A stretch of DNA of 64,000 bases, counting the filler, from Perkinsus olseni (Eukaryota): NCBI GenBank assembly GCA_013115125.1. It is 17 parts of 17 records of this genome, joined end to end, with 100 filler letters (N's around TTAATTAATTAA, not from the genome) between each part and the next. Parts side by side here need not be neighbours in the genome. Positions count along the whole stretch, not along the records: positions 7,728 to 11,483 come from JABANN010001356.1; 16 more parts are not named here. The stretch is one strand, 5' to 3'. Shown piece after piece: positions 1-64,000 of this stretch. The notes under the pieces are model-generated. The model was not told where the DNA came from. It made no database searches and saw only the letters and a list, made by a program, of their open reading frames with translations. The stretch's first letter is position 1, and each line of letters opens with the position of its first letter. The translations under genes were made by a program, and so were the position numbers.

Positions 1-85
1 CATCTGAATCTGATCAGCCATCTGACTCTGGTCCGCCACCTGATTCTGCTCAGGCCGGTCTGTCATCGGTGCCCGAGGAGCAGGC

Positions 86-780
86 TCATGGCGATGGCGG
101 GCGAGTCCTCCTTCGCCGAGCGAAGCTATCCAACCTCGACTGTTGATTGTGCCCGACGTAACGTGCCCAAAGACAGTCCAGTGTTATTGAGTACTGTATC
201 AGAGCTTCTCTCTCAACCCGTTTCCCGGGTCTTGAAGCCTCGTTAGTTTCAGCCTCACGAGTGTATTGGTCGTGTAATTCTCTCGTCAACACCATTTTTT
301 CAACAACATCAACAACTTTTTTCCATCCGTTGTTGTATGGTTCGTTTCCCCGGTAGGCATTCTTTGCCCGAGCTAGATTTTTTTCAAGCGGTCCATTAGT
401 ATTTAACTGATGCCCTACGCATGGCGGTTTTATCAACATTCAGCTTTCGTGTCGTCAATAGGGTCAAAATTATGATTCAAAATGGTCGGATAATACTTGA
501 GCTTCGCTGGGAGACAACATGTCATTCTGTGTTGAATGATCGACACGCGAGAGTCTCGCGGGGAGACCCCGACGGTCAGATCAAGGAAAAACTTGAGTGT
601 ACTCGACGCATATAAGACCACGGCGGCTGTCAAGAAGAGGCGGCGAAAAGCGAAATCGAACTTCTCGCTTTTGAAGTTTCATCGTGTAGGAGTCGAACTT
701 ACGAAGGACTAACGTGTTGTGACGTAGCCGTCGTCGTCAGATCCCATGGCTCGAAGAATGTGGCCCAAACGTCTAAGACG
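86..780 (-). pseudogene. possible decayed hAT-like transposase remnant
   Basis: PCVGHQLN resembles the hAT CxxHxLN motif, with an upstream LDVW-like stretch; frames are broken and support is weak. Confidence 0.2.
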
Positions 781-2345
781 CAACTCCAATTACCGGATAC
801 AGAGATGAGTGATAGCAATCGGAGGTACTGCGCGAGCAGATACCGGGCGTTTCAGAAGGGAATGGAAAACACCCTGCAAGGATACACGTTAGTTCTTAGC
901 TCATCACGGGATCACTAGTGAATATAAACTATCTCAAAATAACCATATGAATTGGGGTGACCGTCAGACCGTTACATCGATAGTCTTCTTGCATATCTTA
1001 TGTCTTGCATTGTGTGGATAATCTCGCAGACGCCTCAGCCGTCACAGTGTGGATTCGCAAGTCCCATCACGAAATTGAAAGCTCTACGCGCGGAATGGAT
1101 ATACCGGCTTCAGATTCATGCCTCAAACTTCGCTCTCCTCAGCGAAATTGATGGTTTTATTTACGAAATAGATGGCGAAAGGTGGTAGAGTAGAACGAGC
1201 CTGTCTGGTTCGGTTCTGTGCACCCGTTATGACGGCAATCGCCCCAACTGAATCACGCAACACAGAGCTCATCGTCATGCTGCTAGCTTGCGGACTTCGC
1301 GTGTAACTGAGCCGGCGATGGCGTAACGCTACGGGCATTAAACTTCAAAGTTTGAAGTTCAAACTGCCACATACGACGAGCTGAGCTGGGGCACGCTCGA
1401 GACCAGCACCGAGATACTACGTTGTCTTCATCTGAGCACGTGAGAGTCGGCGGGTAAGCGTTGCCTATCGAGCACGTTCTTTTACGCTGGAAAATTTGGA
1501 CTTCATGGAGCATGGCTAGGCTGTAACCGTGAACGCTTTTACTTGTGCTTGGAATGGTGATCCTCCAAGACTCGACCCCGTGCATTATATTCACTAGTTG
1601 TCACTGTGACAACTACCTCCTCTCAGTGGAGTTCACTGCTGCTGCGCACGGTGCACCAAAATTCAAAGTGCCTTTAGAAGAAAACCGGCTGTAGATACCT
1701 ATGTGTAGAACTCATACACGAATTTTCAAGGCCATATTCGCATGCTGTGGCTCACACTATTTGTCAACAGTTTTACGTATGATTTTGGTACTTCAGTGGC
1801 ATTTGCACAGGGCAGACGGTTTGAATTGCTCTAAAAAAGACGCAGCAGTGCCTCGCCTCTTACGACCAAGCACGAGACAATTGAGGGCAGAGGAAGGGCT
1901 CTCTAATGGTGGTATTCGACCTTGCTCATTGATCTCGAGTAGCTGCTAACGCGGTCATTTTCGACATTTCAGCCTCCGAAACCGACGAAACGGTTTCCAC
2001 GTGGCTGCGTAGCTCCTGCCACTACCGCACTATAACTCAGTAGAGTGTGGCTATTCGAGACGGGGCTCAGAGAGCAGTGAAACCGGACTCGAGCTGAGCT
2101 AGTGGAAAGGATGTCTTTAACAGTTTGCACGCGATTGCCGGGACGGTCGGAGTCTGATCATCGGACGCACAAAGAGCAATTGTGACTCGCAATTTGTGAG
2201 AAGCGGCCTTTGAGTTTATGGTACGCAGCAGCCGTGAAGGTAGTTGTCACCATAAGGGCATTTGTTCTCGGCCAATGGAAACCATTGCGGCGTGTGCACG
2301 CGTGCGACGTTGTCTGTCACTCGTTCTGTTCATCTGCCACATCAA

Positions 2346-2792
2346 ATGCCTCGCGTCACATACCTGCTGCTTTGCCTGCTGATATCCCTTAAGTATGGTA
2401 ACGCCAGTTGCTTTGGCTGGTTCTCTAAGCATGACGAGAATGACCTGCTGCACGATGACGATCAGGCAGAGGATCCCCCGCTTGAGACGCCGAACCCGGA
2501 TGAGCAGAAGCAGGGTGAACAGAAGCAGGATGAGCAGAAGCCAGATGTGCAACAGGAGCCACAGGAACATCACGAAGAACAGCATCAAGAACAGCGTCAA
2601 GACCAGCGTCAAGACCAGCATCAAGAACAGCAGCAACCGGTTGAGCAGCAACTGGTTGAGCAGCAGCCTGTTGGGCAGCATCGTGAGCAGCAGCAACAAC
2701 AACAGCAGATACATCACGCTGCCGCCAGTCAGAATCTGGCTGAGTTTGACGATAGTTCGGTAGATTCTGGTTATACCAGCTTGGTGACATAG
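2346..2792 (+). CDS. secreted Gln/Glu-rich low-complexity protein (148 aa)
   Basis: ATG at 2346, signal-peptide-like MPRVTYLLLCLLISLKYGNAS, then CFGWF, then EQKQ/QRQD/QQPVE repeats. Confidence 0.7.
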   Translation: MPRVTYLLLCLLISLKYGNASCFGWFSKHDENDLLHDDDQAEDPPLETPNPDEQKQGEQKQDEQKPDVQQEPQEHHEEQHQEQRQDQRQDQHQEQQQPVEQQLVEQQPVGQHREQQQQQQQIHHAAASQNLAEFDDSSVDSGYTSLVT

Positions 2793-3995
2793 AACTTCGC
2801 AGGCGGCTGCTTTATAAGGCCCTACGCTCCGGGAGCTCACCAGCGGTCAAGATTATTGTAGAAGATTGTTCGAGGCTTACCATATAAGCAATCCTCTGGT
2901 GATTTTTTTAATGACTCGCGGGCCCACGAGTGCTTTCCTACATTAGACTTGTTGTTACTGCTTCAATAAACTGCAGGTTTCCTAGGCGACGCAAGGAACT
3001 GTTCGGTTCGATAAGTGAATGGGCGTGAGTTCGGGGTCTTGCTGGCATGAAAAGCCGCGTCCCAGCTGTGCGGGTGACAAAACTAGTTATGGAAGACTGG
3101 GCCAGTATGATAAACAACTATCGTGATGCGACTGCGGTTGTCTCATCTGTGATATTCCAACTTGGAATTTCCAAGTTCGGGTTTCGGAATCTGACATTTC
3201 CAAGCAAAAGCTGTTGTGGCTGGGATAAAGAAACGTAACCCCCGTCGTACGTCGGAATCAACGTGAGGACTCTCCTCGCCAATGAACGAAGCGAAAAGAG
3301 GCGAGGGACTCCAACAGAAGCAGACCGCGGCGGCTGCCATCCGGGAAGTATTTAATGCCGAATTGTGTCATCACAGTAATCTATTGGCGTGACACCCGGC
3401 GCTCTTGGTGCTGAGAGGCGTGGCGAATGTACCATGTACAGCGCGCTGTATGAGGAAAGCTCCAATCGATAAACGTGAAAGTCCTTCCCAGAGGACCCAT
3501 TTCTCCGACCTTGGTACTGCGCCGACTTTGTTACTCGGAGGGCTGACCTGGTCAGCCTCTCTTTGGGCCAAAGGTCAGCCTGACCAAATTGCCTGACGCC
3601 AATGAGGACCATTGCTTTGCTAATTTTGACGAGCGTTATCCCCTATGGTTTATTCCGGAGGAATGGTTGAGCATCTCGATGATCGCTTGAATAGCCTCAG
3701 TGTCGGATACTCGTGTCCCTATTTGTGTGCCTCCGTATCCCTTGGCTAAGCTATGGCTAGTAGTCTGCCCTNNNNNNNNNNNNNNNNNNNNNNNNNNNNN
3801 NNNNNNNNNNNNNNNTTAATTAATTAANNNNNNNNNNNNNNNNNNNNNNNNNNNNNNNNNNNNNNNNNNNNCCACCACCACCACCACCACCACCACCACC
3901 ACCATTCTCTCCATTCTTGCTGCTACTACTCTAACAGCAACAACGACAAGAAGACCAGTACTACTACTCTTAATATCTACGCTACTACTCGTCTA

Positions 3996-5787
3996 ATGCC
4001 TAGAAGTACAAATAACAGTGCTACTGCTGCTGCTGCACTCGGCGGCGGCGGCGGCGGTGACAACAACACCAACAGTCCAACGTCGTGCTGCTCATCGAGG
4101 CTAACCAGGAATACTATCCATACGCCACGGAATAGATCGTCATCATCATTATCCCAATCTAGACTCTTAACTGATACTAAGCATCATTATGGGGATGATG
4201 ATGGCGATAGCATAGCAGCTGCTAGGGATATGATGCAGCGTATGAGGAAAGCAAGAAGGAATATAACATTCAGGAAGGCCCCACTAAGGACTACTCTCAA
4301 TCTATTGCATTCCATAGCCAGGTAGTAGTAGTAGCAATAATAATAACAAGACCGCTGGTCAGCAGCAGCAGCATCATCATCATCATGATCAGCGTCACCC
4401 AGCGTCATTATTATTATTGTTATTATTATTCTCAGATCCATCCACTCGGTGCTCATGTATGTAGTAGCCCACGCCTTTACTCTGTAGGTGTTACTCTTGT
4501 TGTGGTAGTATGATGAGCACTATATTATCATCGTGCAGATACTTTATTGTACCATTCATGTTGTTATGGATAATAGGTAGGCTTACTGATGGTCCGCATC
4601 AACTACTTCAAGATGATATAGTTATTTGGGCGGAGTTCGTTACATGGTAATACGATAACAATCTCCAATAACAACAAGAACAACAATACATCATCCTCCT
4701 TGTCGTTAGGTGGATTGGCCTCGGTGTATTATCAAGTGTTGGCCTCGGTACTGGTATGCATTCTGGTTTGTTGTTCTTATTCCCGCACTTGTATCTAGTA
4801 TCATCAACAGCACAAGAATGTAACAACTTACAGTTTGACTGGAGGTAATAGTAAGACCAACGTAATAGGGGCATAAGATCAAGATTATTATCACCTTGTT
4901 GTTGTTGTTGTTATTAGAGTTAATATGTGGAGTAATGTTATGAAGCCTGATGAGACATTTACTTGTATTAATCCGGATTATACTCCAGATGCATACAATA
5001 CCAATGTTACATTCTGGTCATTATTATCAGCAGGATGGTTACCATGTATATTATGGGGTACAGGTACAGCTATAGGTGAACTACCACCCTATGCTACTTC
5101 GTAATAATACCACCAACTATCATACCACTTTTTTCATCTATTCATTATCAGGTATGCAGCACGAAAGGCTGGTCTTGAGGACGAGGACTTCAACCAAGCT
5201 TTTGGTGTAATATCAGTAACAACAACAACAACAATGCTTGTCATCATCATCATCATCATCATCATCATTCTAGTGGTAACGTGGTTAATTATATCTTCTC
5301 AGAATTCCAGCAATGACAACACCACAGAAGGTAGTAGTAGTAGTAATACCGATGTTGTGAATTGGATGAAGAATTGGATGATACAGTTCCTTGAGAAACA
5401 TGGATTCTGGGTAGTAGTATCACCACCACCACCATCACCACCATCACCACAATCATCCTGTACTGTCGCTTCAGGGGGTTTTACTCATGTCAGCCTGGCC
5501 TAATGCCATGTTTGATCTGTGTGGTTTATGTTGTGGCCATTTCCTTATGCCGTTCTGGACATTCTTCTCGGCAGTATTCCTAGGGAAGGCTGTTATAAAG
5601 GTACCCCCTACCTAACAGCATCATCATCATCATGAGTATGATCGTCTACTGACAGGTATTTGGTCAGCTGTTATTCTTCACGGTCTTATTCTCGCCAAAT
5701 GGGCGTCTAGCTATGGTCAAAGGTGTAGCACGAGTCGCTGGAAAGGTAATAATATCTTCATCATCATCATCATCATCATCATCATCG

Positions 5788-5849
<62 letters not shown>

Positions 5850-6704
5850 AGCTGTGATGAGGATGATGTTCATTCCAGTTTGGTGCCAATGAAGAGCTTA
5901 TCACGGATAAACTTCAGTCAATGGTTCTTAAATTCTCTGGCACTAGTAATACCACCGAATATCAACAACAACAACACCCGCATCTATCAATAGGAGGTAA
6001 GAATACTCTGTCCCCCCCCACCCCTCCAATAACCATCATACGTGTAGGTCCAAGTAGTTCAAGTAGTAGTAGTAGTAGTAGTAGTAGTAGCACTCATCAT
6101 CTACTAGCAACACTATTCCGCTGGGCAATGGGATTTATCATTCTCATGTTTGCCAAGTCATGCATGGAACAATTCGCTCAGGTAGTAATAGTAGTAGCAT
6201 GCTCCGTGCTGCCCCCTTCTCATCCTGCCTCTTCTTCTTAGCAATATCAAAAGGAGATTGATGATGCCCGTATAATACATAAGTATGGTTATCTACCTAC
6301 ACCCACAGCGAAGGTTGCCAACACTAAAGGCACCCCACCATCGCCTGCTCATGATGCAGACCTACCATCCCCAGTAATGATGACATCATCTAAACGATTG
6401 AATAGAAGGAAAAGTAACCATGATGATGATGAACGCCATTACTGCTGTATATTATCTCATCTAAGGTTCTTCATTATCATCATCTACTACTAGTATGAGT
6501 GGGAGAAGGAGTGGTAGGAGTAGAAGCTTCAACAACGTATCGTCTCCGCGTCCTTCAACAACAACAACAACAACAACGGCAGTAACAGCGGGCAACGACA
6601 TTACCAGCAACAGCAGCACGACGGCAAGGAGGAGCACAAGACTGAGAAGTGTCAGTGATCATCATCATCATCATCATCATGACGGTGTTCATCGTGATTC
6701 ATGA
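3996..6704 (+). CDS. VMP1: vacuole membrane protein 1 homologue, multi-exon with microsatellite-rich introns (ends approximate)
   Basis: Exons translate to WIGLGVLSSVGLGTGMHSGLLFLFPH (~4710-4790), WGTGTAIGELPPY (~5055-5095), FLEKHGFW and WPNAMFDLCGLCCGHFLMPFWTFF..LGKAVIK (~5495-5600), all VMP1 signature segments; GT-AG introns between them. Confidence 0.88.
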
Positions 6705-7475
6705 AGTAAGTCGTCATTGAATATCAATGCTAACGCAGACACTGCCACAAGAAGGTCATGATCAATTCTCAGGCTACTACTACTATCATAGTATGGGGAC
6801 ATCACCATCATCATCTCTGTTGTTATCATAATAATCATTATCCTTCTTTCTCTTGTTGTTGAGTACCATCCGATAAAAATGATCATTATGATCATAATCA
6901 TAGCATCCAAGCTTGTGCTTAGTCACCTAACAACAGCAACATCTATTATATGAATCATATGATGTAGGCATTCCTCTTGTTGTCGTTGTTGTCGTTCTTC
7001 TATGGCTATGTCATCATCATCATCATCATCATCAGCATCATCATCATCACCGCAGGTTGTAGGGTATCCATCCTCTTATAAATCAATACTATCGTCATCG
7101 TCATCATCTGGAAGCTCAGTTGATGATGATTCTTATTTTGATGAGGGTTCAAGAGGAAGAATAGATGATGGTAGTAGTAGTAGTAGTAGTATAGCCTTTA
7201 CTGCATAATCATCATCAGGTAACCTCGAGTACCACCATCCTGCAGGTTTTAATGTATTACCCGATAATACAACAACAACAACAACAACAACAACAGCCGA
7301 CGACGACGACGACGACGTTCGTACTCATCATGGCATCACCACCACCAGCAGCAGGAGGAATCTATCTAATAACACTAAGACCTTCATTAACTCACTCCTG
7401 TGCTTCATGGGAAGTGGTGTATTAGGTAGTAACAATGGTTAGTTGTTACATTGAGAAGATAATAATATTTTATCA

Positions 7476-7476
7476 G

Positions 7477-7537
<61 letters not shown>

Positions 7538-7627
7538 CGTTGTTGTCGTTGTTGTCGTTGTTGTCGTTGTTGTCGTTGTTGTCGTTGTTGTCGTTGTTGT
7601 CGTTGTTGTCGTTGTTGTCGTTGTTGT
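7476..7627. repeat. (TTG)n grading into (TTGTTGTCG)n microsatellite at contig end
   Basis: Direct inspection. Confidence 0.95.
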
Positions 7628-7730
7628 NNNNNNNNNNNNNNNNNNNNNNNNNNNNNNNNNNNNNNNNNNNNTTAATTAATTAANNNNNNNNNNNNNNNNN
7701 NNNNNNNNNNNNNNNNNNNNNNNNNNNCGC

Positions 7731-7976
7731 CAGTGTGTTGCAAAATAGTTGACTCATCAGGCCTTATCCCCCCTTCTCCCCCCATACAATGTTGTGTGTG
7801 TGTNNNNNNNNNNNNNNNNNNNNNNNNNNNNNNNNNNNNNNNNNNNNNNNNNNNNNNNNNNNNNNNNNNNNNNNNNNNNNNNNNNNNNNNNNNNNNNNNN
7901 NGGGTTCGAGATACCACACGCGCAAGTATCCGCACGAAGTTTTCCTTACGACGTTTCCCACTTTTGCAACTGACTG
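7731..7976. repeat. left terminal direct repeat (contains an N gap)
   Basis: Matches 11278-11479 on both sides of the gap; starts CAGTGTGTTGCAAAA, ends TTTTGCAACTGACTG, followed by TA. Confidence 0.92.
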
Positions 7977-8200
7977 TAGTACCACTTGAGCGCGCATTGT
8001 AGGAGACGGCTTTTGAACTTCGCATGCGCAGAAGGAATGAACTGCTGAGGACGACCCCAATGCAGCGCCGTTCAACTCAACAATTCTGATGCTCACACAA
8101 AGAGCATACAATACTATCAATAAACTACAGGTAGCTAATACGACGGAATACAGACTTCTATCATTCCACTAGGCAAAAAAAAGTTGCAGAGCAACAGTTA

Positions 8201-9778
8201 TCACGACTGATATGTGAGCACAAACGCAGCGAAGCACCGACCGCACGCAGGCAGGTCTCGCCTTCTCTCTTGACTGATGGGTGTACTTAGGTTGAGCCAG
8301 ACAAAGCGCTGGTTTAACATATTATTCTCTTCATGAGAGAGATCGCGACAGTCGAACTGACTGGGAACTGTGATGCACACTGGAGCGTCCTCGTTGTAGA
8401 TTGAGTCGCAACGACAAGATGATTTCGGCAAGGGAATGGTGAAGGGCTGCTTGCCCTCGAAAAAGCACAAACAGTCGGTAATAGAGAACCCTACCTGGCG
8501 GTTATTGAATCTAAAGTCATCAAGCAGAAAGATTTCTATGCGTTCCTCTAACAGAATGGAGAGTGGGTAGCTCCCAGACGCGAGGCCCCCTAGGGACTTA
8601 AACACGGCCCCCAAATGTTTAATTAAGAAGGATTTCCCAGATCCAGAAGGGCCGTAAATGGCCAAGTTCGCATTGCGAGACCTCCCACAGCCCAGCATCC
8701 GCAAGATACAACTCGAAAACTTCCTTTCACTTAACCCATTCTTCTGAAGTATCCCTGTGATCGCAGCAGCGGTCTGTCCTCCACAAGAACATGGGCCCTC
8801 CTGAGCTGCATCACGGAGTATGTCGACCCGTGATACATTAGACCTATCCAACTCGTGGGAGGCGTCATGTAGGGTCCATACCCGTGATAATAATGATGCA
8901 GGCGACTCATTCTGGTTAAGTAAGTAGTCTCTCACATTGCGCTCTTTATTCGCGGCGGACAGGAATGCTCTTTCAGTCCGAATCCTTTTGCTGACGATCC
9001 ACGGCGCTAAATCACTCAATCGGCGAATTCTAGACGTTTCGCCTGTAGTGCCCTGCTCTTCTGCTGCAGAGTACTCGTGTTTCGTGGGCTCACAAGGGAA
9101 AGCTGGGTGGCTTTGGGTAAGGTAAGGATGAGTGTCGGATTTTGTACAGTATGTGTATCCCCCGAGGTAACTCCGGGTTGAGCGGAAGTTTACCGCAATC
9201 CCGCGATCGCGCAGGAACCGGCCAATCCTACGCCAACGATGTCTCCTCGAAGCCGCCGTGCAAGCGTGGAAGTGAATGGATGTTCGGTCGCTGTGATATT
9301 CAGCCCCCACACATAGATAATTTAATGGAATATCGAAATGCTTGTAGGCTCTTTCCAACTCTTGCGCAAACCCCTCCTTCGAGACCTGCTCGCCTGGAAT
9401 ACGGAGATCGTCATTCCCAGCTGCCGGCCTAGGCCATGTGATTAGGTAGAACTTGGAATAATCGGGAGACTTCTGCTGAGTGCCCTGAGGTTCCTGGGTT
9501 TCCCCTCCCGTTGCCGGTTCTATGGTGAAAGGAACCTGCAGAAGACGAATAATCCCTCGTGAAGGACAATGCGGTGCATGGTCACGACGGTTGTGTCAAC
9601 CTACTGCTTGTGATAGTTGGGTTCCTTCGAGTGGGGCATCATGGATAGTTAGTTGGGAGTTGTCTTCCACTACGAAGTTGACGAGCGAGCCCAGTTGACC
9701 ATCAGTGGAGGAATTGCGGCTCAGTTGACTCAGCTGAGAGTCAGGCGAAACTGCCGCCTGTACGTCGAGGAATTCCAT
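8201..9778 (-). CDS. rep: CRESS-type replication initiator, HUH endonuclease + SF3 helicase; exons 9778-9605 and 9535-8201, ~502 aa
   Basis: RCR motif I FYLITWP (upstream of the listed ORF start, same frame), motif II IHFHA, motif III YCTK; Walker A GPSGSGKS, Walker B IFLLDDF, Arg-finger-like NQRF; 69-nt phase-0 intron GTAGGT...CTGCAG removes the in-frame TGA. Confidence 0.9.
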
Positions 9779-9792
9779 AAAGAGTTCGGGTA

Positions 9793-9884
9793 TTGATCAA
9801 CTGATCAACTGATCACCAAAAATTAAGGAGAGTGCAAGATCAATCTTCTTACTATTTTCAGCTGATCAGTTGATCAATTGATCA
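9793..9884. promoter_or_regulatory. inverted pair of (TGATCAAC)x3 iteron-like arrays just upstream of rep
   Basis: 9794-9815 TGATCAACTGATCAACTGATCA versus 9863-9884 TGATCAGTTGATCAATTGATCA: 22-bp inverted repeat with 1 mismatch. Confidence 0.6.
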
Positions 9885-10136
9885 GTTTCGAAGACGTGTT
9901 GAACGAACGAAACGTGCTAACGGGCGTTGGGGATGACTAAGCTCACTTGATTAAATCAAAATCTGTTGACCCACTCCACAAATGCTTGACATTGATCTGT
10001 AATTTGCGGCTATAGAACAAGTCGAAGATGCCAAGGAGTAATTGCCAAGACGAACGCTAGAAACTGGTTAACAACATCAATATAAACATGCAGCAAACAG
10101 TGGTACTATGACACAGCTAAAGCTTAAAATAGCAAA

Positions 10137-11213
10137 CTAACGCGCAAGCAAGGCTCCGCGGCGTTTCAAAACCTCAACGATACGGCTGCTCATGCTGTCA
10201 ATCAAGCTATTCGTGTCGATAGTGGCATAAATACGTTTCACACGGTCGATGAACTCGTCTTGATTTGAACAGGCACCCTTAGAAGCAGCTTCAGAGCGTA
10301 AGCGGAATTTGAGGGTTGAAAACGAATTTTCGATAACCGCTAAATCGGGAGAGCGAGGAGGGAAGTCCAGGTACCGACACCCATGTTGCAATAATAGATT
10401 CAAACACGAAGGAGTTCGAGGGCTTCTAAAATTATCAGCACAAATCGTCAGCTGGTTCAATGAACTCCTCTGAGCTCTCCGCTGGAGCCACGGAATTCCG
10501 TGTTGCTCGAGAAATGAATAGTAGGCGGAACTCGAATTATTCGGTATGGGAATTTCTTCTTCTCCCCACCCTATAATCCCCACAAATTTCAATTTGAGTG
10601 TATTCCCGAACCCACTACGTGTAGCTTCTTGACGATCAGAATGCTGCCAAGCTCTACTCATAGTAGCAGCTCTCCCCCCAGTCGGATCGAAGCCGATAGC
10701 CACCCCATCCATGTACATACCAACTCCATGGCGAAAGTATTCTACAATTCGCTGTGAATTGTACTCACAACTGTGTAGGACTTCCCTGGCCCATTGAACA
10801 CGTTTTCTACGGTCTCCCGATTTTTGCAACACTCGACGAGGTGTTTTACGACACTTCCATCCGCCGCGACGTAGGATGCGGGTGAATGTCGTGTACGAGA
10901 ATCCATAGTCGAGCTTCAAATAATGCGCTTTGCCCGTCAAGAATGGCTGCCGACTCCTCGCAGAGATGAAGGATCGAAGAACTCTGCGTGTACCTCGGTT
11001 GCTGAGTACCCTAGGGCGCCCAAGTCCATTCAAATCATTTGTCTTCCGCGTGCCGCCCTTTCGAACACTGCTTTTCGCCTTCCGCACTCGGGACACCGAC
11101 GACTGGCTCCGCCCAGTGTATCGAGCAATATCCCTGGTCGACCATCCCTTTCTCTTCAACCGGAGTATGGTGTCCACCTCGCTTGAGGACAAGAAGTACG
11201 GAGATTCCGGCAC
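10137..11213 (-). CDS. Tc1/mariner-superfamily transposase, DD34E
   Basis: N-terminal HTH (STRDIARYTGRSQSSVSR), GRPR linker, YMDG (D1), CADN (D2), PPRSPDLAVIE with exactly 34 residues between D2 and E; no in-frame ATG before the HTH. Confidence 0.9.
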   Translation of the reverse strand: MPESPYFLSSSEVDTILRLKRKGWSTRDIARYTGRSQSSVSRVRKAKSSVRKGGTRKTNDLNGLGRPRVLSNRGTRRVLRSFISARSRQPFLTGKAHYLKLDYGFSYTTFTRILRRGGWKCRKTPRRVLQKSGDRRKRVQWAREVLHSCEYNSQRIVEYFRHGVGMYMDGVAIGFDPTGGRAATMSRAWQHSDRQEATRSGFGNTLKLKFVGIIGWGEEEIPIPNNSSSAYYSFLEQHGIPWLQRRAQRSSLNQLTICADNFRSPRTPSCLNLLLQHGCRYLDFPPRSPDLAVIENSFSTLKFRLRSEAASKGACSNQDEFIDRVKRIYATIDTNSLIDSMSSRIVEVLKRRGALLAR

Positions 11214-11277
11214 CGAGTACTCTCGACCTGAGAAACATGTCGGTGGAAGTAGACTGGGCCCTTTCGATGCACTGCTA

Positions 11278-11479
11278 CAGTGTGTTGCAAAATAGTTGAC
11301 TCATCAGGCCTTATCCCCCCTTCTCCCCCCATACAATGTTGTGTGTGTGTCCTGGCGAATCTTTTTCTGGCTTTACTTGTATCAACATTGTATGGGGGGA
11401 GAGGGGGTTCGAGATACCACACGCGCAAGTATCCGCACGAAGTTTTCCTTACGACGTTTCCCACTTTTGCAACTGACTG
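11278..11479. repeat. right terminal direct repeat, 202 bp, with TIRs and internal hairpin
   Basis: Preceded by TA; 15-bp imperfect TIR (CAGTnnGTTGCAAAA); perfect 20-bp stem 11322-11341/11383-11402 with a 41-nt loop. Confidence 0.92.
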
Positions 11480-11583
11480 GCGANNNNNNNNNNNNNNNNN
11501 NNNNNNNNNNNNNNNNNNNNNNNNNNNTTAATTAATTAANNNNNNNNNNNNNNNNNNNNNNNNNNNNNNNNNNNNNNNNNNNN

Positions 11584-12359
11584 CGCGGGTCCTTCCCCGC
11601 TCGGGCCGCTACATTTGTGAGGTACCCCGCATAGAGCGAGGCCTCCGTCCACCGAGAGACGTACGTGGTTACATTCTCACCACGTTGTTGATCAAGTTGT
11701 TTAGATTCCCACCGAAACCAACGTGCTTGTTGTTGCCATTCAGAGCAGAAACGCTGGTCCAGGTTAACGAAGATATCATCAATAGTAAGTACTCCTTGTA
11801 GTGCCCATGCTCGGATTTCATCTTGGAGCTTGTTTGAAACACATCTCATCAAGTAATGGACTCCCGTCGGACCTTGCATACCATATAATTTAGCTTGAGC
11901 TCGGACCTGCTCTTTAAAATACTCGTAGGAGACAGCTTTCTGGTCATTGGGATCCCAGGGACCGATTACTGGAAGATCAAAGACGTCGAACACAGCCTTC
12001 ACGGATACCCCAGCAGGCCTTTCTTGCTTCGTGTGACTGCTTTCAGTCTGCGCACGAGCTCTATTAAGTTCAGACCTCACAGCCGCCAATTCCCTCAGCA
12101 CATCTTGAAGATATGTTTGGGAAGAGGTCGTATCCCCTTGCAACCCTGTTTGGGGGGGTTGGTTCTCTTGGTCCGATATATGGGAGATAGGAGTTACATA
12201 GGCATCATTCTGCTGTCGGAGCAACCGTTCAGGATCTTCTAATGGTTGAACTGGACGTAGGCCAGCAAGCCTTGCACTCACTCTAGGGGAGGTTTGAGTA
12301 CCAATCCCGGTAGAATGTAACTGGTTCCCCGGTGTCTGGTCCTCACTGCTCATACACAA
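11584..12359 (-). mobile_element. LTR-retrotransposon gag-like ORF, truncated by contig end
   Basis: Helical gag-like region ending LDQQRGENVTTYVSRW, the Q..GE.V..Y retrotransposon gag pattern. Confidence 0.6.
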
Positions 12360-13137
12360 TAGGTTGGTTGGTGGGAAATCTTGTCTATAACGAATACTTT
12401 GGTATTGATATCTGCGTCACACGGCGACGCGTGCTATCAAGGACGACAAGATAGCAAGTTATACTTCACTTCAGTGACAGCGCGTTTGTACCTCTGTGAT
12501 GGATATCTCAGCGAGACGCTCGATTTATAATAATTTGAAAACAGTTCTGCATAGCTGGGTGTACAGACATTTATCTCCACCGACTTACTCGATTGGATAC
12601 GGCTCTCAGGGTGACCAGGGGAGGCAGAAGTGCTTGAGTTGGGCTACGCAGAGTCAGGAAATCTGAGCTTTCATCTACTGTGGCTACGTTTCTTGGCTCA
12701 TTGCAATGCAGTTGCTTATACAGGAGCTTTTGCGACTTCTGGACTTCGGACTTGGCCGAAATACCGGTGTTTCGGCGCTGATATGCCGTGCTACAATGTG
12801 TAACTTCTGTGATCCTCCGGGACGCGTAGATGCAGCCAAATCGATACAATCTTGCATGGGGGGAACGCAGACACTGACTGAATACTAACGTGTAAGTGTC
12901 CCATCGATTTTCCCGCGTGTGAATGAAAATTCAGAAAATTGCCCAAATGTGATATAATTTTGTGAACGTGCTGAAATTGACGGTTTCACGAAATTTGCTT
13001 GGGCGAGCGAGTTTGTCACTGATTTTTATACAGATGAGTTCATACATCAAGTTTCGGGGCCTGAGTCACAATCGCTACGGAGAAATTAGAAAAAAACTTC
13101 ATGTGATCTAATTTTGTGGACGGGTTTATGCAGCATA

Positions 13138-13211
13138 TACTCTGGGCGGGACTTGAACCCGCAACCTTTGGATTAGAAGTCCAACGCTCTATCCGATTGA
13201 GCCACCAGAGC
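13138..13211 (-). tRNA. trnR-UCU: tRNA-Arg (anticodon UCU), intronless
   Basis: Reverse complement gctctggtggctcaatcggatagagcgttggacttctaatccaaaggttgcgggttcaagtcccgcccagagta folds as a cloverleaf with stem TTGGA/TCCAA, loop CT-TCT-AA and T-loop GTTCAAGT. Confidence 0.95.
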
Positions 13212-14295
13212 CGTAATCTAGTACATGTCTGTATTGCGTAGCGTAGTAGATCCTATTCGTAGTCTGCATTGCGGGCCGCCGCTGAGCAACCCTTCAGATG
13301 ATAGAGGGCATACATATTTTACACGGATCAGTGTACTCATCTCCGTTAGTCGACCTTGGTGGCGCATCGGAAGCGTGGCGGTATTCGGGGTCATACGATG
13401 CGGGGTCGAACCTTTCCAGCGTCGGAGTGGTGCTACAGTGGTGCTCGTGTGTACACTGTCCGCCGGATACTGCCCGCCCGGCCATCCATCACGATTCTTC
13501 GTCATCAGCTGCGTCGTTAAACTCGATTGCAAGCCAGGGCAGCCCCAGCGAGAGAGGGCGGAATGAGCGGCAGTTGTTCGATTCATCGCTCGCCCAGCAT
13601 AGTCGATTCTGCCCGACGAATACTTTTCCACTCGTCGAGTGGCACTCGATCTTTCCTATTAAGATCTCATCTGTCTCCACTGTCTCTGATGCGGCTCGGT
13701 CTCAGTTTCTGTGTGGTTGCTGTGCTTCGCTTTGCTCAACCTACGGAAGCGCGTGCTGCCTTCATAAAACACATGCAGAGCAAGGGACATTTCGTTGAGT
13801 GGATGGAGGAAGATAAATAGACGAAGAAAGGGAGAAAGAAAAAGTCTAAAGGAAGCCAGGGAGGGTAGAAAAGCGGATCCAAGAAAGACGGTATGAAACT
13901 AAGGATGCCTCGTAGTTGTGTCCACACGAGCTCAATGAACGAGATTGCCTTTGTTGTATGAGTGAGCGGGTGTCCATGTTGTTGCACATCATGGGACGTT
14001 TGAGTTGTTACGACGCTGGGAGTGTTTCGGGTTTTTTGGAGCTTGGGAGCGTTTTTGACGCTTTTCATTTTCTCTTTTGATGGTTCTCAAGGCGATAACA
14101 CGAGCGAGTGCAATAAGGCATGAGCAATGATCTATCTCGTGGCTCCATTCATAAGTTTTCTGCGGCGCTTCTTGCCGCTGTCGAAATGACAATTCCTGTC
14201 GTACGTGTTGTATTAACAGAGGGAGTTGCTTCTCCCGCGAGTAAAGTAGTTGTCCCATCAACACTAATGATTTCTCTCTAGTTCTTTTCATCCTA

Positions 14296-14895
14296 ATGCA
14301 CATCAGCTACGCTCTTGCCCTTCTTTGCTACATCGCTTTCCCGGTTACCGAAGGGTGTTTCGGATGTCTCCTCAAAAGAAAGAGTAGCGCGCCCGAAGTT
14401 GAGGATGAAAAAAAGGTCGACATGAAACAAGGAACTGCGCCATCGACTAGTGTTAAACTACGTCCGAGGGAACACCCAGTCCTTACCGCGGATAGTGAGG
14501 ATGAGCACCGGCTCTCGACATACAAGGCAAGTCGCCCCAACTGCTCGTCGGTCAAGGTTGATTACCAATCGCCTCAACTTTTGCTTCCCGCTGTCAAAGG
14601 AGCGCAGTCACCTCTAATGTCTCATGCAGCTCTGTCATTGCTGTTCGCTCAGGTGAAAGCTGATGATTTTGTGAGGGCACTCAGCGAGAAGGGCAAGAGA
14701 CGCTCTCGCACAAGGTCCAGGGCTAATGAGAGGAGAAAGAAAGAAGAGACGAAAGAAGAGGAATCGTCAACGGGAACGGATACTACTGGAGCAACGTCCA
14801 GCGACGAGGGCAGTGATCCATCTCCCGCTAAAAAGGAAAGAGACCAGAGTGGAGTCAAGCTGAAAGCCGAGCTTGAGGAGACCTCAGAAGCGTAA
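14296..14895 (+). CDS. secreted low-complexity charged protein (a short in-frame intron ending at ~14652 is possible)
   Basis: Signal-peptide-like MHISYALALLCYIAFPVTEG, then CFGCLLKRK; K/R-rich and acidic tail. Confidence 0.65.
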   Translation: MHISYALALLCYIAFPVTEGCFGCLLKRKSSAPEVEDEKKVDMKQGTAPSTSVKLRPREHPVLTADSEDEHRLSTYKASRPNCSSVKVDYQSPQLLLPAVKGAQSPLMSHAALSLLFAQVKADDFVRALSEKGKRRSRTRSRANERRKKEETKEEESSTGTDTTGATSSDEGSDPSPAKKERDQSGVKLKAELEETSEA

Positions 14896-15421
14896 ACAAG
14901 CATTCGGGAAATGACCTCTTAGATGAGGTTCACTCCTGTCTATTCGCCGGACAGCGTACTGGTGTCCTAAATTCCAGTGGGCCTGGCGCCTGCTCGTTCA
15001 TGTTGTGCATATTGTCTACGTCACATGCGACCAAGTTCCGAGTTGTAGTGGCCGCTGCGGGATTCTAATCGACTGTGGGCCTCGTAACAACGACCCGGAA
15101 ATCCGTCAGAAAGATGAAATCGTCAGAACTCGATAACAGTAGCTCTCATTATTAGAAGTCTGATAGGAGACAATTGTTGATGAACAAACTCAATGGACAT
15201 AGCTAGCGCTAGCGGGCCCTCGTGTTGTGGGTGCAGATTGCCTACTAACGGTGCTCCTCTACTCGGTTGGTTGGTCCTGAGTATGTCCCGAGCACTCCCC
15301 AAGGGTTTTATTGAGTCCCGANNNNNNNNNNNNNNNNNNNNNNNNNNNNNNNNNNNNNNNNNNNNTTAATTAATTAANNNNNNNNNNNNNNNNNNNNNNN
15401 NNNNNNNNNNNNNNNNNNNNN

Positions 15422-15492
<71 letters not shown>

Positions 15493-15596
15493 AACGACGA
15501 CACTACTAGTAATGGCAGTAGTAGTAGTAGTTGAACGACGACACAACTAGTAATGGTAGTCCCTGAACACAACATTAGTAGTAGTAATAGTAACGT

Positions 15597-17268
15597 TCAT
15601 CTGTTGCCGAGATTGGTCCGTGAGGATGGTATACGAACGGGTTTCCAACGATAATTACTATCACTCGGTTCTTCTTTCTTAACAACCACGGATGGATGAC
15701 GATGATCCGCTCCACCAGCAACGGCCTGAGGGAAGTACTACGGAGGGTAGACCAGCTGATGGGTTATTACTGCTGTTGCCTCTCCTAATGCTTGGCTTGC
15801 TGCTGTTACCGCCGCAGCAGTCATGGCAGCAGCCGCAGCAGATCCTTGTTGTTCTGCTGCTGATGATGATTTACCCTTTACTGCATCTGGTTGATCTTTC
15901 TTGGCCAACCGATACTCCGCATTTTGACGAGTAGTCCGATCAATCTGCGTCAATTGTTGTTGTTGTTGTTAAAGTATGATCATTGTGTTGTATTACGTCA
16001 ATAAGTATGTCATCATCAACCTTTCTAAGTATTGGTATTGCCTTCATAGTCTTCGCACATTCCTCTGCAACTGACTGATAATTGCCTAACAACATAATGG
16101 GCAACAATCACTTCACCAACAAGAGGGATTGTTGTTGTAGAATTGTTGTACGGGGATTAGTACTTGTCATAAGATCTCTCTTCGGCAGTACTTGTAGTAC
16201 AGTTTGTATTATCATTGGTATCATCATCATCATATCATCCTCGTCAACACTACCATTTTTGCCATTCTTAGGATTACGATGATGATGATGATGATGGTCA
16301 TCCGCCGCTTGCCTCCCATACGCTGTCGTTGATGATGATGATGACGATGATACCAATCCAACACCTCCACTGAGGACCTGGTCCTCTTGTGGATTATATC
16401 TTAAAATGATAACAACAACAATGGACTGCTGCTGCTACGGTGGTCGCTTTATTATTACGGTAACATCTTGGTAACATCAGGTCTGTTGACATGATGTAAT
16501 TCTATTTCTTTATCCCCTCCCATATCAGATGTATCCAATAACGTTGCTGCCAGATCACCAAGTTGAAGAGCTTTTAACTCATCGTCGTCGTCGTCGTCGT
16601 CGTCGCCTTCATGACGTTGTGTAACATCCCCATGCTCTTGTTGATGATGAGATGGACTATAATCTAATATCAATCACGGTGTCATCATCTCATCATCGTC
16701 ATCAGTACTACTCTTATCATTAAAGTGTTCCAAAAGTGCAGTGTCAGGCAACAAGATCTTACCAACTTTCAAATGACGAAGTGCCTGAAAGAATAATCGT
16801 TTATTCTTGTTGTTAGTAGTATTAATAATATTGTGCTGATGATCATTATCATACCTCATTTATTGATGGTTGTTGTTCAAACCAGCTCACTGCTTTTGAT
16901 AAGTTTATCTCCTCTTCTTCCTCCGCCGTTAAATGATATATCATATCATTACTACTATTACCTCCTGCTGTTGTTGTATTACCACCAGCAAGCACTGTAG
17001 TCATTGTATTATTAGTCGCTTTAGTACCTGTTAGTATTATCATAGTTGAGCCAGAGAGTTTACTCTCTTGTGGGTTATATTATTATCCTCAGTACCTTCA
17101 TGTTGTTGTTGTGTATGATGTATTTGTGATAATAATGATGCCACTGTTGATGGTCTGCCTCTGTCAACTGATCCGGAATGTCTCAGATACTCGCGGTGTA
17201 GGAACTGACAGAAAACAACAACAGCGGATGAGATAGATAAGGGCGTTGTTGTTATGAGTGTCTGGTGT

Positions 17269-17312
<44 letters not shown>

Positions 17313-19031
17313 CCTGCATTCCTTTGATGGTCTGAGCGTCACAATCGAAATCTTTATTAATGATGTCTTCCCATTTCATCCATGCAGTTTTCCTTATTCT
17401 GTTGAGTTCAAGACTTGGTGCATTATTTATACAGGCCCAAAGGTAGAAATGCTCTAATAATAATACGAAGAAGAAAAGATGATATCCACAACAACATCAC
17501 TGGTGTAGTGGTAGTAGTAGTAGTATTACCGATATCAACGATGAGCTTTGATAATGTAATAAATGCTGAGTCCTTATCGTTATTACAGTATGCTTGGAAA
17601 TCTACTAACGATACTTCTATCTGGGCCACTCTACCCAATAAATAATATTGATGTTGCTCATGTTGCTGTTGCAATAAAGATGATGTATTAGCATTGTTAT
17701 ACTGACTTGACTTCAACTGTTGTGTAGTTGTGGATGGATAACTACTGGCAGCAGCAGCAGCAGTAGTGGTGATACTACTACTAGTACTAGTAGTAGTAGC
17801 ATAAAGTGACCTTGTATTTGGGACTTGTAGTCCCTCGCGCAGCCTAAAGCACATTGTTAATTATGATGTATACTCGTTTGCTTATGCTACTACTAATACT
17901 ACTACCTCTTTATACCCTTCCTCAATATGGATATCGCCATGGTCCTTCTATCATCAATGGATAAATGATGATGGTCTACTCCTTGTGGTTGTGATGAAGC
18001 ACCATACCATGCAATTGAGTATGCAACAGCAATATAAACCTCCGAGGTTAACAATTCAGATTCGGCTGAAGAAATCAATAATAATAATAATAATAATAAT
18101 AAGGCTAAAGGAGAGGTTGTAGAAGTGTGCAGAAATATTACATTCGTATAGATCAGTAAAGATCTCTATAGCCGATTTAACCCCTCTTGTTCTGGTCACA
18201 AACTGAAGATACTGTAAGAGGGCAAGGGGTCCGCCGTTGTTATTAGATATTGACTGAGCACCCGAAGCCGCCGAAGGTTGATTATTCATAACACCAGGAA
18301 CGGTATTAATACTGGTGGTAGTAGTTGTGGTAGCAAATCTAAGATAAGAAGATGATGATATGTGGTGGTGGTGGTGGTGGTGGTGGTGGTGGTGGTGGAA
18401 GAAATGGTGATGGTTATTATACTACTCTAGTAACTCCTGATACTTTTCTTCTATCTCCTCAGTACCATATCTTCCGCACTGCATAGCAGACTCCATAACA
18501 TGGCACTGCAACAATCGGAGTGGGAATGATGATGGTGTTGGTACATAACCCCGATTTATTATGCTGAAGAAGAATAACACTAAGACCATGATCATCTTCA
18601 TCCCGACCACATTACTACTACTAAAGGTAGTATTACCATTCCAGTAGATTATTATTCCTGAGTGAGGATGTTGTTGTTGTTGTTGTATTATCCCGTCCTT
18701 GAGCAGTGTTGATACTTGTAACACTGTTAACGTATACATCATACCAAAACTCAGCATCAGATAAAGATGATAATACCCCACCAGCATCATCAGTGGTCCT
18801 CCTAGATGTTATCTCACCGGTGACATATGATCTAGCTTCTGACGGTACTAATGGCAAATGTGATATACTCATCTTCACCATCCTATTCTTAGTATCATTA
18901 GTAGACTTAGTAGACATCATATAATAAAAGATATCATCATCATCATAATCATTATCGTTATCCCGTTGTTGTTGGTTGTTACTTGACTGGTCTAGTGCAG
19001 TAAGACGAGGATGCGTAGAATCATTCATCAC
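15597..19031 (-). CDS. probable cleavage stimulation factor 77 kDa subunit (Rna14/Su(f)), 5'-partial, multi-exon
   Basis: LALLQYLQFVTRTRGVKSAIEIF and RPDVTKMLP resemble CstF-77 HAT-C segments (I.YMKFARRAEG.K..R.IF and PD..QM.P); many low-complexity insertions. Confidence 0.55.
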
Positions 19032-19070
19032 TGAATGAATGACTATGGATAACATCACCACCGCGATGAC

Positions 19071-19142
<72 letters not shown>

Positions 19143-19243
19143 CNNNNNNNNNNNNNNNNNNNNNNNNNNNNNNNNNNNNNNNNNNNNTTAATTAATTAAN
19201 NNNNNNNNNNNNNNNNNNNNNNNNNNNNNNNNNNNNNNNNNNN

Positions 19244-19725
19244 CCAATCATGGATATGATACTGATCGTGGAGAAGAGCTTGTGGAAGATCTTCTATCTC
19301 TAAACAATGTGAACGGCACCATTAATGATATTAAGGTTATGAGAATGACTGGTCAAGTAGCCTACATTAGGATGACTAAGGGCATCCGTAAGCAGCTGCC
19401 TGACCGCCCTTATGTTGACTGTAGAAGGGTAAGATTGGTGGATACTGGTTTTGTTGCGGTTTGCTACCGCTGTGGTAGTCGGGACCCCAAGCATGACTTC
19501 AAGAGTTGTGATAAGGACCCCATTTGTAAGATCTGCAGCTCCTCCGACCACTTAGCTGAAGCCTGTCCTAGAGAAGGCAGCAGCTATAAGGAGAAGAGCC
19601 ACTGTAAGTTCTGTGATAAGGATGGTCATGGCCCCTTCGACAGTATGAGATGCGATAGCTTGATAAAACTATCTAGGAAGATAGCGGAGAAGCAGCGGTC
19701 AAGCGGTGTGAATGATGGTTTCTAA
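19244..19725 (+). CDS. LINE ORF1 (gag-like), 5'-partial
   Basis: Three zinc knuckles: CYRCGSRDPKHDFKSC, CKICSSSDHLAEAC, CKFCDKDGH. Confidence 0.85.
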
Positions 19726-22700
19726 CCGTGATAACCACATGACCAGGGCTGGGCTTAAGATAGCATATTGTAATATTGGTAGAACAATTGTAGGTGGCCA
19801 GGCGTTACTTGACTATTACTCTGGCTGTGCTCCTGAAATTTTATGTATTTGTGAAGGAGGCCGTCTTGATTCTCGATGGTACTTGTCTTATGAGGTCTTC
19901 TCTGCTATTGGCGGCAGATCCTATGTACTGGTAAGGAAGGATATTATGGCTAATAAATCCTTCTCAGTGCAAGATCTGGTGGGGGTACAGATAGGTCTTA
20001 TCTGGATTTTATGTCTTTATTGTGATATCACCGAGGACATGGATGTCACCCTTGATAGGGTAGAAGACAACTTGGTACGGACGGATGATAAATGGGTGAT
20101 ATTCATGGATAGTAATGCCTATAATGAGTTATGGGGTAAGGGCCCCTTTGGCAGTACCCGTCAGAAGACGCGGGGAACCAAGCTGGCTCGATGGATTGAA
20201 GGAAATGATGTTAGAATCCACAATGACCCCTCTATGCCGACTTTTATTAGACCGGTTCCTGGGGGTGGTGTCAACGGCTATCAGTCCTCTTCCATTGATG
20301 TCTGCCTCTCTTCGGAGGTGGATATCGTTGGCTGGTCAACGGTGGATGGTGTTAGGCCCTATGACCACCTACTGATAGAGGCGATGGCGGTTACTGACAA
20401 GGCATCCATTAAGGTGAAGCGGGTCTACACTCGCATTAAGGATAAGCCTGCTTACTATGATGATCTGAAGTCGGCGGCCTCTGATTGGTATCATGACCTT
20501 CCGGATTTTATGCTCGCCATGGACATTGATGTTGCTATTGCTGATGTGGTCGATAAGATCAAGACGGTCAAGAACCGACACTNNNNNNNNNNNNNNNNNN
20601 NNNNNNNNNNNNNNNNNNNNNNNNNNNNNNNNNNNNNNNNNNNNNNNNNNNNNNNNNNNNNNNNNNNNNNNNNNNNNNNNATGCTGATGGTTGCTCTCAT
20701 CAGCAGATTTGAGAAGGCCCTTCCCCCTCACTCTGATTTGTCTCGCCGGTTGTCGAGGGAAAAGACACTAGCATGGCTGTGCAAAAGGCGACTGAGGTTA
20801 TGAAACAGTTGACTGATGAGGGGAAAGCTGTTATTGCTCTAAGTCTCGACATGAGGGGGGCCTTCAGTAATGCCCGTCATGATGTGATATGCACTACAGT
20901 AGAAGAGATGTGTGGGTCCCCGGTCCTCTTCAATCTGGTCTCTAGTTACTTACACCGAAGAAGATGCTTTTATAAAGGGAAGATGAGGCTCTCCATGTCC
21001 TTCAGCGGCACTCCGCAGGGAGGTGTAGTCTCACCATGTGTGTACCGTATATTTCATACGGTTCTGATGGGCATCATTGAAAGCTGTTCTACGGATGATG
21101 TCAGATTAATTCCTATCGTATATGCTGATGATACTCTAGTCATTTTATCTGGTGATAATGATCAGGCGGTGGTGGAGGCTGTGGGCAGGCTCCTGGATAC
21201 TCTGGCTGAGCAGCTCCCTGCCCTTGGCCTGAACATAAGCGAGGAGAAGAGTGTCCTACTGGGTGATAAGGCCTTCATAGAACGGTATGACTGTGTTCGT
21301 GGCATAAAAGTGAGACCTGCTATCGGTTACCTTGGTATGAGACTCACCCTTGGTGGTTCCTGGCTACCTCACTTTGAAGAAGCTGTAGCCCGGGCCCGAA
21401 GGGAGATTGAGATGTGTCGACGCCTCGTAGGGAAGGATGGTTGCTCTGCACTCAGCCCCAAGGGACGAGAGGTGATTAGGAACCACATTACGGGCGTCCT
21501 GGCCTATGGTCTGGTATGCTGGGGTGACCGCTTACGATTCAAGACCACTCGTGATAGGATCTCTGCGGTCGACCTCCGACTGGAGAAGGTTCTACTTGGT
21601 GTCCCAGGGACAGCTAATCCTGGCCTATGTGCCCTCCTGAGTGATAGGAAGGCTACTATATACGAGCGATTGTGTGTCCGTTATGCGTCATTATGGCTTA
21701 GAGGTCTTCCCCCAAGCCCAAAGTGGTGGGGAACGGTGGTCAAGCAACCATATCCCGTGAAGGGCACTGTGGATCATACTGTTACTAATGCTACCCCCCT
21801 CCCTAGGGGATGGGTTCACATTGGCAATGGCTGTGAGGTCACTGGTACGATAACTGAGGGTCTGGCTGGTGGAAAGGTGATCTTCCCGGAGGTTGAGGTG
21901 GTCATTTATACTGATGGTAGCCGAACTCCGGCTGTTGATGACAATGATGATGATACTACTCGGGTGGGAGCAGGCTATTATTCAGATTCCGAACTGATAG
22001 GGAATGGGCGGGTGAAGCTTCCGCACTTCGCCAACATTGCTCAAGCTGAGTCCCTAGCAGTATTGGAAGCTATGAGGAAGGCGGCTGAGAGCGGCGGCTT
22101 TTCCACCATATTGATTGCCTCTGATTCTCAGGCAATCTTGAAATCCCTCCTTTCGAGGAGGAAATCACAGTTGTCCTCTGATATTGTTGACCTGGCTCTT
22201 AGCGCCGACATTGACTTTAGGTTTATTTGGGTCCGCGGACATGCTGGCTCGACTGGCAACTCGATTGCCGACGGTATGGCTCGTAGCGGCTCCATCGTGG
22301 GCACCTTCAGGACTGTCCCGATACCAGGCAGTCACCTACGAGAGTTGGTATCTCAATCGGTACGGACGAGGCTCCCTTTGAGCACCCACTGGCAGGAGAT
22401 CCAGAACAAAACGATTCGGAGTTTCATCACGAGCAACCATCATTTGGCTATTTTGAAGCGTTCTATCCGGTTTCGTATGCATCGGCATGCCTTACGAGCC
22501 ATATTTGGCTTACTCAGGACCGGTCGCTACAGGTCAAGGAGTAATAACTTTGTTAACCCTAATTGTGCCAGGTGTGGTGGGGTTCCGGATGATACTGTCC
22601 ATCGCTTGATGTTCTGCTCGGCTCACCAGGAGAGCCGCTCGAAGATTCTTGGAATGGTTCCGAGGAGGATTTATGGTCCCTCTTTCTTTCTGACTCGGGC

Positions 22701-22749
22701 AAGCCGTATTAACAGTCTTGGAAGGTTGGTTCGGAGGATGGGTATTTAG
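19712..22749 (+). CDS. LINE ORF2: AP endonuclease, reverse transcriptase, RNase H, C-terminal Zn finger (split by gap)
   Basis: APE: YCNI, CICE, MDSNA, SIDV, YDH; RT: LDMRGAF, GTPQGGVVSP, YADD, YLG; RNase H: YTDGS, AE, SDSQ, WVRGHAG..GN.IAD; CARC...H...C. Confidence 0.9.
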
Positions 22750-22890
22750 CCGGTGACCTTTCTCTATTGCCGTAATACGCCGCTGTTGGCGTCACGGCTT
22801 ATTCTCGTTTACACACACACACACAACAACAACACCAACACCAACACCAACACCAACACCAACACCAACACCAACACCAACACCAACACC

Positions 22891-22955
<65 letters not shown>

Positions 22956-23241
22956 CNNNNNNNNNNNNNNNNNNNNNNNNNNNNNNNNNNNNNNNNNNNN
23001 TTAATTAATTAANNNNNNNNNNNNNNNNNNNNNNNNNNNNNNNNNNNNNNNNNNNNTTCGGCAGCATCGTCGACGCTATACGCTTATTGCGCAGGTCGGG
23101 GTCAACGAATACATTGGAGATATACACGATGCTGTCATGCCCTGTCTTGTCAGGCCTGATAATGAGGAGCCCTGCTCACATATTTCGGATAATATACTGT
23201 GATGCTCAGCATAACAACAGGATCCTTGACGGCACATGGTC

Positions 23242-23600
23242 CTACAGCGCTGCAAGGACGGACGGAAGAGAGTCTTTCTTCGATTCCACGTAACCCACGA
23301 CAGACTGAAAGGTGAACAGCGGCTGAAGGCGGTGACTCCTTGGATGCCTTTCCCGGTCATTGCGAATTAGCCTCACTCTTCCGTATTCTGCGTACGGGTC
23401 CACCGCAACAAATCTTCGACCTTTCTTTATTTCCGTCATCTTCCGACCAAACATCATATCACTAGGCTTCCAAGGCCTGTACTCAAGATTGATGAGAGTA
23501 TCAGCGTGCGCTTCTCCCTTCAATAGTGACCCCTCGGGAGGACTCCGCAGGCCTGCTCCCGTCGCTGCACTCCCGATGTGTATCAAGTATACCCAGACGA
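23242..23600 (-). CDS. exon of unknown lineage-specific gene family, copy 1
   Basis: LEYRPWKPSDMMFGRKMTEIKKGRRFVAVDPYAEYG, paralogous to 24915-25199. Confidence 0.4.
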
Positions 23601-24914
23601 CACTTATCATGTTCTCTGAACTAACACAACTGAAAACAAGAGACCGACTAGCTCGGTACTTGCGTGAGCAGAACGTACGCCAATTACGGCTCTGCGATTG
23701 TACTACAGACTGGAGGACGACAGCAGATGAAGCGCTGCTCCATGCAATAGCGACTAGATGAGCCACAACTGCCAGAACGACTTCCCAAGATAGGGCCGGG
23801 ATAGAGACGCGGACTGCCTGCGTTTCTCCATTCCAACCAGGGCGGAAATGAGCATCCGATGGCACGTCGGTGGACTCTACGAATGTCGAGTACACCAGAC
23901 AACTAACAGGCTCCGTTGGATCCATGGAGGGCTAGTTAAGAATTTACTCATCCGTCGCGACTTCCGTCTCGTCTCCTGTAGCGTCGCACATCCGTTGGAG
24001 GAGTGCCTCGTGTTGTATTTACGGCGTGGTGAGAATGTCACAGCGGGAGAAGGCGCATTGGGTTCTTCCGTAGATATGAACCAAGGATTAGGGGTTTTAC
24101 TTGTCTATTGATGATTAGGATGATGAAAGGGTTTAGAAAGAGGCCAGCCGTATTTCCCACCGTAGATGCAACACAACTAGCAGATGGTCCACGGGAGGGA
24201 TTGACAGTTTGACATGAGAACATGCTGGGACATAAATTGCACCCTCATCTCCATTCACTCATTAATATCATGGAGAGGGTACTTGTATAGCAGGACATGG
24301 CCTAGACGGTGTACTGAAAATATGAAGAAGATGGTGCCACAAGCTTGTTGGTTTTTATATGCTAGCATCACGAGCAAGAACGGTGATGAAGAAAGAAATC
24401 TCGTTTGTCGATAGCTCAGGTTAATCCCTGGCTGTGAATTCTTCCATCAATCTTACCAGTAACGTAAGTGAAGTTGTGCCGGTAGTAGAGTCTCGCTGCG
24501 ACAGCGTTCCTCGGATCTACATCGAGGTATGCCGCAATTACTGTTGGCCAGTTAACACGTATCTGAAAGAGACAGAGTGCATTTTGTGGGGTGGGGCGTC
24601 CATTCCCAGAAAGATGATGCGGGCAAGGCTTACATCTTTGAGGGCCTTAGGAAGCATCGCTGACCCTATCCGCCTATTATGCAGATCGGGGTCTACGCTG
24701 TCATTCCCGGTCTGACGGAGAAAACTCCTGTACGAACAGTTCAGGCGACCGACGTAACATACGACAGGGGCTTCGCAAGGTGCATCACTAATGTTCGGAA
24801 ATACATCGTCCTACAGCTGGGCTCGGATATATGAAGGACATATCCTTTTTGCTCTTGATTCCACATATGCCACGACCGCCTAAAAACATCAGCGGTTGCC
24901 GCATGCGCATCCCC

Positions 24915-25199
24915 TCATGCGTGAAGCGGGCTCACAACTCCATGATCAGCACTCGGATCCACCGCCACGAACGTTCGAACATCGGGCGATTCTATCATCT
25001 CTTCTTCAAACATCATGTCTCCAGGCTTCCAATGTCTGCATTCGAGCTTGGAGGCAATGTCGTTATTCAGCTTCTCTTCGAGAGCAGATCCACCAGAATG
25101 GTTTCGTTGGCCTGCCTGTGGTAGTGCACTCCCGCCCGTCACGTAGACGGAGGAGATGTGGCCGATGATCATCACTATATCGAAGGCATGCAGAAACAT
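24915..25199 (-). CDS. exon of unknown lineage-specific gene family, copy 2
   Basis: LECRHWKPGDMMFEEEMIESPDVRTFVAVDPSADHG. Confidence 0.4.
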   Translation of the reverse strand: MFLHAFDIVMIIGHISSVYVTGGSALPQAGQRNHSGGSALEEKLNNDIASKLECRHWKPGDMMFEEEMIESPDVRTFVAVDPSADHGVVSPLHA

Positions 25200-26855
25200 A
25201 ACTGGAAATAGGAGATTGATAAGCTCAGTACATGAAGCACCGTTGGATCAATACATCCATTCCGATGTATTGATAATACTATAATAGTGTTATCAATGAT
25301 TCCGTCTACGATGCGTCGAATCAATACGTTTTGTCACGAGAGAGGTAAGCTCATCCGCTCCGGACAGAGGACGAGCTATTCACCCTGTTGAACGCAGCAC
25401 ACCTCTCTCCGTCTTAATGATTGCACTGCACACTTGAGACGAGGCTGATCATATGTCGTTGATGAGCGTAGCGCCTACCCGCCTTCCGAGCTGCTAGGGG
25501 CAGAGAAGCCGATTGACCATTGCGAGACCGAGCAAAGATGGGAAAGAACCCACTTCGACCCAAGTTCAGCATATCCACGAGAGAAAGCGAGGTGAAGGAA
25601 ATTAGCACTGGTGAGCGGCGCGCAGCGATCCGACAAGAAACGATCGCCCCACAACGAAGGAGTTGATAGTTCCTATCTGTCCCGAGAACCTCTCTACGAT
25701 GTGACCTGATGACGTCATTCCCACTCACTGATGCATTCACGACGAACAGATAGGTTACAAACGAAACAAGGAGCAGCAACAACAGAATGAAACTGACGAC
25801 AATTAGGCGATCGTCTAACGACCCGCGATCCTCGAATCCACAAGCTGTAGAAATCGGATGGGATGAGATAGCTTCACCCGAAAGACAGCAAGAGCGGATA
25901 AATAAGATGCTTCGCAGAACCGTAGAGAAACCGCTACGTACAGGCATTGAAGCAGCTTCAAGCAACGGACAACTTACCTCAGTAAATCGCCATCGTATCT
26001 AATCTTACATGATACGTCTCGCGACACAAAATCATGTGGTTGAGACAGAAATTTCGGTGTTACTGACATCGTCGAATAAAAGGCGCCGTGCGACCAATAC
26101 CAGAACGCCTCCCGCTGTCCCGAAGGACATGAGAAGGCTAATACTTACAGGACAATACATCCTTTCATGAAAAGACTCTTGAGATTCAATCGCCCAACGA
26201 GAACAGCCACACCATCATACAGCCAACGAAATGAGATACTCATAATGAGAACCATACCGTAAACAGTCTATAACGAAGGACTGTGGTGGACAATCGAGAA
26301 CTGAAGAACATTATACAAGTCTAGTTGCTGCTTTCAGCGAGAACGGAACATCGGAACACACACTGCTTAGACATGGTGTGTACTCCGGGAAAACCCGATA
26401 TCGCACTGGATTGATTCTGGCAACACTTCAAATAGCCATATGGCTCTCAAGGACTCTCAGGACCTCTGAGCGATCTGAAACAACATCTTCACGCTGGCGA
26501 TGACAACAAGCGCGGCTTACTGGCAGCAGCATACTTCGCGCTGGGCTTCTTCGGCTTTAGGGAACCCAAGAATTTCTCGAGATCCTCACTAGCTCCCAGG
26601 TTAACAGAATTGAACTTAGTGGAGGCTTCCACTCTGTAACAATCGGTGATCATCGACATGATAAGTACGAGTATCACAAGCACGCGCGCACGGTGGTACC
26701 AAAATTCAAAGTGCCCCGAGAGAAAAAGCCATTGAAGGGCATCACTTTAAATGTCNNNNNNNNNNNNNNNNNNNNNNNNNNNNNNNNNNNNNNNNNNNNT
26801 TAATTAATTAANNNNNNNNNNNNNNNNNNNNNNNNNNNNNNNNNNNNNNNNNNNN

Positions 26856-28528
26856 CCTTTCGCAACTACGAGTCGGCTCGGGCGTTGCCCGGGGAAGTGA
26901 AAAGAGAATTGGAGAGATCCGTAGAGCGTGGACACATGGTGAAGTTGGCGGAGGGTGAGGAACCTCCACCGGGAGCGATTATTAGTAAAATTGCCTTGGT
27001 GGAAAAGCCAAATAGGATCCCTCGAGCCTTTAGACTGATAAATGATATGCGACGTAGTGGACTGAATGATCTGGTGACTTCTCAGGGGAACCTGACCGAA
27101 ACTGTGGCCCTGCCGGGATTGCGATCGGTAGGACAGTTGCTGCGCTGCGCCCTTGAGAGCTACGGCGATAGTGTCAGGATCATCGAGGTGGACGCCAAAG
27201 ATGCCTTTAGGCACCTCAGCGTGGCGAGGGAGGATGTTGAGTTTTTGTTTGTGGCAATCGAACGAAACGGATGTGAGGGGAGAGACCAATCGAACGAGAC
27301 GGGGCAGAAGTTCGACTACTACTACCATGTAAGGCTCCCATTTGGACTCGTTTCGAGTCCGTGCCTCTGGGTACGCGCGTATAGTTTGTGCCACAGGATC
27401 ATGCGAGCGATACTCTCCCTCTTATGCGTGTTATATGTTGATGATGGGTCGTGGGCGTCTTGCGACGCAACGTGCCTCAAAGATTTCCTGGCAGTGATAG
27501 TATTGTCCAAGGTGATGGGGGTGCTACTGGAATTAGCAAAGGCCAGAGTGTCGAATTCTCCGAGAACGTTAGGTTTTCAGTGGGATCTGCACACGGGCAA
27601 GCTGTCGATTCCGGATGAGAAGTTGGAGCTGATAGGAGGCCAAGGCGATTATGTCTTGCGTAAAGCGGGAGCAGGCCAAGCTGTGGAGTTAAACGTGGTT
27701 GAATCTCTCCTAGGCCGCCTGACGTGGGCCACACAATGCTTCACGAGATATCGCTGTCACCTGGCTCCTATATTTGCATGGTTGAAGGCAGTGAAACGTA
27801 AGAGGAATGCCGTGTCGAAAGCTCCCATTCGTTCGGCTTTTCTAGGTTCGAATGTCTGCGACAAGATACGTCTTTTGCTGGGGCTGTTGAGGAGCGAGCA
27901 GGTGCGGGCGTTCTCATTGCCTGAGATTATCGGGCGTTCAGTCGATGCAGATTGGGCGGCTTCGAGGTCTACAATTATTACAGACGCTAGCCTTGAGGGG
28001 CTCGGAGGTACGATTTGTTCAGTGAGTAACGGGCGTACTCTACGCCTGTGGTTCGCGCTGAATTTCAGACAATCTAGCGACACGGCACTTCGAAAGTTGA
28101 TGGGAGACACGTTTGTCTCAGGGGATATTTCGAGGCTGGAACTCTTTGCGATAGTGTTGGGTTTGCTCATTGTGGGCGAGATCCAAGGCGAGTCAGAGGG
28201 TGAATGCACTATCCTAAGCGATAATACGGCGGCGATACATGTAGTAAATAAAGGCTCAAGCAGTGTCCCTCGCATGGCGGAGCTGTGGGCCAGGTTGGTT
28301 GCGTGCAGGCGTGTGGGCCGGCAAGTGCGAGCCTTCCATGTGGCGGGCGTGAGTAACGAGATTAGTGATGATTTATCTCGGGGCGTAAGGCCTCGTCAGC
28401 GAGTAGCGCGGGCCCTCGGAAGGCGTGTGCCTGTGACGAAGTTCATCGAGCGCTTGCTGGGTGCTTCTGTGGGCGAGCTACCGGTATATTTTACGGTTAG
28501 TGAGGAGGAGGAGCTCCTTGGGCCTTGA
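26856..28528 (+). CDS. DIRS-type reverse transcriptase + RNase H
   Basis: RLINDMR, DAKDAF, LPFGLVSSP, YVDD, TDAS, ISRLELFA, SDN, HVAGVSNEISDDLSR. Confidence 0.9.
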
Positions 28529-28989
28529 GCGGAGCTCTACTTGTGCGCTAGGGCAGCCTACTGCGGTCAGTACTAGTATAGCGAGTTGTTCATCGTAGTT
28601 TCTTCCTTATCCCCACGTGGTTGCGTCTGTGTTGTTTCCGGGAGTTCTGCGTGAGACCAGGTGTATATCTGGGCAGTCTGTTGGTGTTGGTTCCAGGGGC
28701 TTTCTATGGATCCGCACATCGCCGGCAAGGTTGCGCAGATGCTGGAGTCGAGATGCCCGCAGGTTTATGGGGGCGCGTCGAGTCGTTTGGAGCTGGCGGA
28801 GGCATCGGAGGCGTCTCGCGTAGACAATCCGTGTGTTGATTCGTTGCAGCAGGTTGTTTTAAGGTACAATCGGTAGCGGTACGGCCCGCTGTCAGGTCGG
28901 GGGGTGCTGTTCGAAGTTCGTTTACCCACTCTCGCCAACGAACTGGTTCCGGGTCGGAGCCATACGCTCTTCGTCCGTCTGTTCGCATT

Positions 28990-29976
28990 GTGGGGTCTAA
29001 ATCGAGAGGTATACCTGCAGTGAGCACCGACACGATGTCTATGGTCTTAGCGGCGGCTCGCGCTCCGTCCACGAATAGGAAGTACACTTGTATTGAAAGG
29101 CGCTATATGGACCTGATGGTTCGCATGAACATTCCACCGTGGCCGTTATCGGGCTACAGCTTGGTCGCGTATGTTTCGGCCTTGGTCCGTGAAGGACGGG
29201 TTAAAGCGGAAACGGTGGTCGATTATGTGGGAAAGTTGCAGTGCTCCAGCAGAAGATTTGCTGAGGATATTTCCGGTCCGGCCAAAGAGATGGTGAGGTT
29301 AGCAGTGTTGGGTGCTAATCGGATTTTGGGATGGCAAGAACCGCTGCGAGCTCGCACTTTGACCAAGTCTGAGATCCGGGTGGTGGCGTTGTCGCGCCCG
29401 CAGTCTGGGAGGCAGGCCGCTCCAGTGGTTTTCTTGGTGGGTGTGTGCGGCTTGTTGAGGTTGCGGGAGTTGGTCGAGCTTGATCGCAATAGTGTAACCT
29501 GGGTGGAACACGGTGAGCAGAAACGTCCTTATGCTATTCTTTTGATAGTCCGGGGGAAGACGGACCAACGAGCCAAAGGCCGAAAAACCGTTATAGGCTG
29601 TTGTTACGGAGGCGAGGGTCCGTGCGACGAAGTTGTCTGTCCCTACCACAGGTTGCGTGAGTGGTGGTGTGCGACAGAAGGCATGGTTGGTTCCCTTTTT
29701 GCTTCGTCTTATGAGGAGTTGGATTTGGATTTGCGGGATCTCATCCAGCGGGCCTCATCTGGTGAGGGACGCGGGACTTCCCATTCTATGAGAAGGACGG
29801 GGACTAATTTGTTGTTACATGCTGGGGTGTTGTTAACGGATTTGGTGGATCATGGAAGGTGGTCTACTCCTGCGTGTATCATGACGGCCTATGGCCGGGA
29901 TCATAGTGATAGGTTCACACGGTTTGCTTCCTTCGCCTCAGTGTTGACCGATGACCGTGTTTCGCAGGTTACGTAG
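28990..29976 (+). CDS. tyrosine recombinase
   Basis: Catalytic set R (GLLRLRE), K (KTD), HxxR (SHSMRR), HGRW, Y (TAY). Confidence 0.9.
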   Translation: MGSKSRGIPAVSTDTMSMVLAAARAPSTNRKYTCIERRYMDLMVRMNIPPWPLSGYSLVAYVSALVREGRVKAETVVDYVGKLQCSSRRFAEDISGPAKEMVRLAVLGANRILGWQEPLRARTLTKSEIRVVALSRPQSGRQAAPVVFLVGVCGLLRLRELVELDRNSVTWVEHGEQKRPYAILLIVRGKTDQRAKGRKTVIGCCYGGEGPCDEVVCPYHRLREWWCATEGMVGSLFASSYEELDLDLRDLIQRASSGEGRGTSHSMRRTGTNLLLHAGVLLTDLVDHGRWSTPACIMTAYGRDHSDRFTRFASFASVLTDDRVSQVT

Positions 29977-30730
29977 TCCTGGGTCATATATGTTGTCGTG
30001 GTGTCACCATGTTTCTGTGTGCGACTGTTTCGAGGAAGCGTTTTTCTTTAGAGAGGTGTTAGAGTAGGAAGCTGGGGGAGTAAGGGTGAATCTTTCTTTG
30101 CCCGCCTTGCCCCAGCTGAGTTGGGGTGGCAGGTTTTCTGACTGCCTGCCTTCCTCGTGTTTCCCTCTGAAGGCCAGCCGGCGCAGTTTGGGCATCCACA
30201 GATTCTCGTGATGGTTTTCTGTATTCTCTTGTGGAGAGGATAGGCGAGGTGAATGACTTTTGCGGGAGTGCTGCTTAGGTGGATCAGGTTGTGGCCGAAC
30301 GTGGTGCTATGTCCATCTGGATTTGAGGCATAGCCTTCCTGGAGTGATCGGGCTTGTATTCATGTTGGTAGGGTTTGCACGTGGGTGCCTACTGTGACTG
30401 GAAAGTCTGGGTAGTGGTTTAGTGGCCCGATAATAGTGCGTTGTAGTGTGTAGCGGCTGTGGCAGTGGCTCCCGGGTCTGCATTCGCGAATCCGGTCTCG
30501 AGGAGGTGTCGGACACCTGGTGTCCCCTCTCGCGGGTTCTGNNNNNNNNNNNNNNNNNNNNNNNNNNNNNNNNNNNNNNNNNNNNTTAATTAATTAANNN
30601 NNNNNNNNNNNNNNNNNNNNNNNNNNNNNNNNNNNNNNNNNCCACTTCAAACAGTACGGTTATCTATGTCAAACTCAAACCAGAGCAGTGTTCTCACTGG
30701 GCAGACTACTAACACATCTCCGCAACTGGA

Positions 30731-33700
30731 ATGGTTTTCGACTTGGACACTGAGGTCAACGTCCCTCTGATCCTAAACCCTGGCTCCATATGCCAACGTC
30801 TAATAAGGGTTTGGTGCTATGTTGGTACTCAGCCTGCCCCAGCTATCCTACTCGGTGCCAGCACGATGACCAACATGAAGGCAGTGATCAACCTTAGTAC
30901 CCACACAGTCCACTGCGAGGCATTGACGGACGCCAAGGGCAACCCCTACCAGGTCAAGCTGCTCCCCCGGCTCGAACCTAATGGCCCACGTCCTCTGGCG
31001 CAGCTGAGTTCCGACGGTGATGATATCGAGTCCTTCCTCGCGTCACTCTCTGATGATGAGCTGGATGAGTGGCATGAAGCCAGAGCGGCTACACTCCCGG
31101 ACTTCCGGCTGTCTTTCCCCTTGAAAGACATGGTCCCGTCGACGCTGTCAACTACGCGAAAGTACTCCATCCCGTCTAAGCTCAAGCCGAGTCTCAATGC
31201 CAAGTTGGATCAACTTCAAGCAGGTGGGGTCATCAGAACAGTCGACAAGTGCACCATTCCCCCAGACGCCGTCATCTCTCCGGGCTTTGTCAAGGAGAAG
31301 AAGGGACAAGTCATGAAGGCTCCCGATGGCTCCGAGATCCCCAAGGTCCGGCTGCTCTGCGACTTCACCATTCTCAACTCAGTCATAGAGAGTCGCCTGG
31401 TGTGGAATACGGCCGTCGACAACATCAACGAGAACCTACACTCCATCCCTCATGACTCTAAATTCTTCTACGCCTGTGACATCACCGATGCCTACTATCA
31501 GATAGGCTTGGACTCATCGGTGTGGAGGTACACCTACTGCCGCTTTGATGATGAGTACATCTTCTGGCTACGACTACCGCAAGGTATGAGCCTTGCGGCA
31601 ATCTACTTCCCATTCGCGCTGAAATGTCAGCTGGACCTCTTGTACAAGGAGAAGGGCATCTGGCGGAAATGGTGGGTGGTCTACCTTGATGATATTCTGG
31701 GACATGCCACTACCAGACAACAAGCCACTGGGCGACTTCGGATCCTACGGTCTGCATTAAGGGCTCTTAAGCTCCCACTCTCGGACAAGGTCCCCATTGA
31801 GGTCTCTACGGAGGTGGATTGCGTCGGAGTCGCTGTCTCCCAAGCCGGTTGGTCGTTATCATCCAAGAACAGGGGCAAGCTGATTAAGGCCCTCAATGCC
31901 ACTCCCAAAACGGCAAAGCAACTGCATAGCCTCATCGGGGTGTACAACTACGGGTCTACCGGCTTCGTTACATCGAAGGCATCGGAAGTGGCCACCAACT
32001 TGGCGGTTCTGCATACTGCAGTCCACACCAAGCCCTTCAAGTGGACACCCCAGTGTCAGCACGCCCAGGACTTCCTACGTGAACACCTGGCTTCTTCCCC
32101 TCGAGCCTTCCTTGCCTTTGACGACCTTCTCACTAAATGTAAAGGAGGCCCCTATTCCCTCGCCATCACCGTTGATGCCGCTGATGTTGGGATAGGGGGG
32201 CACCTCTGGATGGTAAGACAGCCCGCTCGGGCCACGTCCATCCACGACTTGGCTAATGCGGAGATTGCTACTCTCATTTCGGCCTTCAGCCTTATCCTAG
32301 ACTCTCATCAGAAGGCGTGGCACACCTTCGAGAAGGAGTCCTTCGCTATCTACTCGGCTGTTATGCGGTGGCGAAGTCTATTGATTGGAGCTACGCGTGA
32401 TGATACGGCCGCTACGTACTCCCTGGATGAATGCTCCATCAAGATCTTCACCGACAGTACGGTAGCGGTGTCACGTGTGGGCAAGGGCTTCGACATCGAC
32501 CTTACTTCATCCAAGGTTACCCTCAAGGCAAAGCGCTTCCGGTCCTGGCAACTGGAAGTATCTGAGATGTCTTACTTACCTATCTGTGTGGTTCACTCCG
32601 ATGGGACCTCCAACTCAATCTCCGACTTCTACAGCAGGTATACTGAGTTCTTACAGGACTCAGCTCCGAGTACCGAGCACGCTGTGGTCGAGGTTGGTTC
32701 CCAACAACAGCCACTACAACTGGGTGACGAGATCAGTTCCACTCTCTTCATGGCCCCCAATGAGGACGAGGACCCCATCGACTCCGACGCAGACGACACT
32801 AGCAAGCCGGGAGAAGTGGTACATCTTTGCCTTACCCAGGGGCAAGCGGCGGTGATTGAGACGTCATACCATACCGATGAGTCCAAGTATCTCAATGTCC
32901 CTATCAGCCTGGTATGGAAGATTCTCAATGACCAAGATCATCATGAATTTGCCGATAACCTAGTCCAACGAGCCAAGGCCTGGATTGCGGGTGGCAAATT
33001 CACTAGGCGGTTGACCGAGAGTCCTCACTATGGTATGTTCACCCAAGCCACTAAACGACAACAAGACCTTCGAGATCTACCTTGGGTCCTGGTTATTCCC
33101 AGCACAGCCATATTCTACGAGGAGAACCTGATCAACCATTGCTACGACCCTCAGCAGGAGGCAACTTCAGCGAGGGACTCTCTTATGGCCTATGTCCATG
33201 ATGGCCGATGGCATCTGAAGTATGTGGCGGCATTGGAGCTACTATTCTCAATCTGTTGGTGGCCATCCATGGCAGTCGATCTCAAGGAGTACATCGAGGA
33301 CTGTGACTACTGCTCACGAACCGCCAAGCAAGCGTCCCTACCGTATCGCGGAGTCCTATCTGGCGATCAACGGTTCGACATTGTCTGCATGGACCACAAG
33401 AACTTACCCGGCCGGGCAGGATTGACCTTTACCAAGGTCCTTACCCTGACATGCCCAGCTTCTGGCTCTACCAGGTTTGTGCCTCAAAGGGTAGCCGATG
33501 CGGCCCAAACCGCCTTGGACCTTTATGTATCATGGGTAGCGCTCTGCGGGTGGCCCCGCCAAGTAGTGACAGATGGTGCATCGAACTTTTGCTCCCGTTT
33601 GTCAGAAAGACTCTACGCCTTGGGAGGCATTCGGCATAGGACGGCTTTGACCGCGGCTCCTACTGGTAATGCCGTAGTTGAGAGACGGCACAAGATCCTG

Positions 33701-34255
33701 GGTGAAGTCCTCAACTGGTATGACTCAACTTGTGGCATCCAGACCGACGACGACGTTCGTATGGCCTTAGCTGCTGCGGAACAACGCATTAACCATGTGC
33801 CCGATAGCAAGGGAACTACGGTCTATGCGCGAATGTTTGGTATCCCTCCCAACTGGGGCCCTCTTCAACGTCCTACTCGACTGGAGAATAACCAACAGCC
33901 ACCTAACGACGACGATCTCATCAAGGCGATAAATGACATCACCAACCACCTCACCAAGGATTTCAACCTCAGGAGAGACGCTAAGGCTAAGCAGAACGAG
34001 CTAAGGGTCTGCAACGTCACCGATGATACCAAGTACAACAATAACCGCCTAAGTTCTGCTAGCATTGGTGACAAGGTATGGATTCAAGCCAACCAACAAG
34101 CGGCCATCACCAACATCTACTATGACTCTCAAGGCAGAGCGAGGGCGATTGAGGCAGGTGGCTCCTTGTGGAACCCTAGGGATATTTCCCTGGTGCGGCG
34201 AGACTTGATCAACTCCATCCCTGCGGCTCCAATGTTCAGAAGTGACTCCATCTAG
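30731..34255 (+). mobile_element. Ty3/Gypsy pol (protease C-terminus, RT, RNase H, integrase), uninterrupted
   Basis: DITDAYYQI, LPQG, YLDD, DAA...EKE...TDS...N.ISD, H..H/CDYC zinc finger, D-D-E (MDH, TDG, VER). Confidence 0.92.
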
Positions 34256-34422
34256 CAACACTCGCAGCTGAGCTGCTAGAAGTGTAACACAAGATCCGGA
34301 GATATTGGGCTGCGATGGAGAGNNNNNNNNNNNNNNNNNNNNNNNNNNNNNNNNNNNNNNNNNNNNTTAATTAATTAANNNNNNNNNNNNNNNNNNNNNN
34401 NNNNNNNNNNNNNNNNNNNNNN

Positions 34423-34497
<75 letters not shown>

Positions 34498-34499
<2 letters not shown>

Positions 34500-34598
34500 G
34501 TACAGGTACTTGAGCCACATTGATCAAAGTTATAATTTCGAGATTCAACTTCATGGAGGTGTACCAATAACAGCTAAATGGCGTGAATTGAGGTTAGT

Positions 34599-34636
<38 letters not shown>

Positions 34637-34682
34637 ACCCAATACAACCCGCTGATCACAACACCAACACCACCACCAGCTG

Positions 34683-34723
<41 letters not shown>

Positions 34724-35990
34724 GGACACTTTTTCTATCAGTTATAGCGATATAAAAATCGTCCACTATTCGGGTGGTGAAATACAATCAGCTTCATATT
34801 CACAATCATTCCTAGGTAGACAAGATAAATATATAGCGAGAAAGGTAGTAGTAGGTAGCGGCGACGGCGGCTGCGGTGGCGGCTTCTGCCACTACTACTA
34901 GTACTTGTTGTTTTTGTTTTTGTTATTTTAGTTATATAATAGACTACCATGCGAAGTACAGGACTTGGCCTATCAGCGTGCTCAAGCAGCATGGGGTGAT
35001 TTCAATATTAATCTGGCAGAGGCTGCTATTACTGTTAGAGATAATCTCAAGTAGTATACAGATGATGGCGATCATATATCGTACTGTTATCATCATCTTT
35101 AGGGACAATCATCATCATCATCATCATCATCAACTTTTGAATAATAATACGATGGTGCATGGATACTACGAGACCTTCATCGAAAGGAGTGGTATGAGGG
35201 GATTATTATATTGGGGAGATGTCACAGGCGATGCTGCTGCTACATCGCCTACCATTCATAGTGATGATGATGATGATGAATGGTATGCTGGTGATGATGC
35301 TGATGATGATGACGGTAGTAGTGTGAATGGGCAAGACCAGCAGCAGATGATGATGGTGATAGAGTACATTTGATTATTCCACTCACAGATGTTGATAGTA
35401 TTATTCAAATTGGAGTATCATATAGAGATCATCATAACGATGAGTGGGTGTTGGTGAAGATACTCCCTAAGGATGGATATGCGTGTCTCTTCCTAACTCG
35501 ACGACCACGTGCCAACTCTGGTGGTGAGCGGCGGCAACGGAAGTGAGTCTTCATCGACATCCCTAGTTATCAAGAATTCTCTTTTAATCTTAGACAAAGT
35601 TTACTCTCGTTTAATGTGGCTAGAAGACGTCTACTGCAAGAAAAACAACAACCAGATGAGGGTCAATGATTATGCTTCTTTAAGTGATGTCTTCTCCACT
35701 AACGTTTCTCAACAGCGACATCTTTCGTCATTTCAATAGATCACTGGTGGACTCCCGATAATTCAACTCCTACATTGCGGGAAGCAATACAGAAAATGGC
35801 GTTCACTTCTTGTCAACAACAATAATAGATATTATCATCTACAACAGAACAATGAAGAAATGATATAACTAATTGGGTGGTGATGATGATGATGATAATC
35901 CAACACAGGGAGGAAGTTGGATATAACAAATCAGGTCTACAAGATGTTGACGTGGTTTGTGTAGACTTAGAAAGGAGAGGAAGTGACAGA
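34498..35990 (+). CDS. partial multi-exon gene, possibly a GT8-like glycosyltransferase C-terminal half
   Basis: LSHIDQSYNF and IKIVHYSG resemble GT8/glycogenin YN and H.G motifs; GT-AG introns with microsatellites; extent approximate. Confidence 0.3.
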
Positions 35991-36102
35991 AGTAGTAGGA
36001 AGAATTACCGTCACAATAACCGATCACCTTATTAATAATCATTATCGTAGTTAATGATGTATATTCATCATTACCAACTACACCTTCATATGACCGTTGT
36101 AG

Positions 36103-36145
<43 letters not shown>

Positions 36146-36189
36146 CGTCGTTGCTGCTGCTGCTGGTGGTACTTTCCACTACCCCGTCA

Positions 36190-37638
36190 TCAATGATACA
36201 TTTGATTGTATGTATATTGATAGAAATAGTTAAATACTGGTACATGTACTGCAGTAGCTGATAGCCCAACCCAGAATAATGTCAATGCATGATGTAGACC
36301 AGATGGCATTGAAGCAAAGAACCATCTTAGAGCATTAGCCATAGCTGGATCTCTCTTCGACATCTGTATACATCTACTACTAGGTTGGCGCCATTTAAGG
36401 AAGCTCTCAATACCGCATACCATATATTGCGATATAAAGAATACATTCCATGATATGAATGATTCATAACGATTAACAGCGGGTAAGAAAGATGTAAATG
36501 GTATCCAATGTGCAGCACTTGATACAATAAATGTAGCTAAAGATGCAAAGTTCTTGGAGAATCCCAATACATGGTAAAGAGGATGGTATACATGTCTATA
36601 TAGGACACGTTGAAATGGTGTATTCCACAATCTCCAGAATACACCCACTTCGTCAGCAATCCAGAAATTCTGACAATATGGTTCCAATCTGTATCCTATT
36701 AACTTGAAGGTAAAATCCATACCATCCGATATAGCAGTGAATAGATTTACACTTGCTACTGCAAGTGCCATAGCTGCGATGTATTTGCCAACGCTTATAC
36801 CAATGTATGGTGATAGTGTAATGAATATACTTGAAGCTATATGATTGTAGATACTATAAGATACTATGCTATGACCAATACAATTCATCAACGATTCACT
36901 GTCAAAAGTCAAAGTAGGTACTCTTTCAGTACGTTTAGTAACACCCTGATAGGTAAGCATATGTACCTGAATAAATATACAACATAATTGTTGTACCGAT
37001 GATAATGATGACAATAGACGAATAATACTAATGATAATGAAGAGTATTATTACTATTCTATCCATTGGGAACCTCTCCATATCAATGCCATCAGCTGTCT
37101 TTGTACTGCAATCAGTAGTAGCGGGTGAATCAGCTGTCTTTATACCATCAAATGCGTAATCAACATATCGCCATATCTCACAACAGTATAAATGAAAGAA
37201 CATGAATATTCTCTCAGCTGTCGATAGAGCATCCGTAGGAGCCATCCATGGTACCTGAATATTATAACAACACTCGGGTAATGATACTGTTAACAATACT
37301 AGTGCTGGAATTGTTATTATTACCAGTAACAAAATTAGTACGTAGGTGAAAGCCAGTTTAGGGTATCTAACAGATGCTAGTGAAACTATAATCAATTGAA
37401 TATAGACGCTTAGGAGCATTGACGATACTGGTAATAGCATGATTATATCTTGTAACCCTTGTAGCGCAGTATTATAGAATAATAACATCATATCGTAGAA
37501 AGACGATGATGAAGGTGATAGCTTGGCAGCAGCCTCTGCTACTTCAGGCAGTATGGCAATCATCGTCATCAACAACAACAACAAAGCTGGAGAGGTACTT
37601 AATAGATCTGGCCGAGGAGCCTTATCATGAGGCAGCAT
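36190..37638 (-). CDS. MBOAT-family acyltransferase (DGAT1/sterol O-acyltransferase-like), 482 aa, intronless
   Basis: Multi-pass hydrophobic ORF with FWRLWNTPFQRVLYRHVYHP and TFIVSSAAHW (catalytic His position). Confidence 0.85.
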   Translation of the reverse strand: MLPHDKAPRPDLLSTSPALLLLLMTMIAILPEVAEAAAKLSPSSSSFYDMMLLFYNTALQGLQDIIMLLPVSSMLLSVYIQLIIVSLASVRYPKLAFTYVLILLLVIITIPALVLLTVSLPECCYNIQVPWMAPTDALSTAERIFMFFHLYCCEIWRYVDYAFDGIKTADSPATTDCSTKTADGIDMERFPMDRIVIILFIIISIIRLLSSLSSVQQLCCIFIQVHMLTYQGVTKRTERVPTLTFDSESLMNCIGHSIVSYSIYNHIASSIFITLSPYIGISVGKYIAAMALAVASVNLFTAISDGMDFTFKLIGYRLEPYCQNFWIADEVGVFWRLWNTPFQRVLYRHVYHPLYHVLGFSKNFASLATFIVSSAAHWIPFTSFLPAVNRYESFISWNVFFISQYMVCGIESFLKWRQPSSRCIQMSKRDPAMANALRWFFASMPSGLHHALTLFWVGLSATAVHVPVFNYFYQYTYNQMYH

Positions 37639-38355
37639 GTCAATTTACCAATTTCACTAATTTCGATTTAAAGACCGTCGGTCTCGACGGATGCAATACA
37701 ATTGGAGGGGCCTGAACAGCGCCTTAAACGTGATCACAACCTCCATCAAGTTCCTGAAGTTCCAGCTTGAATTAAGAGGAGCGTTCTCGGAATCTAACGC
37801 TGAATTCCGCTCGCCCGGCTGGGCAAATTCGCGGGCAAAGTACATTACGGGCAACGACACTGTGAACAGAATCTAAGGGGCAAAGTACAAAATCCAAGGC
37901 ACCTGACCAAAATCCAAGGCGCTGTCCCAGGTGACAGCGCGGGGCGAGCGAAATGTGCTCCTTGTCTTTTGGCCTGTGCGCGTTTTGACGACCGTAGCGT
38001 TGCGTTGCTGGTCGTCACGCAACCACGCACTCCCATATGGTCTAGCGCCTCAACGTGGCGTGGGGGTGATACTCATTCGGAGTATGCGAAGCTAGACCGA
38101 CTNNNNNNNNNNNNNNNNNNNNNNNNNNNNNNNNNNNNNNNNNNNNTTAATTAATTAANNNNNNNNNNNNNNNNNNNNNNNNNNNNNNNNNNNNNNNNNN
38201 NNTTGGGGGGCGAATTTAGGGCGAGCGAGATCAGCCTGTCGTACAGTATTGGGGTCGTACAAAATTGGGGGATTCACGGGGCTCACACCTTTCCCAGAGC
38301 AGGCAAACTGAAGGACATAGTAGTCCTTTCTTTTCAGTTTTACTGTGTCCAGTCG

Positions 38356-41349
38356 ATGAAGCATTCCGAGACGCCCGGACCGAACAGGTCTAAGAGCCCC
38401 GAGCCTAAGAGGTTCAAGGGCGACTATCAAAGTCCATTGAAACCAGGGGAAGCGCTTCAATTCGAACTGCAAGGTGGTACTCTACTGGTCTCGGGGGTTG
38501 TGGAAATTGATTTCACTCTTTACGAAAAAAGCGTGTACGTTTCACCAGTAGGGGAGTATCATTCGGACGGGTTATGAACGTGAAAGAAACCAGATTTCAA
38601 CTTATACGATATTATTGCAGTTGGCCACTTCATTAACGAGATCTGAGGGAGCAACGCTCGGCCCCTGCGATCCTATTATAGTTCTCAGGCACTGACGGAC
38701 GAGCTCGAGCTGGTGTGGTTCATCTGCCGCACGGCCCAGTTAAGACTCCAGTGTTCATGCCAGTCGGAACCTACGGTAAGACTAATATTCATAATATGAA
38801 TTTCATGTATATTTATGAGAAGTCAATATTGAAGTTTTGCTTGGATGGTTAAGGCTCGATGATTGATGATAACGGGCTATACGGGATTTGCTTGATGATG
38901 AACGTTTCACTCGCGACTCCTATAATCTACCGTGTCACTTTTATGATTCCGTTTCCACTCAGAAACGGGGGGTCAATGAAAATTTTTTAATAATGCTTAT
39001 ATTTTATTGGGGATCCGATCAATTCTGATTTACTGTGCGCTTCAATAATTTTTCCATGCCATGTTTTCCGATGTATGAATGACTTTTCCCTTCAATATCG
39101 CTTCTGCCACTGCGTTCTTCATGCAAGGAGCTCATAGAAGGATAAATTCAAAATTTGAGGAGAAACGATTCGGCGCAGTCAAGCAAGTCTCGCGCTGCAC
39201 AGATTGCGCGTACTGGACATGAGTTAAGTGTTGTGCTTATGGTCAGACGTGCTGTTTTGGGTAGCCCATTGGTGGGTATATAAAAAGGATATGATGATCT
39301 CATTTGTTTGCCTTGTGCCGCGATGATGATTTTGAAGTTGTTAGGATTTCTTCCCGAGGACTTTCATACCGTGCTTGCTTCCCATCGTGTCTTATTGAGT
39401 CAATAAGACACGATGTGAAGAATAACATCGTGAATAACATCGTCATAATATCTCTGATAACTCGTCCACGATAGAAAACGTCAATAATATTGACGTTTTC
39501 TGGGATAAGGCCCGTTTGTGTTTTCGAAGGTACTATCAAGGGTCTGCTGTCGGAGGAGGTGGATGAGCTCGGGCCAGAGATCATTCTAGCTAATACATAC
39601 CATTTGGGAACTAGTCCTGGCGCTGGAGTCTTGCAGAAAGTTGGTGGACTACATGAGTAATATGGGCCTAGTGTGAGGTTATATGGTATAGTGGAAGAGC
39701 TGCAAGCTTTGATCGAGGAGGGCGAAGGATCTATCCCCGGCAAACGCCTTTTACGCGCGTTAACCGCATGTTATGTCGAAATTAGCGATCTTAATGGCGA
39801 CAGAACTGCCGAGCATCCTTCGAGAATTTGCCGCGAAGGGTGGAAGTCTGGTCTGAGCTTCAAGCGACGTCATCGTAGAGGGGTCTTGGTTATCAGATAC
39901 ATGCATTGGCCCAGGAATCTTCTGACGGACTCTGGTGGATTCCAAATGGTTAGCTTGTTGAAGCTGCTGTCTATCAGCGAAGAAGGGGTACACTTTCAGA
40001 ACCCTAGGACTAAAGGTGGGTGAGCCGACCTATTCTGCATCTGACGCGCTCAACCTTAAGATATGCTCTGGGTTTCCTTTAGAAATGATGATGCTGACCC
40101 CTGAGGAGTCGATGGGGATTCAAAACTCGATCGGGGCGGATATCATGATGGCCTTGGACGATGTCGTCAGTAGCACTTACGAGGACCGCGACCGAATGAA
40201 GGTGAGGATCTTAAGTTGACCCTTGCAGGATACGGAATATGTCAAGTTCTGCTCTGTCTCAGGACGCCGTAGAGAGGACTATTCGCTGGCTGGATCGTTG
40301 CATTGCTGCTCATAAACGACCAGAAGAGCAGAACCTCTTCGGCATCGTCCAAGGCGGCCTCGACCGGGAACTTCGGAGCTGGTGCCTTGCCGAGATCAAG
40401 GTAAGAGGCTCTGACTGACTCCAATCTTATCACGGCGCACTAGCCCCGAAATTCTGGCCGCTAGTGTAATTCAATTTGGTCAGCACGAATAAAGTAAATA
40501 TTTTCGATAATTATTATGGGTAAATATCGCATGAGAAATTACACCCTAGCTCGGTAGATCTTGGGAAAGCGCCCCGTTCAATACCGGCAAGCTCCTGCTT
40601 TCAGAAACGCAAGCTGCCGGGCTATGCCATCGGTGGTCTCAGTGGAGGCGAAGCGAAGGAGTCCTTCTGGCAAGTCGTAGAGCAGTGCACCGCCCAACCT
40701 GAAGGTTCGATCCCTCTCTCGGTCCAGTCGGCGATCTCGTCTTTCAGGGCTGCCAGCCGATCGTCCGCGATACCTCATGGGCGTCGGATACACGCTTGAT
40801 ATCATCTGCTGCGTTGCCCTAGGAGTTGATATGTTTGACTGTGTGTATCCGACACGTAAGCCCTTCTGCTTCGCTCCGCTAAGATATACTGCATTTTTAG
40901 GTACTGCAAGGTTCGGTACCGCGCTTGTTCGGTCAGGCCAGATGCGGTTGAATCGATCTGACTATCGTCTCGACCTCAAACCTATCGACCCCGAGTGCTC
41001 ATGTCCCACATGCAAGAATGGCTACACGCGAGCGTATCTTCATTCCATCGCCGCCAAGGAGCCCGTCTGTGCTAAGCTCATCACTGTACATAATATCCAT
41101 TATATGCTGACCTTACTCCGAGAATGTCGAGCTGCTATTCTCGACAAAAGATTCTCTCAATTTGTCCGCGATTTCCTTGCTCAGATGTATCCTAGTAATT
41201 CTTCTATTTGCCCTCCCGGGTGGTGTCGTCGTTGTCTTTCAAAGGCGGGCATTGACATAACTGATATGTATGATTGGTCTGCTTGCACTGAAGGTCGGGA
41301 TATGCCCGTCTCAGAAATCACTGCGAAGGCTGCTGTTGATCATCAGTGA
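38356..41349 (+). CDS. QTRT1: queuine tRNA-ribosyltransferase catalytic subunit, ~9 exons
   Basis: [14 protein letters not shown] (38689-38775), [75 protein letters not shown] zinc site; GT-AG introns. Confidence 0.96.
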
Positions 41350-41399
41350 CCACTACGTCGTTTCTCTCGAAGTGGTCGGGCTTGTGTTGAGTATATTGG

Positions 41400-41735
41400 T
41401 AGCAAAGAAATCGAGTTTCTGGTGGATTAGATAACTAAACGAAAGTCGTTTACAGTGGTTCTTGAGTTATAACTACAGTAATTCTAGTATTTTGAATCGT
41501 CAGTTTGTCAATAAGAGTATCACTATTAATCTGATTAGCCACAGCAACGTCTTGAACACAACTGAACTCTGCCAGGAGAAAAGGAAGCTTCTCTGGTTGA
41601 ATGTACCCCTAAGGGAAGCTTTCCGACGAACTGTCTCATTGCACTGCATGTCAATGCTACAGGGAGTCCCCAACTCAGCACATCAACAAGAGTCCGAGCC
41701 GGAACCGTAAGCGTTGGACTATAAACTCACACGCA
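41400..41735 (+). mobile_element. probable 5'-truncated LINE 3' end
   Basis: Shares CAACTCAGCACATCAACAAGAGTCCGAGCCGGAA with ~45250-45282 and CGTTGGACTATAAACTCACAC with the reverse strand of ~44730-44752; followed by CA-rich and (CAA)n tracts. Confidence 0.5.
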
Positions 41736-41791
41736 CTCCCCGTGTAATGCGCGTATGAGAATCCAACTTTCAACACAACACTTGCTGCTGC

Positions 41792-41859
<68 letters not shown>

Positions 41860-42318
41860 CNNNNNNNNNNNNNNNNNNNNNNNNNNNNNNNNNNNNNNNN
41901 NNNNTTAATTAATTAANNNNNNNNNNNNNNNNNNNNNNNNNNNNNNNNNNNNNNNNNNNNGTATCCTGAACGTTGACGGCACAGCCCAACGATGAAGGTT
42001 GTTAACGTAAAGGGCGCCCGGCTGATGTGTATGCTTCTTTAAAGAGGATTTTGAAATAGGCCCCAGGTCTCTTCTATACCACCACACTCTTTACCACCGC
42101 TGCCGCCGGTAGCGTTGCTGGCGCCTGGATCAGTGTTGCTTCCGAAAGCAACACGAAACTGAAAGTTCTGCGTGCAGGATAGCTTACCCGCGCGCAGAAC
42201 TTTCTATCCCGGATAGAGATTCCCGTTTCAGATTCGCACACCCAACCTCGCTCGCCTTGTCGAACTTGATGATTCCGTTGTCGTTGAGATGGCTCTTCTG
42301 CACAAGTACCGACACTGT

Positions 42319-42983
42319 GGGCCTCTTTCACTAACCCCTTACTTAACTTAGAACAGTAAAAAACTTAAGAAACTAAGGTAAGGTCGTTTCACTAAGGGGA
42401 TGAGAAGCGGTAAGTTCACTAAAGTCCCTCAGGCTCACCCTTAAGTTAAGAATCCTTAAGATCTTACGTTAGTTTCTTAAGCGCGGTAAGTAAGGAAGTT
42501 GGTTCGTTTCACTAAGGCACGTTCTTAAGGACATACTGAAGATTTCGGTAAGGCTCCGAGCCTTAGGCTCGACCGATAAGCTTTACCCCGGCCTTACCCC
42601 CCGAAAGTGAGTGAAAGTGCATTACTACGCTCCGCTGAGAACTATACCCCCCGGTTTCTAGGCCGCGTCAGTACGAATGCCCCAAGATACGATTTTACAG
42701 TGTTTCCCTGACTTGCGCTTTTTCGATCAAAAAAATTCGATAGGATCTTTGCGCAGCGCGGGGATTCAGATTCGCGCACAACATCTATCTCAAGTCGTCG
42801 ACTACATCTTAAAATCACGCTTAGTCCGAACTTAAGATCTTACTTAACGTCGTTCTTAAGGTTAGACCCCTTACACTTAAGGCTCAGGGATTTGTGAAAC
42901 GTTCTTAGAGTTTTCTTAAGTTTGTGAGGTGAGGTCTCTAGCCTTAAGATTCGTCATTCTTAAGGGGTTAGTGAAAGAGGCCC
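42319..42983. mobile_element. 665-bp MITE, PIF/Harbinger-like
   Basis: Perfect 23-bp TIR GGGCCTCTTTCACTAACCCCTTA, 3-bp flanking duplication TGT, non-coding interior rich in CTTAAG. Confidence 0.88.
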
Positions 42984-43215
42984 TGTGTGTGTCACACACA
43001 CCAGCGATGTGCGTCGAGGGCGGTTCAAGTCTTGAACTTCAAGAGAAGGCTGGGTCGTGCGAGTGTCGGACCGATACTATCGGCAGTTAACCGGTTTACG
43101 GTGAGTAAGTCCTGATAATATTCATTAATAGGGTTGAAGAATGCGAGATGGCGTCTCGGAGATGCTCTTCTTTGGTTCTGCAATTCAATCGCTAACCCAG
43201 TTGCTTTTTCTCATA

Positions 43216-43467
43216 ATGACCGTCCGCAGCTTCGTCCTTCTCGTCTGCATCGCCCAGGCCCTCGCGACGGATGAGAGGACCCCGCCGTTGCCTTTCGAAT
43301 GCGACCAGTACTGTGACTTCTACGAGCCGGGTTCCTACTGCAAACACTGGCAGCATGTTCCTGTTTGCTTCAAGATCGATATCCCCTGTTACTGCAGCGA
43401 CCTGCCCACCAGTCAAAAGCCCGTGCTTCCCACTGAGGAGCCTGCCAGCACTACCACTGAGGTGTGA
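43216..43467 (+). CDS. secreted Cys-rich protein, first exon (copy 1)
   Basis: Signal-peptide-like MTVRSFVLLVCIAQALA; CDQYC..GSYCKHWQ..PVC..C.C module; Thr/Pro/Glu stalk; probable donor GAG/GTGTGA. Confidence 0.75.
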   Translation: MTVRSFVLLVCIAQALATDERTPPLPFECDQYCDFYEPGSYCKHWQHVPVCFKIDIPCYCSDLPTSQKPVLPTEEPASTTTEV

Positions 43468-44714
43468 AAGACTATAATAATCTTGTGGATCACAGAACTC
43501 TCATTGACTCCTGCGTGCGATTGGTCATTCAAGTGGGTTCGTGAACTGATTCGATGTTGGGTTGAGATGCGGGAATGGAACTGGCTCCCGTTGCTGCGAA
43601 GATTGACGGGAAGATCGATAACCTAGGTCCATAACTCACGGACCATCCTGCGACCCCAACTAACTGGCGAAGATCAACCTCTTCGAGAATTACCCGCCTT
43701 TTTTGTGTCTGCTATTGTATGCAGCGCCCTGACACCCGTGAGCATACTCAGCAACGATGCTGCTCGTCAACGCTTGTTCGCTCTTTCTTAGAACGGTGTT
43801 TAGTGATTCACTCTGGGACTGCTGTCACCTGTAAATGGAAGCGAGCGCCATTAATTCTTTGCCTTTGACTTGTGCCGGGTAACTGGGGTCTTGTTCTCCC
43901 TAGACTGGGCCGTCCGTTGTAAGACCGATTGCACGAAGGAGGTTGTCGCGCTGACTTCTCAACCAACTCATTACTTGCAACACTATTAGGACTCTGTTAC
44001 TCATTATGCGCCGATCGTCCTGTGTATGCGTGCATAGCTGATTCCCTCGAGAGAACAAGCTTGCGGAAGTAGAAGACTTTATACTCCTTCTCGCCTTGCG
44101 TTGACTATGAGCAACAACAGAGAAGCAACAGACTCCTTATGTAGGAGGTCCCCGAGCACCTCCCCGTATCAGTAAATCACATAGCGTTCGTTGCTTGAAC
44201 TGCCCTCAAAGATACACCCGAGTACGGCCAACCTACATTTCTATTATCGATATTCATGATAGTATTATTTGCTCCGCCCGTCCTCTTCGCGCAACCCACG
44301 AGGCTCTTCTTAAAGACAGATCCTTTGCGGAGGAGGAATTTCACTGTTCTCTTCTCGACTTCGTGGATGAAAGAGTCTACCCGGAATGATCTTGCACGAA
44401 AAATGTACTTGGCCGGAAAAATTTTCACGCTCTAGGCTACTTTTTACCGTAAAAATGTAGCGAATTCTACGAGGTTCGAAAGCGGATAAGTTTGTGTCTT
44501 TGTCCTCCGGGTGTGCGCAGCACTGACAACGCAAGTAATGGAATTGGAGCACATCAAAGGAATGATCAATGCCGTGGTACAGCAGGCCTGGTAAACTCCC
44601 GTCTAAGAGCTCGGAAACCTCTGTTTTGTATGCTGAGCACCTGACCAAGGAAAGGCGAACAAAGACTGTCAGGAGGCTGAAGGGCCCGAATTTACAGGCG
44701 ATTGTGATGGGTGA

Positions 44715-45308
44715 AGTGTGACGGGTGTTTGTGTGAGTTTTAAGTCCAACGTCCTAAACCGGCCTAGTCAGACTAGCACTGATGTATCTTGTTTCAAGAG
44801 AGATGAGTTGAGGCGAGTTCATTGAGCACAGATAGTAACGCTCAGGCAGAGGATAGGACAGCCCTAAGATACTTTCTCTCCTCCCGGCAGGATTCGCTTC
44901 CACAACTAGGGTGGCTGTGAACTACTACGAACACTAGCTCTTCCCACAGTGTGTCGACCACAAGCATCATCTCTCGAAAAGTCCATATCCCACCACTTGA
45001 CCTCCCTCATGCCGAGGCTAACACTCTCAATGGCAACCTTAACAGGCGCTCATTAGGACTCCCTAGAATGAGATGGGTGGAAAGGCACTGGACGGAATTA
45101 TAGTGGATCAGTTGGGTTACCCCGAACAAACGCTGACTAGCCTGAGAAACTCTAAAGAACTGTTAAAATGGCCTCGTCCGGTGCCCAAGATCAGAACAGA
45201 ACTGGCATCACCCCAGCGTTGTGCATATCAACGCCACAGAGAGTTCTCAACTGAGCACATCGGCAAGAGTCTAAGCCGGAATCGGCCTCAGATTAATAAC
45301 TCACACAC
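44715..45308. mobile_element. two back-to-back truncated LINE-like 3' ends (~44715-45000 minus, ~45030-45308 plus)
   Basis: Both are homologous to 41400-41735 and both end in AACTCACAC(AC). Confidence 0.45.
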
Positions 45309-45482
45309 ACCAGCGTTGTGCGTCGCAGGTGATTCAAGGGAAGGCTCGATCGTGTGAGTGTCGCTAGCTAAACGGCCTGGGGTGCGCTAGTCAAGATGAA
45401 GTATGTTCAAAACGTCAGCTAAAAAGAGATGCTTTTCTATTCTTCCGCCATTTAAACTAACCGTCAGTTTTCTTTTCACATA

Positions 45483-45600
45483 ATGACCGTCCGCAGCTTC
45501 GTCCTTCTCGTCTGCATCGCCCAGGCTCTCGCGACGGATGAGAGGACCCCGCCGTTGCCTTTCGAATGCGACCAGTACTGTGACTTCTACGAGCCGGGTT
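45483..45600 (+). CDS. secreted Cys-rich protein copy 2, truncated by contig end
   Basis: Nearly identical in nucleotide sequence to 43216-43333. Confidence 0.75.
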
Positions 45601-45700
45601 NNNNNNNNNNNNNNNNNNNNNNNNNNNNNNNNNNNNNNNNNNNNTTAATTAATTAANNNNNNNNNNNNNNNNNNNNNNNNNNNNNNNNNNNNNNNNNNNN

Positions 45701-48700
45701 CATGCATCGCGCACTAATACGACCTCCATCGCAACACAATGAATGCCTAACTCGAGATCGCACGTCTAGCGGCGTTGCTGCGAGTGTGCCTAGATCTCCA
45801 ACTTGAAAGGAGGAGACCTGGCGGTGGTGGTTCATACCCAGTCGGTGGAAAACATTGTTCTCCCGGTAAATGGCCAGAGTGTTCTCGATGTTGGTCTTGA
45901 GATCCTTCAAGAAACCACTTGGGTCGTCCTCGCAGAGCTTCTGGAAACCATCTTCATGACGTAGGCTGTTAACCAATGCACCCCAGTCATCTCGAGGTAG
46001 TTGCCCGAAGACCAGCTGATAAGGACTGATCTTCTCACGGAAGGTCGGGAACCGGTTATGTACTCGGGCGGCAACAGTCAACGCCTCTGGCCATGATGCC
46101 GACCCGGACTGGGAGATAACCTGACGGACACACCGCTTCAGCTCTTGATGGGCTCGCTCACATTTGCCATTCATGCGAGCCAAGTAGGGCAGAGAAGTCT
46201 TCTCCTCGATCTGGGCTCGGGCCTTCCAAGCCCTGACCACTTCAGCCACGAAGGCCCCGTCACGATCATGTAATATAGTACGGGGTAGATCGAAGTCCAT
46301 TCCCCAATACTTCAGCAGAGTCGCCACGAACTCGCCTCCGCACCGCGTCCTTGTGGCAGCGAAGCGGACGTACCCAGTGCAGAGATCCATGATCGTTAGG
46401 CTGAACCGGAACTGCCCCACCGAAGACACCTCGTAGGGACCAGTATAGTCCACGCTGATGGCCTCGAAGCGACCAGGGTAGCGGCGAAGGCTGAACTTCC
46501 CAAGACTGCGGTTAGTGCGGGCCGTCTCCACTTGGCAGGTGTGGCATTTACTCGTCCATGTCCGGCAGCAAGTTTCCATCGACGGCCACCAACAACGTTG
46601 ACGGAGTAGACACTTCATCATTGCCGGGGAGGGGTGACCAGTGGCTACACGCGAGTGAACCAGCCAGCATAGGTACTCACGAATAGGAACAGTCTTGATC
46701 TCATTCTCAATCTCGACACTAATGGTGCCCACCGGTATCACCACTAACCACCGAGGCAGGTGAGTAACCGGCTCAAGGGAGCTCATCATTAGACAATGGT
46801 CGAAGAGGAGGAAGCGATCCAGCCAGTCGGGTACCACCGTGGTGGGGTCATCCTTAACCGTCACCAATTGGTAGATCTCAGACACCGTCTTGCCCAGGAA
46901 CTTGGTCTGGTCATCTCGAGGTTGGGCTACTCGACAGGCTTCTTGGATAGGACCAACCAACGCAGGTGGAGCCCAGTCGCAGTCGGACAAGAAACCGGCG
47001 TCGGGCTCCCCCGACTCGGCAACCGTTTGAAGACATTGCTCCGTCTGTACCGCCTCATCATCTCGGTTCAACAAGTGGTTGGTGAGCCTGCTGAGCGCAT
47101 CAGCTAGGCCGTTCTCCACTCCCTTCACATGCTTGAAGCAGATGGACTTGAAGATCAGCATATCACTTGTCGAGTTGAACCAGCGAAGCCAACGTTGTCC
47201 TCGTTGCAAAGACGGTAACAGCCGCTCGCCCTTCTCCATGGTGGCCCACTTGTACAAGCTACCAGTGTTGTCAGTCAAGACGTATGTGGTCGTCCTTGAG
47301 GATATCAACCACGGTCGGAAGCGACAAAGGGCGACGTAGACCGCGTAACCTTCTCGATCCCAAGAGGGCCAGCTCCGAGAGGCTGAATCAAGCACCTTGG
47401 AACCCCACATGAGTAGACTACCGGACTTAGCCAAGGTGTCGGCAGAGACGTCCTCATCGACGTTGATCGACCACAGACAGAAACCAATAGCCACGTCACT
47501 GGCGTCGGCCTGTATCACATAACGTCTAGTGGTACTGGGTGCCGTCTCCTCGACAGAGTGGAAAGGCAGAAACCGCTGTTTGAACCGTAGCCGGAGGCGA
47601 TCATAGGCGACGTCCGCTTCCGGTGTCCACTTGAGCCTACCCGAACCCTTGAGTAAGTCGTTGAGAGCTCCCATGTCCTCGGAGAACTCGGAAGGCACAC
47701 GGACATAGTGGTAGGCGGTCCTGCAGTATTGGAGTAGGCCAATAAGAGACCTCAAGTCGTCTCGGGTAGTAGGCTTGGACTCCGTCATCTCCTGCAACTT
47801 GTCGATCTTGTCTTGAGACACCGACCAACCTCCCGGAGTGAGCTCCATGCCAAGGGCCGCCAGCCTTCGCCCAGCCTTCACCACCTTCTCCAACGAGACC
47901 GCCACTCCACAGTCCTGGAAGAACTTCAGTAGCTCCTGTACCTTCTGGTTCACCTCGTGCTCCGAGCGACCAAAGATGATGAGGTCGTCGACGTACACCC
48001 TCACGCAGCTGACATCGATACCACCTCGCCGAAGTAAAGCCGTTATCCAGGAGCTCCAGAAACTCGGACTTAGTGCTAACCCCTGAGGAGCCCGATTCCA
48101 TCGAACGTATCGATGACCGAACCGAGTGATGAGGTACCTCTTGCTGGAGTCGACCAGGCGCACGTTGAAGAATGCGTCGCGTAGGTCGATGGACGCAAAG
48201 AAGCTGGCGTCAGAGGGGATGGATGAGAGCAGAGACATCACATCTGGGCTGACCTCGTTGCAGTCACTGGTGTCCAACCGAAGATTAACCTTCCGGAGGT
48301 CGACGATGAATCTCCACTTCTGAGTGCCCTTCGGGATGGCGAAGCCATGGGAAACCCAGGGTTCGGGCCCCATCAAGTACTGAGCCTGTAGGTCAATGTC
48401 CTCCACGATACCACGGCTAACAAGGTCGTCCAGTATCTTGTTGCCAGCGTCGAGAGCCTCTTGGCGCATGGGAATATAGACGGCCGTCAGCGGTGGGTTC
48501 TCACGGGTCACTCTCAGTTCCAACTCAGGTAGTGAATCTGTAGAGAACGTCCTCAGGACCTGCCCGACCCACTTGTCTGAGTTGAGGTTACCACCCAGCT
48601 CCAGCCTGACCTGACCGTCGACTAAGTGGAGGTTGAGACCGATCTTGTGGAGGCTGTCAAGACCCAGTAGTAAGGGAGACTGGCCATCAATAACTCGAGC

Positions 48701-49339
48701 CCAGATGTCGAAGGCCTTGGAGACGGTACGGCACCGAACCTTGAGTAGTCCTCGAACTAGTGACTCGTGTCCGCCAATACCCTTGCACCGCTCTTGACAG
48801 GGTTGAACTCGGTCCTTCTGCGACGAGTCGAGCATGTCAATGCCGATGTAAGACACCGTAGCACAGGTGTCAATGTAGACATCCATGACCCTAGAGTCTA
48901 CCGTTAAGGAGACCCAAAGCAACCTTGAGGTGTCGGTGACCACCTTATCCATCCCGCAAGTGGAGGAGTGGATGTGTTGGACTCTAGCCTGAGTAACTCC
49001 GGTTCTCAACGCACGTAGAACCTCGTGCACCGACTCCCCCGACTCAGAGTAGAAGTCGGATGAGTCTGAACTCGTCGGGCTATCGACGGGTTCACTACCG
49101 GTAGGGTCATCTAGGGTCTCGTGGTCAATCTCTTGAACTCGGGGAGAGTTGTTAGGCTCCCCCGACCCACCAAGGTTACCATTGTCGATGGTCTGGGTGG
49201 CGTGAACACGATGCTCGGTCACAGTCTTATAATTGTCCGGAGCCCTTGCCGCTGCAGCCCTTCTCGACCGAAGTGTCCGAGTAGCCGGTGCACTGGTCTC
49301 CCTCGACCGGTCCTGTTGCCCTCGTACCGCGGCCTTGGT
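45701..49339 (-). mobile_element. Ty3/Gypsy gag-pol region: protease, RT, RNase H, integrase
   Basis: IDTCATVSYI, DLRDAF, APQG, YVDD, ADAS, TDN, HVKGVENGLADALSR, H..H/CHTC, D-D-E (VDY, HDRD, CER); frame open to both contig ends. Confidence 0.93.
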
Positions 49340-49439
49340 NNNNNNNNNNNNNNNNNNNNNNNNNNNNNNNNNNNNNNNNNNNNTTAATTAATTAANNNNN
49401 NNNNNNNNNNNNNNNNNNNNNNNNNNNNNNNNNNNNNNN

Positions 49440-51356
49440 ATCTCCGAAAAGGGCCCCGCGAGTAAGTCGGACGCACCGCCACCTCTGCCCTCCCACGTCG
49501 TGTGGCATGCAATCAGCCCAGTCGTCGTTCTTTTGATCAGACCTGGAATTCGGAATGGCCACTTCCCTAATCACGTTGGCATATATTCTGGGAAGAGCCG
49601 TCTCTGGATCCATTCTGGGCAGCATCTCTGACTTCGTTGGCCGCTGGAATATCATCGTGCTCTGCACTTTCCTAACTTCTGTTGGTTTCCTCTTGCAGGT
49701 GAGCTCCGACTCACCTTCTCAATCAAGCGATCTACTATGAATATGCCCTCAGGCACTGGCATGGGATTACTGGTCTCTCATTGGGTTCCGCCTCTTCACA
49801 GGACTGGTCGGTGGCACTCGTCCTGTTGTCTCAGTGTAAGCTCGGGTGAAGCGTAACAGTGGTGGCTTCGCAGCATACGCTTGCCTCGTCAGGTACATAT
49901 CTGATTGGGTAAAAGCTCCGGACATGCTAACCTTCTGGATGTCCCTGATGCCAGTGGCATCGAGTCTTGCTTCCTTTGTTGGCCCTCTGCTCGGTGGCAT
50001 TGTCGTGCAGGTAGGGGGAGGGTGAACGAGGATCTCGCGAATCGTGCGATATTACATGAATTGGTCCGAGGCAATGCGTCTTTGCTTCGTTCAGGCCGAC
50101 ACATCGGAGCCGTTGAACTCAGCCTACGTTGGATTCGTCCTGAACTTCGCAGGATTCCTCTTCGTATTCTTCTATGCGGATAAATCTCCGCGTGATGTAA
50201 GCGAAAACTTGAGCCCCTCGAAGCTGGTTGCCATCATCCGGGGCGAATCGGGTGAGAAGACCCCAGTGAAGGGTGAGGAGAACGATTCCGAATCGATGAG
50301 GACTCCGGGCCCGCTCGTCGAATGGTAATAAATGGGGGTTGCCTTGCCAGGCTGGTCTTACCTTACCTCGCCTTAGTCCAATTGGCTTTGGGTTCGCCGA
50401 TAGCATCGTCATCAGGTCTGGTATAATTCCCTTCATTATGGCGTGTGGCTTCGTCAACATGGGGACTCAAGGTTGGTCCGTCCTCCTTGTGACAATGCAG
50501 CAAGACATTGGATTCTCTAGTCTCGCTATGGGACTTATCAGCGGCTGGTGCGGGGTCTGGATCATGGGTAAGTCGAGAAGCTATGCGCTTGCGTGCTGCC
50601 TTTGAGTTGGTAAAGGTCGCATACCTCGTATTCTTTTCAGTCGGTCAATTGGCCTTCCTGCCCTTCGCCGTGAACCGATTGCATTGGACCATGGCGACTC
50701 TCATGGTGTTCGGCTTTGCGATTTCCACGTGCATCATAGTACCACCTTTCGCCGAGAACATCTGGGTTATATGCGCCGTTGGTGCCATTTTCTCCGGTGG
50801 CCTGCCTCTGGCCAATCTGGGTGCCTTCACAGTAAGTTGGAAGGTCCCTCTTCCTCAGCTTCAAATATCTCGTCATTTCACAGATGTTCCCTCGCCTTTG
50901 CGATGTAGCAGTTAAGAGGCGTGTGATGGGCCTTACTTCGGTTTGTTCCAACATTTCCAAGTGCGTGTCCATCCTCCTCTGTGGTGTCCTCTATGATGTA
51001 GAGAAGTGGATACCTTACGCAATGGTGAGCTCCGTCCATTCCCCACGGTCTTGTTGCTGGCGGCTCACCTTGGGAGCACTTGTCTATGATGTCAGTTACT
51101 CGCTGTGATGATCCTCGGAGTTATCACTGGCCTCGTACAGACTCGTCTCCTGCCCCAGGCTTTGGACCACCGACGCCGCATGAATCTTGCTATAGCTGCT
51201 GCTAGAACTAGCAGGAGCCGAAACAACAAGAGTGATCTGTGGCTGAAGGTAGGCTGCTCGCCGCCCACAGTTCAACCGACGGCCTGCAGTGCTCAAGCGC
51301 TTCCTCGCCTCCGGGAAACCAGGGACTTGACTCAGTTCTCTCTAGCTCTGTTCTGA
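49440..51356 (+). CDS. major facilitator superfamily transporter (TetA/DHA1-like), multi-exon, ends uncertain
   Basis: Motif A GSISDFVGRW, RLFTGLVGGT, FVGPLLGG; many transmembrane exons separated by short GT-AG introns. Confidence 0.8.
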
Positions 51357-51444
51357 TCTGGAAGCTACGGCTCGTGACAGTGTAAATGCTCGGTATTTGT
51401 TTCACTTTTAGCGCGGCCTGAATGATCGCTTCGCCTTCGACGCT

Positions 51445-52479
51445 TTGGAAGAACAACGGTACTACTATCTTGCGCCCTTCGGAGCCGTCACCGTAGCGGA
51501 TATGGGCGAGCTATTGGAGTTGTCCAAGAAAGGCAGGGATCGCATGCCACGGCTGTGCTTCCCAAGCAAAGCAGTGAGTGCTCTGGCAGGAGGGCCCTCT
51601 GCTTTTAGCAATTCTCAGGTGATCATACCGGACATCATGAAATTCCATCTTGGTTGTTGGACCACCAAGATGCTGGACGCACACGGCTACCTCAACTGGG
51701 ACGCGTGCCCCAAGGAAATCGAGATGCTTCTCGAGAATGGTACAGTATGTTCCAGCAGCAGCTTCTGCTATCCTCGACCTCCCTCCTTTCACTGGCTTTT
51801 TCGGCTACCCTGTGTTTGATGCCTCGGTCGACAGTCGACGTCCATGTGAACTTCTCCTCAGGGTTCCCGTCGATCGAAGGGGGTGCAGGTTCGAGTTCGG
51901 ACGCACGCCTGATTGCCTTCTATAACGTCGAGCTGGCACATGAAGCAGCATGCAAGGCTCACAATGGAGACGGCTCCGCTTCCAGTTGCCCAGGTGAGCG
52001 CTACTTCACCGATACTCCTTTTTAATCCGACGCTCGGAATTATAAGTCATAATATCACGTTCGCCATTCAGGCAGCGTTAGGTCTTGTTACACGTTCAAA
52101 GTCAAGGAGTAGTGATAGGGCTTTCTGGCTGCCTCTTCGCGTGCTACTCAATGGTCGATAGTCAGCTCTCTTCTCCTCAGTTCCCGATTGGATATCCAAG
52201 GCTGTGTTCAAACTTCGGCAAAAGCCGGCCGAAGTGCCACTGCCGGGCCGTAGACTCGAGTTTGGCCGAAAGCTCAGTGATTTCCTGGTTCGACACGGCC
52301 ATATCAACTGGGCCGGTCAGTTCGAGAAGGGTCTACTGTATCATGTCCTGTTGCGAAGTACTTTCCCGCCATTGAAGCCCGATGCCCAGCGAGCTCTTCG
52401 AAGCATGGCAGTGCTGGCGTCCGGGACAAGTGCGAAGCGAAGATCTCTCGACCATTCTGATGTTACCTCAGCGAATTGA
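51445..52479 (+). CDS. hypothetical spliced protein with an internally duplicated motif
   Basis: TKMLDAHGYLNW and SDFLVRHGHINW; plausible GT-AG intron ~51993-52070. Confidence 0.35.
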
Positions 52480-53177
52480 TACTTACGATCGTTACTCCCC
52501 ATACACCAGTGCTTCCGGTTTCGGATGCAACGGCTCCGCGGAAGCCAATTCCTTCTTGTTAAGAAGGCCTATTTGTGTTCTTCTACTGCTGTCCATACTT
52601 ATTCAGCCCGCTCAATCTTCTTCCGTTCCGCAGCTCGCTGTTGTGTCTTTCGCATGTCAATTGACGACGGGGCGTAAGCCTTCCAAAGTGAAATACTTTC
52701 ATAGAGCCGCCCGTAGAATTGGAATGTTCGAGCACAGAGTCGTTTCCTTGCCACCCCAACGATGTCTCCACATGAGTCAGTCCACGCGTCAGGTGGTGAT
52801 GATCGCGATCCCTATCAGCGCTTAGTGCTCCGGCGAAACTTGGTCAGCCCTGGACCATGGATTACGTGTGCATGTCCTCTTGCTGCCAGGTCGAGGAGAT
52901 GGTAGCTGACTTCATCGGTGGCTTCAAGGGTGATTATGTGGAAGCTATTGAAGCGGAATTTTGCAGGTTTAGCATTCAATAATCTCCTGTCTTTTTTTGT
53001 CTTCTGGTCCTTAAACTTGACCCTCTCATTGTTGAGGGTTGTGGGTGTGATTAGGTTATCTCGGGAGGCTGAGATGANNNNNNNNNNNNNNNNNNNNNNN
53101 NNNNNNNNNNNNNNNNNNNNNTTAATTAATTAANNNNNNNNNNNNNNNNNNNNNNNNNNNNNNNNNNNNNNNNNNNN

Positions 53178-56100
53178 GGCACAAAGCGGTAACAATTGCG
53201 AAAGCTTTGCCTCAGATTAGCCCCAAGTATCAAGGTTTGAGTGATGTGAGAAGGTTCTCGTGGTATAAAGCCACTGTCCGCAAGGTTTTACGCTCGGCGG
53301 CAGCAGACCCTCCCACTCATTGGTACTATTTACAGCGCAGTCTCGACCTTTCCCTCTTCAACCAGTTACGGGTGGAATACTTTGGTCCCGATGACATGGA
53401 ATCCTTTGTTAATGCTATAAATGAGGTTTGGCAGCAATTGGAGGTTATCTGCGAAGGTCGATATGCACTACAAATCCTGTTGGACCAGAAATCAGATCTG
53501 ATACAACGCGACGACGAGAGTGTTGCTGAGTTTACAGCTCGTACCCGTCAATGGCTCGAAGAAGCTGAGCTTTGTGGTCACACCATCTACACCTACGAGA
53601 TGCGGATGATTATTAGCAGAGGATTGTCTGACGCTTATTTGTCAACATGGAGTGCTGACTTAAGTGATGATTTATCCTTTGTGGCGTTTTGCGCTTTAGT
53701 CGTGCAGAAAGCTGCCTCCCTGAAGGTTTTGCAGAAGAATACATCATCTTCAACGCCTAGTTTGTTCCTTAACCAGAGTTCGTCAGGATCGGCAGGAGCC
53801 GGCAATCGTGATTTTAATCAACGACGACGCCGTGGTAAGGGACGGGGTACTCCGCCCGGCTGGCTATTCCCTGCCGGTTACTGTCAGAGGTGCGGCGAGC
53901 AAGGTCACTATGCTCGCAGCTGCTCCGCTGAAGCACCGGCTAGAGTTCGCGAGCGTTGTGAGATCTGTGGCTCCCTTGAGCACGAGCGGGACAAGTGTCG
54001 GTTCACTCTTAAGAACCCTTGCCGCCGTTGTGGCGAGGAGGGCCATAGTGAGTTTGTGTGTCCATCTCGTAGCTGTAAAAGCGCGGCTCAGGTGCACACC
54101 ACTCACAAGGACTCTGCTTCTGAAGCCTCGTCAAGTTCGTCTGGTTCTCCTGTCACTGCTGGTCACCAGCAGCTGGTGCTATGGTTTTGAGACTTCATAG
54201 TTCGACTGTGACTAGAGCTCCCGAGCAGACGTGTCCGTTGAAATCGATGGATACCCCCGTTGACATTAAGGAGCGTTTAAGTGCTCTTCCACAACGCCCT
54301 CCTGTTGGATCGGTCCCTCCGTTACTTGTTGATCTGATACTTTATGGTACGACGGTCGGTTATCCTGTTCGTGCATTGTTGGATCCTGGTGCTGATGTTG
54401 ACCTTATTAATCACTCATTTGCGCTGCGATTGCAGACGCTTCCATTGAAGCGAGCTACCTATGATGCTAAGATAATGCTGGGTGAGTTGGCTGGAACAGT
54501 AGTGCTATGGCTCTAATGTTTGGGTCTACAATTGCCGCTTCGTCGACCCAGCAATTTACAGTCTCCTATTGGACTGTGCCTGATTTACCTTATGACTATA
54601 TTATTGGTCGTGAGTCAATGCTGAATCTCTCTGCTAATGATATAGTCCCCTTTTCCCGATGCACGGAGAAGAAATTGGTTTCCTTATTCCATATGTTCAC
54701 TTTGTCTAAGAAGGTTGAAGACTATGTAACGTCCCTTGTTCCCAGTGAACATCGTGGTGAGCCTTCGAATGTGCTGGAGACCCCTGATATTTCTCTGAAG
54801 CCCCCGCTTTGGATGGATCTCAAACCAGAATGGGAGCTTTTAGATGTTGTTGCTTGTGAAAAGGAGATGGCACTGTACTATGTTCGGAACGGTGACACTC
54901 GGTTCTATGCTTTTGACCTCTCCCCTGCTTATGTCGAGAGAGTCAAATTTGGTAACTACCGTAAAGAAGTCCGTTCCCACAGGAAGTTTAATCTCGCGTC
55001 TGATACTGTCAGGAAGGAAGCTATCAATCTACTGCGAGATATGGTCCGGGTGGGTAAACTTGCACCTGTTTCAGCTGTTCCCCCCGTCATCGAGCAGTGA
55101 TGTGCGTCTTCTCCCGGAAGGTCTTGTTAGCTGTACCAATACTTACCCTGTTGGTGGTGAAAATGGTAAACAAGTGAGACCTTTATTTCCCTTCTTGGCG
55201 CTGAACCGTCGTACTGACTGCAAGTCTATCAAATTCCACCAGTCAGAGCTGCGAGAGCTGCTTGTGAGCAGCAGGTTTTATGGCATTGGTGTATATGTTG
55301 ATATCACCGATGCGTTTATGACCATTCGTTGCTCTTCAAGAGCATCGTCATGCCTTGGTTTGTTTTGCCCTGAGATTGGCGAAGATTTGGATGGTGATCT
55401 TCCAGGCTGGTTTCAGTTTGACCGTACTCCGTACGGTTACTCCCCGTCACCATGGGCCTTAGAGCAATCCGTCCAGCATTCGGTAAAGAGAAAAGATCGT
55501 GGTTCTCGTCTGGCTCTAAGAGCCAGACGAGAACCAGGCTCTTCCGCGTATTGATATTGACCAACGTCACCATAAGACCAATGTTGCTGAGGGGCTATCG
55601 GAAACCCCTAACGTAAAGAACTATATGGATGACTGTCACCTCATGTATGGTAAGCGTATCGTCGTCCTTCCCGCTAACATCTCGGAGATTAATGTTGCTT
55701 TGGTGAATTATGTAAGAAGGTCCCTTGCTTGTGCTGGCATGCACTTGAAGGATGTCAAAACTGTTGCTCTCTCTGATGGTAATGTATCTAGTAATGGCGT
55801 TTTTTATGCTACGCCGTACGTTATAAGCTGGCCCCCATCAAGGTGGCAAGCTGTCGCTGATAGTGTCGTTCCTGATGACATCACCTTTCGGCAGGCCCTT
55901 TCTTTTCTGGGTACGGTTCACGTGGTTGACAATTGGCTCTTGCCTCCTTTCTTTGTGATGAGGCGCAATTTGCTTCAGAGTCTGTTGCAAACGCAACTGC
56001 ATGCTGATGGTGATGATTGGGATGCTTTGGTACCCCACCAGAGTGTTGAGTACCTGCGGGAGTTCAAGAACGCTTTCAGTGATGCCCATAATCATGACTA

Positions 56101-56812
56101 CTCTGTTTTTCGTCGCGTCATACAATGGGCACCTCTACACGTATTTGTGGATTCATCTACTTACAGTTATGGTTATATAGCTGGTCAGTATTTGGAGGAG
56201 GTGTCCGTTGGTATGGATGCAGCGGATGTTTCTGAGTTACGTAAGATCTTGAAGTCCTTCAAAGGCCCTCTACAACCCCACTATGACTTTTCGGGTAAGC
56301 TATTCATACCTCTGTGGTTTGAACATGCGCTATTCTCTCGTATTGGCCATTTAACCGCCCACATTAACACCAAGGAATTGATCGCGGCCACTTCAGCTTT
56401 GGTTTCGGCCGTTTTAGTAATTCGCGGTCATCATGATGCCCCATTGAGCTCTACACTGACAACTCGACCTGTTGTAAAATGCTGAAGCACTGGAAACCGA
56501 CTCCTTTGGGTGATAATGTGATTGATGCCTCCCAAAGCCTTCTACAAGAGCGATTGCTCAATGCGGTGGCTGTTAGTGTCCCGGACCCGGTCCTCAAGAA
56601 TGTGAGGTATAATCTGATTCCGGGAAGTGTCAACATAGCGGATGGTCTCACGAGAGATGCCCTCACGGAGTCTCTGATGTTGGCCTTATCAACATCTTCA
56701 TCGGTGAAAACGGAGCGTCAGCACCAAGTCCGTGATATTCCAGTGGTGAACGACTTTGTCTTGGTATGGTCAGACCCTTCTGGTGACAAGTTTCGTCAGG
56801 CTTGGAGAGGCC
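53178..56812 (+). mobile_element. divergent BEL/Pao-like LTR retrotransposon, copy A (gag-PR-RT-RH), frameshifted
   Basis: Three CCHC knuckles; ALLDPGA protease; DITDAF, TPYGYSPSP, NYMDD; WDAL; LHVFVDSS.YSYG, HINTKELIA, YTDN, IPGSVNIADGLTR. Confidence 0.75.
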
Positions 56813-56912
56813 NNNNNNNNNNNNNNNNNNNNNNNNNNNNNNNNNNNNNNNNNNNNTTAATTAATTAANNNNNNNNNNNNNNNNNNNNNNNNNNNNNNNN
56901 NNNNNNNNNNNN

Positions 56913-57774
56913 ATAGTCCTTGATGATACCGTACATCAACAGTAAAACCCTCAGAGTCACAACCCGCGCAATACGGACGCGCGCATTACAACGAGCCCGA
57001 CATCTGATGGCGACCAGTTCAATGAGAAGGCTCAGAAAGCTCGGGAACCCTCATGATATACTTCTGGTTATGCTTGGATTTGGTCAGTTTAGGCCCTATG
57101 GTCAAGCCGCGGGTCTTAGGTTGGCTACTCCTAGTGGTAAAGTGGTCTACTCTTTTGGTGCTTTTTGCTCAAAATGGGATATAAAGAAGGTTAGTTTGGA
57201 TGATTGGAACGAGAGTCACTGGATCAAAGTTATGAACTGCGTCCAGATGGCTCATCTCTCAAGCCCTCTGACGATGATGCTATTAAGCTATGTCGCTCCA
57301 GAAAGGGTGGGAGTCATTATCCAAGAAGCTGCCCTCTCCCAAGCTAGCAAACTGACAGCGTGGCGTACAATCCTCATTCGGGATACCGTCGATCCTGCAG
57401 CTCAAGAACGCATGAAGAAAGAGGTGGGAGACGGGATGAAGGACTGCAACACAACTTTCGACCAAGTACGGAAGAAGATAGCCTCCGAGTTCAAGCCCCA
57501 CGATACCAGCGATCTTCTGCGACGCTGGTGCATTCTAACTCCCCGTCCCAAGCAGCACTGGTCTTCGTTTTTCGTTCACGAGCACCTCCTTCACTCCCAG
57601 ATAGAGGGAGTAGAACTCTCTGGAGCTGCATGGAAGATCCGCCGTGACAAAGTGATCTACTGTCTGGGACGAGATCAACGGTGTTCGACACTAAGTCGCT
57701 GCGAGAGCCTGATGTACTCTCTGTGCAATCCAGCACATGTTATACGGAATCGTTATAGGCTCATTCATGGGTGA
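56913..57774 (+). mobile_element. gag-like ORF fragment
   Basis: Helical capsid-like pattern (TFDQVRKKIASEF...W..L..RPKQ..SSF); weak. Confidence 0.35.
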
Positions 57775-58062
57775 TTGAGTTACTGAGTATTGCTGCTTTG
57801 ATGTTTCTTATAATGCTGAGGGGCCCTCAGTGAGGGCTGAGAATGGTATTCTTAGTGTTGTCTCTACAGTTGCGCAATTTGCCATTAGCTATGCTGCCTA
57901 CAAAGTTGCACGCATACTCAAGGCTTTCTTGGCGCCTCCCTTCACCCTTGTGTTAGAGTCAACTGAGGCACATATCATCTGGTGCCCAGAGCCAGGAACA
58001 AGTTCTACATCGGTTCTATACTATCCTGGATATTGTGGTCTAGTGTTATCTTCTCGTGAACA

Positions 58063-58640
58063 TCATGGACGCCGATCGGTTACGAAGAGTGCCGTGGCTT
58101 GCCCGACACCTCGGGTGACCCCCCTAGTGGTACGGATTCTTATGATCCCTGCCTTACCTTTGAGAGATGGCATTCAAGGCTCCTCACGTATCTGGAAGTT
58201 AAGGGTATTGTTCCCCCTGGTGAAGGGGCCACTCCTGTGCAGATTGCTGCCTTTGAAAGCAAGCGTACTGTTCATCTTAAGACTTTGCTTCGTGGTGGTG
58301 CTTCCAGCCTTGTATACTCATCGAGTCCGGCGGATCACAGTTCGTATGATAATATCATGCGAGCACTGAGGAATGCATATAGCATGAGGCCGCTTGTTGC
58401 GTGGAAGGCATTCACCACTCGCATCTATCGTGAGCAAGAGCCGGTTGATTCGTTTTTTGGCGAGCCTACGTGCCTACTTAGATCCCTCATTGTCACCGGT
58501 GACTTGTGAGTCTTATCAGCCCTTCCTGAGGTTCCCCTTATGTACAACCAAACTATGGCGTTGAATTTCGCTACCATTCCCTTGAATACGTTAGTTCAGA
58601 CGGCCAAGAACTTCGCGAAGGTGCCAACTCTCCAGGCTGC
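58063..58640 (+). pseudogene. frameshifted gag-like remnant
   Basis: FERWHSRL...SYDNIMRALRNAY...REQEPVDSF gag pattern, with broken frames. Confidence 0.45.
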
Positions 58641-58863
58641 AATCAGGCTGGTCACATGTTGCGGGATTGTCCGGCTTGTACTCTGGCTGGTGGTATCATT
58701 GGTGGTGAAGTGGCAGAGAGGAAGCCAGACGATAAGAACTGACTATGGTCGCCAGTATTCGGGGCAGCTCATCAGGCCGCTGTATTATCTCTCCCTACTT
58801 AGTTGGTCACATTGAGAAATACTGATGATGGGTCATCTATTACCCAGAATGCGCTCTTTGTTT

Positions 58864-60089
58864 GGGGGTGTACCACGATTCGTCCATGATCGATTGATCC
58901 ACTGCAGCTTCGATCCGAGATTGTTTCGTACCAATTTCGGTTCATTCATGATCTTGTCGTACATCGAAAAAGTGTATGTTTCGGTCACGATTCTTTCATG
59001 CGTAACCGGTTTCGTACACGATCATTTCGTCCGTGGGCGGTTGATCCAAGGATATGCTCGTGGTGATCTTTTCGGCCACGATCTTTTCGAAAAAGATTCA
59101 TTCGTCCAATAGTGGTTCGTACATATGAAACTGACGACACGCAAATGTTTACCGGAGGAAAAGAACCCACGGACTCGCGAATACGAGCATGAACTGCTAA
59201 CCTACTCACCCATAAGACACACATTAAGTCCCGACAAAATACCGCCCATCCGATCGCCAACCTTCTCAACTTGGCTCGGAGCCAATTGTTCCATTCATTC
59301 TTGGAACCTTCAGGCACTGGGATCACCACAGAGTCTACTTGATGAGGGGAAGTGCTGAAGAGTCAACCCCGGTCAGTGACCGGCGGTCATTCACCAGTAT
59401 ATATAGCGGCGAGATGCTGAGCACTTAGAGGGTGATGGTAATAGCGGAACTGGTAGAGCTCCCTGCTTGCATGTCGAGGGCCGCGCGTTCGAATCCTGGC
59501 AGGGGCAGAAATGGCAGAGGCGGAAGTGGTGGAGAATTCGCGCTACTTTTAGACATGTCTAAAAGTAGCGTGAACGAAACGCACGTGTACGAAAGGCTCG
59601 TGGATGAAAGAATCATGTACGTAAGACCCGTGGACGAAAGAGGTTTGTATGAGAGAGGATGAACCCTACCATGGATGAAACAATTGTGGGCGAAACCTAC
59701 AATGTATAAAACAGCCATTTATGAATGAAGGTTTTCCGTTGTTTGGTGCTGTAGTATTTCTCTGATTTCGCTGGAAGCTGTCGTTGTCTTATCGTTTGCC
59801 TTCGATCCTCAATGCTCTAAGTCTGAACTGATTCAATTGTCGAATGATGTTTTGGAGCCCCTTGACCGAGCCACATTGTTGTTACCAGTCGAGAATTATC
59901 ATACGTTACTATGTCCCCATGCCGTACAGTCGTTACCTGCGCAACCGTCTTTTGTCCTCGGTCTAGACTTTAAGCAAGTACCCCACCCTATAACATTATT
60001 CTACGAAAATGAGAAAGGTACATCGCATATTAAGTTAGCAGCTGCTGCAACTAATGTTGTGAGAAGTGAGTGACAACTGGTACACCCCC
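58864..60089. mobile_element. putative non-autonomous TIR element with inverted TTCGTACA-type sub-repeat arrays
   Basis: GGGGGTGTACCA (58864-58875) / TGGTACACCCCC (60078-60089); arrays at ~58876-59125 and, in opposite orientation, ~59568-59730; no TSD seen. Confidence 0.5.
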
Positions 60090-60253
60090 GGGCTCGTACA
60101 GGCTTTATTCGGTTTGCCTTTCATTCATACAGGAGTATCTCGTACATTTTCAAGCCGTACAGTGATAAGTCGTGCGGTGACAGTTCGTACAGTTGCCAGT
60201 AATATAGTGTCGTTCAGTACAGTATCCACAGATACAGTGATAGGTCGTACACT

Positions 60254-60529
60254 ATCTAGCAACACTCGCAGCTGAGCTGCTAGAAGTGCAAAACAAGGTA
60301 CGGGGATACTGGGTTGTAGAGCGTGTAAACCGGCGATACGGTTAGTCTAGTACAATGAGCAGTCCACAGGGCAATAGAACATATCGCTGGGTCGTGAACT
60401 TGAGGAACATGCGCGAGGGGGGTCAGGCAGAGGTAACAGCACAGAGGGTGATGAAAGCGCGATAACGATGTGGCAGGTTTGTGCGGCCCGGGCAGCTCTC
60501 CGATGGAGAAGGCTGCCCGGGCCGCAACA
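60254..60529 (+). repeat. hairpin-bounded dispersed repeat shared with 34250-34322
   Basis: 35-bp identity with 34250-34284; 15-bp perfect GC stem 60482-60496/60512-60526. Confidence 0.6.
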
Positions 60530-61004
60530 TTGACGTTGTGACTTTGTNNNNNNNNNNNNNNNNNNNNNNNNNNNNNNNNNNNNNNNNNNNNTTAATTAAT
60601 TAANNNNNNNNNNNNNNNNNNNNNNNNNNNNNNNNNNNNNNNNNNNNTAGCTTATTGGTCGATAGCCGATCTCCCCTATGAGTACGTGTTGGGCCGTGAA
60701 TCTGTCGCTCACTTGAATCCTGGCGACTTGGTGTCTACTTCCTCCGATGACTGTACCGCTGCTTGGACCTCATTTCTTCGTTTGGCTTGCCCGCATTGTC
60801 AGTCAGCAGGGTCCGATCAACAACAAGCATCCCCTATTGTCGATAGCTGTGACGACATTGGCTGTGATCATGGTGACTATCTCAATGTTGAAGTAGGCGC
60901 TGATACTGAGCCCATCAAGGGAGCCAAGCCAGCTGCTGACAAGGAACAATTTTTGAAACCGCCACGATGGGCATCACTTGATGAAGGCTGGAGTATCATA
61001 GAGA

Positions 61005-61228
61005 CTGGAGATGCACCCGTTAAACGCCAAATCGCGTTAATCACGATGTGATAAACGCGAAAAACGCGAAGTGATAATCGACTTTATCACATCGCGAAAA
61101 AAGCTACTGAAAACCGCCTTCACGAATCGTGTTTTTTCGCGATTTATCTTTTTTCTCGCGATTTTTCGCGAAGTGAAATTCGTGATGTGTTTTTCGCTAG
61201 CGTTTTTCACTACGCGGGTGCATCTCCA
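61005..61228. mobile_element. 224-bp MITE-like insertion in pol
   Basis: 14-bp perfect TIR TGGAGATGCACCCG; TCGCGA/AAAA-rich self-complementary interior; removal restores the frame. Confidence 0.8.
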
Positions 61229-62887
61229 TTGTTGCCTATGAAGAAGAAGCTGCCATATACTACGTCCGGTCGCACTCTGGAAAGCGGTTCTATGTCTATG
61301 ATGTCTCCCCTTCCTATGTTGAGAGGGCATCGAAGGGTTCGTATAGGCACGAGATTCGTTCCCATACTAAATTCACGCGAGCCCCTGCTGAAATACGAGT
61401 GGCAGCAGCCGATACTTTGCGTGAGATGGTTATTGTTGGCAAGCTGGAGCCTGTCATCGCCGACGATAAGTTCGACACCCATTATGGTTGCCTACCCCCC
61501 GGTCTTGTTGCTTGCTCCAATACTTATCCTGTTGGTGGTGACTCTTCGGGACGACGTGTTCGGCCAATATTCCCGTACTTAATGTTGAACAAGAAGACTG
61601 ATGTGAAAGCCTTCAAGTTCCACCAGCAAGAACTGGCGAAGATCCTTACTAAATCCCGATATTATGCTGTGTGCACTTGGACCGATATTGCTGATGCTTT
61701 CATGTCCATTCGGTGTTCACCTCGAGCGCGTAGCTGTTTGGGTTTATATTGCCCAGAAATTGAAACGTGTAAGGGAAAAGTGAGTTATGAGTCCCCTCCT
61801 CAGGCTCTGAGAGGCTGGTTTCGTTTCACTCGCACTCCTTATGGCTACTCGCCATCTCCGTGGGTGCTAGAGCAATGTGCTCAGCACGCCCTCCGGAGGG
61901 GCTCGATCGAGTTTAGGTTGCCAAGCACCGTTAGGTATCAGCCAACTACCCCTGCCAACGACTTTAGCGACGAATCGGTCGAGAAGTTGGTCTCTAGCGA
62001 AAGCTCGCCAAGTGTCAGTCCGGAGCTTTTGAACTACATGGACGACTGTCTGGCTATGCTCGGCTTGACTCTGGTCTTGATCCCCAACGCGCTCCGTGAG
62101 CTTTGTTCGGCTATGGTGGAGTATGTCAGATCGATACTGCTGGATGCACCTGAAGGATCCTAAGACTATTACCTTCGAGCACAAGGACTTTACTGCTAAT
62201 GGTGTCTACTACCACTCCCCCTACGTCATTGGTTGGCCACCCGAACGTCTTCGTGCTGTCAAAAGTGTGAGACTATCGACACCGGTATCCTATCGGGAAG
62301 CGTTAGAGTTCCTTGGTATCCTTCATGTCGTGGCATGCTGGTTACTCCCACCGTGGATTATTCTTCGCAAAAACTGTTTGCAGAGCCTACTGCAGCAGAG
62401 ATTGCATGAAGATAATGCTGGATGGGATGAAGCTATTGATGATGACTGTTACCCTCTGTTGGAAGAGCTCATGAGTTCTCTCCAATCACGGCAGTTGGAG
62501 CAGTATAATGTGTTCCGTCGGATTATTTGTTGGGCTCCGCTGCATATCTACTGTGATGCCTCCTCGTATGCATATGGCTATGTGGTTGGGCAATGCTACG
62601 AGGACATTTCGGTCAACTTAGATGAGCAGCAGAAGAAAGATTTGGGTGCTGAGCTGGCTAGCATCCATGGCGATCTTGCTCCGCGTCAGGATGCGACGGG
62701 GCGATTATTTATTCCACTGTGGTTCCGCCAAGTTCTGTTCTCTCGTGTCGGTCAGCTTACTGCCCACATCAACACCAAAGAAGTCTTCGGAGCGACCTCT
62801 GCTATTGTAGGCGTGATATCAACTGTTGGTAGCCTACATCAAGCCCGCTTGGAGATTTACACCGACAATGCCAGTTGCCTCAAGGTG

Positions 62888-63216
62888 TGTTAGATCCTAA
62901 TTGGGGAAACGCAAAAACCCAACTAAGGTCTTGAGCCAAGATGGCTACGGATTATATACGGAATAATACTGAGCATGCAACTCATCGCAACACTTTAAAT
63001 TCGGCATCATCAACTCGGACAGTTTCACAGCCAGCCGTTTCGGAGCCGTCCCATAGGATATCCAGGGCGCCTGACCTGCGCACGCCACAGACCCTACCTG
63101 ACGACCAGTAACGGCGAGGACGTCGAACACCAGCTGAGACACCAGTAGCAACAGAGATGCGCATCCCAACGCGAGAGGGAAGCGGGTCATCTATGAGACT
63201 GTCTTCGGTCTCATCA
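62888..63216. mobile_element. 329-bp TG...CA insertion (solo-LTR-like) in RNase H
   Basis: Flanked by duplicated GTG; removal gives CLKVLRMWKP, matching copy A CCKMLKHWKP. Confidence 0.75.
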
Positions 63217-64000
63217 GTGTTACGTATGTGGAAACCAGCTCCGCCGGGCGACAGTGTTGTTGACGCTGCGCAGTCTCTTATGCAGGAAAGGTTCCTGCGA
63301 GCGGTATCTTCATGTGTGTCCGAGCAGCATCTTCGAGCTCTACGAGTTCACTTTGTCCCAGGGACCAGCAATCCCGCAGATAAGTTAACCCGCGATGACT
63401 TCACCGAGAAAGCTATCATGCTGATGCCATCAAAGAAGTCTATCCGTCAACATCAGCAGTGCCAGGTCCGCCAGCCACCGACTCCAGCCTGGAGTCTCCA
63501 GGATTCTTGAAGCTCACACCAAGTTCATCGCAACCTCCTAATATTTTGACGGCTCACCCCGGTATTCTGGAAGGAGTTTAGTTGCTACTCGATTGTCAAC
63601 CCTAGGGAAGCTGGCTCGCATTCTGCGAGCTTGGCATTTAGTGGTTCGGAAGGAGGGTGAGGCCCTCACTTCCCTCACCGTGAGGGAAGTACGAGGCCTG
63701 CGGAATCTGGTATTCGCCTTGGTTTTCAACAATGGTTATGTGAGAAGCAAGAGCCTCTGCAGATTGACACCAATGACAACCGTTTCTTGAAAATCGGTCT
63801 CTTATGGTATCAGGTCACCCTATTCTCGCCAGCTGGTGATCTCATCCCCCAACTACTGCTGCCCAGCTCTAAGGATGATGATGGTATCTTGGCGAATCTG
63901 GTTTGGCACCTGCACTTTTCTACAGCTCATTCCTGTCCGGCCATAGTGCTGGGTTTAGTCAGGAACTACTGTGTTTGGCAAAAACAACGACGCTTTGTGC

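Follow-up and report, generated by a model that had tools for sequence, protein, structure and literature searches.

A 3,503-bp Rep-bearing unit of Perkinsus olseni, circular or in tandem, with Tc1-type sequences inside it

The window analysed here, a stretch of 64,000 nucleotides of Perkinsus olseni DNA, contains a unit of 3,503 bp that is filled by a Rep gene, a Tc1-type transposase frame and a piece of 202 nt. On balance, we slightly favour reading this unit as a multicopy Rep replicon of a Perkinsus-like alveolate, present as a small nuclear ring or as tandem copies, into which a Tc1-type module has moved. The window consists of 17 scaffold pieces of 3,353 to 3,771 nt, ordered from the largest to the smallest and separated by 16 identical artificial linkers of 100 nt (N44-TTAATTAATTAA-N44). 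The stretch bearing the Rep and transposase genes is exactly one complete scaffold (7728-11483) and, because artificial linkers adjoin both its ends, it appears in the window without chromosomal flanks. The scaffold set is rich in collapsed repeats; retrotransposon domains were identified in five of the ten other long ORFs of the joined scaffolds.

Two blocks of this scaffold are present twice with 100% identity, far beyond chance: 7731-7803 is the same as 11278-11350 (73 nt) and 7902-7976 the same as 11405-11479 (75 nt). The initial annotation regarded them as LTR-like direct repeats of about 200 bp bounding the unit. This view had to be abandoned, as a single 202-nt piece is written twice, linkers flank the scaffold and contigs join position 11479 to position 7977. 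The exact joint was found in contigs from two public DNA runs belonging to two studies, X1 (one contig, depth 4203.5, shorter side 255 nt) and X3 (one contig, depth 3247.6, shorter side 143 nt); in the probable-RNA run X6 it had 30 nt on one side, under the 31-nt criterion. From this joint it follows that the unit measures 3,503 bp and is a ring or a head-to-tail tandem, and the assembled contigs fit a circle and a tandem array alike. Hence, of the one-repeat circle of about 3.5 kb proposed earlier, the one-repeat form exists as a sequence joint, whereas circularity is one of two arrangements that the contigs fit. Redundant termini were seen in one of the 17 scaffolds, the Rep-transposase scaffold alone, and the redundant stretch begins and ends at exactly the bases where the inverted repeats of the 202-nt piece terminate. 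The assembler wrote the unit linearly, with the 202-nt piece placed at either end. Beyond the piece, the scaffold has a further 3 to 4 nt at its ends, CGC on one side and GCGA on the other, which agree neither with the ring sequence nor with a target site of TA.

Independent contigs from four runs of four studies cover the unit at a likeness of at least 95%, reaching at least 99% in 99 of 125 contigs, and they span Rep, transposase and joint. The word depth of the long contigs was 4,056-4,204 in X1 and 2,787-3,248 in X3, values that have no baseline and are thus not copy numbers. The variant contigs listed for X1 had depths of only 3.6 and 10.1, against about 4,000.

The unit had been described as carrying two long, co-oriented and uninterrupted genes. 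Two long minus-strand frames are indeed present, of 464 codons for Rep (8201..9595) and 387 codons for the transposase, but the Rep gene has a TGA inside an intron and the transposase frame has no early ATG. Excision of the GT..AG intron eliminates the sole in-frame stop of Rep, and the spliced coding sequence of 502 aa is stop-free and aligned over its full length with a P. olseni protein; its N-terminus aligns from residue 1 with P. olseni proteins P0002 and P0154. The corresponding 69-nt skip was located in one X6 contig of 2,224 nt, whose shorter side measures 255 nt, and more weakly in X9, with 21 nt on one side; that X6 and X9 are RNA is a guess in both cases, as none of the listed runs containing the unit is recorded as RNA. 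Contigs of the DNA runs X1 and X3 do not show this skip. Since the X9 joint has a side of 21 nt only, the evidence for splicing is one long contig of probable RNA.

Coordinates of the features in and around the unit (positions are those of the window)
Feature	Position	Strand	Remarks
Artificial scaffold-joining linker	7628..7727	none	N44-TTAATTAATTAA-N44, one of 16 identical linkers
202-nt piece, second writing	7731..7976	none	98 N (7804-7901) stand in place of its middle
Actual unit of 3,503 bp, ring or head-to-tail tandem	7977..11479	none	joint 11479->7977, zero letters between
Possible original transposase 5' end	7977..8025	-	ATG at 8025; would have been cut off by the 202-nt piece, an inference only
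Rep exon 2	8201..9535	-	444 codons and stop; HUH nuclease ~9086-9469, SF3 helicase ~8282-8773
Rep intron, 69 nt	9536..9604	-	GTAGGT..CTGCAG; contains in-frame TGA 9596-9598
Rep exon 1	9605..9778	-	58 codons, ATG at 9778
Imperfect palindrome, 91 nt	9794..9884	none	GATC-containing 8-mers; 16 nt upstream of Rep ATG
Tc1/IS630-like transposase frame	10137..11300	-	387 codons stop-to-stop; upstream end inside the 202-nt piece
202-nt mini-element, complete copy	11278..11479	none	TIRs of 15 nt, 13/15 alike, both starting with CAGT; inner 25-nt palindrome
Artificial scaffold-joining linker	11484..11583	none	same linker type, 16 in the window

The Rep protein shows motif II (HFHA, H88-H90) and motif III (YCTK, Y129-K132) as well as the SF3 Walker motifs GPSGSGKS (K301) and LLDDF (D340). 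The invariant residues of the family, E79, H81, H88, H90, Y123, Y129, K301, D340 and four Cys, are all kept; across 40 members of the family, H88 and H90 recur in 39 and Y129 in every one. In structure models (pLDDT 89.2, and 94.4 for the nuclease domain), the best structural match of the nuclease domain was to CRESS Rep nucleases (TYLCV, E 1.7e-5), with fold Z scores of 11.2 for Vientovirus, 9.8 for circovirus, 9.7 for geminivirus and 9.2 for nanovirus. The helicase matched the profiles of AAV Rep40/68 (2.6e-7) and PCV2 Rep (0.0073), and its fold matched those of Rep68, E1 and Rep40. Motifs, profiles and folds agree with the HUH Rep with motifs I-III and SF3 helicase that the initial annotation had proposed, and Rep is apparently a real, intact HUH and SF3 gene whose nuclease is modelled with a CRESS-type fold.

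Searches for relatives of Rep yielded 657 proteins at E<=1e-3, so that the family comprises several hundred proteins, mostly unnamed; the named ones come from Perkinsus and a dinoflagellate. Perkinsids are close to dinoflagellates and apicomplexans. The closest relatives, with 45-51% identity, are Perkinsus nuclear genes, which are considered chromosomal because their contigs span 36-306 kb. In Polarella glacialis, genes related to the helicase part stand side by side in runs on a single contig, and other relatives are found on contigs of 3-6 kb. None was confirmed among 581 pattern matches in IMG/VR. A metagenome scan gave seven loci, of which only two, L001 and L002, were full-length, and both are contigs of 1.75-1.97 kb carrying Rep alone. 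A Rep of the CRESS class is evidently able to live as an intron-bearing gene spliced by its host.

The palindrome upstream of Rep has arms of 32 nt (84%) and folding z values of -6.5 and -5.4, and equal stability was reached in none of 200 shuffles. We infer that it is a candidate Rep binding site or origin; the CRESS nonanucleotide origin motif was not recognised in the unit. Concerning other genes, no Pfam family was detected in the six other ORFs tested and there is no capsid gene, just as annotated before. No tRNA was found in the unit and Rfam gave only sub-threshold microRNA-like matches, on the two hairpins, so an RNA gene was rejected as the cause of an array.

The second gene had been assigned to the Tc1-type DD34E transposases, and this assignment stands. 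Its product matched the IS630 profile (E 3.8e-18, 291 of 299 positions) with 66 bits, below the curated cut-off of 100, and the helix-turn-helix domains HTH_38 (28.6 bits, cut-off 27) and HTH_23 (26.0 bits, cut-off 24.6). Ninety and then 34 residues separate the members of the catalytic triad D198, D289 and E324, which is the DD34E spacing, and the atlas neighbours of the transposase are Tc1/DDE_3 clusters at 0.97. In a PDB sequence search the best match was the Sleeping Beauty catalytic domain with an E of about 1, and the word-indexed protein collection contained no relative at E<=1e-3 of near or shorter length. The protein thus combines the HTH and DD34E catalytic domains of IS630-Tc1-mariner transposases. 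As for the features of autonomous Tc1/mariner elements, the gene lies outside the inverted repeats, which enclose 202 nt only, and the ORF is incomplete, without an ATG before about codon 195. A TIR pair specific to the transposase was searched for and rejected, the best inverted match having 10 nt and being equalled in 40 of 300 shuffles.

The 202-nt piece is a Tc1-type inverted-repeat mini-element within the transposase 5' end. In the ring it is bordered by TA on either side (11276-11277 and 7977-7978), and inverted ends starting with CAGT together with TA on both sides are typical of Tc1. Being short and non-coding, with no coding match, and having TIRs and flanking TA, the piece has the structural features of Tc1-type MITEs, and it folds as a hairpin (z -6.27). 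Searches of the remaining 16 scaffolds (about 60 kb) and of IMG/VR gave no further copy. A 12-nt TIR match at 16063-16077 was dismissed as chance, since 21 matches at three mismatches or fewer compare with 18 expected and no TA adjoins it. The piece carries in-frame stops for the transposase, and when it is removed from the closed ring together with one TA, a single frame of 412 codons leads with an ATG into the transposase. An intron excising the piece was rejected as zero frame-keeping GT..AG pairs were found by hand; an X6 contig (10718-11479) crosses the boundary between piece and transposase at 11278 unspliced. Because the frame is still open over 387 codons, it was either disabled very recently or is used in an unseen way, and the latter would favour a functional link with Rep.

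In the replicon that we slightly favour, Rep would bind the palindrome of GATC repeats immediately ahead of its gene, and the Tyr of its YxxK motif would nick one strand and initiate rolling-circle copying. The products would be rings and concatemers, which would account for the uniform sequence as well as for the high depth. The Tc1 part would be a transposon module that colonised the replicon and in which a mini-element of the same kind has since put the transposase out of action, in the dominant form at least. If the ring is free, it would be a new kind of replicon, one that occurs naturally in a perkinsid nucleus in many copies. A head-to-tail joint is equally expected from a purely chromosomal, satellite-like tandem array, made of an endogenised Rep and a dead Tc1 gene with no free ring today, and amplified by unequal crossing-over or by the past integration of a rolling-circle concatemer. 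Such an array, which we regard as rather unlikely, agrees with the runs of helicase genes on the Polarella contig, with the chromosomal location of the Perkinsus Rep relatives and with the many collapsed repeats, retrotransposons included, among which the scaffold lies. However, it requires neither the full set of invariant catalytic residues nor the splicing observed in Rep, and the low depth of the X1 variants implies a sequence very uniform for an old array. Were it only a tandem array, the unit would still illustrate clearly how a MITE can colonise a repeat that bears Rep.

The open transposase frame with its intact DD34E triad, the tight packing of two co-oriented genes in a single unit and the probable-RNA contigs covering both genes are compatible with an integrated life cycle, a corrected form of the scheme in the initial annotation, which saw a candidate new class of mobile element copied by Rep and integrated by the DDE enzyme. 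Here Rep would multiply the ring and the DD34E enzyme would paste a segment consisting of piece, Rep, transposase and piece from a dimer or concatemer into TA sites, the outward-facing ends of two consecutive 202-nt pieces acting as Tc1-type transposon ends; the ring would be freed again through recombination between the pieces or by Rep. The scaffold itself has this order and ends 3-4 nt beyond both TIR termini, yet its outer flanks are CGC and GCGA instead of TA and the transposase is startless and cut by a piece with in-frame stops. The presence of Perkinsus Rep relatives and the absence of transposase relatives in the word-indexed collection give, in addition, a weak hint that Rep occurs without this transposase, and we hold this cycle to be quite unlikely. 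An unlikely proposal as well is a "transposable plasmid" of eukaryotes: a perkinsid would harbour a nuclear ring without a capsid gene, copied by its own Rep and entering the chromosomes by a Tc1-type DDE transposase that acts on the outer piece ends in a concatemer; if true, it would be a two-enzyme copy-out/paste-in element with no described eukaryotic counterpart. Lastly, as the scaffold is short, unplaced and gapped and has odd ends of 3-4 nt, it could be a chimera or a contaminant, for instance viral or plasmid DNA derived from the culture or from the host animal. This is very improbable given that contigs of four runs and four studies cover both genes and the joint, that Rep contains a GT..AG intron and that its nearest relatives are Perkinsus nuclear genes.

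The slightly favoured Rep replicon, or its tandem form, resembles several known systems in part. Like gemini-, circo-, nano- and redondoviruses, i.e. the CRESS-DNA viruses, it combines HUH motifs I-III, an oligomerisation region and an SF3 domain, its nuclease fold is closest to theirs, and it is compact, at about 3.5 kb, and has a palindrome ahead of rep. It differs from them in having neither a capsid gene nor a recognised nonanucleotide, in the spliceosomal-type intron of Rep, in the lack of Rep relatives in IMG/VR and in its helicase and long helical linker, for which parvovirus Rep/NS1 and papillomavirus E1 give the better scores. The geminivirus-related DNA integrated in Nicotiana forms Rep-bearing head-to-tail chromosomal tandem arrays, and red algae contain small Rep-bearing plasmids. 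By description, these are like the unit in presenting Rep units as chromosomal repeats or small eukaryotic plasmids; to our knowledge, neither carries a transposase. The helicase of Helitrons is of the SF1/Pif1 class, and a Helitron identity was rejected because that of the unit is SF3. Helitrons, with a two-Tyr Rep fused to a helicase (RepHel), and Replitrons, with a Rep lacking a helicase, are eukaryotic mobile DNAs that also rely on a Rep-class HUH nuclease, as described by Craig 2023 (PMC10288648). The unit departs from both in its one YxxK motif and SF3 helicase, neither of the two carries a DDE enzyme, and the presence of the SF3 domain led us to reject a Replitron identity.

A full-text literature search, with most subscription journals and all supplements outside its scope, returned no published perkinsid element of this kind. 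The pCRESS, as described by Kazlauskas et al. 2019 (PMC6668415), are capsid-less plasmids with an HUH and SF3 Rep, most of which are found integrated in the genomes of bacteria. They share with the unit a capsid-less replicon with a CRESS-class Rep and include integrative families with a separate integration function. In comparison with these plasmids as described there, the unit is eukaryotic and spliced, its companion is a Tc1/IS630-type DDE enzyme and its integration is hypothetical. The same source describes vespertilioviruses as inoviruses that replicate by IS3/IS30-family transposases (PMC6668415), a precedent for the uptake of DDE transposases by small replicons; these are bacterial and their transposase replaces Rep, whereas here it accompanies Rep. 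Should Rep and the Tc1 module work together, a single small element would unite the two great routes of DNA mobility, copying by rolling circle and cut-and-paste by DDE enzymes. With Tc1/mariner elements and their MITEs the unit has in common the HTH and DD34E domains and a short non-coding element whose inverted ends begin with CAGT and that has TA on both sides, and it differs by a transposase gene outside the inverted repeats and by having no other pair of ends. The colonisation of a small replicon by a MITE recalls the Tc1/mariner MITEs reported in Pandoravirus (PMC4495683).

The element placed by the initial annotation at window positions 7731-11479 is exactly one scaffold (7728-11483; 3,756 nt), which holds a 98-N gap at 7804-7901. 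The sequence TTAATTAATTAA was found 16 times in the window against 0.02 expected, every copy lying mid-way in a 100-nt N run, and these linkers split the window into 17 pieces of decreasing size, from 3,771 down to 3,353 nt. The window gathers small unplaced scaffolds in one bin and is not continuous genome, and any feature crossing or "bounded" by an N44-TTAATTAATTAA-N44 linker is an artefact of the record. Since scaffold 7728-11483 is a single piece between linkers, its neighbours in the window are uninformative on its chromosomal surroundings. Retrotransposon domains (reverse transcriptase, RNase H, integrase or endonuclease) were detected in five of the ten long ORFs tested from other scaffolds, which fits a bin of collapsed repeats; the frames, open up to 1,213 codons, include the non-LTR type (endonuclease, RT and RNase H) and the LTR type (RT-RNase H-integrase). 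Trinucleotide repeats such as (GTT)n/(CAA)n stand at the ends of many scaffolds of the bin, for example at 7440-7627, and are probably what halted the assembler.

The LTR-like direct repeats said to bound the element proved to be the terminal redundancy of the scaffold. Blocks 7731-7803 and 7902-7976 are 100% identical to 11278-11350 and 11405-11479, respectively, and both blocks plus the bases under the gap are one 202-nt piece written twice, complete at 11278-11479 only. This scaffold alone among the 17 has 25-mers common to its first and last 400 nt. Public contigs were aligned to 7977-11479 for topology, depth and splicing. One 1,282-nt contig of X1, a DNA run, passes from 11096-11479 to 7977-8874 with zero letters between (depth 4,203.5), and a 463-nt contig of X3, a DNA run of a separate study, has the same joint (depth 3,247.6), a step back of 3503. 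The probable-RNA run X6 also contains it, with 30 nt on one side, under the 31-nt criterion, and it was not seen in the contigs of X9, another probable-RNA run. Because these contigs join 11479 directly to 7977, the real unit measures 3,503 bp and carries a single 202-nt piece, head to tail; a ring and a tandem array are both compatible with the contigs. Word depth in the long contigs, which is not copy number, is high for genome runs (4,056-4,204 in X1 and 2,787-3,248 in X3), and the variant contigs listed for X1 stand at 3.6 and 10.1, compared with about 4,000.

The Rep gene, initially described as uninterrupted, contains an intron. A minus-strand frame of 66 codons, beginning MEFLD (ATG at 9778), meets a TGA at 9596-9598, past which the same frame continues for 464 codons to 8201. 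One 2,224-nt contig of X6 omits 69 nt, bounded by GT..AG on the minus strand, and the stop lies inside the omitted stretch. The same joint occurs in X9, where one side spans just 21 nt, and was not seen in DNA runs X1 and X3. The spliced frame (1,509 nt, 502 aa) has zero internal stops, and its residues 1 to 499 can be aligned to a Perkinsus olseni protein of 498 aa (48% identity). Rep is an intact gene, and one long spliced contig from a probable-RNA run indicates its expression.

The product is a CRESS-class HUH and SF3 protein with a helicase parvovirus/E1-like in flavour, which bears out its first description as a HUH Rep with an SF3 helicase. The nuclease domain alone (exon 2 residues 23-150; model pLDDT 94.4) matches CRESS-virus Rep nucleases best, both with Foldseek (TYLCV 1.7e-5 and Vientovirus 2.7e-5, then wheat dwarf virus and circoviruses) and in full-library alignment (Z of 11.2 and 10.6 for Vientovirus, 9.8 for duck circovirus, 9.7 for a geminivirus and 9.2 for a nanovirus, against 7.9 for pMV158 RepB and 6.0 for parvovirus MVM NS1). 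The full model (pLDDT 89.2) has AAV2 Rep68 as top match, in alignments of about 500 columns with poor superposition (TM 0.43), followed by E1 and Rep40 helicases; viral models gave a mixture of parvovirus NS1, E1 and CRESS Reps. A profile of 40 family members matched AAV Rep40/68 in the helicase part at 2.6e-7, and also B19 NS1, papillomavirus E1 and PCV2 Rep, while HUH nucleases reached only an E of about 0.1. Pfam matches among these members were all weak (REP_ORF2-G2P in 21, Parvo_NS1 in 8, PPV_E1_C in 6 and Gemini_AL1 in 4). Residues E79, H81, H88, H90, Y123, Y129 (in YCTK), K301, D340 and four invariant Cys are retained.

The frame at 10137..11300 is open for 387 codons. Pfam HTH_38 and HTH_23 score over their cut-offs and DDE_3 and HTH_Tnp_Tc3_2 under theirs; the NCBIfam IS630 model aligns over positions 4-294 of 299 (E 3.8e-18), its 66 bits being below the curated 100; and the Atlas neighbours are Tc1/DDE_3 clusters (0.97). 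D198, D289 and E324, with 90 and 34 residues between, agree with the DD34E transposase recognized at the outset. This gene too had been called uninterrupted, which does not hold: there is no ATG in the frame before about codon 195, and its upstream end falls within the 202-nt piece. No relatives were found in the word-indexed collection, though Perkinsus Rep relatives are present there. Within the frame, at 10822-10832 on the minus strand, 11 nt (GTGTTGCAAAA) repeat the core of one of the piece's inverted repeats; this may be a chance match (probability roughly estimated at a few in a hundred) or an internal binding site.

The data set the limits of the redundancy, as the preceding bases differ (CGC before 7731, CTA before 11278) and so do those following (TAGT after 7976, GCGA after 11479). 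The limits coincide exactly with 15-nt inverted termini that agree at 13 of 15 positions and both begin CAGT, and in the head-to-tail form a TA stands on either side of the piece (11276-11277 and 7977-7978). CAGT termini with a TA target are characteristic of Tc1-type elements, so the piece is read as a putative Tc1-type miniature element. It folds whole as a hairpin (z -6.27), includes a 25-nt palindrome and has no coding match; further copies were found neither elsewhere in the window (~60 kb) nor in IMG/VR. When the piece and one TA are removed from the ring, a 412-codon frame with an ATG at 8025 appears, which would place the mini-element within the 5' coding region of the transposase gene; a frame extension this short, however, may have arisen by chance. 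Piece and TA make 204 nt, a multiple of three, yet with in-frame stops. No other inverted-repeat pair was found flanking the transposase gene.

In the rest of the unit, none of the six other ORFs has a Pfam match, in keeping with the absence of a capsid first reported, and neither a tRNA nor an Rfam family above threshold was found. Contigs of X6 cover 28 of the 30 bins of the unit and those of X9 cover 18, portions of both genes included. An imperfect palindrome near the Rep start is a candidate Rep binding site or origin (z -6.5; none of 200 shuffles equally stable).

Coordinates of features in the unit and in other scaffolds of the window
Feature	Position	Strand	Remarks
Imperfect palindrome	9794-9884		91 nt; GATC-containing 8-mers; 16 nt upstream of Rep ATG
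Rep intron	9536-9604	-	GTAGGT..CTGCAG, 69 nt
Retrotransposon frames, other scaffolds	19712-22749, 26856-28528, 30713-34255, 45701-49339		domain search

The unit most likely works like a capsid-less CRESS-class replicon, of which pCRESS (PMC6668415) is the bacterial counterpart. Rep would nick near the palindrome and start rolling-circle copying, giving rings and concatemers, which would account for the high depth and the sequence uniformity. A purely chromosomal tandem array is a rival that would yield the same joint; no loose ends into other DNA are listed among the contigs, which is no evidence, since repeat contigs break at branch points. An artefact is a further but very unlikely rival, the joint recurring in a separate study. 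As to the Tc1 module, the simplest account would be a transposon that inserted into the replicon and later received an insertion of a mini-element of its own type. Alternatively, a concatemer would carry a piece-Rep-transposase-piece transposon delimited by the outer termini of two consecutive pieces, with Rep and the DDE enzyme joined in one life cycle, which would be categorically new if true. The scaffold shows just this form, but its flanks are non-TA, and we consider this reading unlikely. The outer bases of the scaffold, CGC (7728-7730) and GCGA (11480-11483), are neither a continuation of the ring nor a TA target; they are mutual reverse complements over 3 nt, which hints that some other molecule stops at the inverted-repeat termini, or that the assembly is at fault there.

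Known systems were considered besides the replicon. Lack of a capsid sets the unit apart from CRESS viruses, and the position of the transposase gene outside the inverted repeats sets it apart from autonomous Tc1 elements. Helitron helicases are of the SF1/Pif1 class, and a Helitron was rejected since the helicase of the unit is SF3. A Replitron was discarded because this Rep has an SF3 helicase; Replitrons are without a helicase and Helitrons have a two-Tyr Rep fused to one (PMC10288648). The full texts searched, with subscription journals and supplements outside the scope, hold no description of such a Perkinsus unit or of a Rep and Tc1 pair.

Word-indexed protein search returned four Rep relatives, three Perkinsus proteins (39-51% identity) and one 95%-identical protein, and exhaustive search returned 657 at E<=1e-3, 288 of them at <=1e-10. 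Among the 20 clusters examined, the named organisms were Perkinsus olseni and Polarella glacialis, the rest being on 1.4-6.2 kb contigs. The relatives from this dinoflagellate (P0089 and members of its cluster) have the helicase part of the family fused to a SAM domain, and many are neighbours on one 145-kb contig. Cysteines C249, C251, C431 and C434 (numbered in exon 2) are fully or almost fully conserved in the family, forming a CxC ahead of the helicase and a CxxC at the C-terminus, and their layout suggests a putative zinc site linking the two ends. The 95%-identical protein (P0001) comes from a different data set, on a contig of 3,560 nt for which the protein collection has no transposase product; it begins mid-nuclease domain and has the second Walker B Asp substituted, so that this may be a form of the 3,503-bp unit in decay.

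Follow-up and report, generated by a model that had tools for sequence, protein, structure and literature searches.

A Tc1-type transposase and an NS1-like Rep between directly repeated terminal modules in Perkinsus olseni: a candidate two-enzyme mobile element

We find that a Tc1-type transposase and a Rep protein of the HUH-SF3 kind are enclosed by two directly repeated terminal modules in Perkinsus olseni, and we favor the reading, to which we give a probability of roughly 0.6, that they form a two-enzyme mobile element with a 3,705-bp integrated form and a 3,503-bp amplified head-to-tail form. The window, by which we mean the whole 64,000-nucleotide stretch that was analysed and along which all unprefixed positions are counted, consists of short scaffolds chained through N linkers. 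The unit is one entire scaffold of the 39.9-Mb assembly (G000:C394, window 7728-11483), with a module at its right end. In its integrated form it reads GC-module-transposase-Rep-module-GC, the two modules flanking both genes (Table 1). These are the only two long ORFs within the unit, and neither a third gene nor a capsid ORF was found in it.

Table 1. Features of the unit, in window coordinates.
Feature	Position	Strand	Remarks
GC target-site duplication, left copy	7729..7730	+	flank runs on in C999/L004; empty paralogues
Left terminal module, direct repeat of right module	7731..7976	+	73 + 75 readable bases
TAG flank of inner junction (YAG in the family)	7977..7979	+	YAG also in L022, L023
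Rep exon 2: HUH endonuclease, helical domain, SF3 helicase, C-terminal CxxC	8201..9535	-	
Rep intron, 69-nt GT-AG	9536..9604	-	
Rep exon 1	9605..9778	-	start Met placed by similarity to N-terminus of Perkinsus olseni P0003
Tc1-type transposase ORF of 387 aa between stops	10137..11300	-	two HTH regions + DD34E
CTA flank of inner junction (CTR in the family)	11275..11277	+	
Right terminal module, complete, 202 bp	11278..11479	+	
Left inverted end (TIR) of right module	11278..11292	+	matches right end 13/15
TGACTC(A) motif	11297..11303	+	alignment of 7 modules
Arm 1 of inverted pair = C-run + CAATGTTG core	11322..11341	+	
41-nt spacer between arms	11342..11382	+	
Arm 2 of inverted pair	11383..11402	+	
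Right inverted end (TIR) = integrated unit's outer end	11465..11479	+	
GC target-site duplication, right copy	11480..11481	+	flank runs on in C2655/L005; junction also in run X6

The initial annotation had described each repeat as a pair of inverted ends around a stem of 20 perfectly paired bp that encloses a loop of 41 nt. The inverted ends are reproduced in the right module, and a match as good was reached by none of 1000 dinucleotide shuffles. The perfect stem around its loop is likewise present in the right module; it was reached in 0/300 shuffles, where the longest stem was 11, and the folding of the module gives z = -6.3 and -5.5. For the left module the description holds in part: a 98-N scaffold gap at 7804-7901 covers the loop and the second arm, so only the ends and the first arm can be read, all readable bases being identical to the right module. 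The NANTATTAC nonamer, noted earlier as not visible in the loop, is indeed absent from both strands of 7902-11479. Words resembling it in the Rep 3′ region of two relatives (L022, L023) were set aside, as they are unmatched here and the regions barely align.

The integration signature was read from the flanks. The few flanking bases on the scaffold (3 and 4) extend into the scaffolds C999 and C2655, with 73/73 bases matching in each. At three empty paralogous sites (L038, L039/L045 and L046), which are 82–90% identical to these flanks, the left and right flanks overlap by GC in every case, and we therefore place a 2-bp GC duplication around the whole 3,705-bp unit. TA was considered for the whole-unit duplication and rejected because the empty paralogues give GC; TA occurs at the inner junctions of this copy only. 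GC is found at five of six clear host junctions in the family, the exception being GT in L021, and at 5/9 when three junctions with inner-type flanks, the two of L033 and the far one of L024, are added. A solo module (L034) is flanked GC...GC; a search for empty sites of the solo modules L034 and L033 returned none. For this lineage the assembly has a single flank on either side, so the duplication was read from one full insertion. The earlier suggestion that the inverted ends are the TIRs of the transposase is upheld by a unit bounded by a 2-bp duplication, though one of GC.

The module is carried by three other diverged lineages in the same genome, two of which keep the module-transposase-Rep order (39–51% protein identity). 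This order is seen in L021 and L022 at 39–46% identity; L023, which is 91% identical to L022 in DNA, combines a Rep (51%) with a complete module downstream; in L024 a module is accompanied by the 5′ portion of a transposase; and L033 and L034 are the solo modules. All seven aligned modules have in common a CAG end, TGACTC near the transposase-side end, and an inverted pair with a spacer of 40–41 nt. At the body-facing junctions, CTR precedes or YAG follows the module in 7/7. The inner-junction word TAGTAC is not kept in the relatives. The inverted ends of the relatives match at 13/15 positions in L023, 12/15 in L034 and 10/15 in L021, and a search with the TIR-plus-TGACTC pattern gave no further modules. 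That the two genes form one unit, as had been proposed from the single copy, is supported by the recurrence of gene order and module in diverged relatives and by the duplication around the whole unit; transposase and Rep travel together.

The transposase is of the Tc1/mariner type by profile, language-model and fold searches. Its catalytic triad, D178-D269-E304 (DD34E, P0001 numbering), is nearly invariant in alignment A5. Among Pfam models, HTH scored above the cut-off and DDE_3 and HTH_Tnp_Tc3_2 below it, while the language-model search placed the protein in Tc1/mariner (Atlas, 0.97) and its fold matches Mos1 (Foldseek E 1e-8) and Sleeping Beauty. The profile search retrieved distant Tc1 proteins only, the best alignments being mostly 21–39% identical and none of the matches named Perkinsus; a single-sequence search gave no relatives, so that neither search yielded Perkinsus homologues outside this genome. 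Sequence searches of the PDB gave nothing informative. The ORF lacks an in-frame ATG ahead of the HTH and the contig of run X6 is unspliced across 10718-11479, both of which speak against the two-enzyme reading. An acceptor-like pyrimidine-AG is found ahead of the HTH here (window 11228-11304, minus strand) and in L021, L022 and L024, and a short intron starting within the module could give the transposase its start in this copy; against this, the ATG is missing in the relatives and run X6 is unspliced there.

The Rep has the residues of an HUH endonuclease (motif I, H59-x-H61, Y94 and Y100-x-x-K103) and of an SF3 helicase (Walker A G266-K272, D311 and R381), numbered on window:8204-9448. In an alignment of 89 homologues, picked from about 157 retrieved, the HUH, tyrosine, Walker and arginine-finger residues are kept in 83–89. 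The intron is skipped in contigs of the RNA-like runs X6 and X9 (2/2) and not in those of the DNA runs X1 and X3 (0/2), where the assignment of X6 and X9 to RNA is a guess, no run being recorded as such. The AF2 model (pLDDT 94.7) has its best fold matches in AAV2 Rep68, papillomavirus E1 and parvovirus NS1, profile searches agree with this, and the nearest Atlas clusters are cnidarian and Cossaviricota. By these matches the protein is an NS1/AAV-Rep-like HUH-SF3 protein, closer to these than to CRESS Reps and not a typical member of the latter. Named homologues come from Perkinsus olseni, P. marinus and P. chesapeaki, and the NS1-like family comprises 664 representatives at E <= 0.001, which points to a wide and mostly unnamed group. 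Searches with alignment A4 found 0 loci each in metagenome and viral contigs, and a search of plasmids gave no relatives. A search with a distant Rep, P0011, brought up one 1,750-bp metagenome contig, whose length is insufficient to show gene context, and had no match among viral contigs.

Further Rep genes in the genome show some variety. The Reps of L023 (L023:3622-5055), L022 and L021 are 85–89% identical to a P. olseni protein (P0157) or 74% (P0003, a value that takes in intron and frameshift regions), values well above those between the lineages, which suggests either old lineages common to several species or exchange. A distant second group of Rep-like genes (21–28%) is found at L026:2031-3356, L026:111-800, L026:6628-7197, L012:324-1628 and L052:7338-8711. 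The L052 gene keeps an HUH-like motif and matches PPV_E1_C; in the copies of L026, several of them in tandem, and L012 the motif is apparently lost, and these are possibly domesticated. TGATCAA words are repeated upstream of Rep in two lineages (window 9790-9890; L021 at about 2250-2270) and could be a promoter element; at the host loci L080 and L069 the word adjoins the half-site motif described below or shares its short contig.

The amplified form was seen in sequencing runs. Twenty-one runs were listed, eight of which contain half or more of the sampled words, and the contigs of four were examined. In the DNA runs X1 and X3, from two studies, a head-to-tail joint of 11404 to 7902 delimits a unit of 3,503 bp, at a depth of 4203.5 in X1 and 3247.6 in X3. 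Coverage extends over the whole unit at about 4,060–4,200x in X1 and 2,800–3,250x in X3, with higher sums at variant bubbles, and the depth over 11382-11483 is wholly accounted for by the unit contig in both runs. One X1 contig runs through both module ends unbroken, with no loose ends reported. X1 and X3 have no flank contigs, though contigs can lose rare branches; in the RNA-like run X6 the module continues into both the inner sequence and the right flank. If the unit were single-copy, about 178 Gb (X1) and 146 Gb (X3) of sequence would be required, so the unit is likely to be multi-copy, as read from its depth. The unit thus occurs as multi-copy circles or tandem arrays, which short-read contigs do not separate; free circles and concatemers are the most likely form.

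We suggest the following life cycle. The Rep would copy the unit by rolling circle into circles or concatemers. In such a multimer the transposase, acting as an integrase, would bring together the left end of a module and the right end of the module that follows, and insert this head-to-tail piece at GC. This use of the outer ends of successive modules would account for the nesting of a full TIR pair in each repeat, for the conserved inner junctions and for the occurrence of GC-flanked solo modules. Such solo modules could arise by pairing of both ends of one module, or by recombination between the repeats. The Rep could also release unit-length circles out of the directly repeated integrated form, in the way that rolling-circle viruses are released from partial tandem repeats. 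The stem arms may bind a host factor that also acts at tRNA and snRNA loci, with a use as promoter, boundary or tether in place of a nick hairpin of the CRESS type. Counting against this two-enzyme model, no nick site was identified.

The same unit could be explained as a chromosome-only composite transposon, in which the modules flank a transposase and a captured Rep and the head-to-tail junction reflects a long tandem array at one locus. The single left and right flank around a collapsed unit in the assembly, and contigs that fit an array as well as circles, agree with this explanation, which we nevertheless consider unlikely, given that the X1 contig is unbroken across both module ends, that X1 and X3 lack a right-flank contig (though a rare branch can drop out of contigs), and that the catalytic and helicase residues of Rep are kept beside the transposase in lineages only about 40–50% identical. 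An NS1-like Rep, a very high depth and a circular-type junction would also suit an undescribed DNA virus of protists, of which the unit would be a segment or satellite, the capsid gene lying on another molecule and the integrated copy being endogenised. This appears improbable to us: the unit has no third gene and no relative among viral contigs, all lineages with enough sequence retain a Tc1 transposase and TIRs, and the intron of Rep is host-like. An assembly artefact, or the chance meeting of a viral fossil with a MITE and a Tc1 transposase, might be suspected from the small scaffold and the gap within its left repeat, and has already been largely refuted, since modules are found independently ahead of the transposase and behind Rep in L022 and L023, empty paralogues delimit the duplication, and independent runs cover the unit; we regard it as very improbable.

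A further alternative concerns only the site at which Rep acts and is compatible with the remaining model, namely that the stem-loop itself is a single-stranded origin nicked by Rep. NS1-type Reps act on hairpins, the stem is perfect over 20 bp in this copy, an inverted pair is found in 7/7 modules with a spacer of conserved length (41 nt here, 40 in six relatives), and it is located in the repeated segment, where replicational release requires an origin. Against this, the nonamer is absent, the sequence of the loop varies across the seven modules, and the arms are fully complementary in this copy only, being mismatched at variable positions in 6/7 modules. Of the checks that had been proposed, the covariation in the stem does not reach significance and the loop is not conserved among the relatives. 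Double changes occur in 2/20 stem pairs, which 160/500 shuffles reach, and controls in which the stem was slid score as high or higher (0.09–0.10 vs 0.076 for the stem); the paired-cell percentage (8/500 shuffles) and the covariation score (11/500) exceed most shuffles, which relatedness alone can cause. The same motif pair is moreover found near U6, SL-like and tRNA genes, at host loci where the inspected pairs have no TIR ends of the module. We thus doubt that the stem serves as a classical origin and give Rep nicking of the loop only a small chance; a Rep site at some place in the module is possible. The initial proposal of one module with sites for both enzymes accordingly stands for the TIRs of the transposase and not for the stem-loop as the Rep origin.

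We favor another explanation of the arms. A search for the half-site motif gave 36 matches, vs 0 in the control, at 31 distinct sites; modules account for 11 of them, and the remaining 20 are spread over 13 other contigs. Nine of these 13 carry a tRNA, U6, U4/U5 or SL-like gene within the fetched stretch; four have no such gene, one of them scanned by ARAGORN only, a program that at default settings reported no tRNA in 9 loci where relaxed runs and Rfam did detect them. Agreement between the arms at four variable positions is 2.6/4 within a locus vs 2.0 between loci, and for host motif pairs 2.7 vs 2.0. As the simplest reading of the sequences, the arms would be putative binding sites of a host factor, held at fixed spacing and adjoining the start of the transposase.

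The host motif consists of a C-run, 3–4 nt and CAATGTTG, often as an inverted pair 46–72 nt apart, and adjoins U6, U4/U5 and tRNA genes and an SL-like gene. We observed it at L004:294-399, L054, L038, L055:719-814, L056 and L035/L048, and further at L076/L083, L073/L080, L075, L037, L069 and L082. The SL-like gene near it matches PmaSL1 at 19/22 positions, as given in the available part of its description (PMC3101222). The motif is a candidate regulatory element of tRNA, snRNA and SL loci, and the analysis thereby exposes a candidate cis-element in Perkinsus. The element in the window lies inside a repeated tRNA-like/U6 cluster (the L004/L005 flanks), ~220 bp from a host motif pair, and the solo module at L034:1446-1634 lies ~30 bp from a tRNA-His gene; a preference for Pol III gene clusters is possible from these two cases.

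The element works like an integrating rolling-circle replicon and is not strictly a Tc1/mariner element (by target), a CRESS virus (by nonamer and capsid), a parvovirus, a Replitron or a Helitron. With CRESS-DNA viruses it shares a Rep of HUH plus SF3, though with best matches to AAV Rep68, E1 and NS1; it differs in having no stem-loop nonanucleotide and no capsid gene in the unit. The head-to-tail junction at full depth, read from contigs, would fit a circular genome, single- or double-stranded, and a tandem array alike. From Parvoviridae, whose linear genomes end in hairpins, it is set apart by direct repeats, an internal inverted pair with its 41-nt spacer, the head-to-tail junction and the lack of a capsid. 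LTR retroelements have direct terminal repeats with inverted tips, one-repeat circles and solo repeats, a likeness in architecture only, as reverse transcriptase and gag are absent from the unit. DDE transposases are joined to a replicon in plectroviruses and inoviruses, which have other replication enzymes and capsids. Teratorn, as far as the accessible account of it goes, also couples a replicon with a DDE integrating enzyme and uses a different replication enzyme, and the same combination with other replication enzymes is described in part for transpovirons (10.64898/2026.10.13.758929).

The nearest precedent, judged from the available part of its report, is the geminivirus-like transposon of Tuber melanosporum, which likewise has Rep-like and transposase ORFs within one eukaryotic repeat with TIRs (PMC3198968). 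That element has a geminivirus-type Rep, interrupted ORFs, 37-bp TIRs and no obvious TSD, and the same part of the text reports neither direct terminal repeats nor a head-to-tail form (PMC3198968); the unit described here has an NS1-like Rep, open frames, a GC duplication, a head-to-tail form, and direct repeats of about 200 bp that each hold a TIR pair. Elements of planarians and Hydra (PEVE/PIVE and DENSOV_HM) resemble it in having NS1/E1-like HUH-SF3 proteins in extrachromosomal or integrated form, while a DDE transposase or direct repeats nesting TIRs are not reported in the description at hand (PMC3198968). Tc1/mariner elements cut with a 2-bp stagger at a TA target, according to the sections available (PMC7827188); our unit resembles them in its HTH and DD34E transposase with the Mos1/Sleeping Beauty fold, CAG ends, TIRs and 2-bp duplication, and departs from them in its GC target, its four TIRs in two direct repeats, its second, replicative enzyme and its amplified head-to-tail form. 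Replitrons and Helitrons are eukaryotic mobile DNA with an HUH endonuclease too, as summarised in the part consulted (PMC10288648). The former have a Y1 HUH enzyme with no helicase and possess short direct terminal repeats, in contrast to the fused SF3 helicase, 202-bp repeats and DDE gene found here; the latter fuse Rep to an SF1B helicase and generally make no TSD, unlike the SF3 helicase, 2-bp duplication and DDE transposase of our unit (PMC10288648).

No description of this element was found in the literature searched, with Repbase, subscription journals and supplements outside its scope, and the term Perkinsus is absent from the main text of PMC3198968, PMC10288648 and 10.64898/2026.10.13.758929. 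We tentatively propose, with less confidence than we place in the two-enzyme reading, a new eukaryotic group of nuclear plasmid-transposons, in which an NS1-like Rep would run high-copy rolling-circle episomes, a Tc1-derived integrase would be retargeted from TA to GC, LTR-like repeats would allow release, and a cis-element borrowed from tRNA and snRNA loci would perhaps steer the element to such clusters. If the model is true, a DDE transposase and a rolling-circle initiator take part in one life cycle in a eukaryotic nucleus here, a compact natural example that could mark a step between plasmids, transposons and small DNA viruses. The GC target of a Tc1-type enzyme would, in addition, bear on how the target dinucleotide is read.

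Elsewhere in the window we noted reverse transcriptase ORFs of retroelements at 20737-22749, 26858-28528, 30713-34255, 45701-49387 and 61201-62163, two of which have integrase zinc-binding and RNase H-like domains, and an ORF of the MBOAT acyltransferase family at 36190-37644 on the minus strand.
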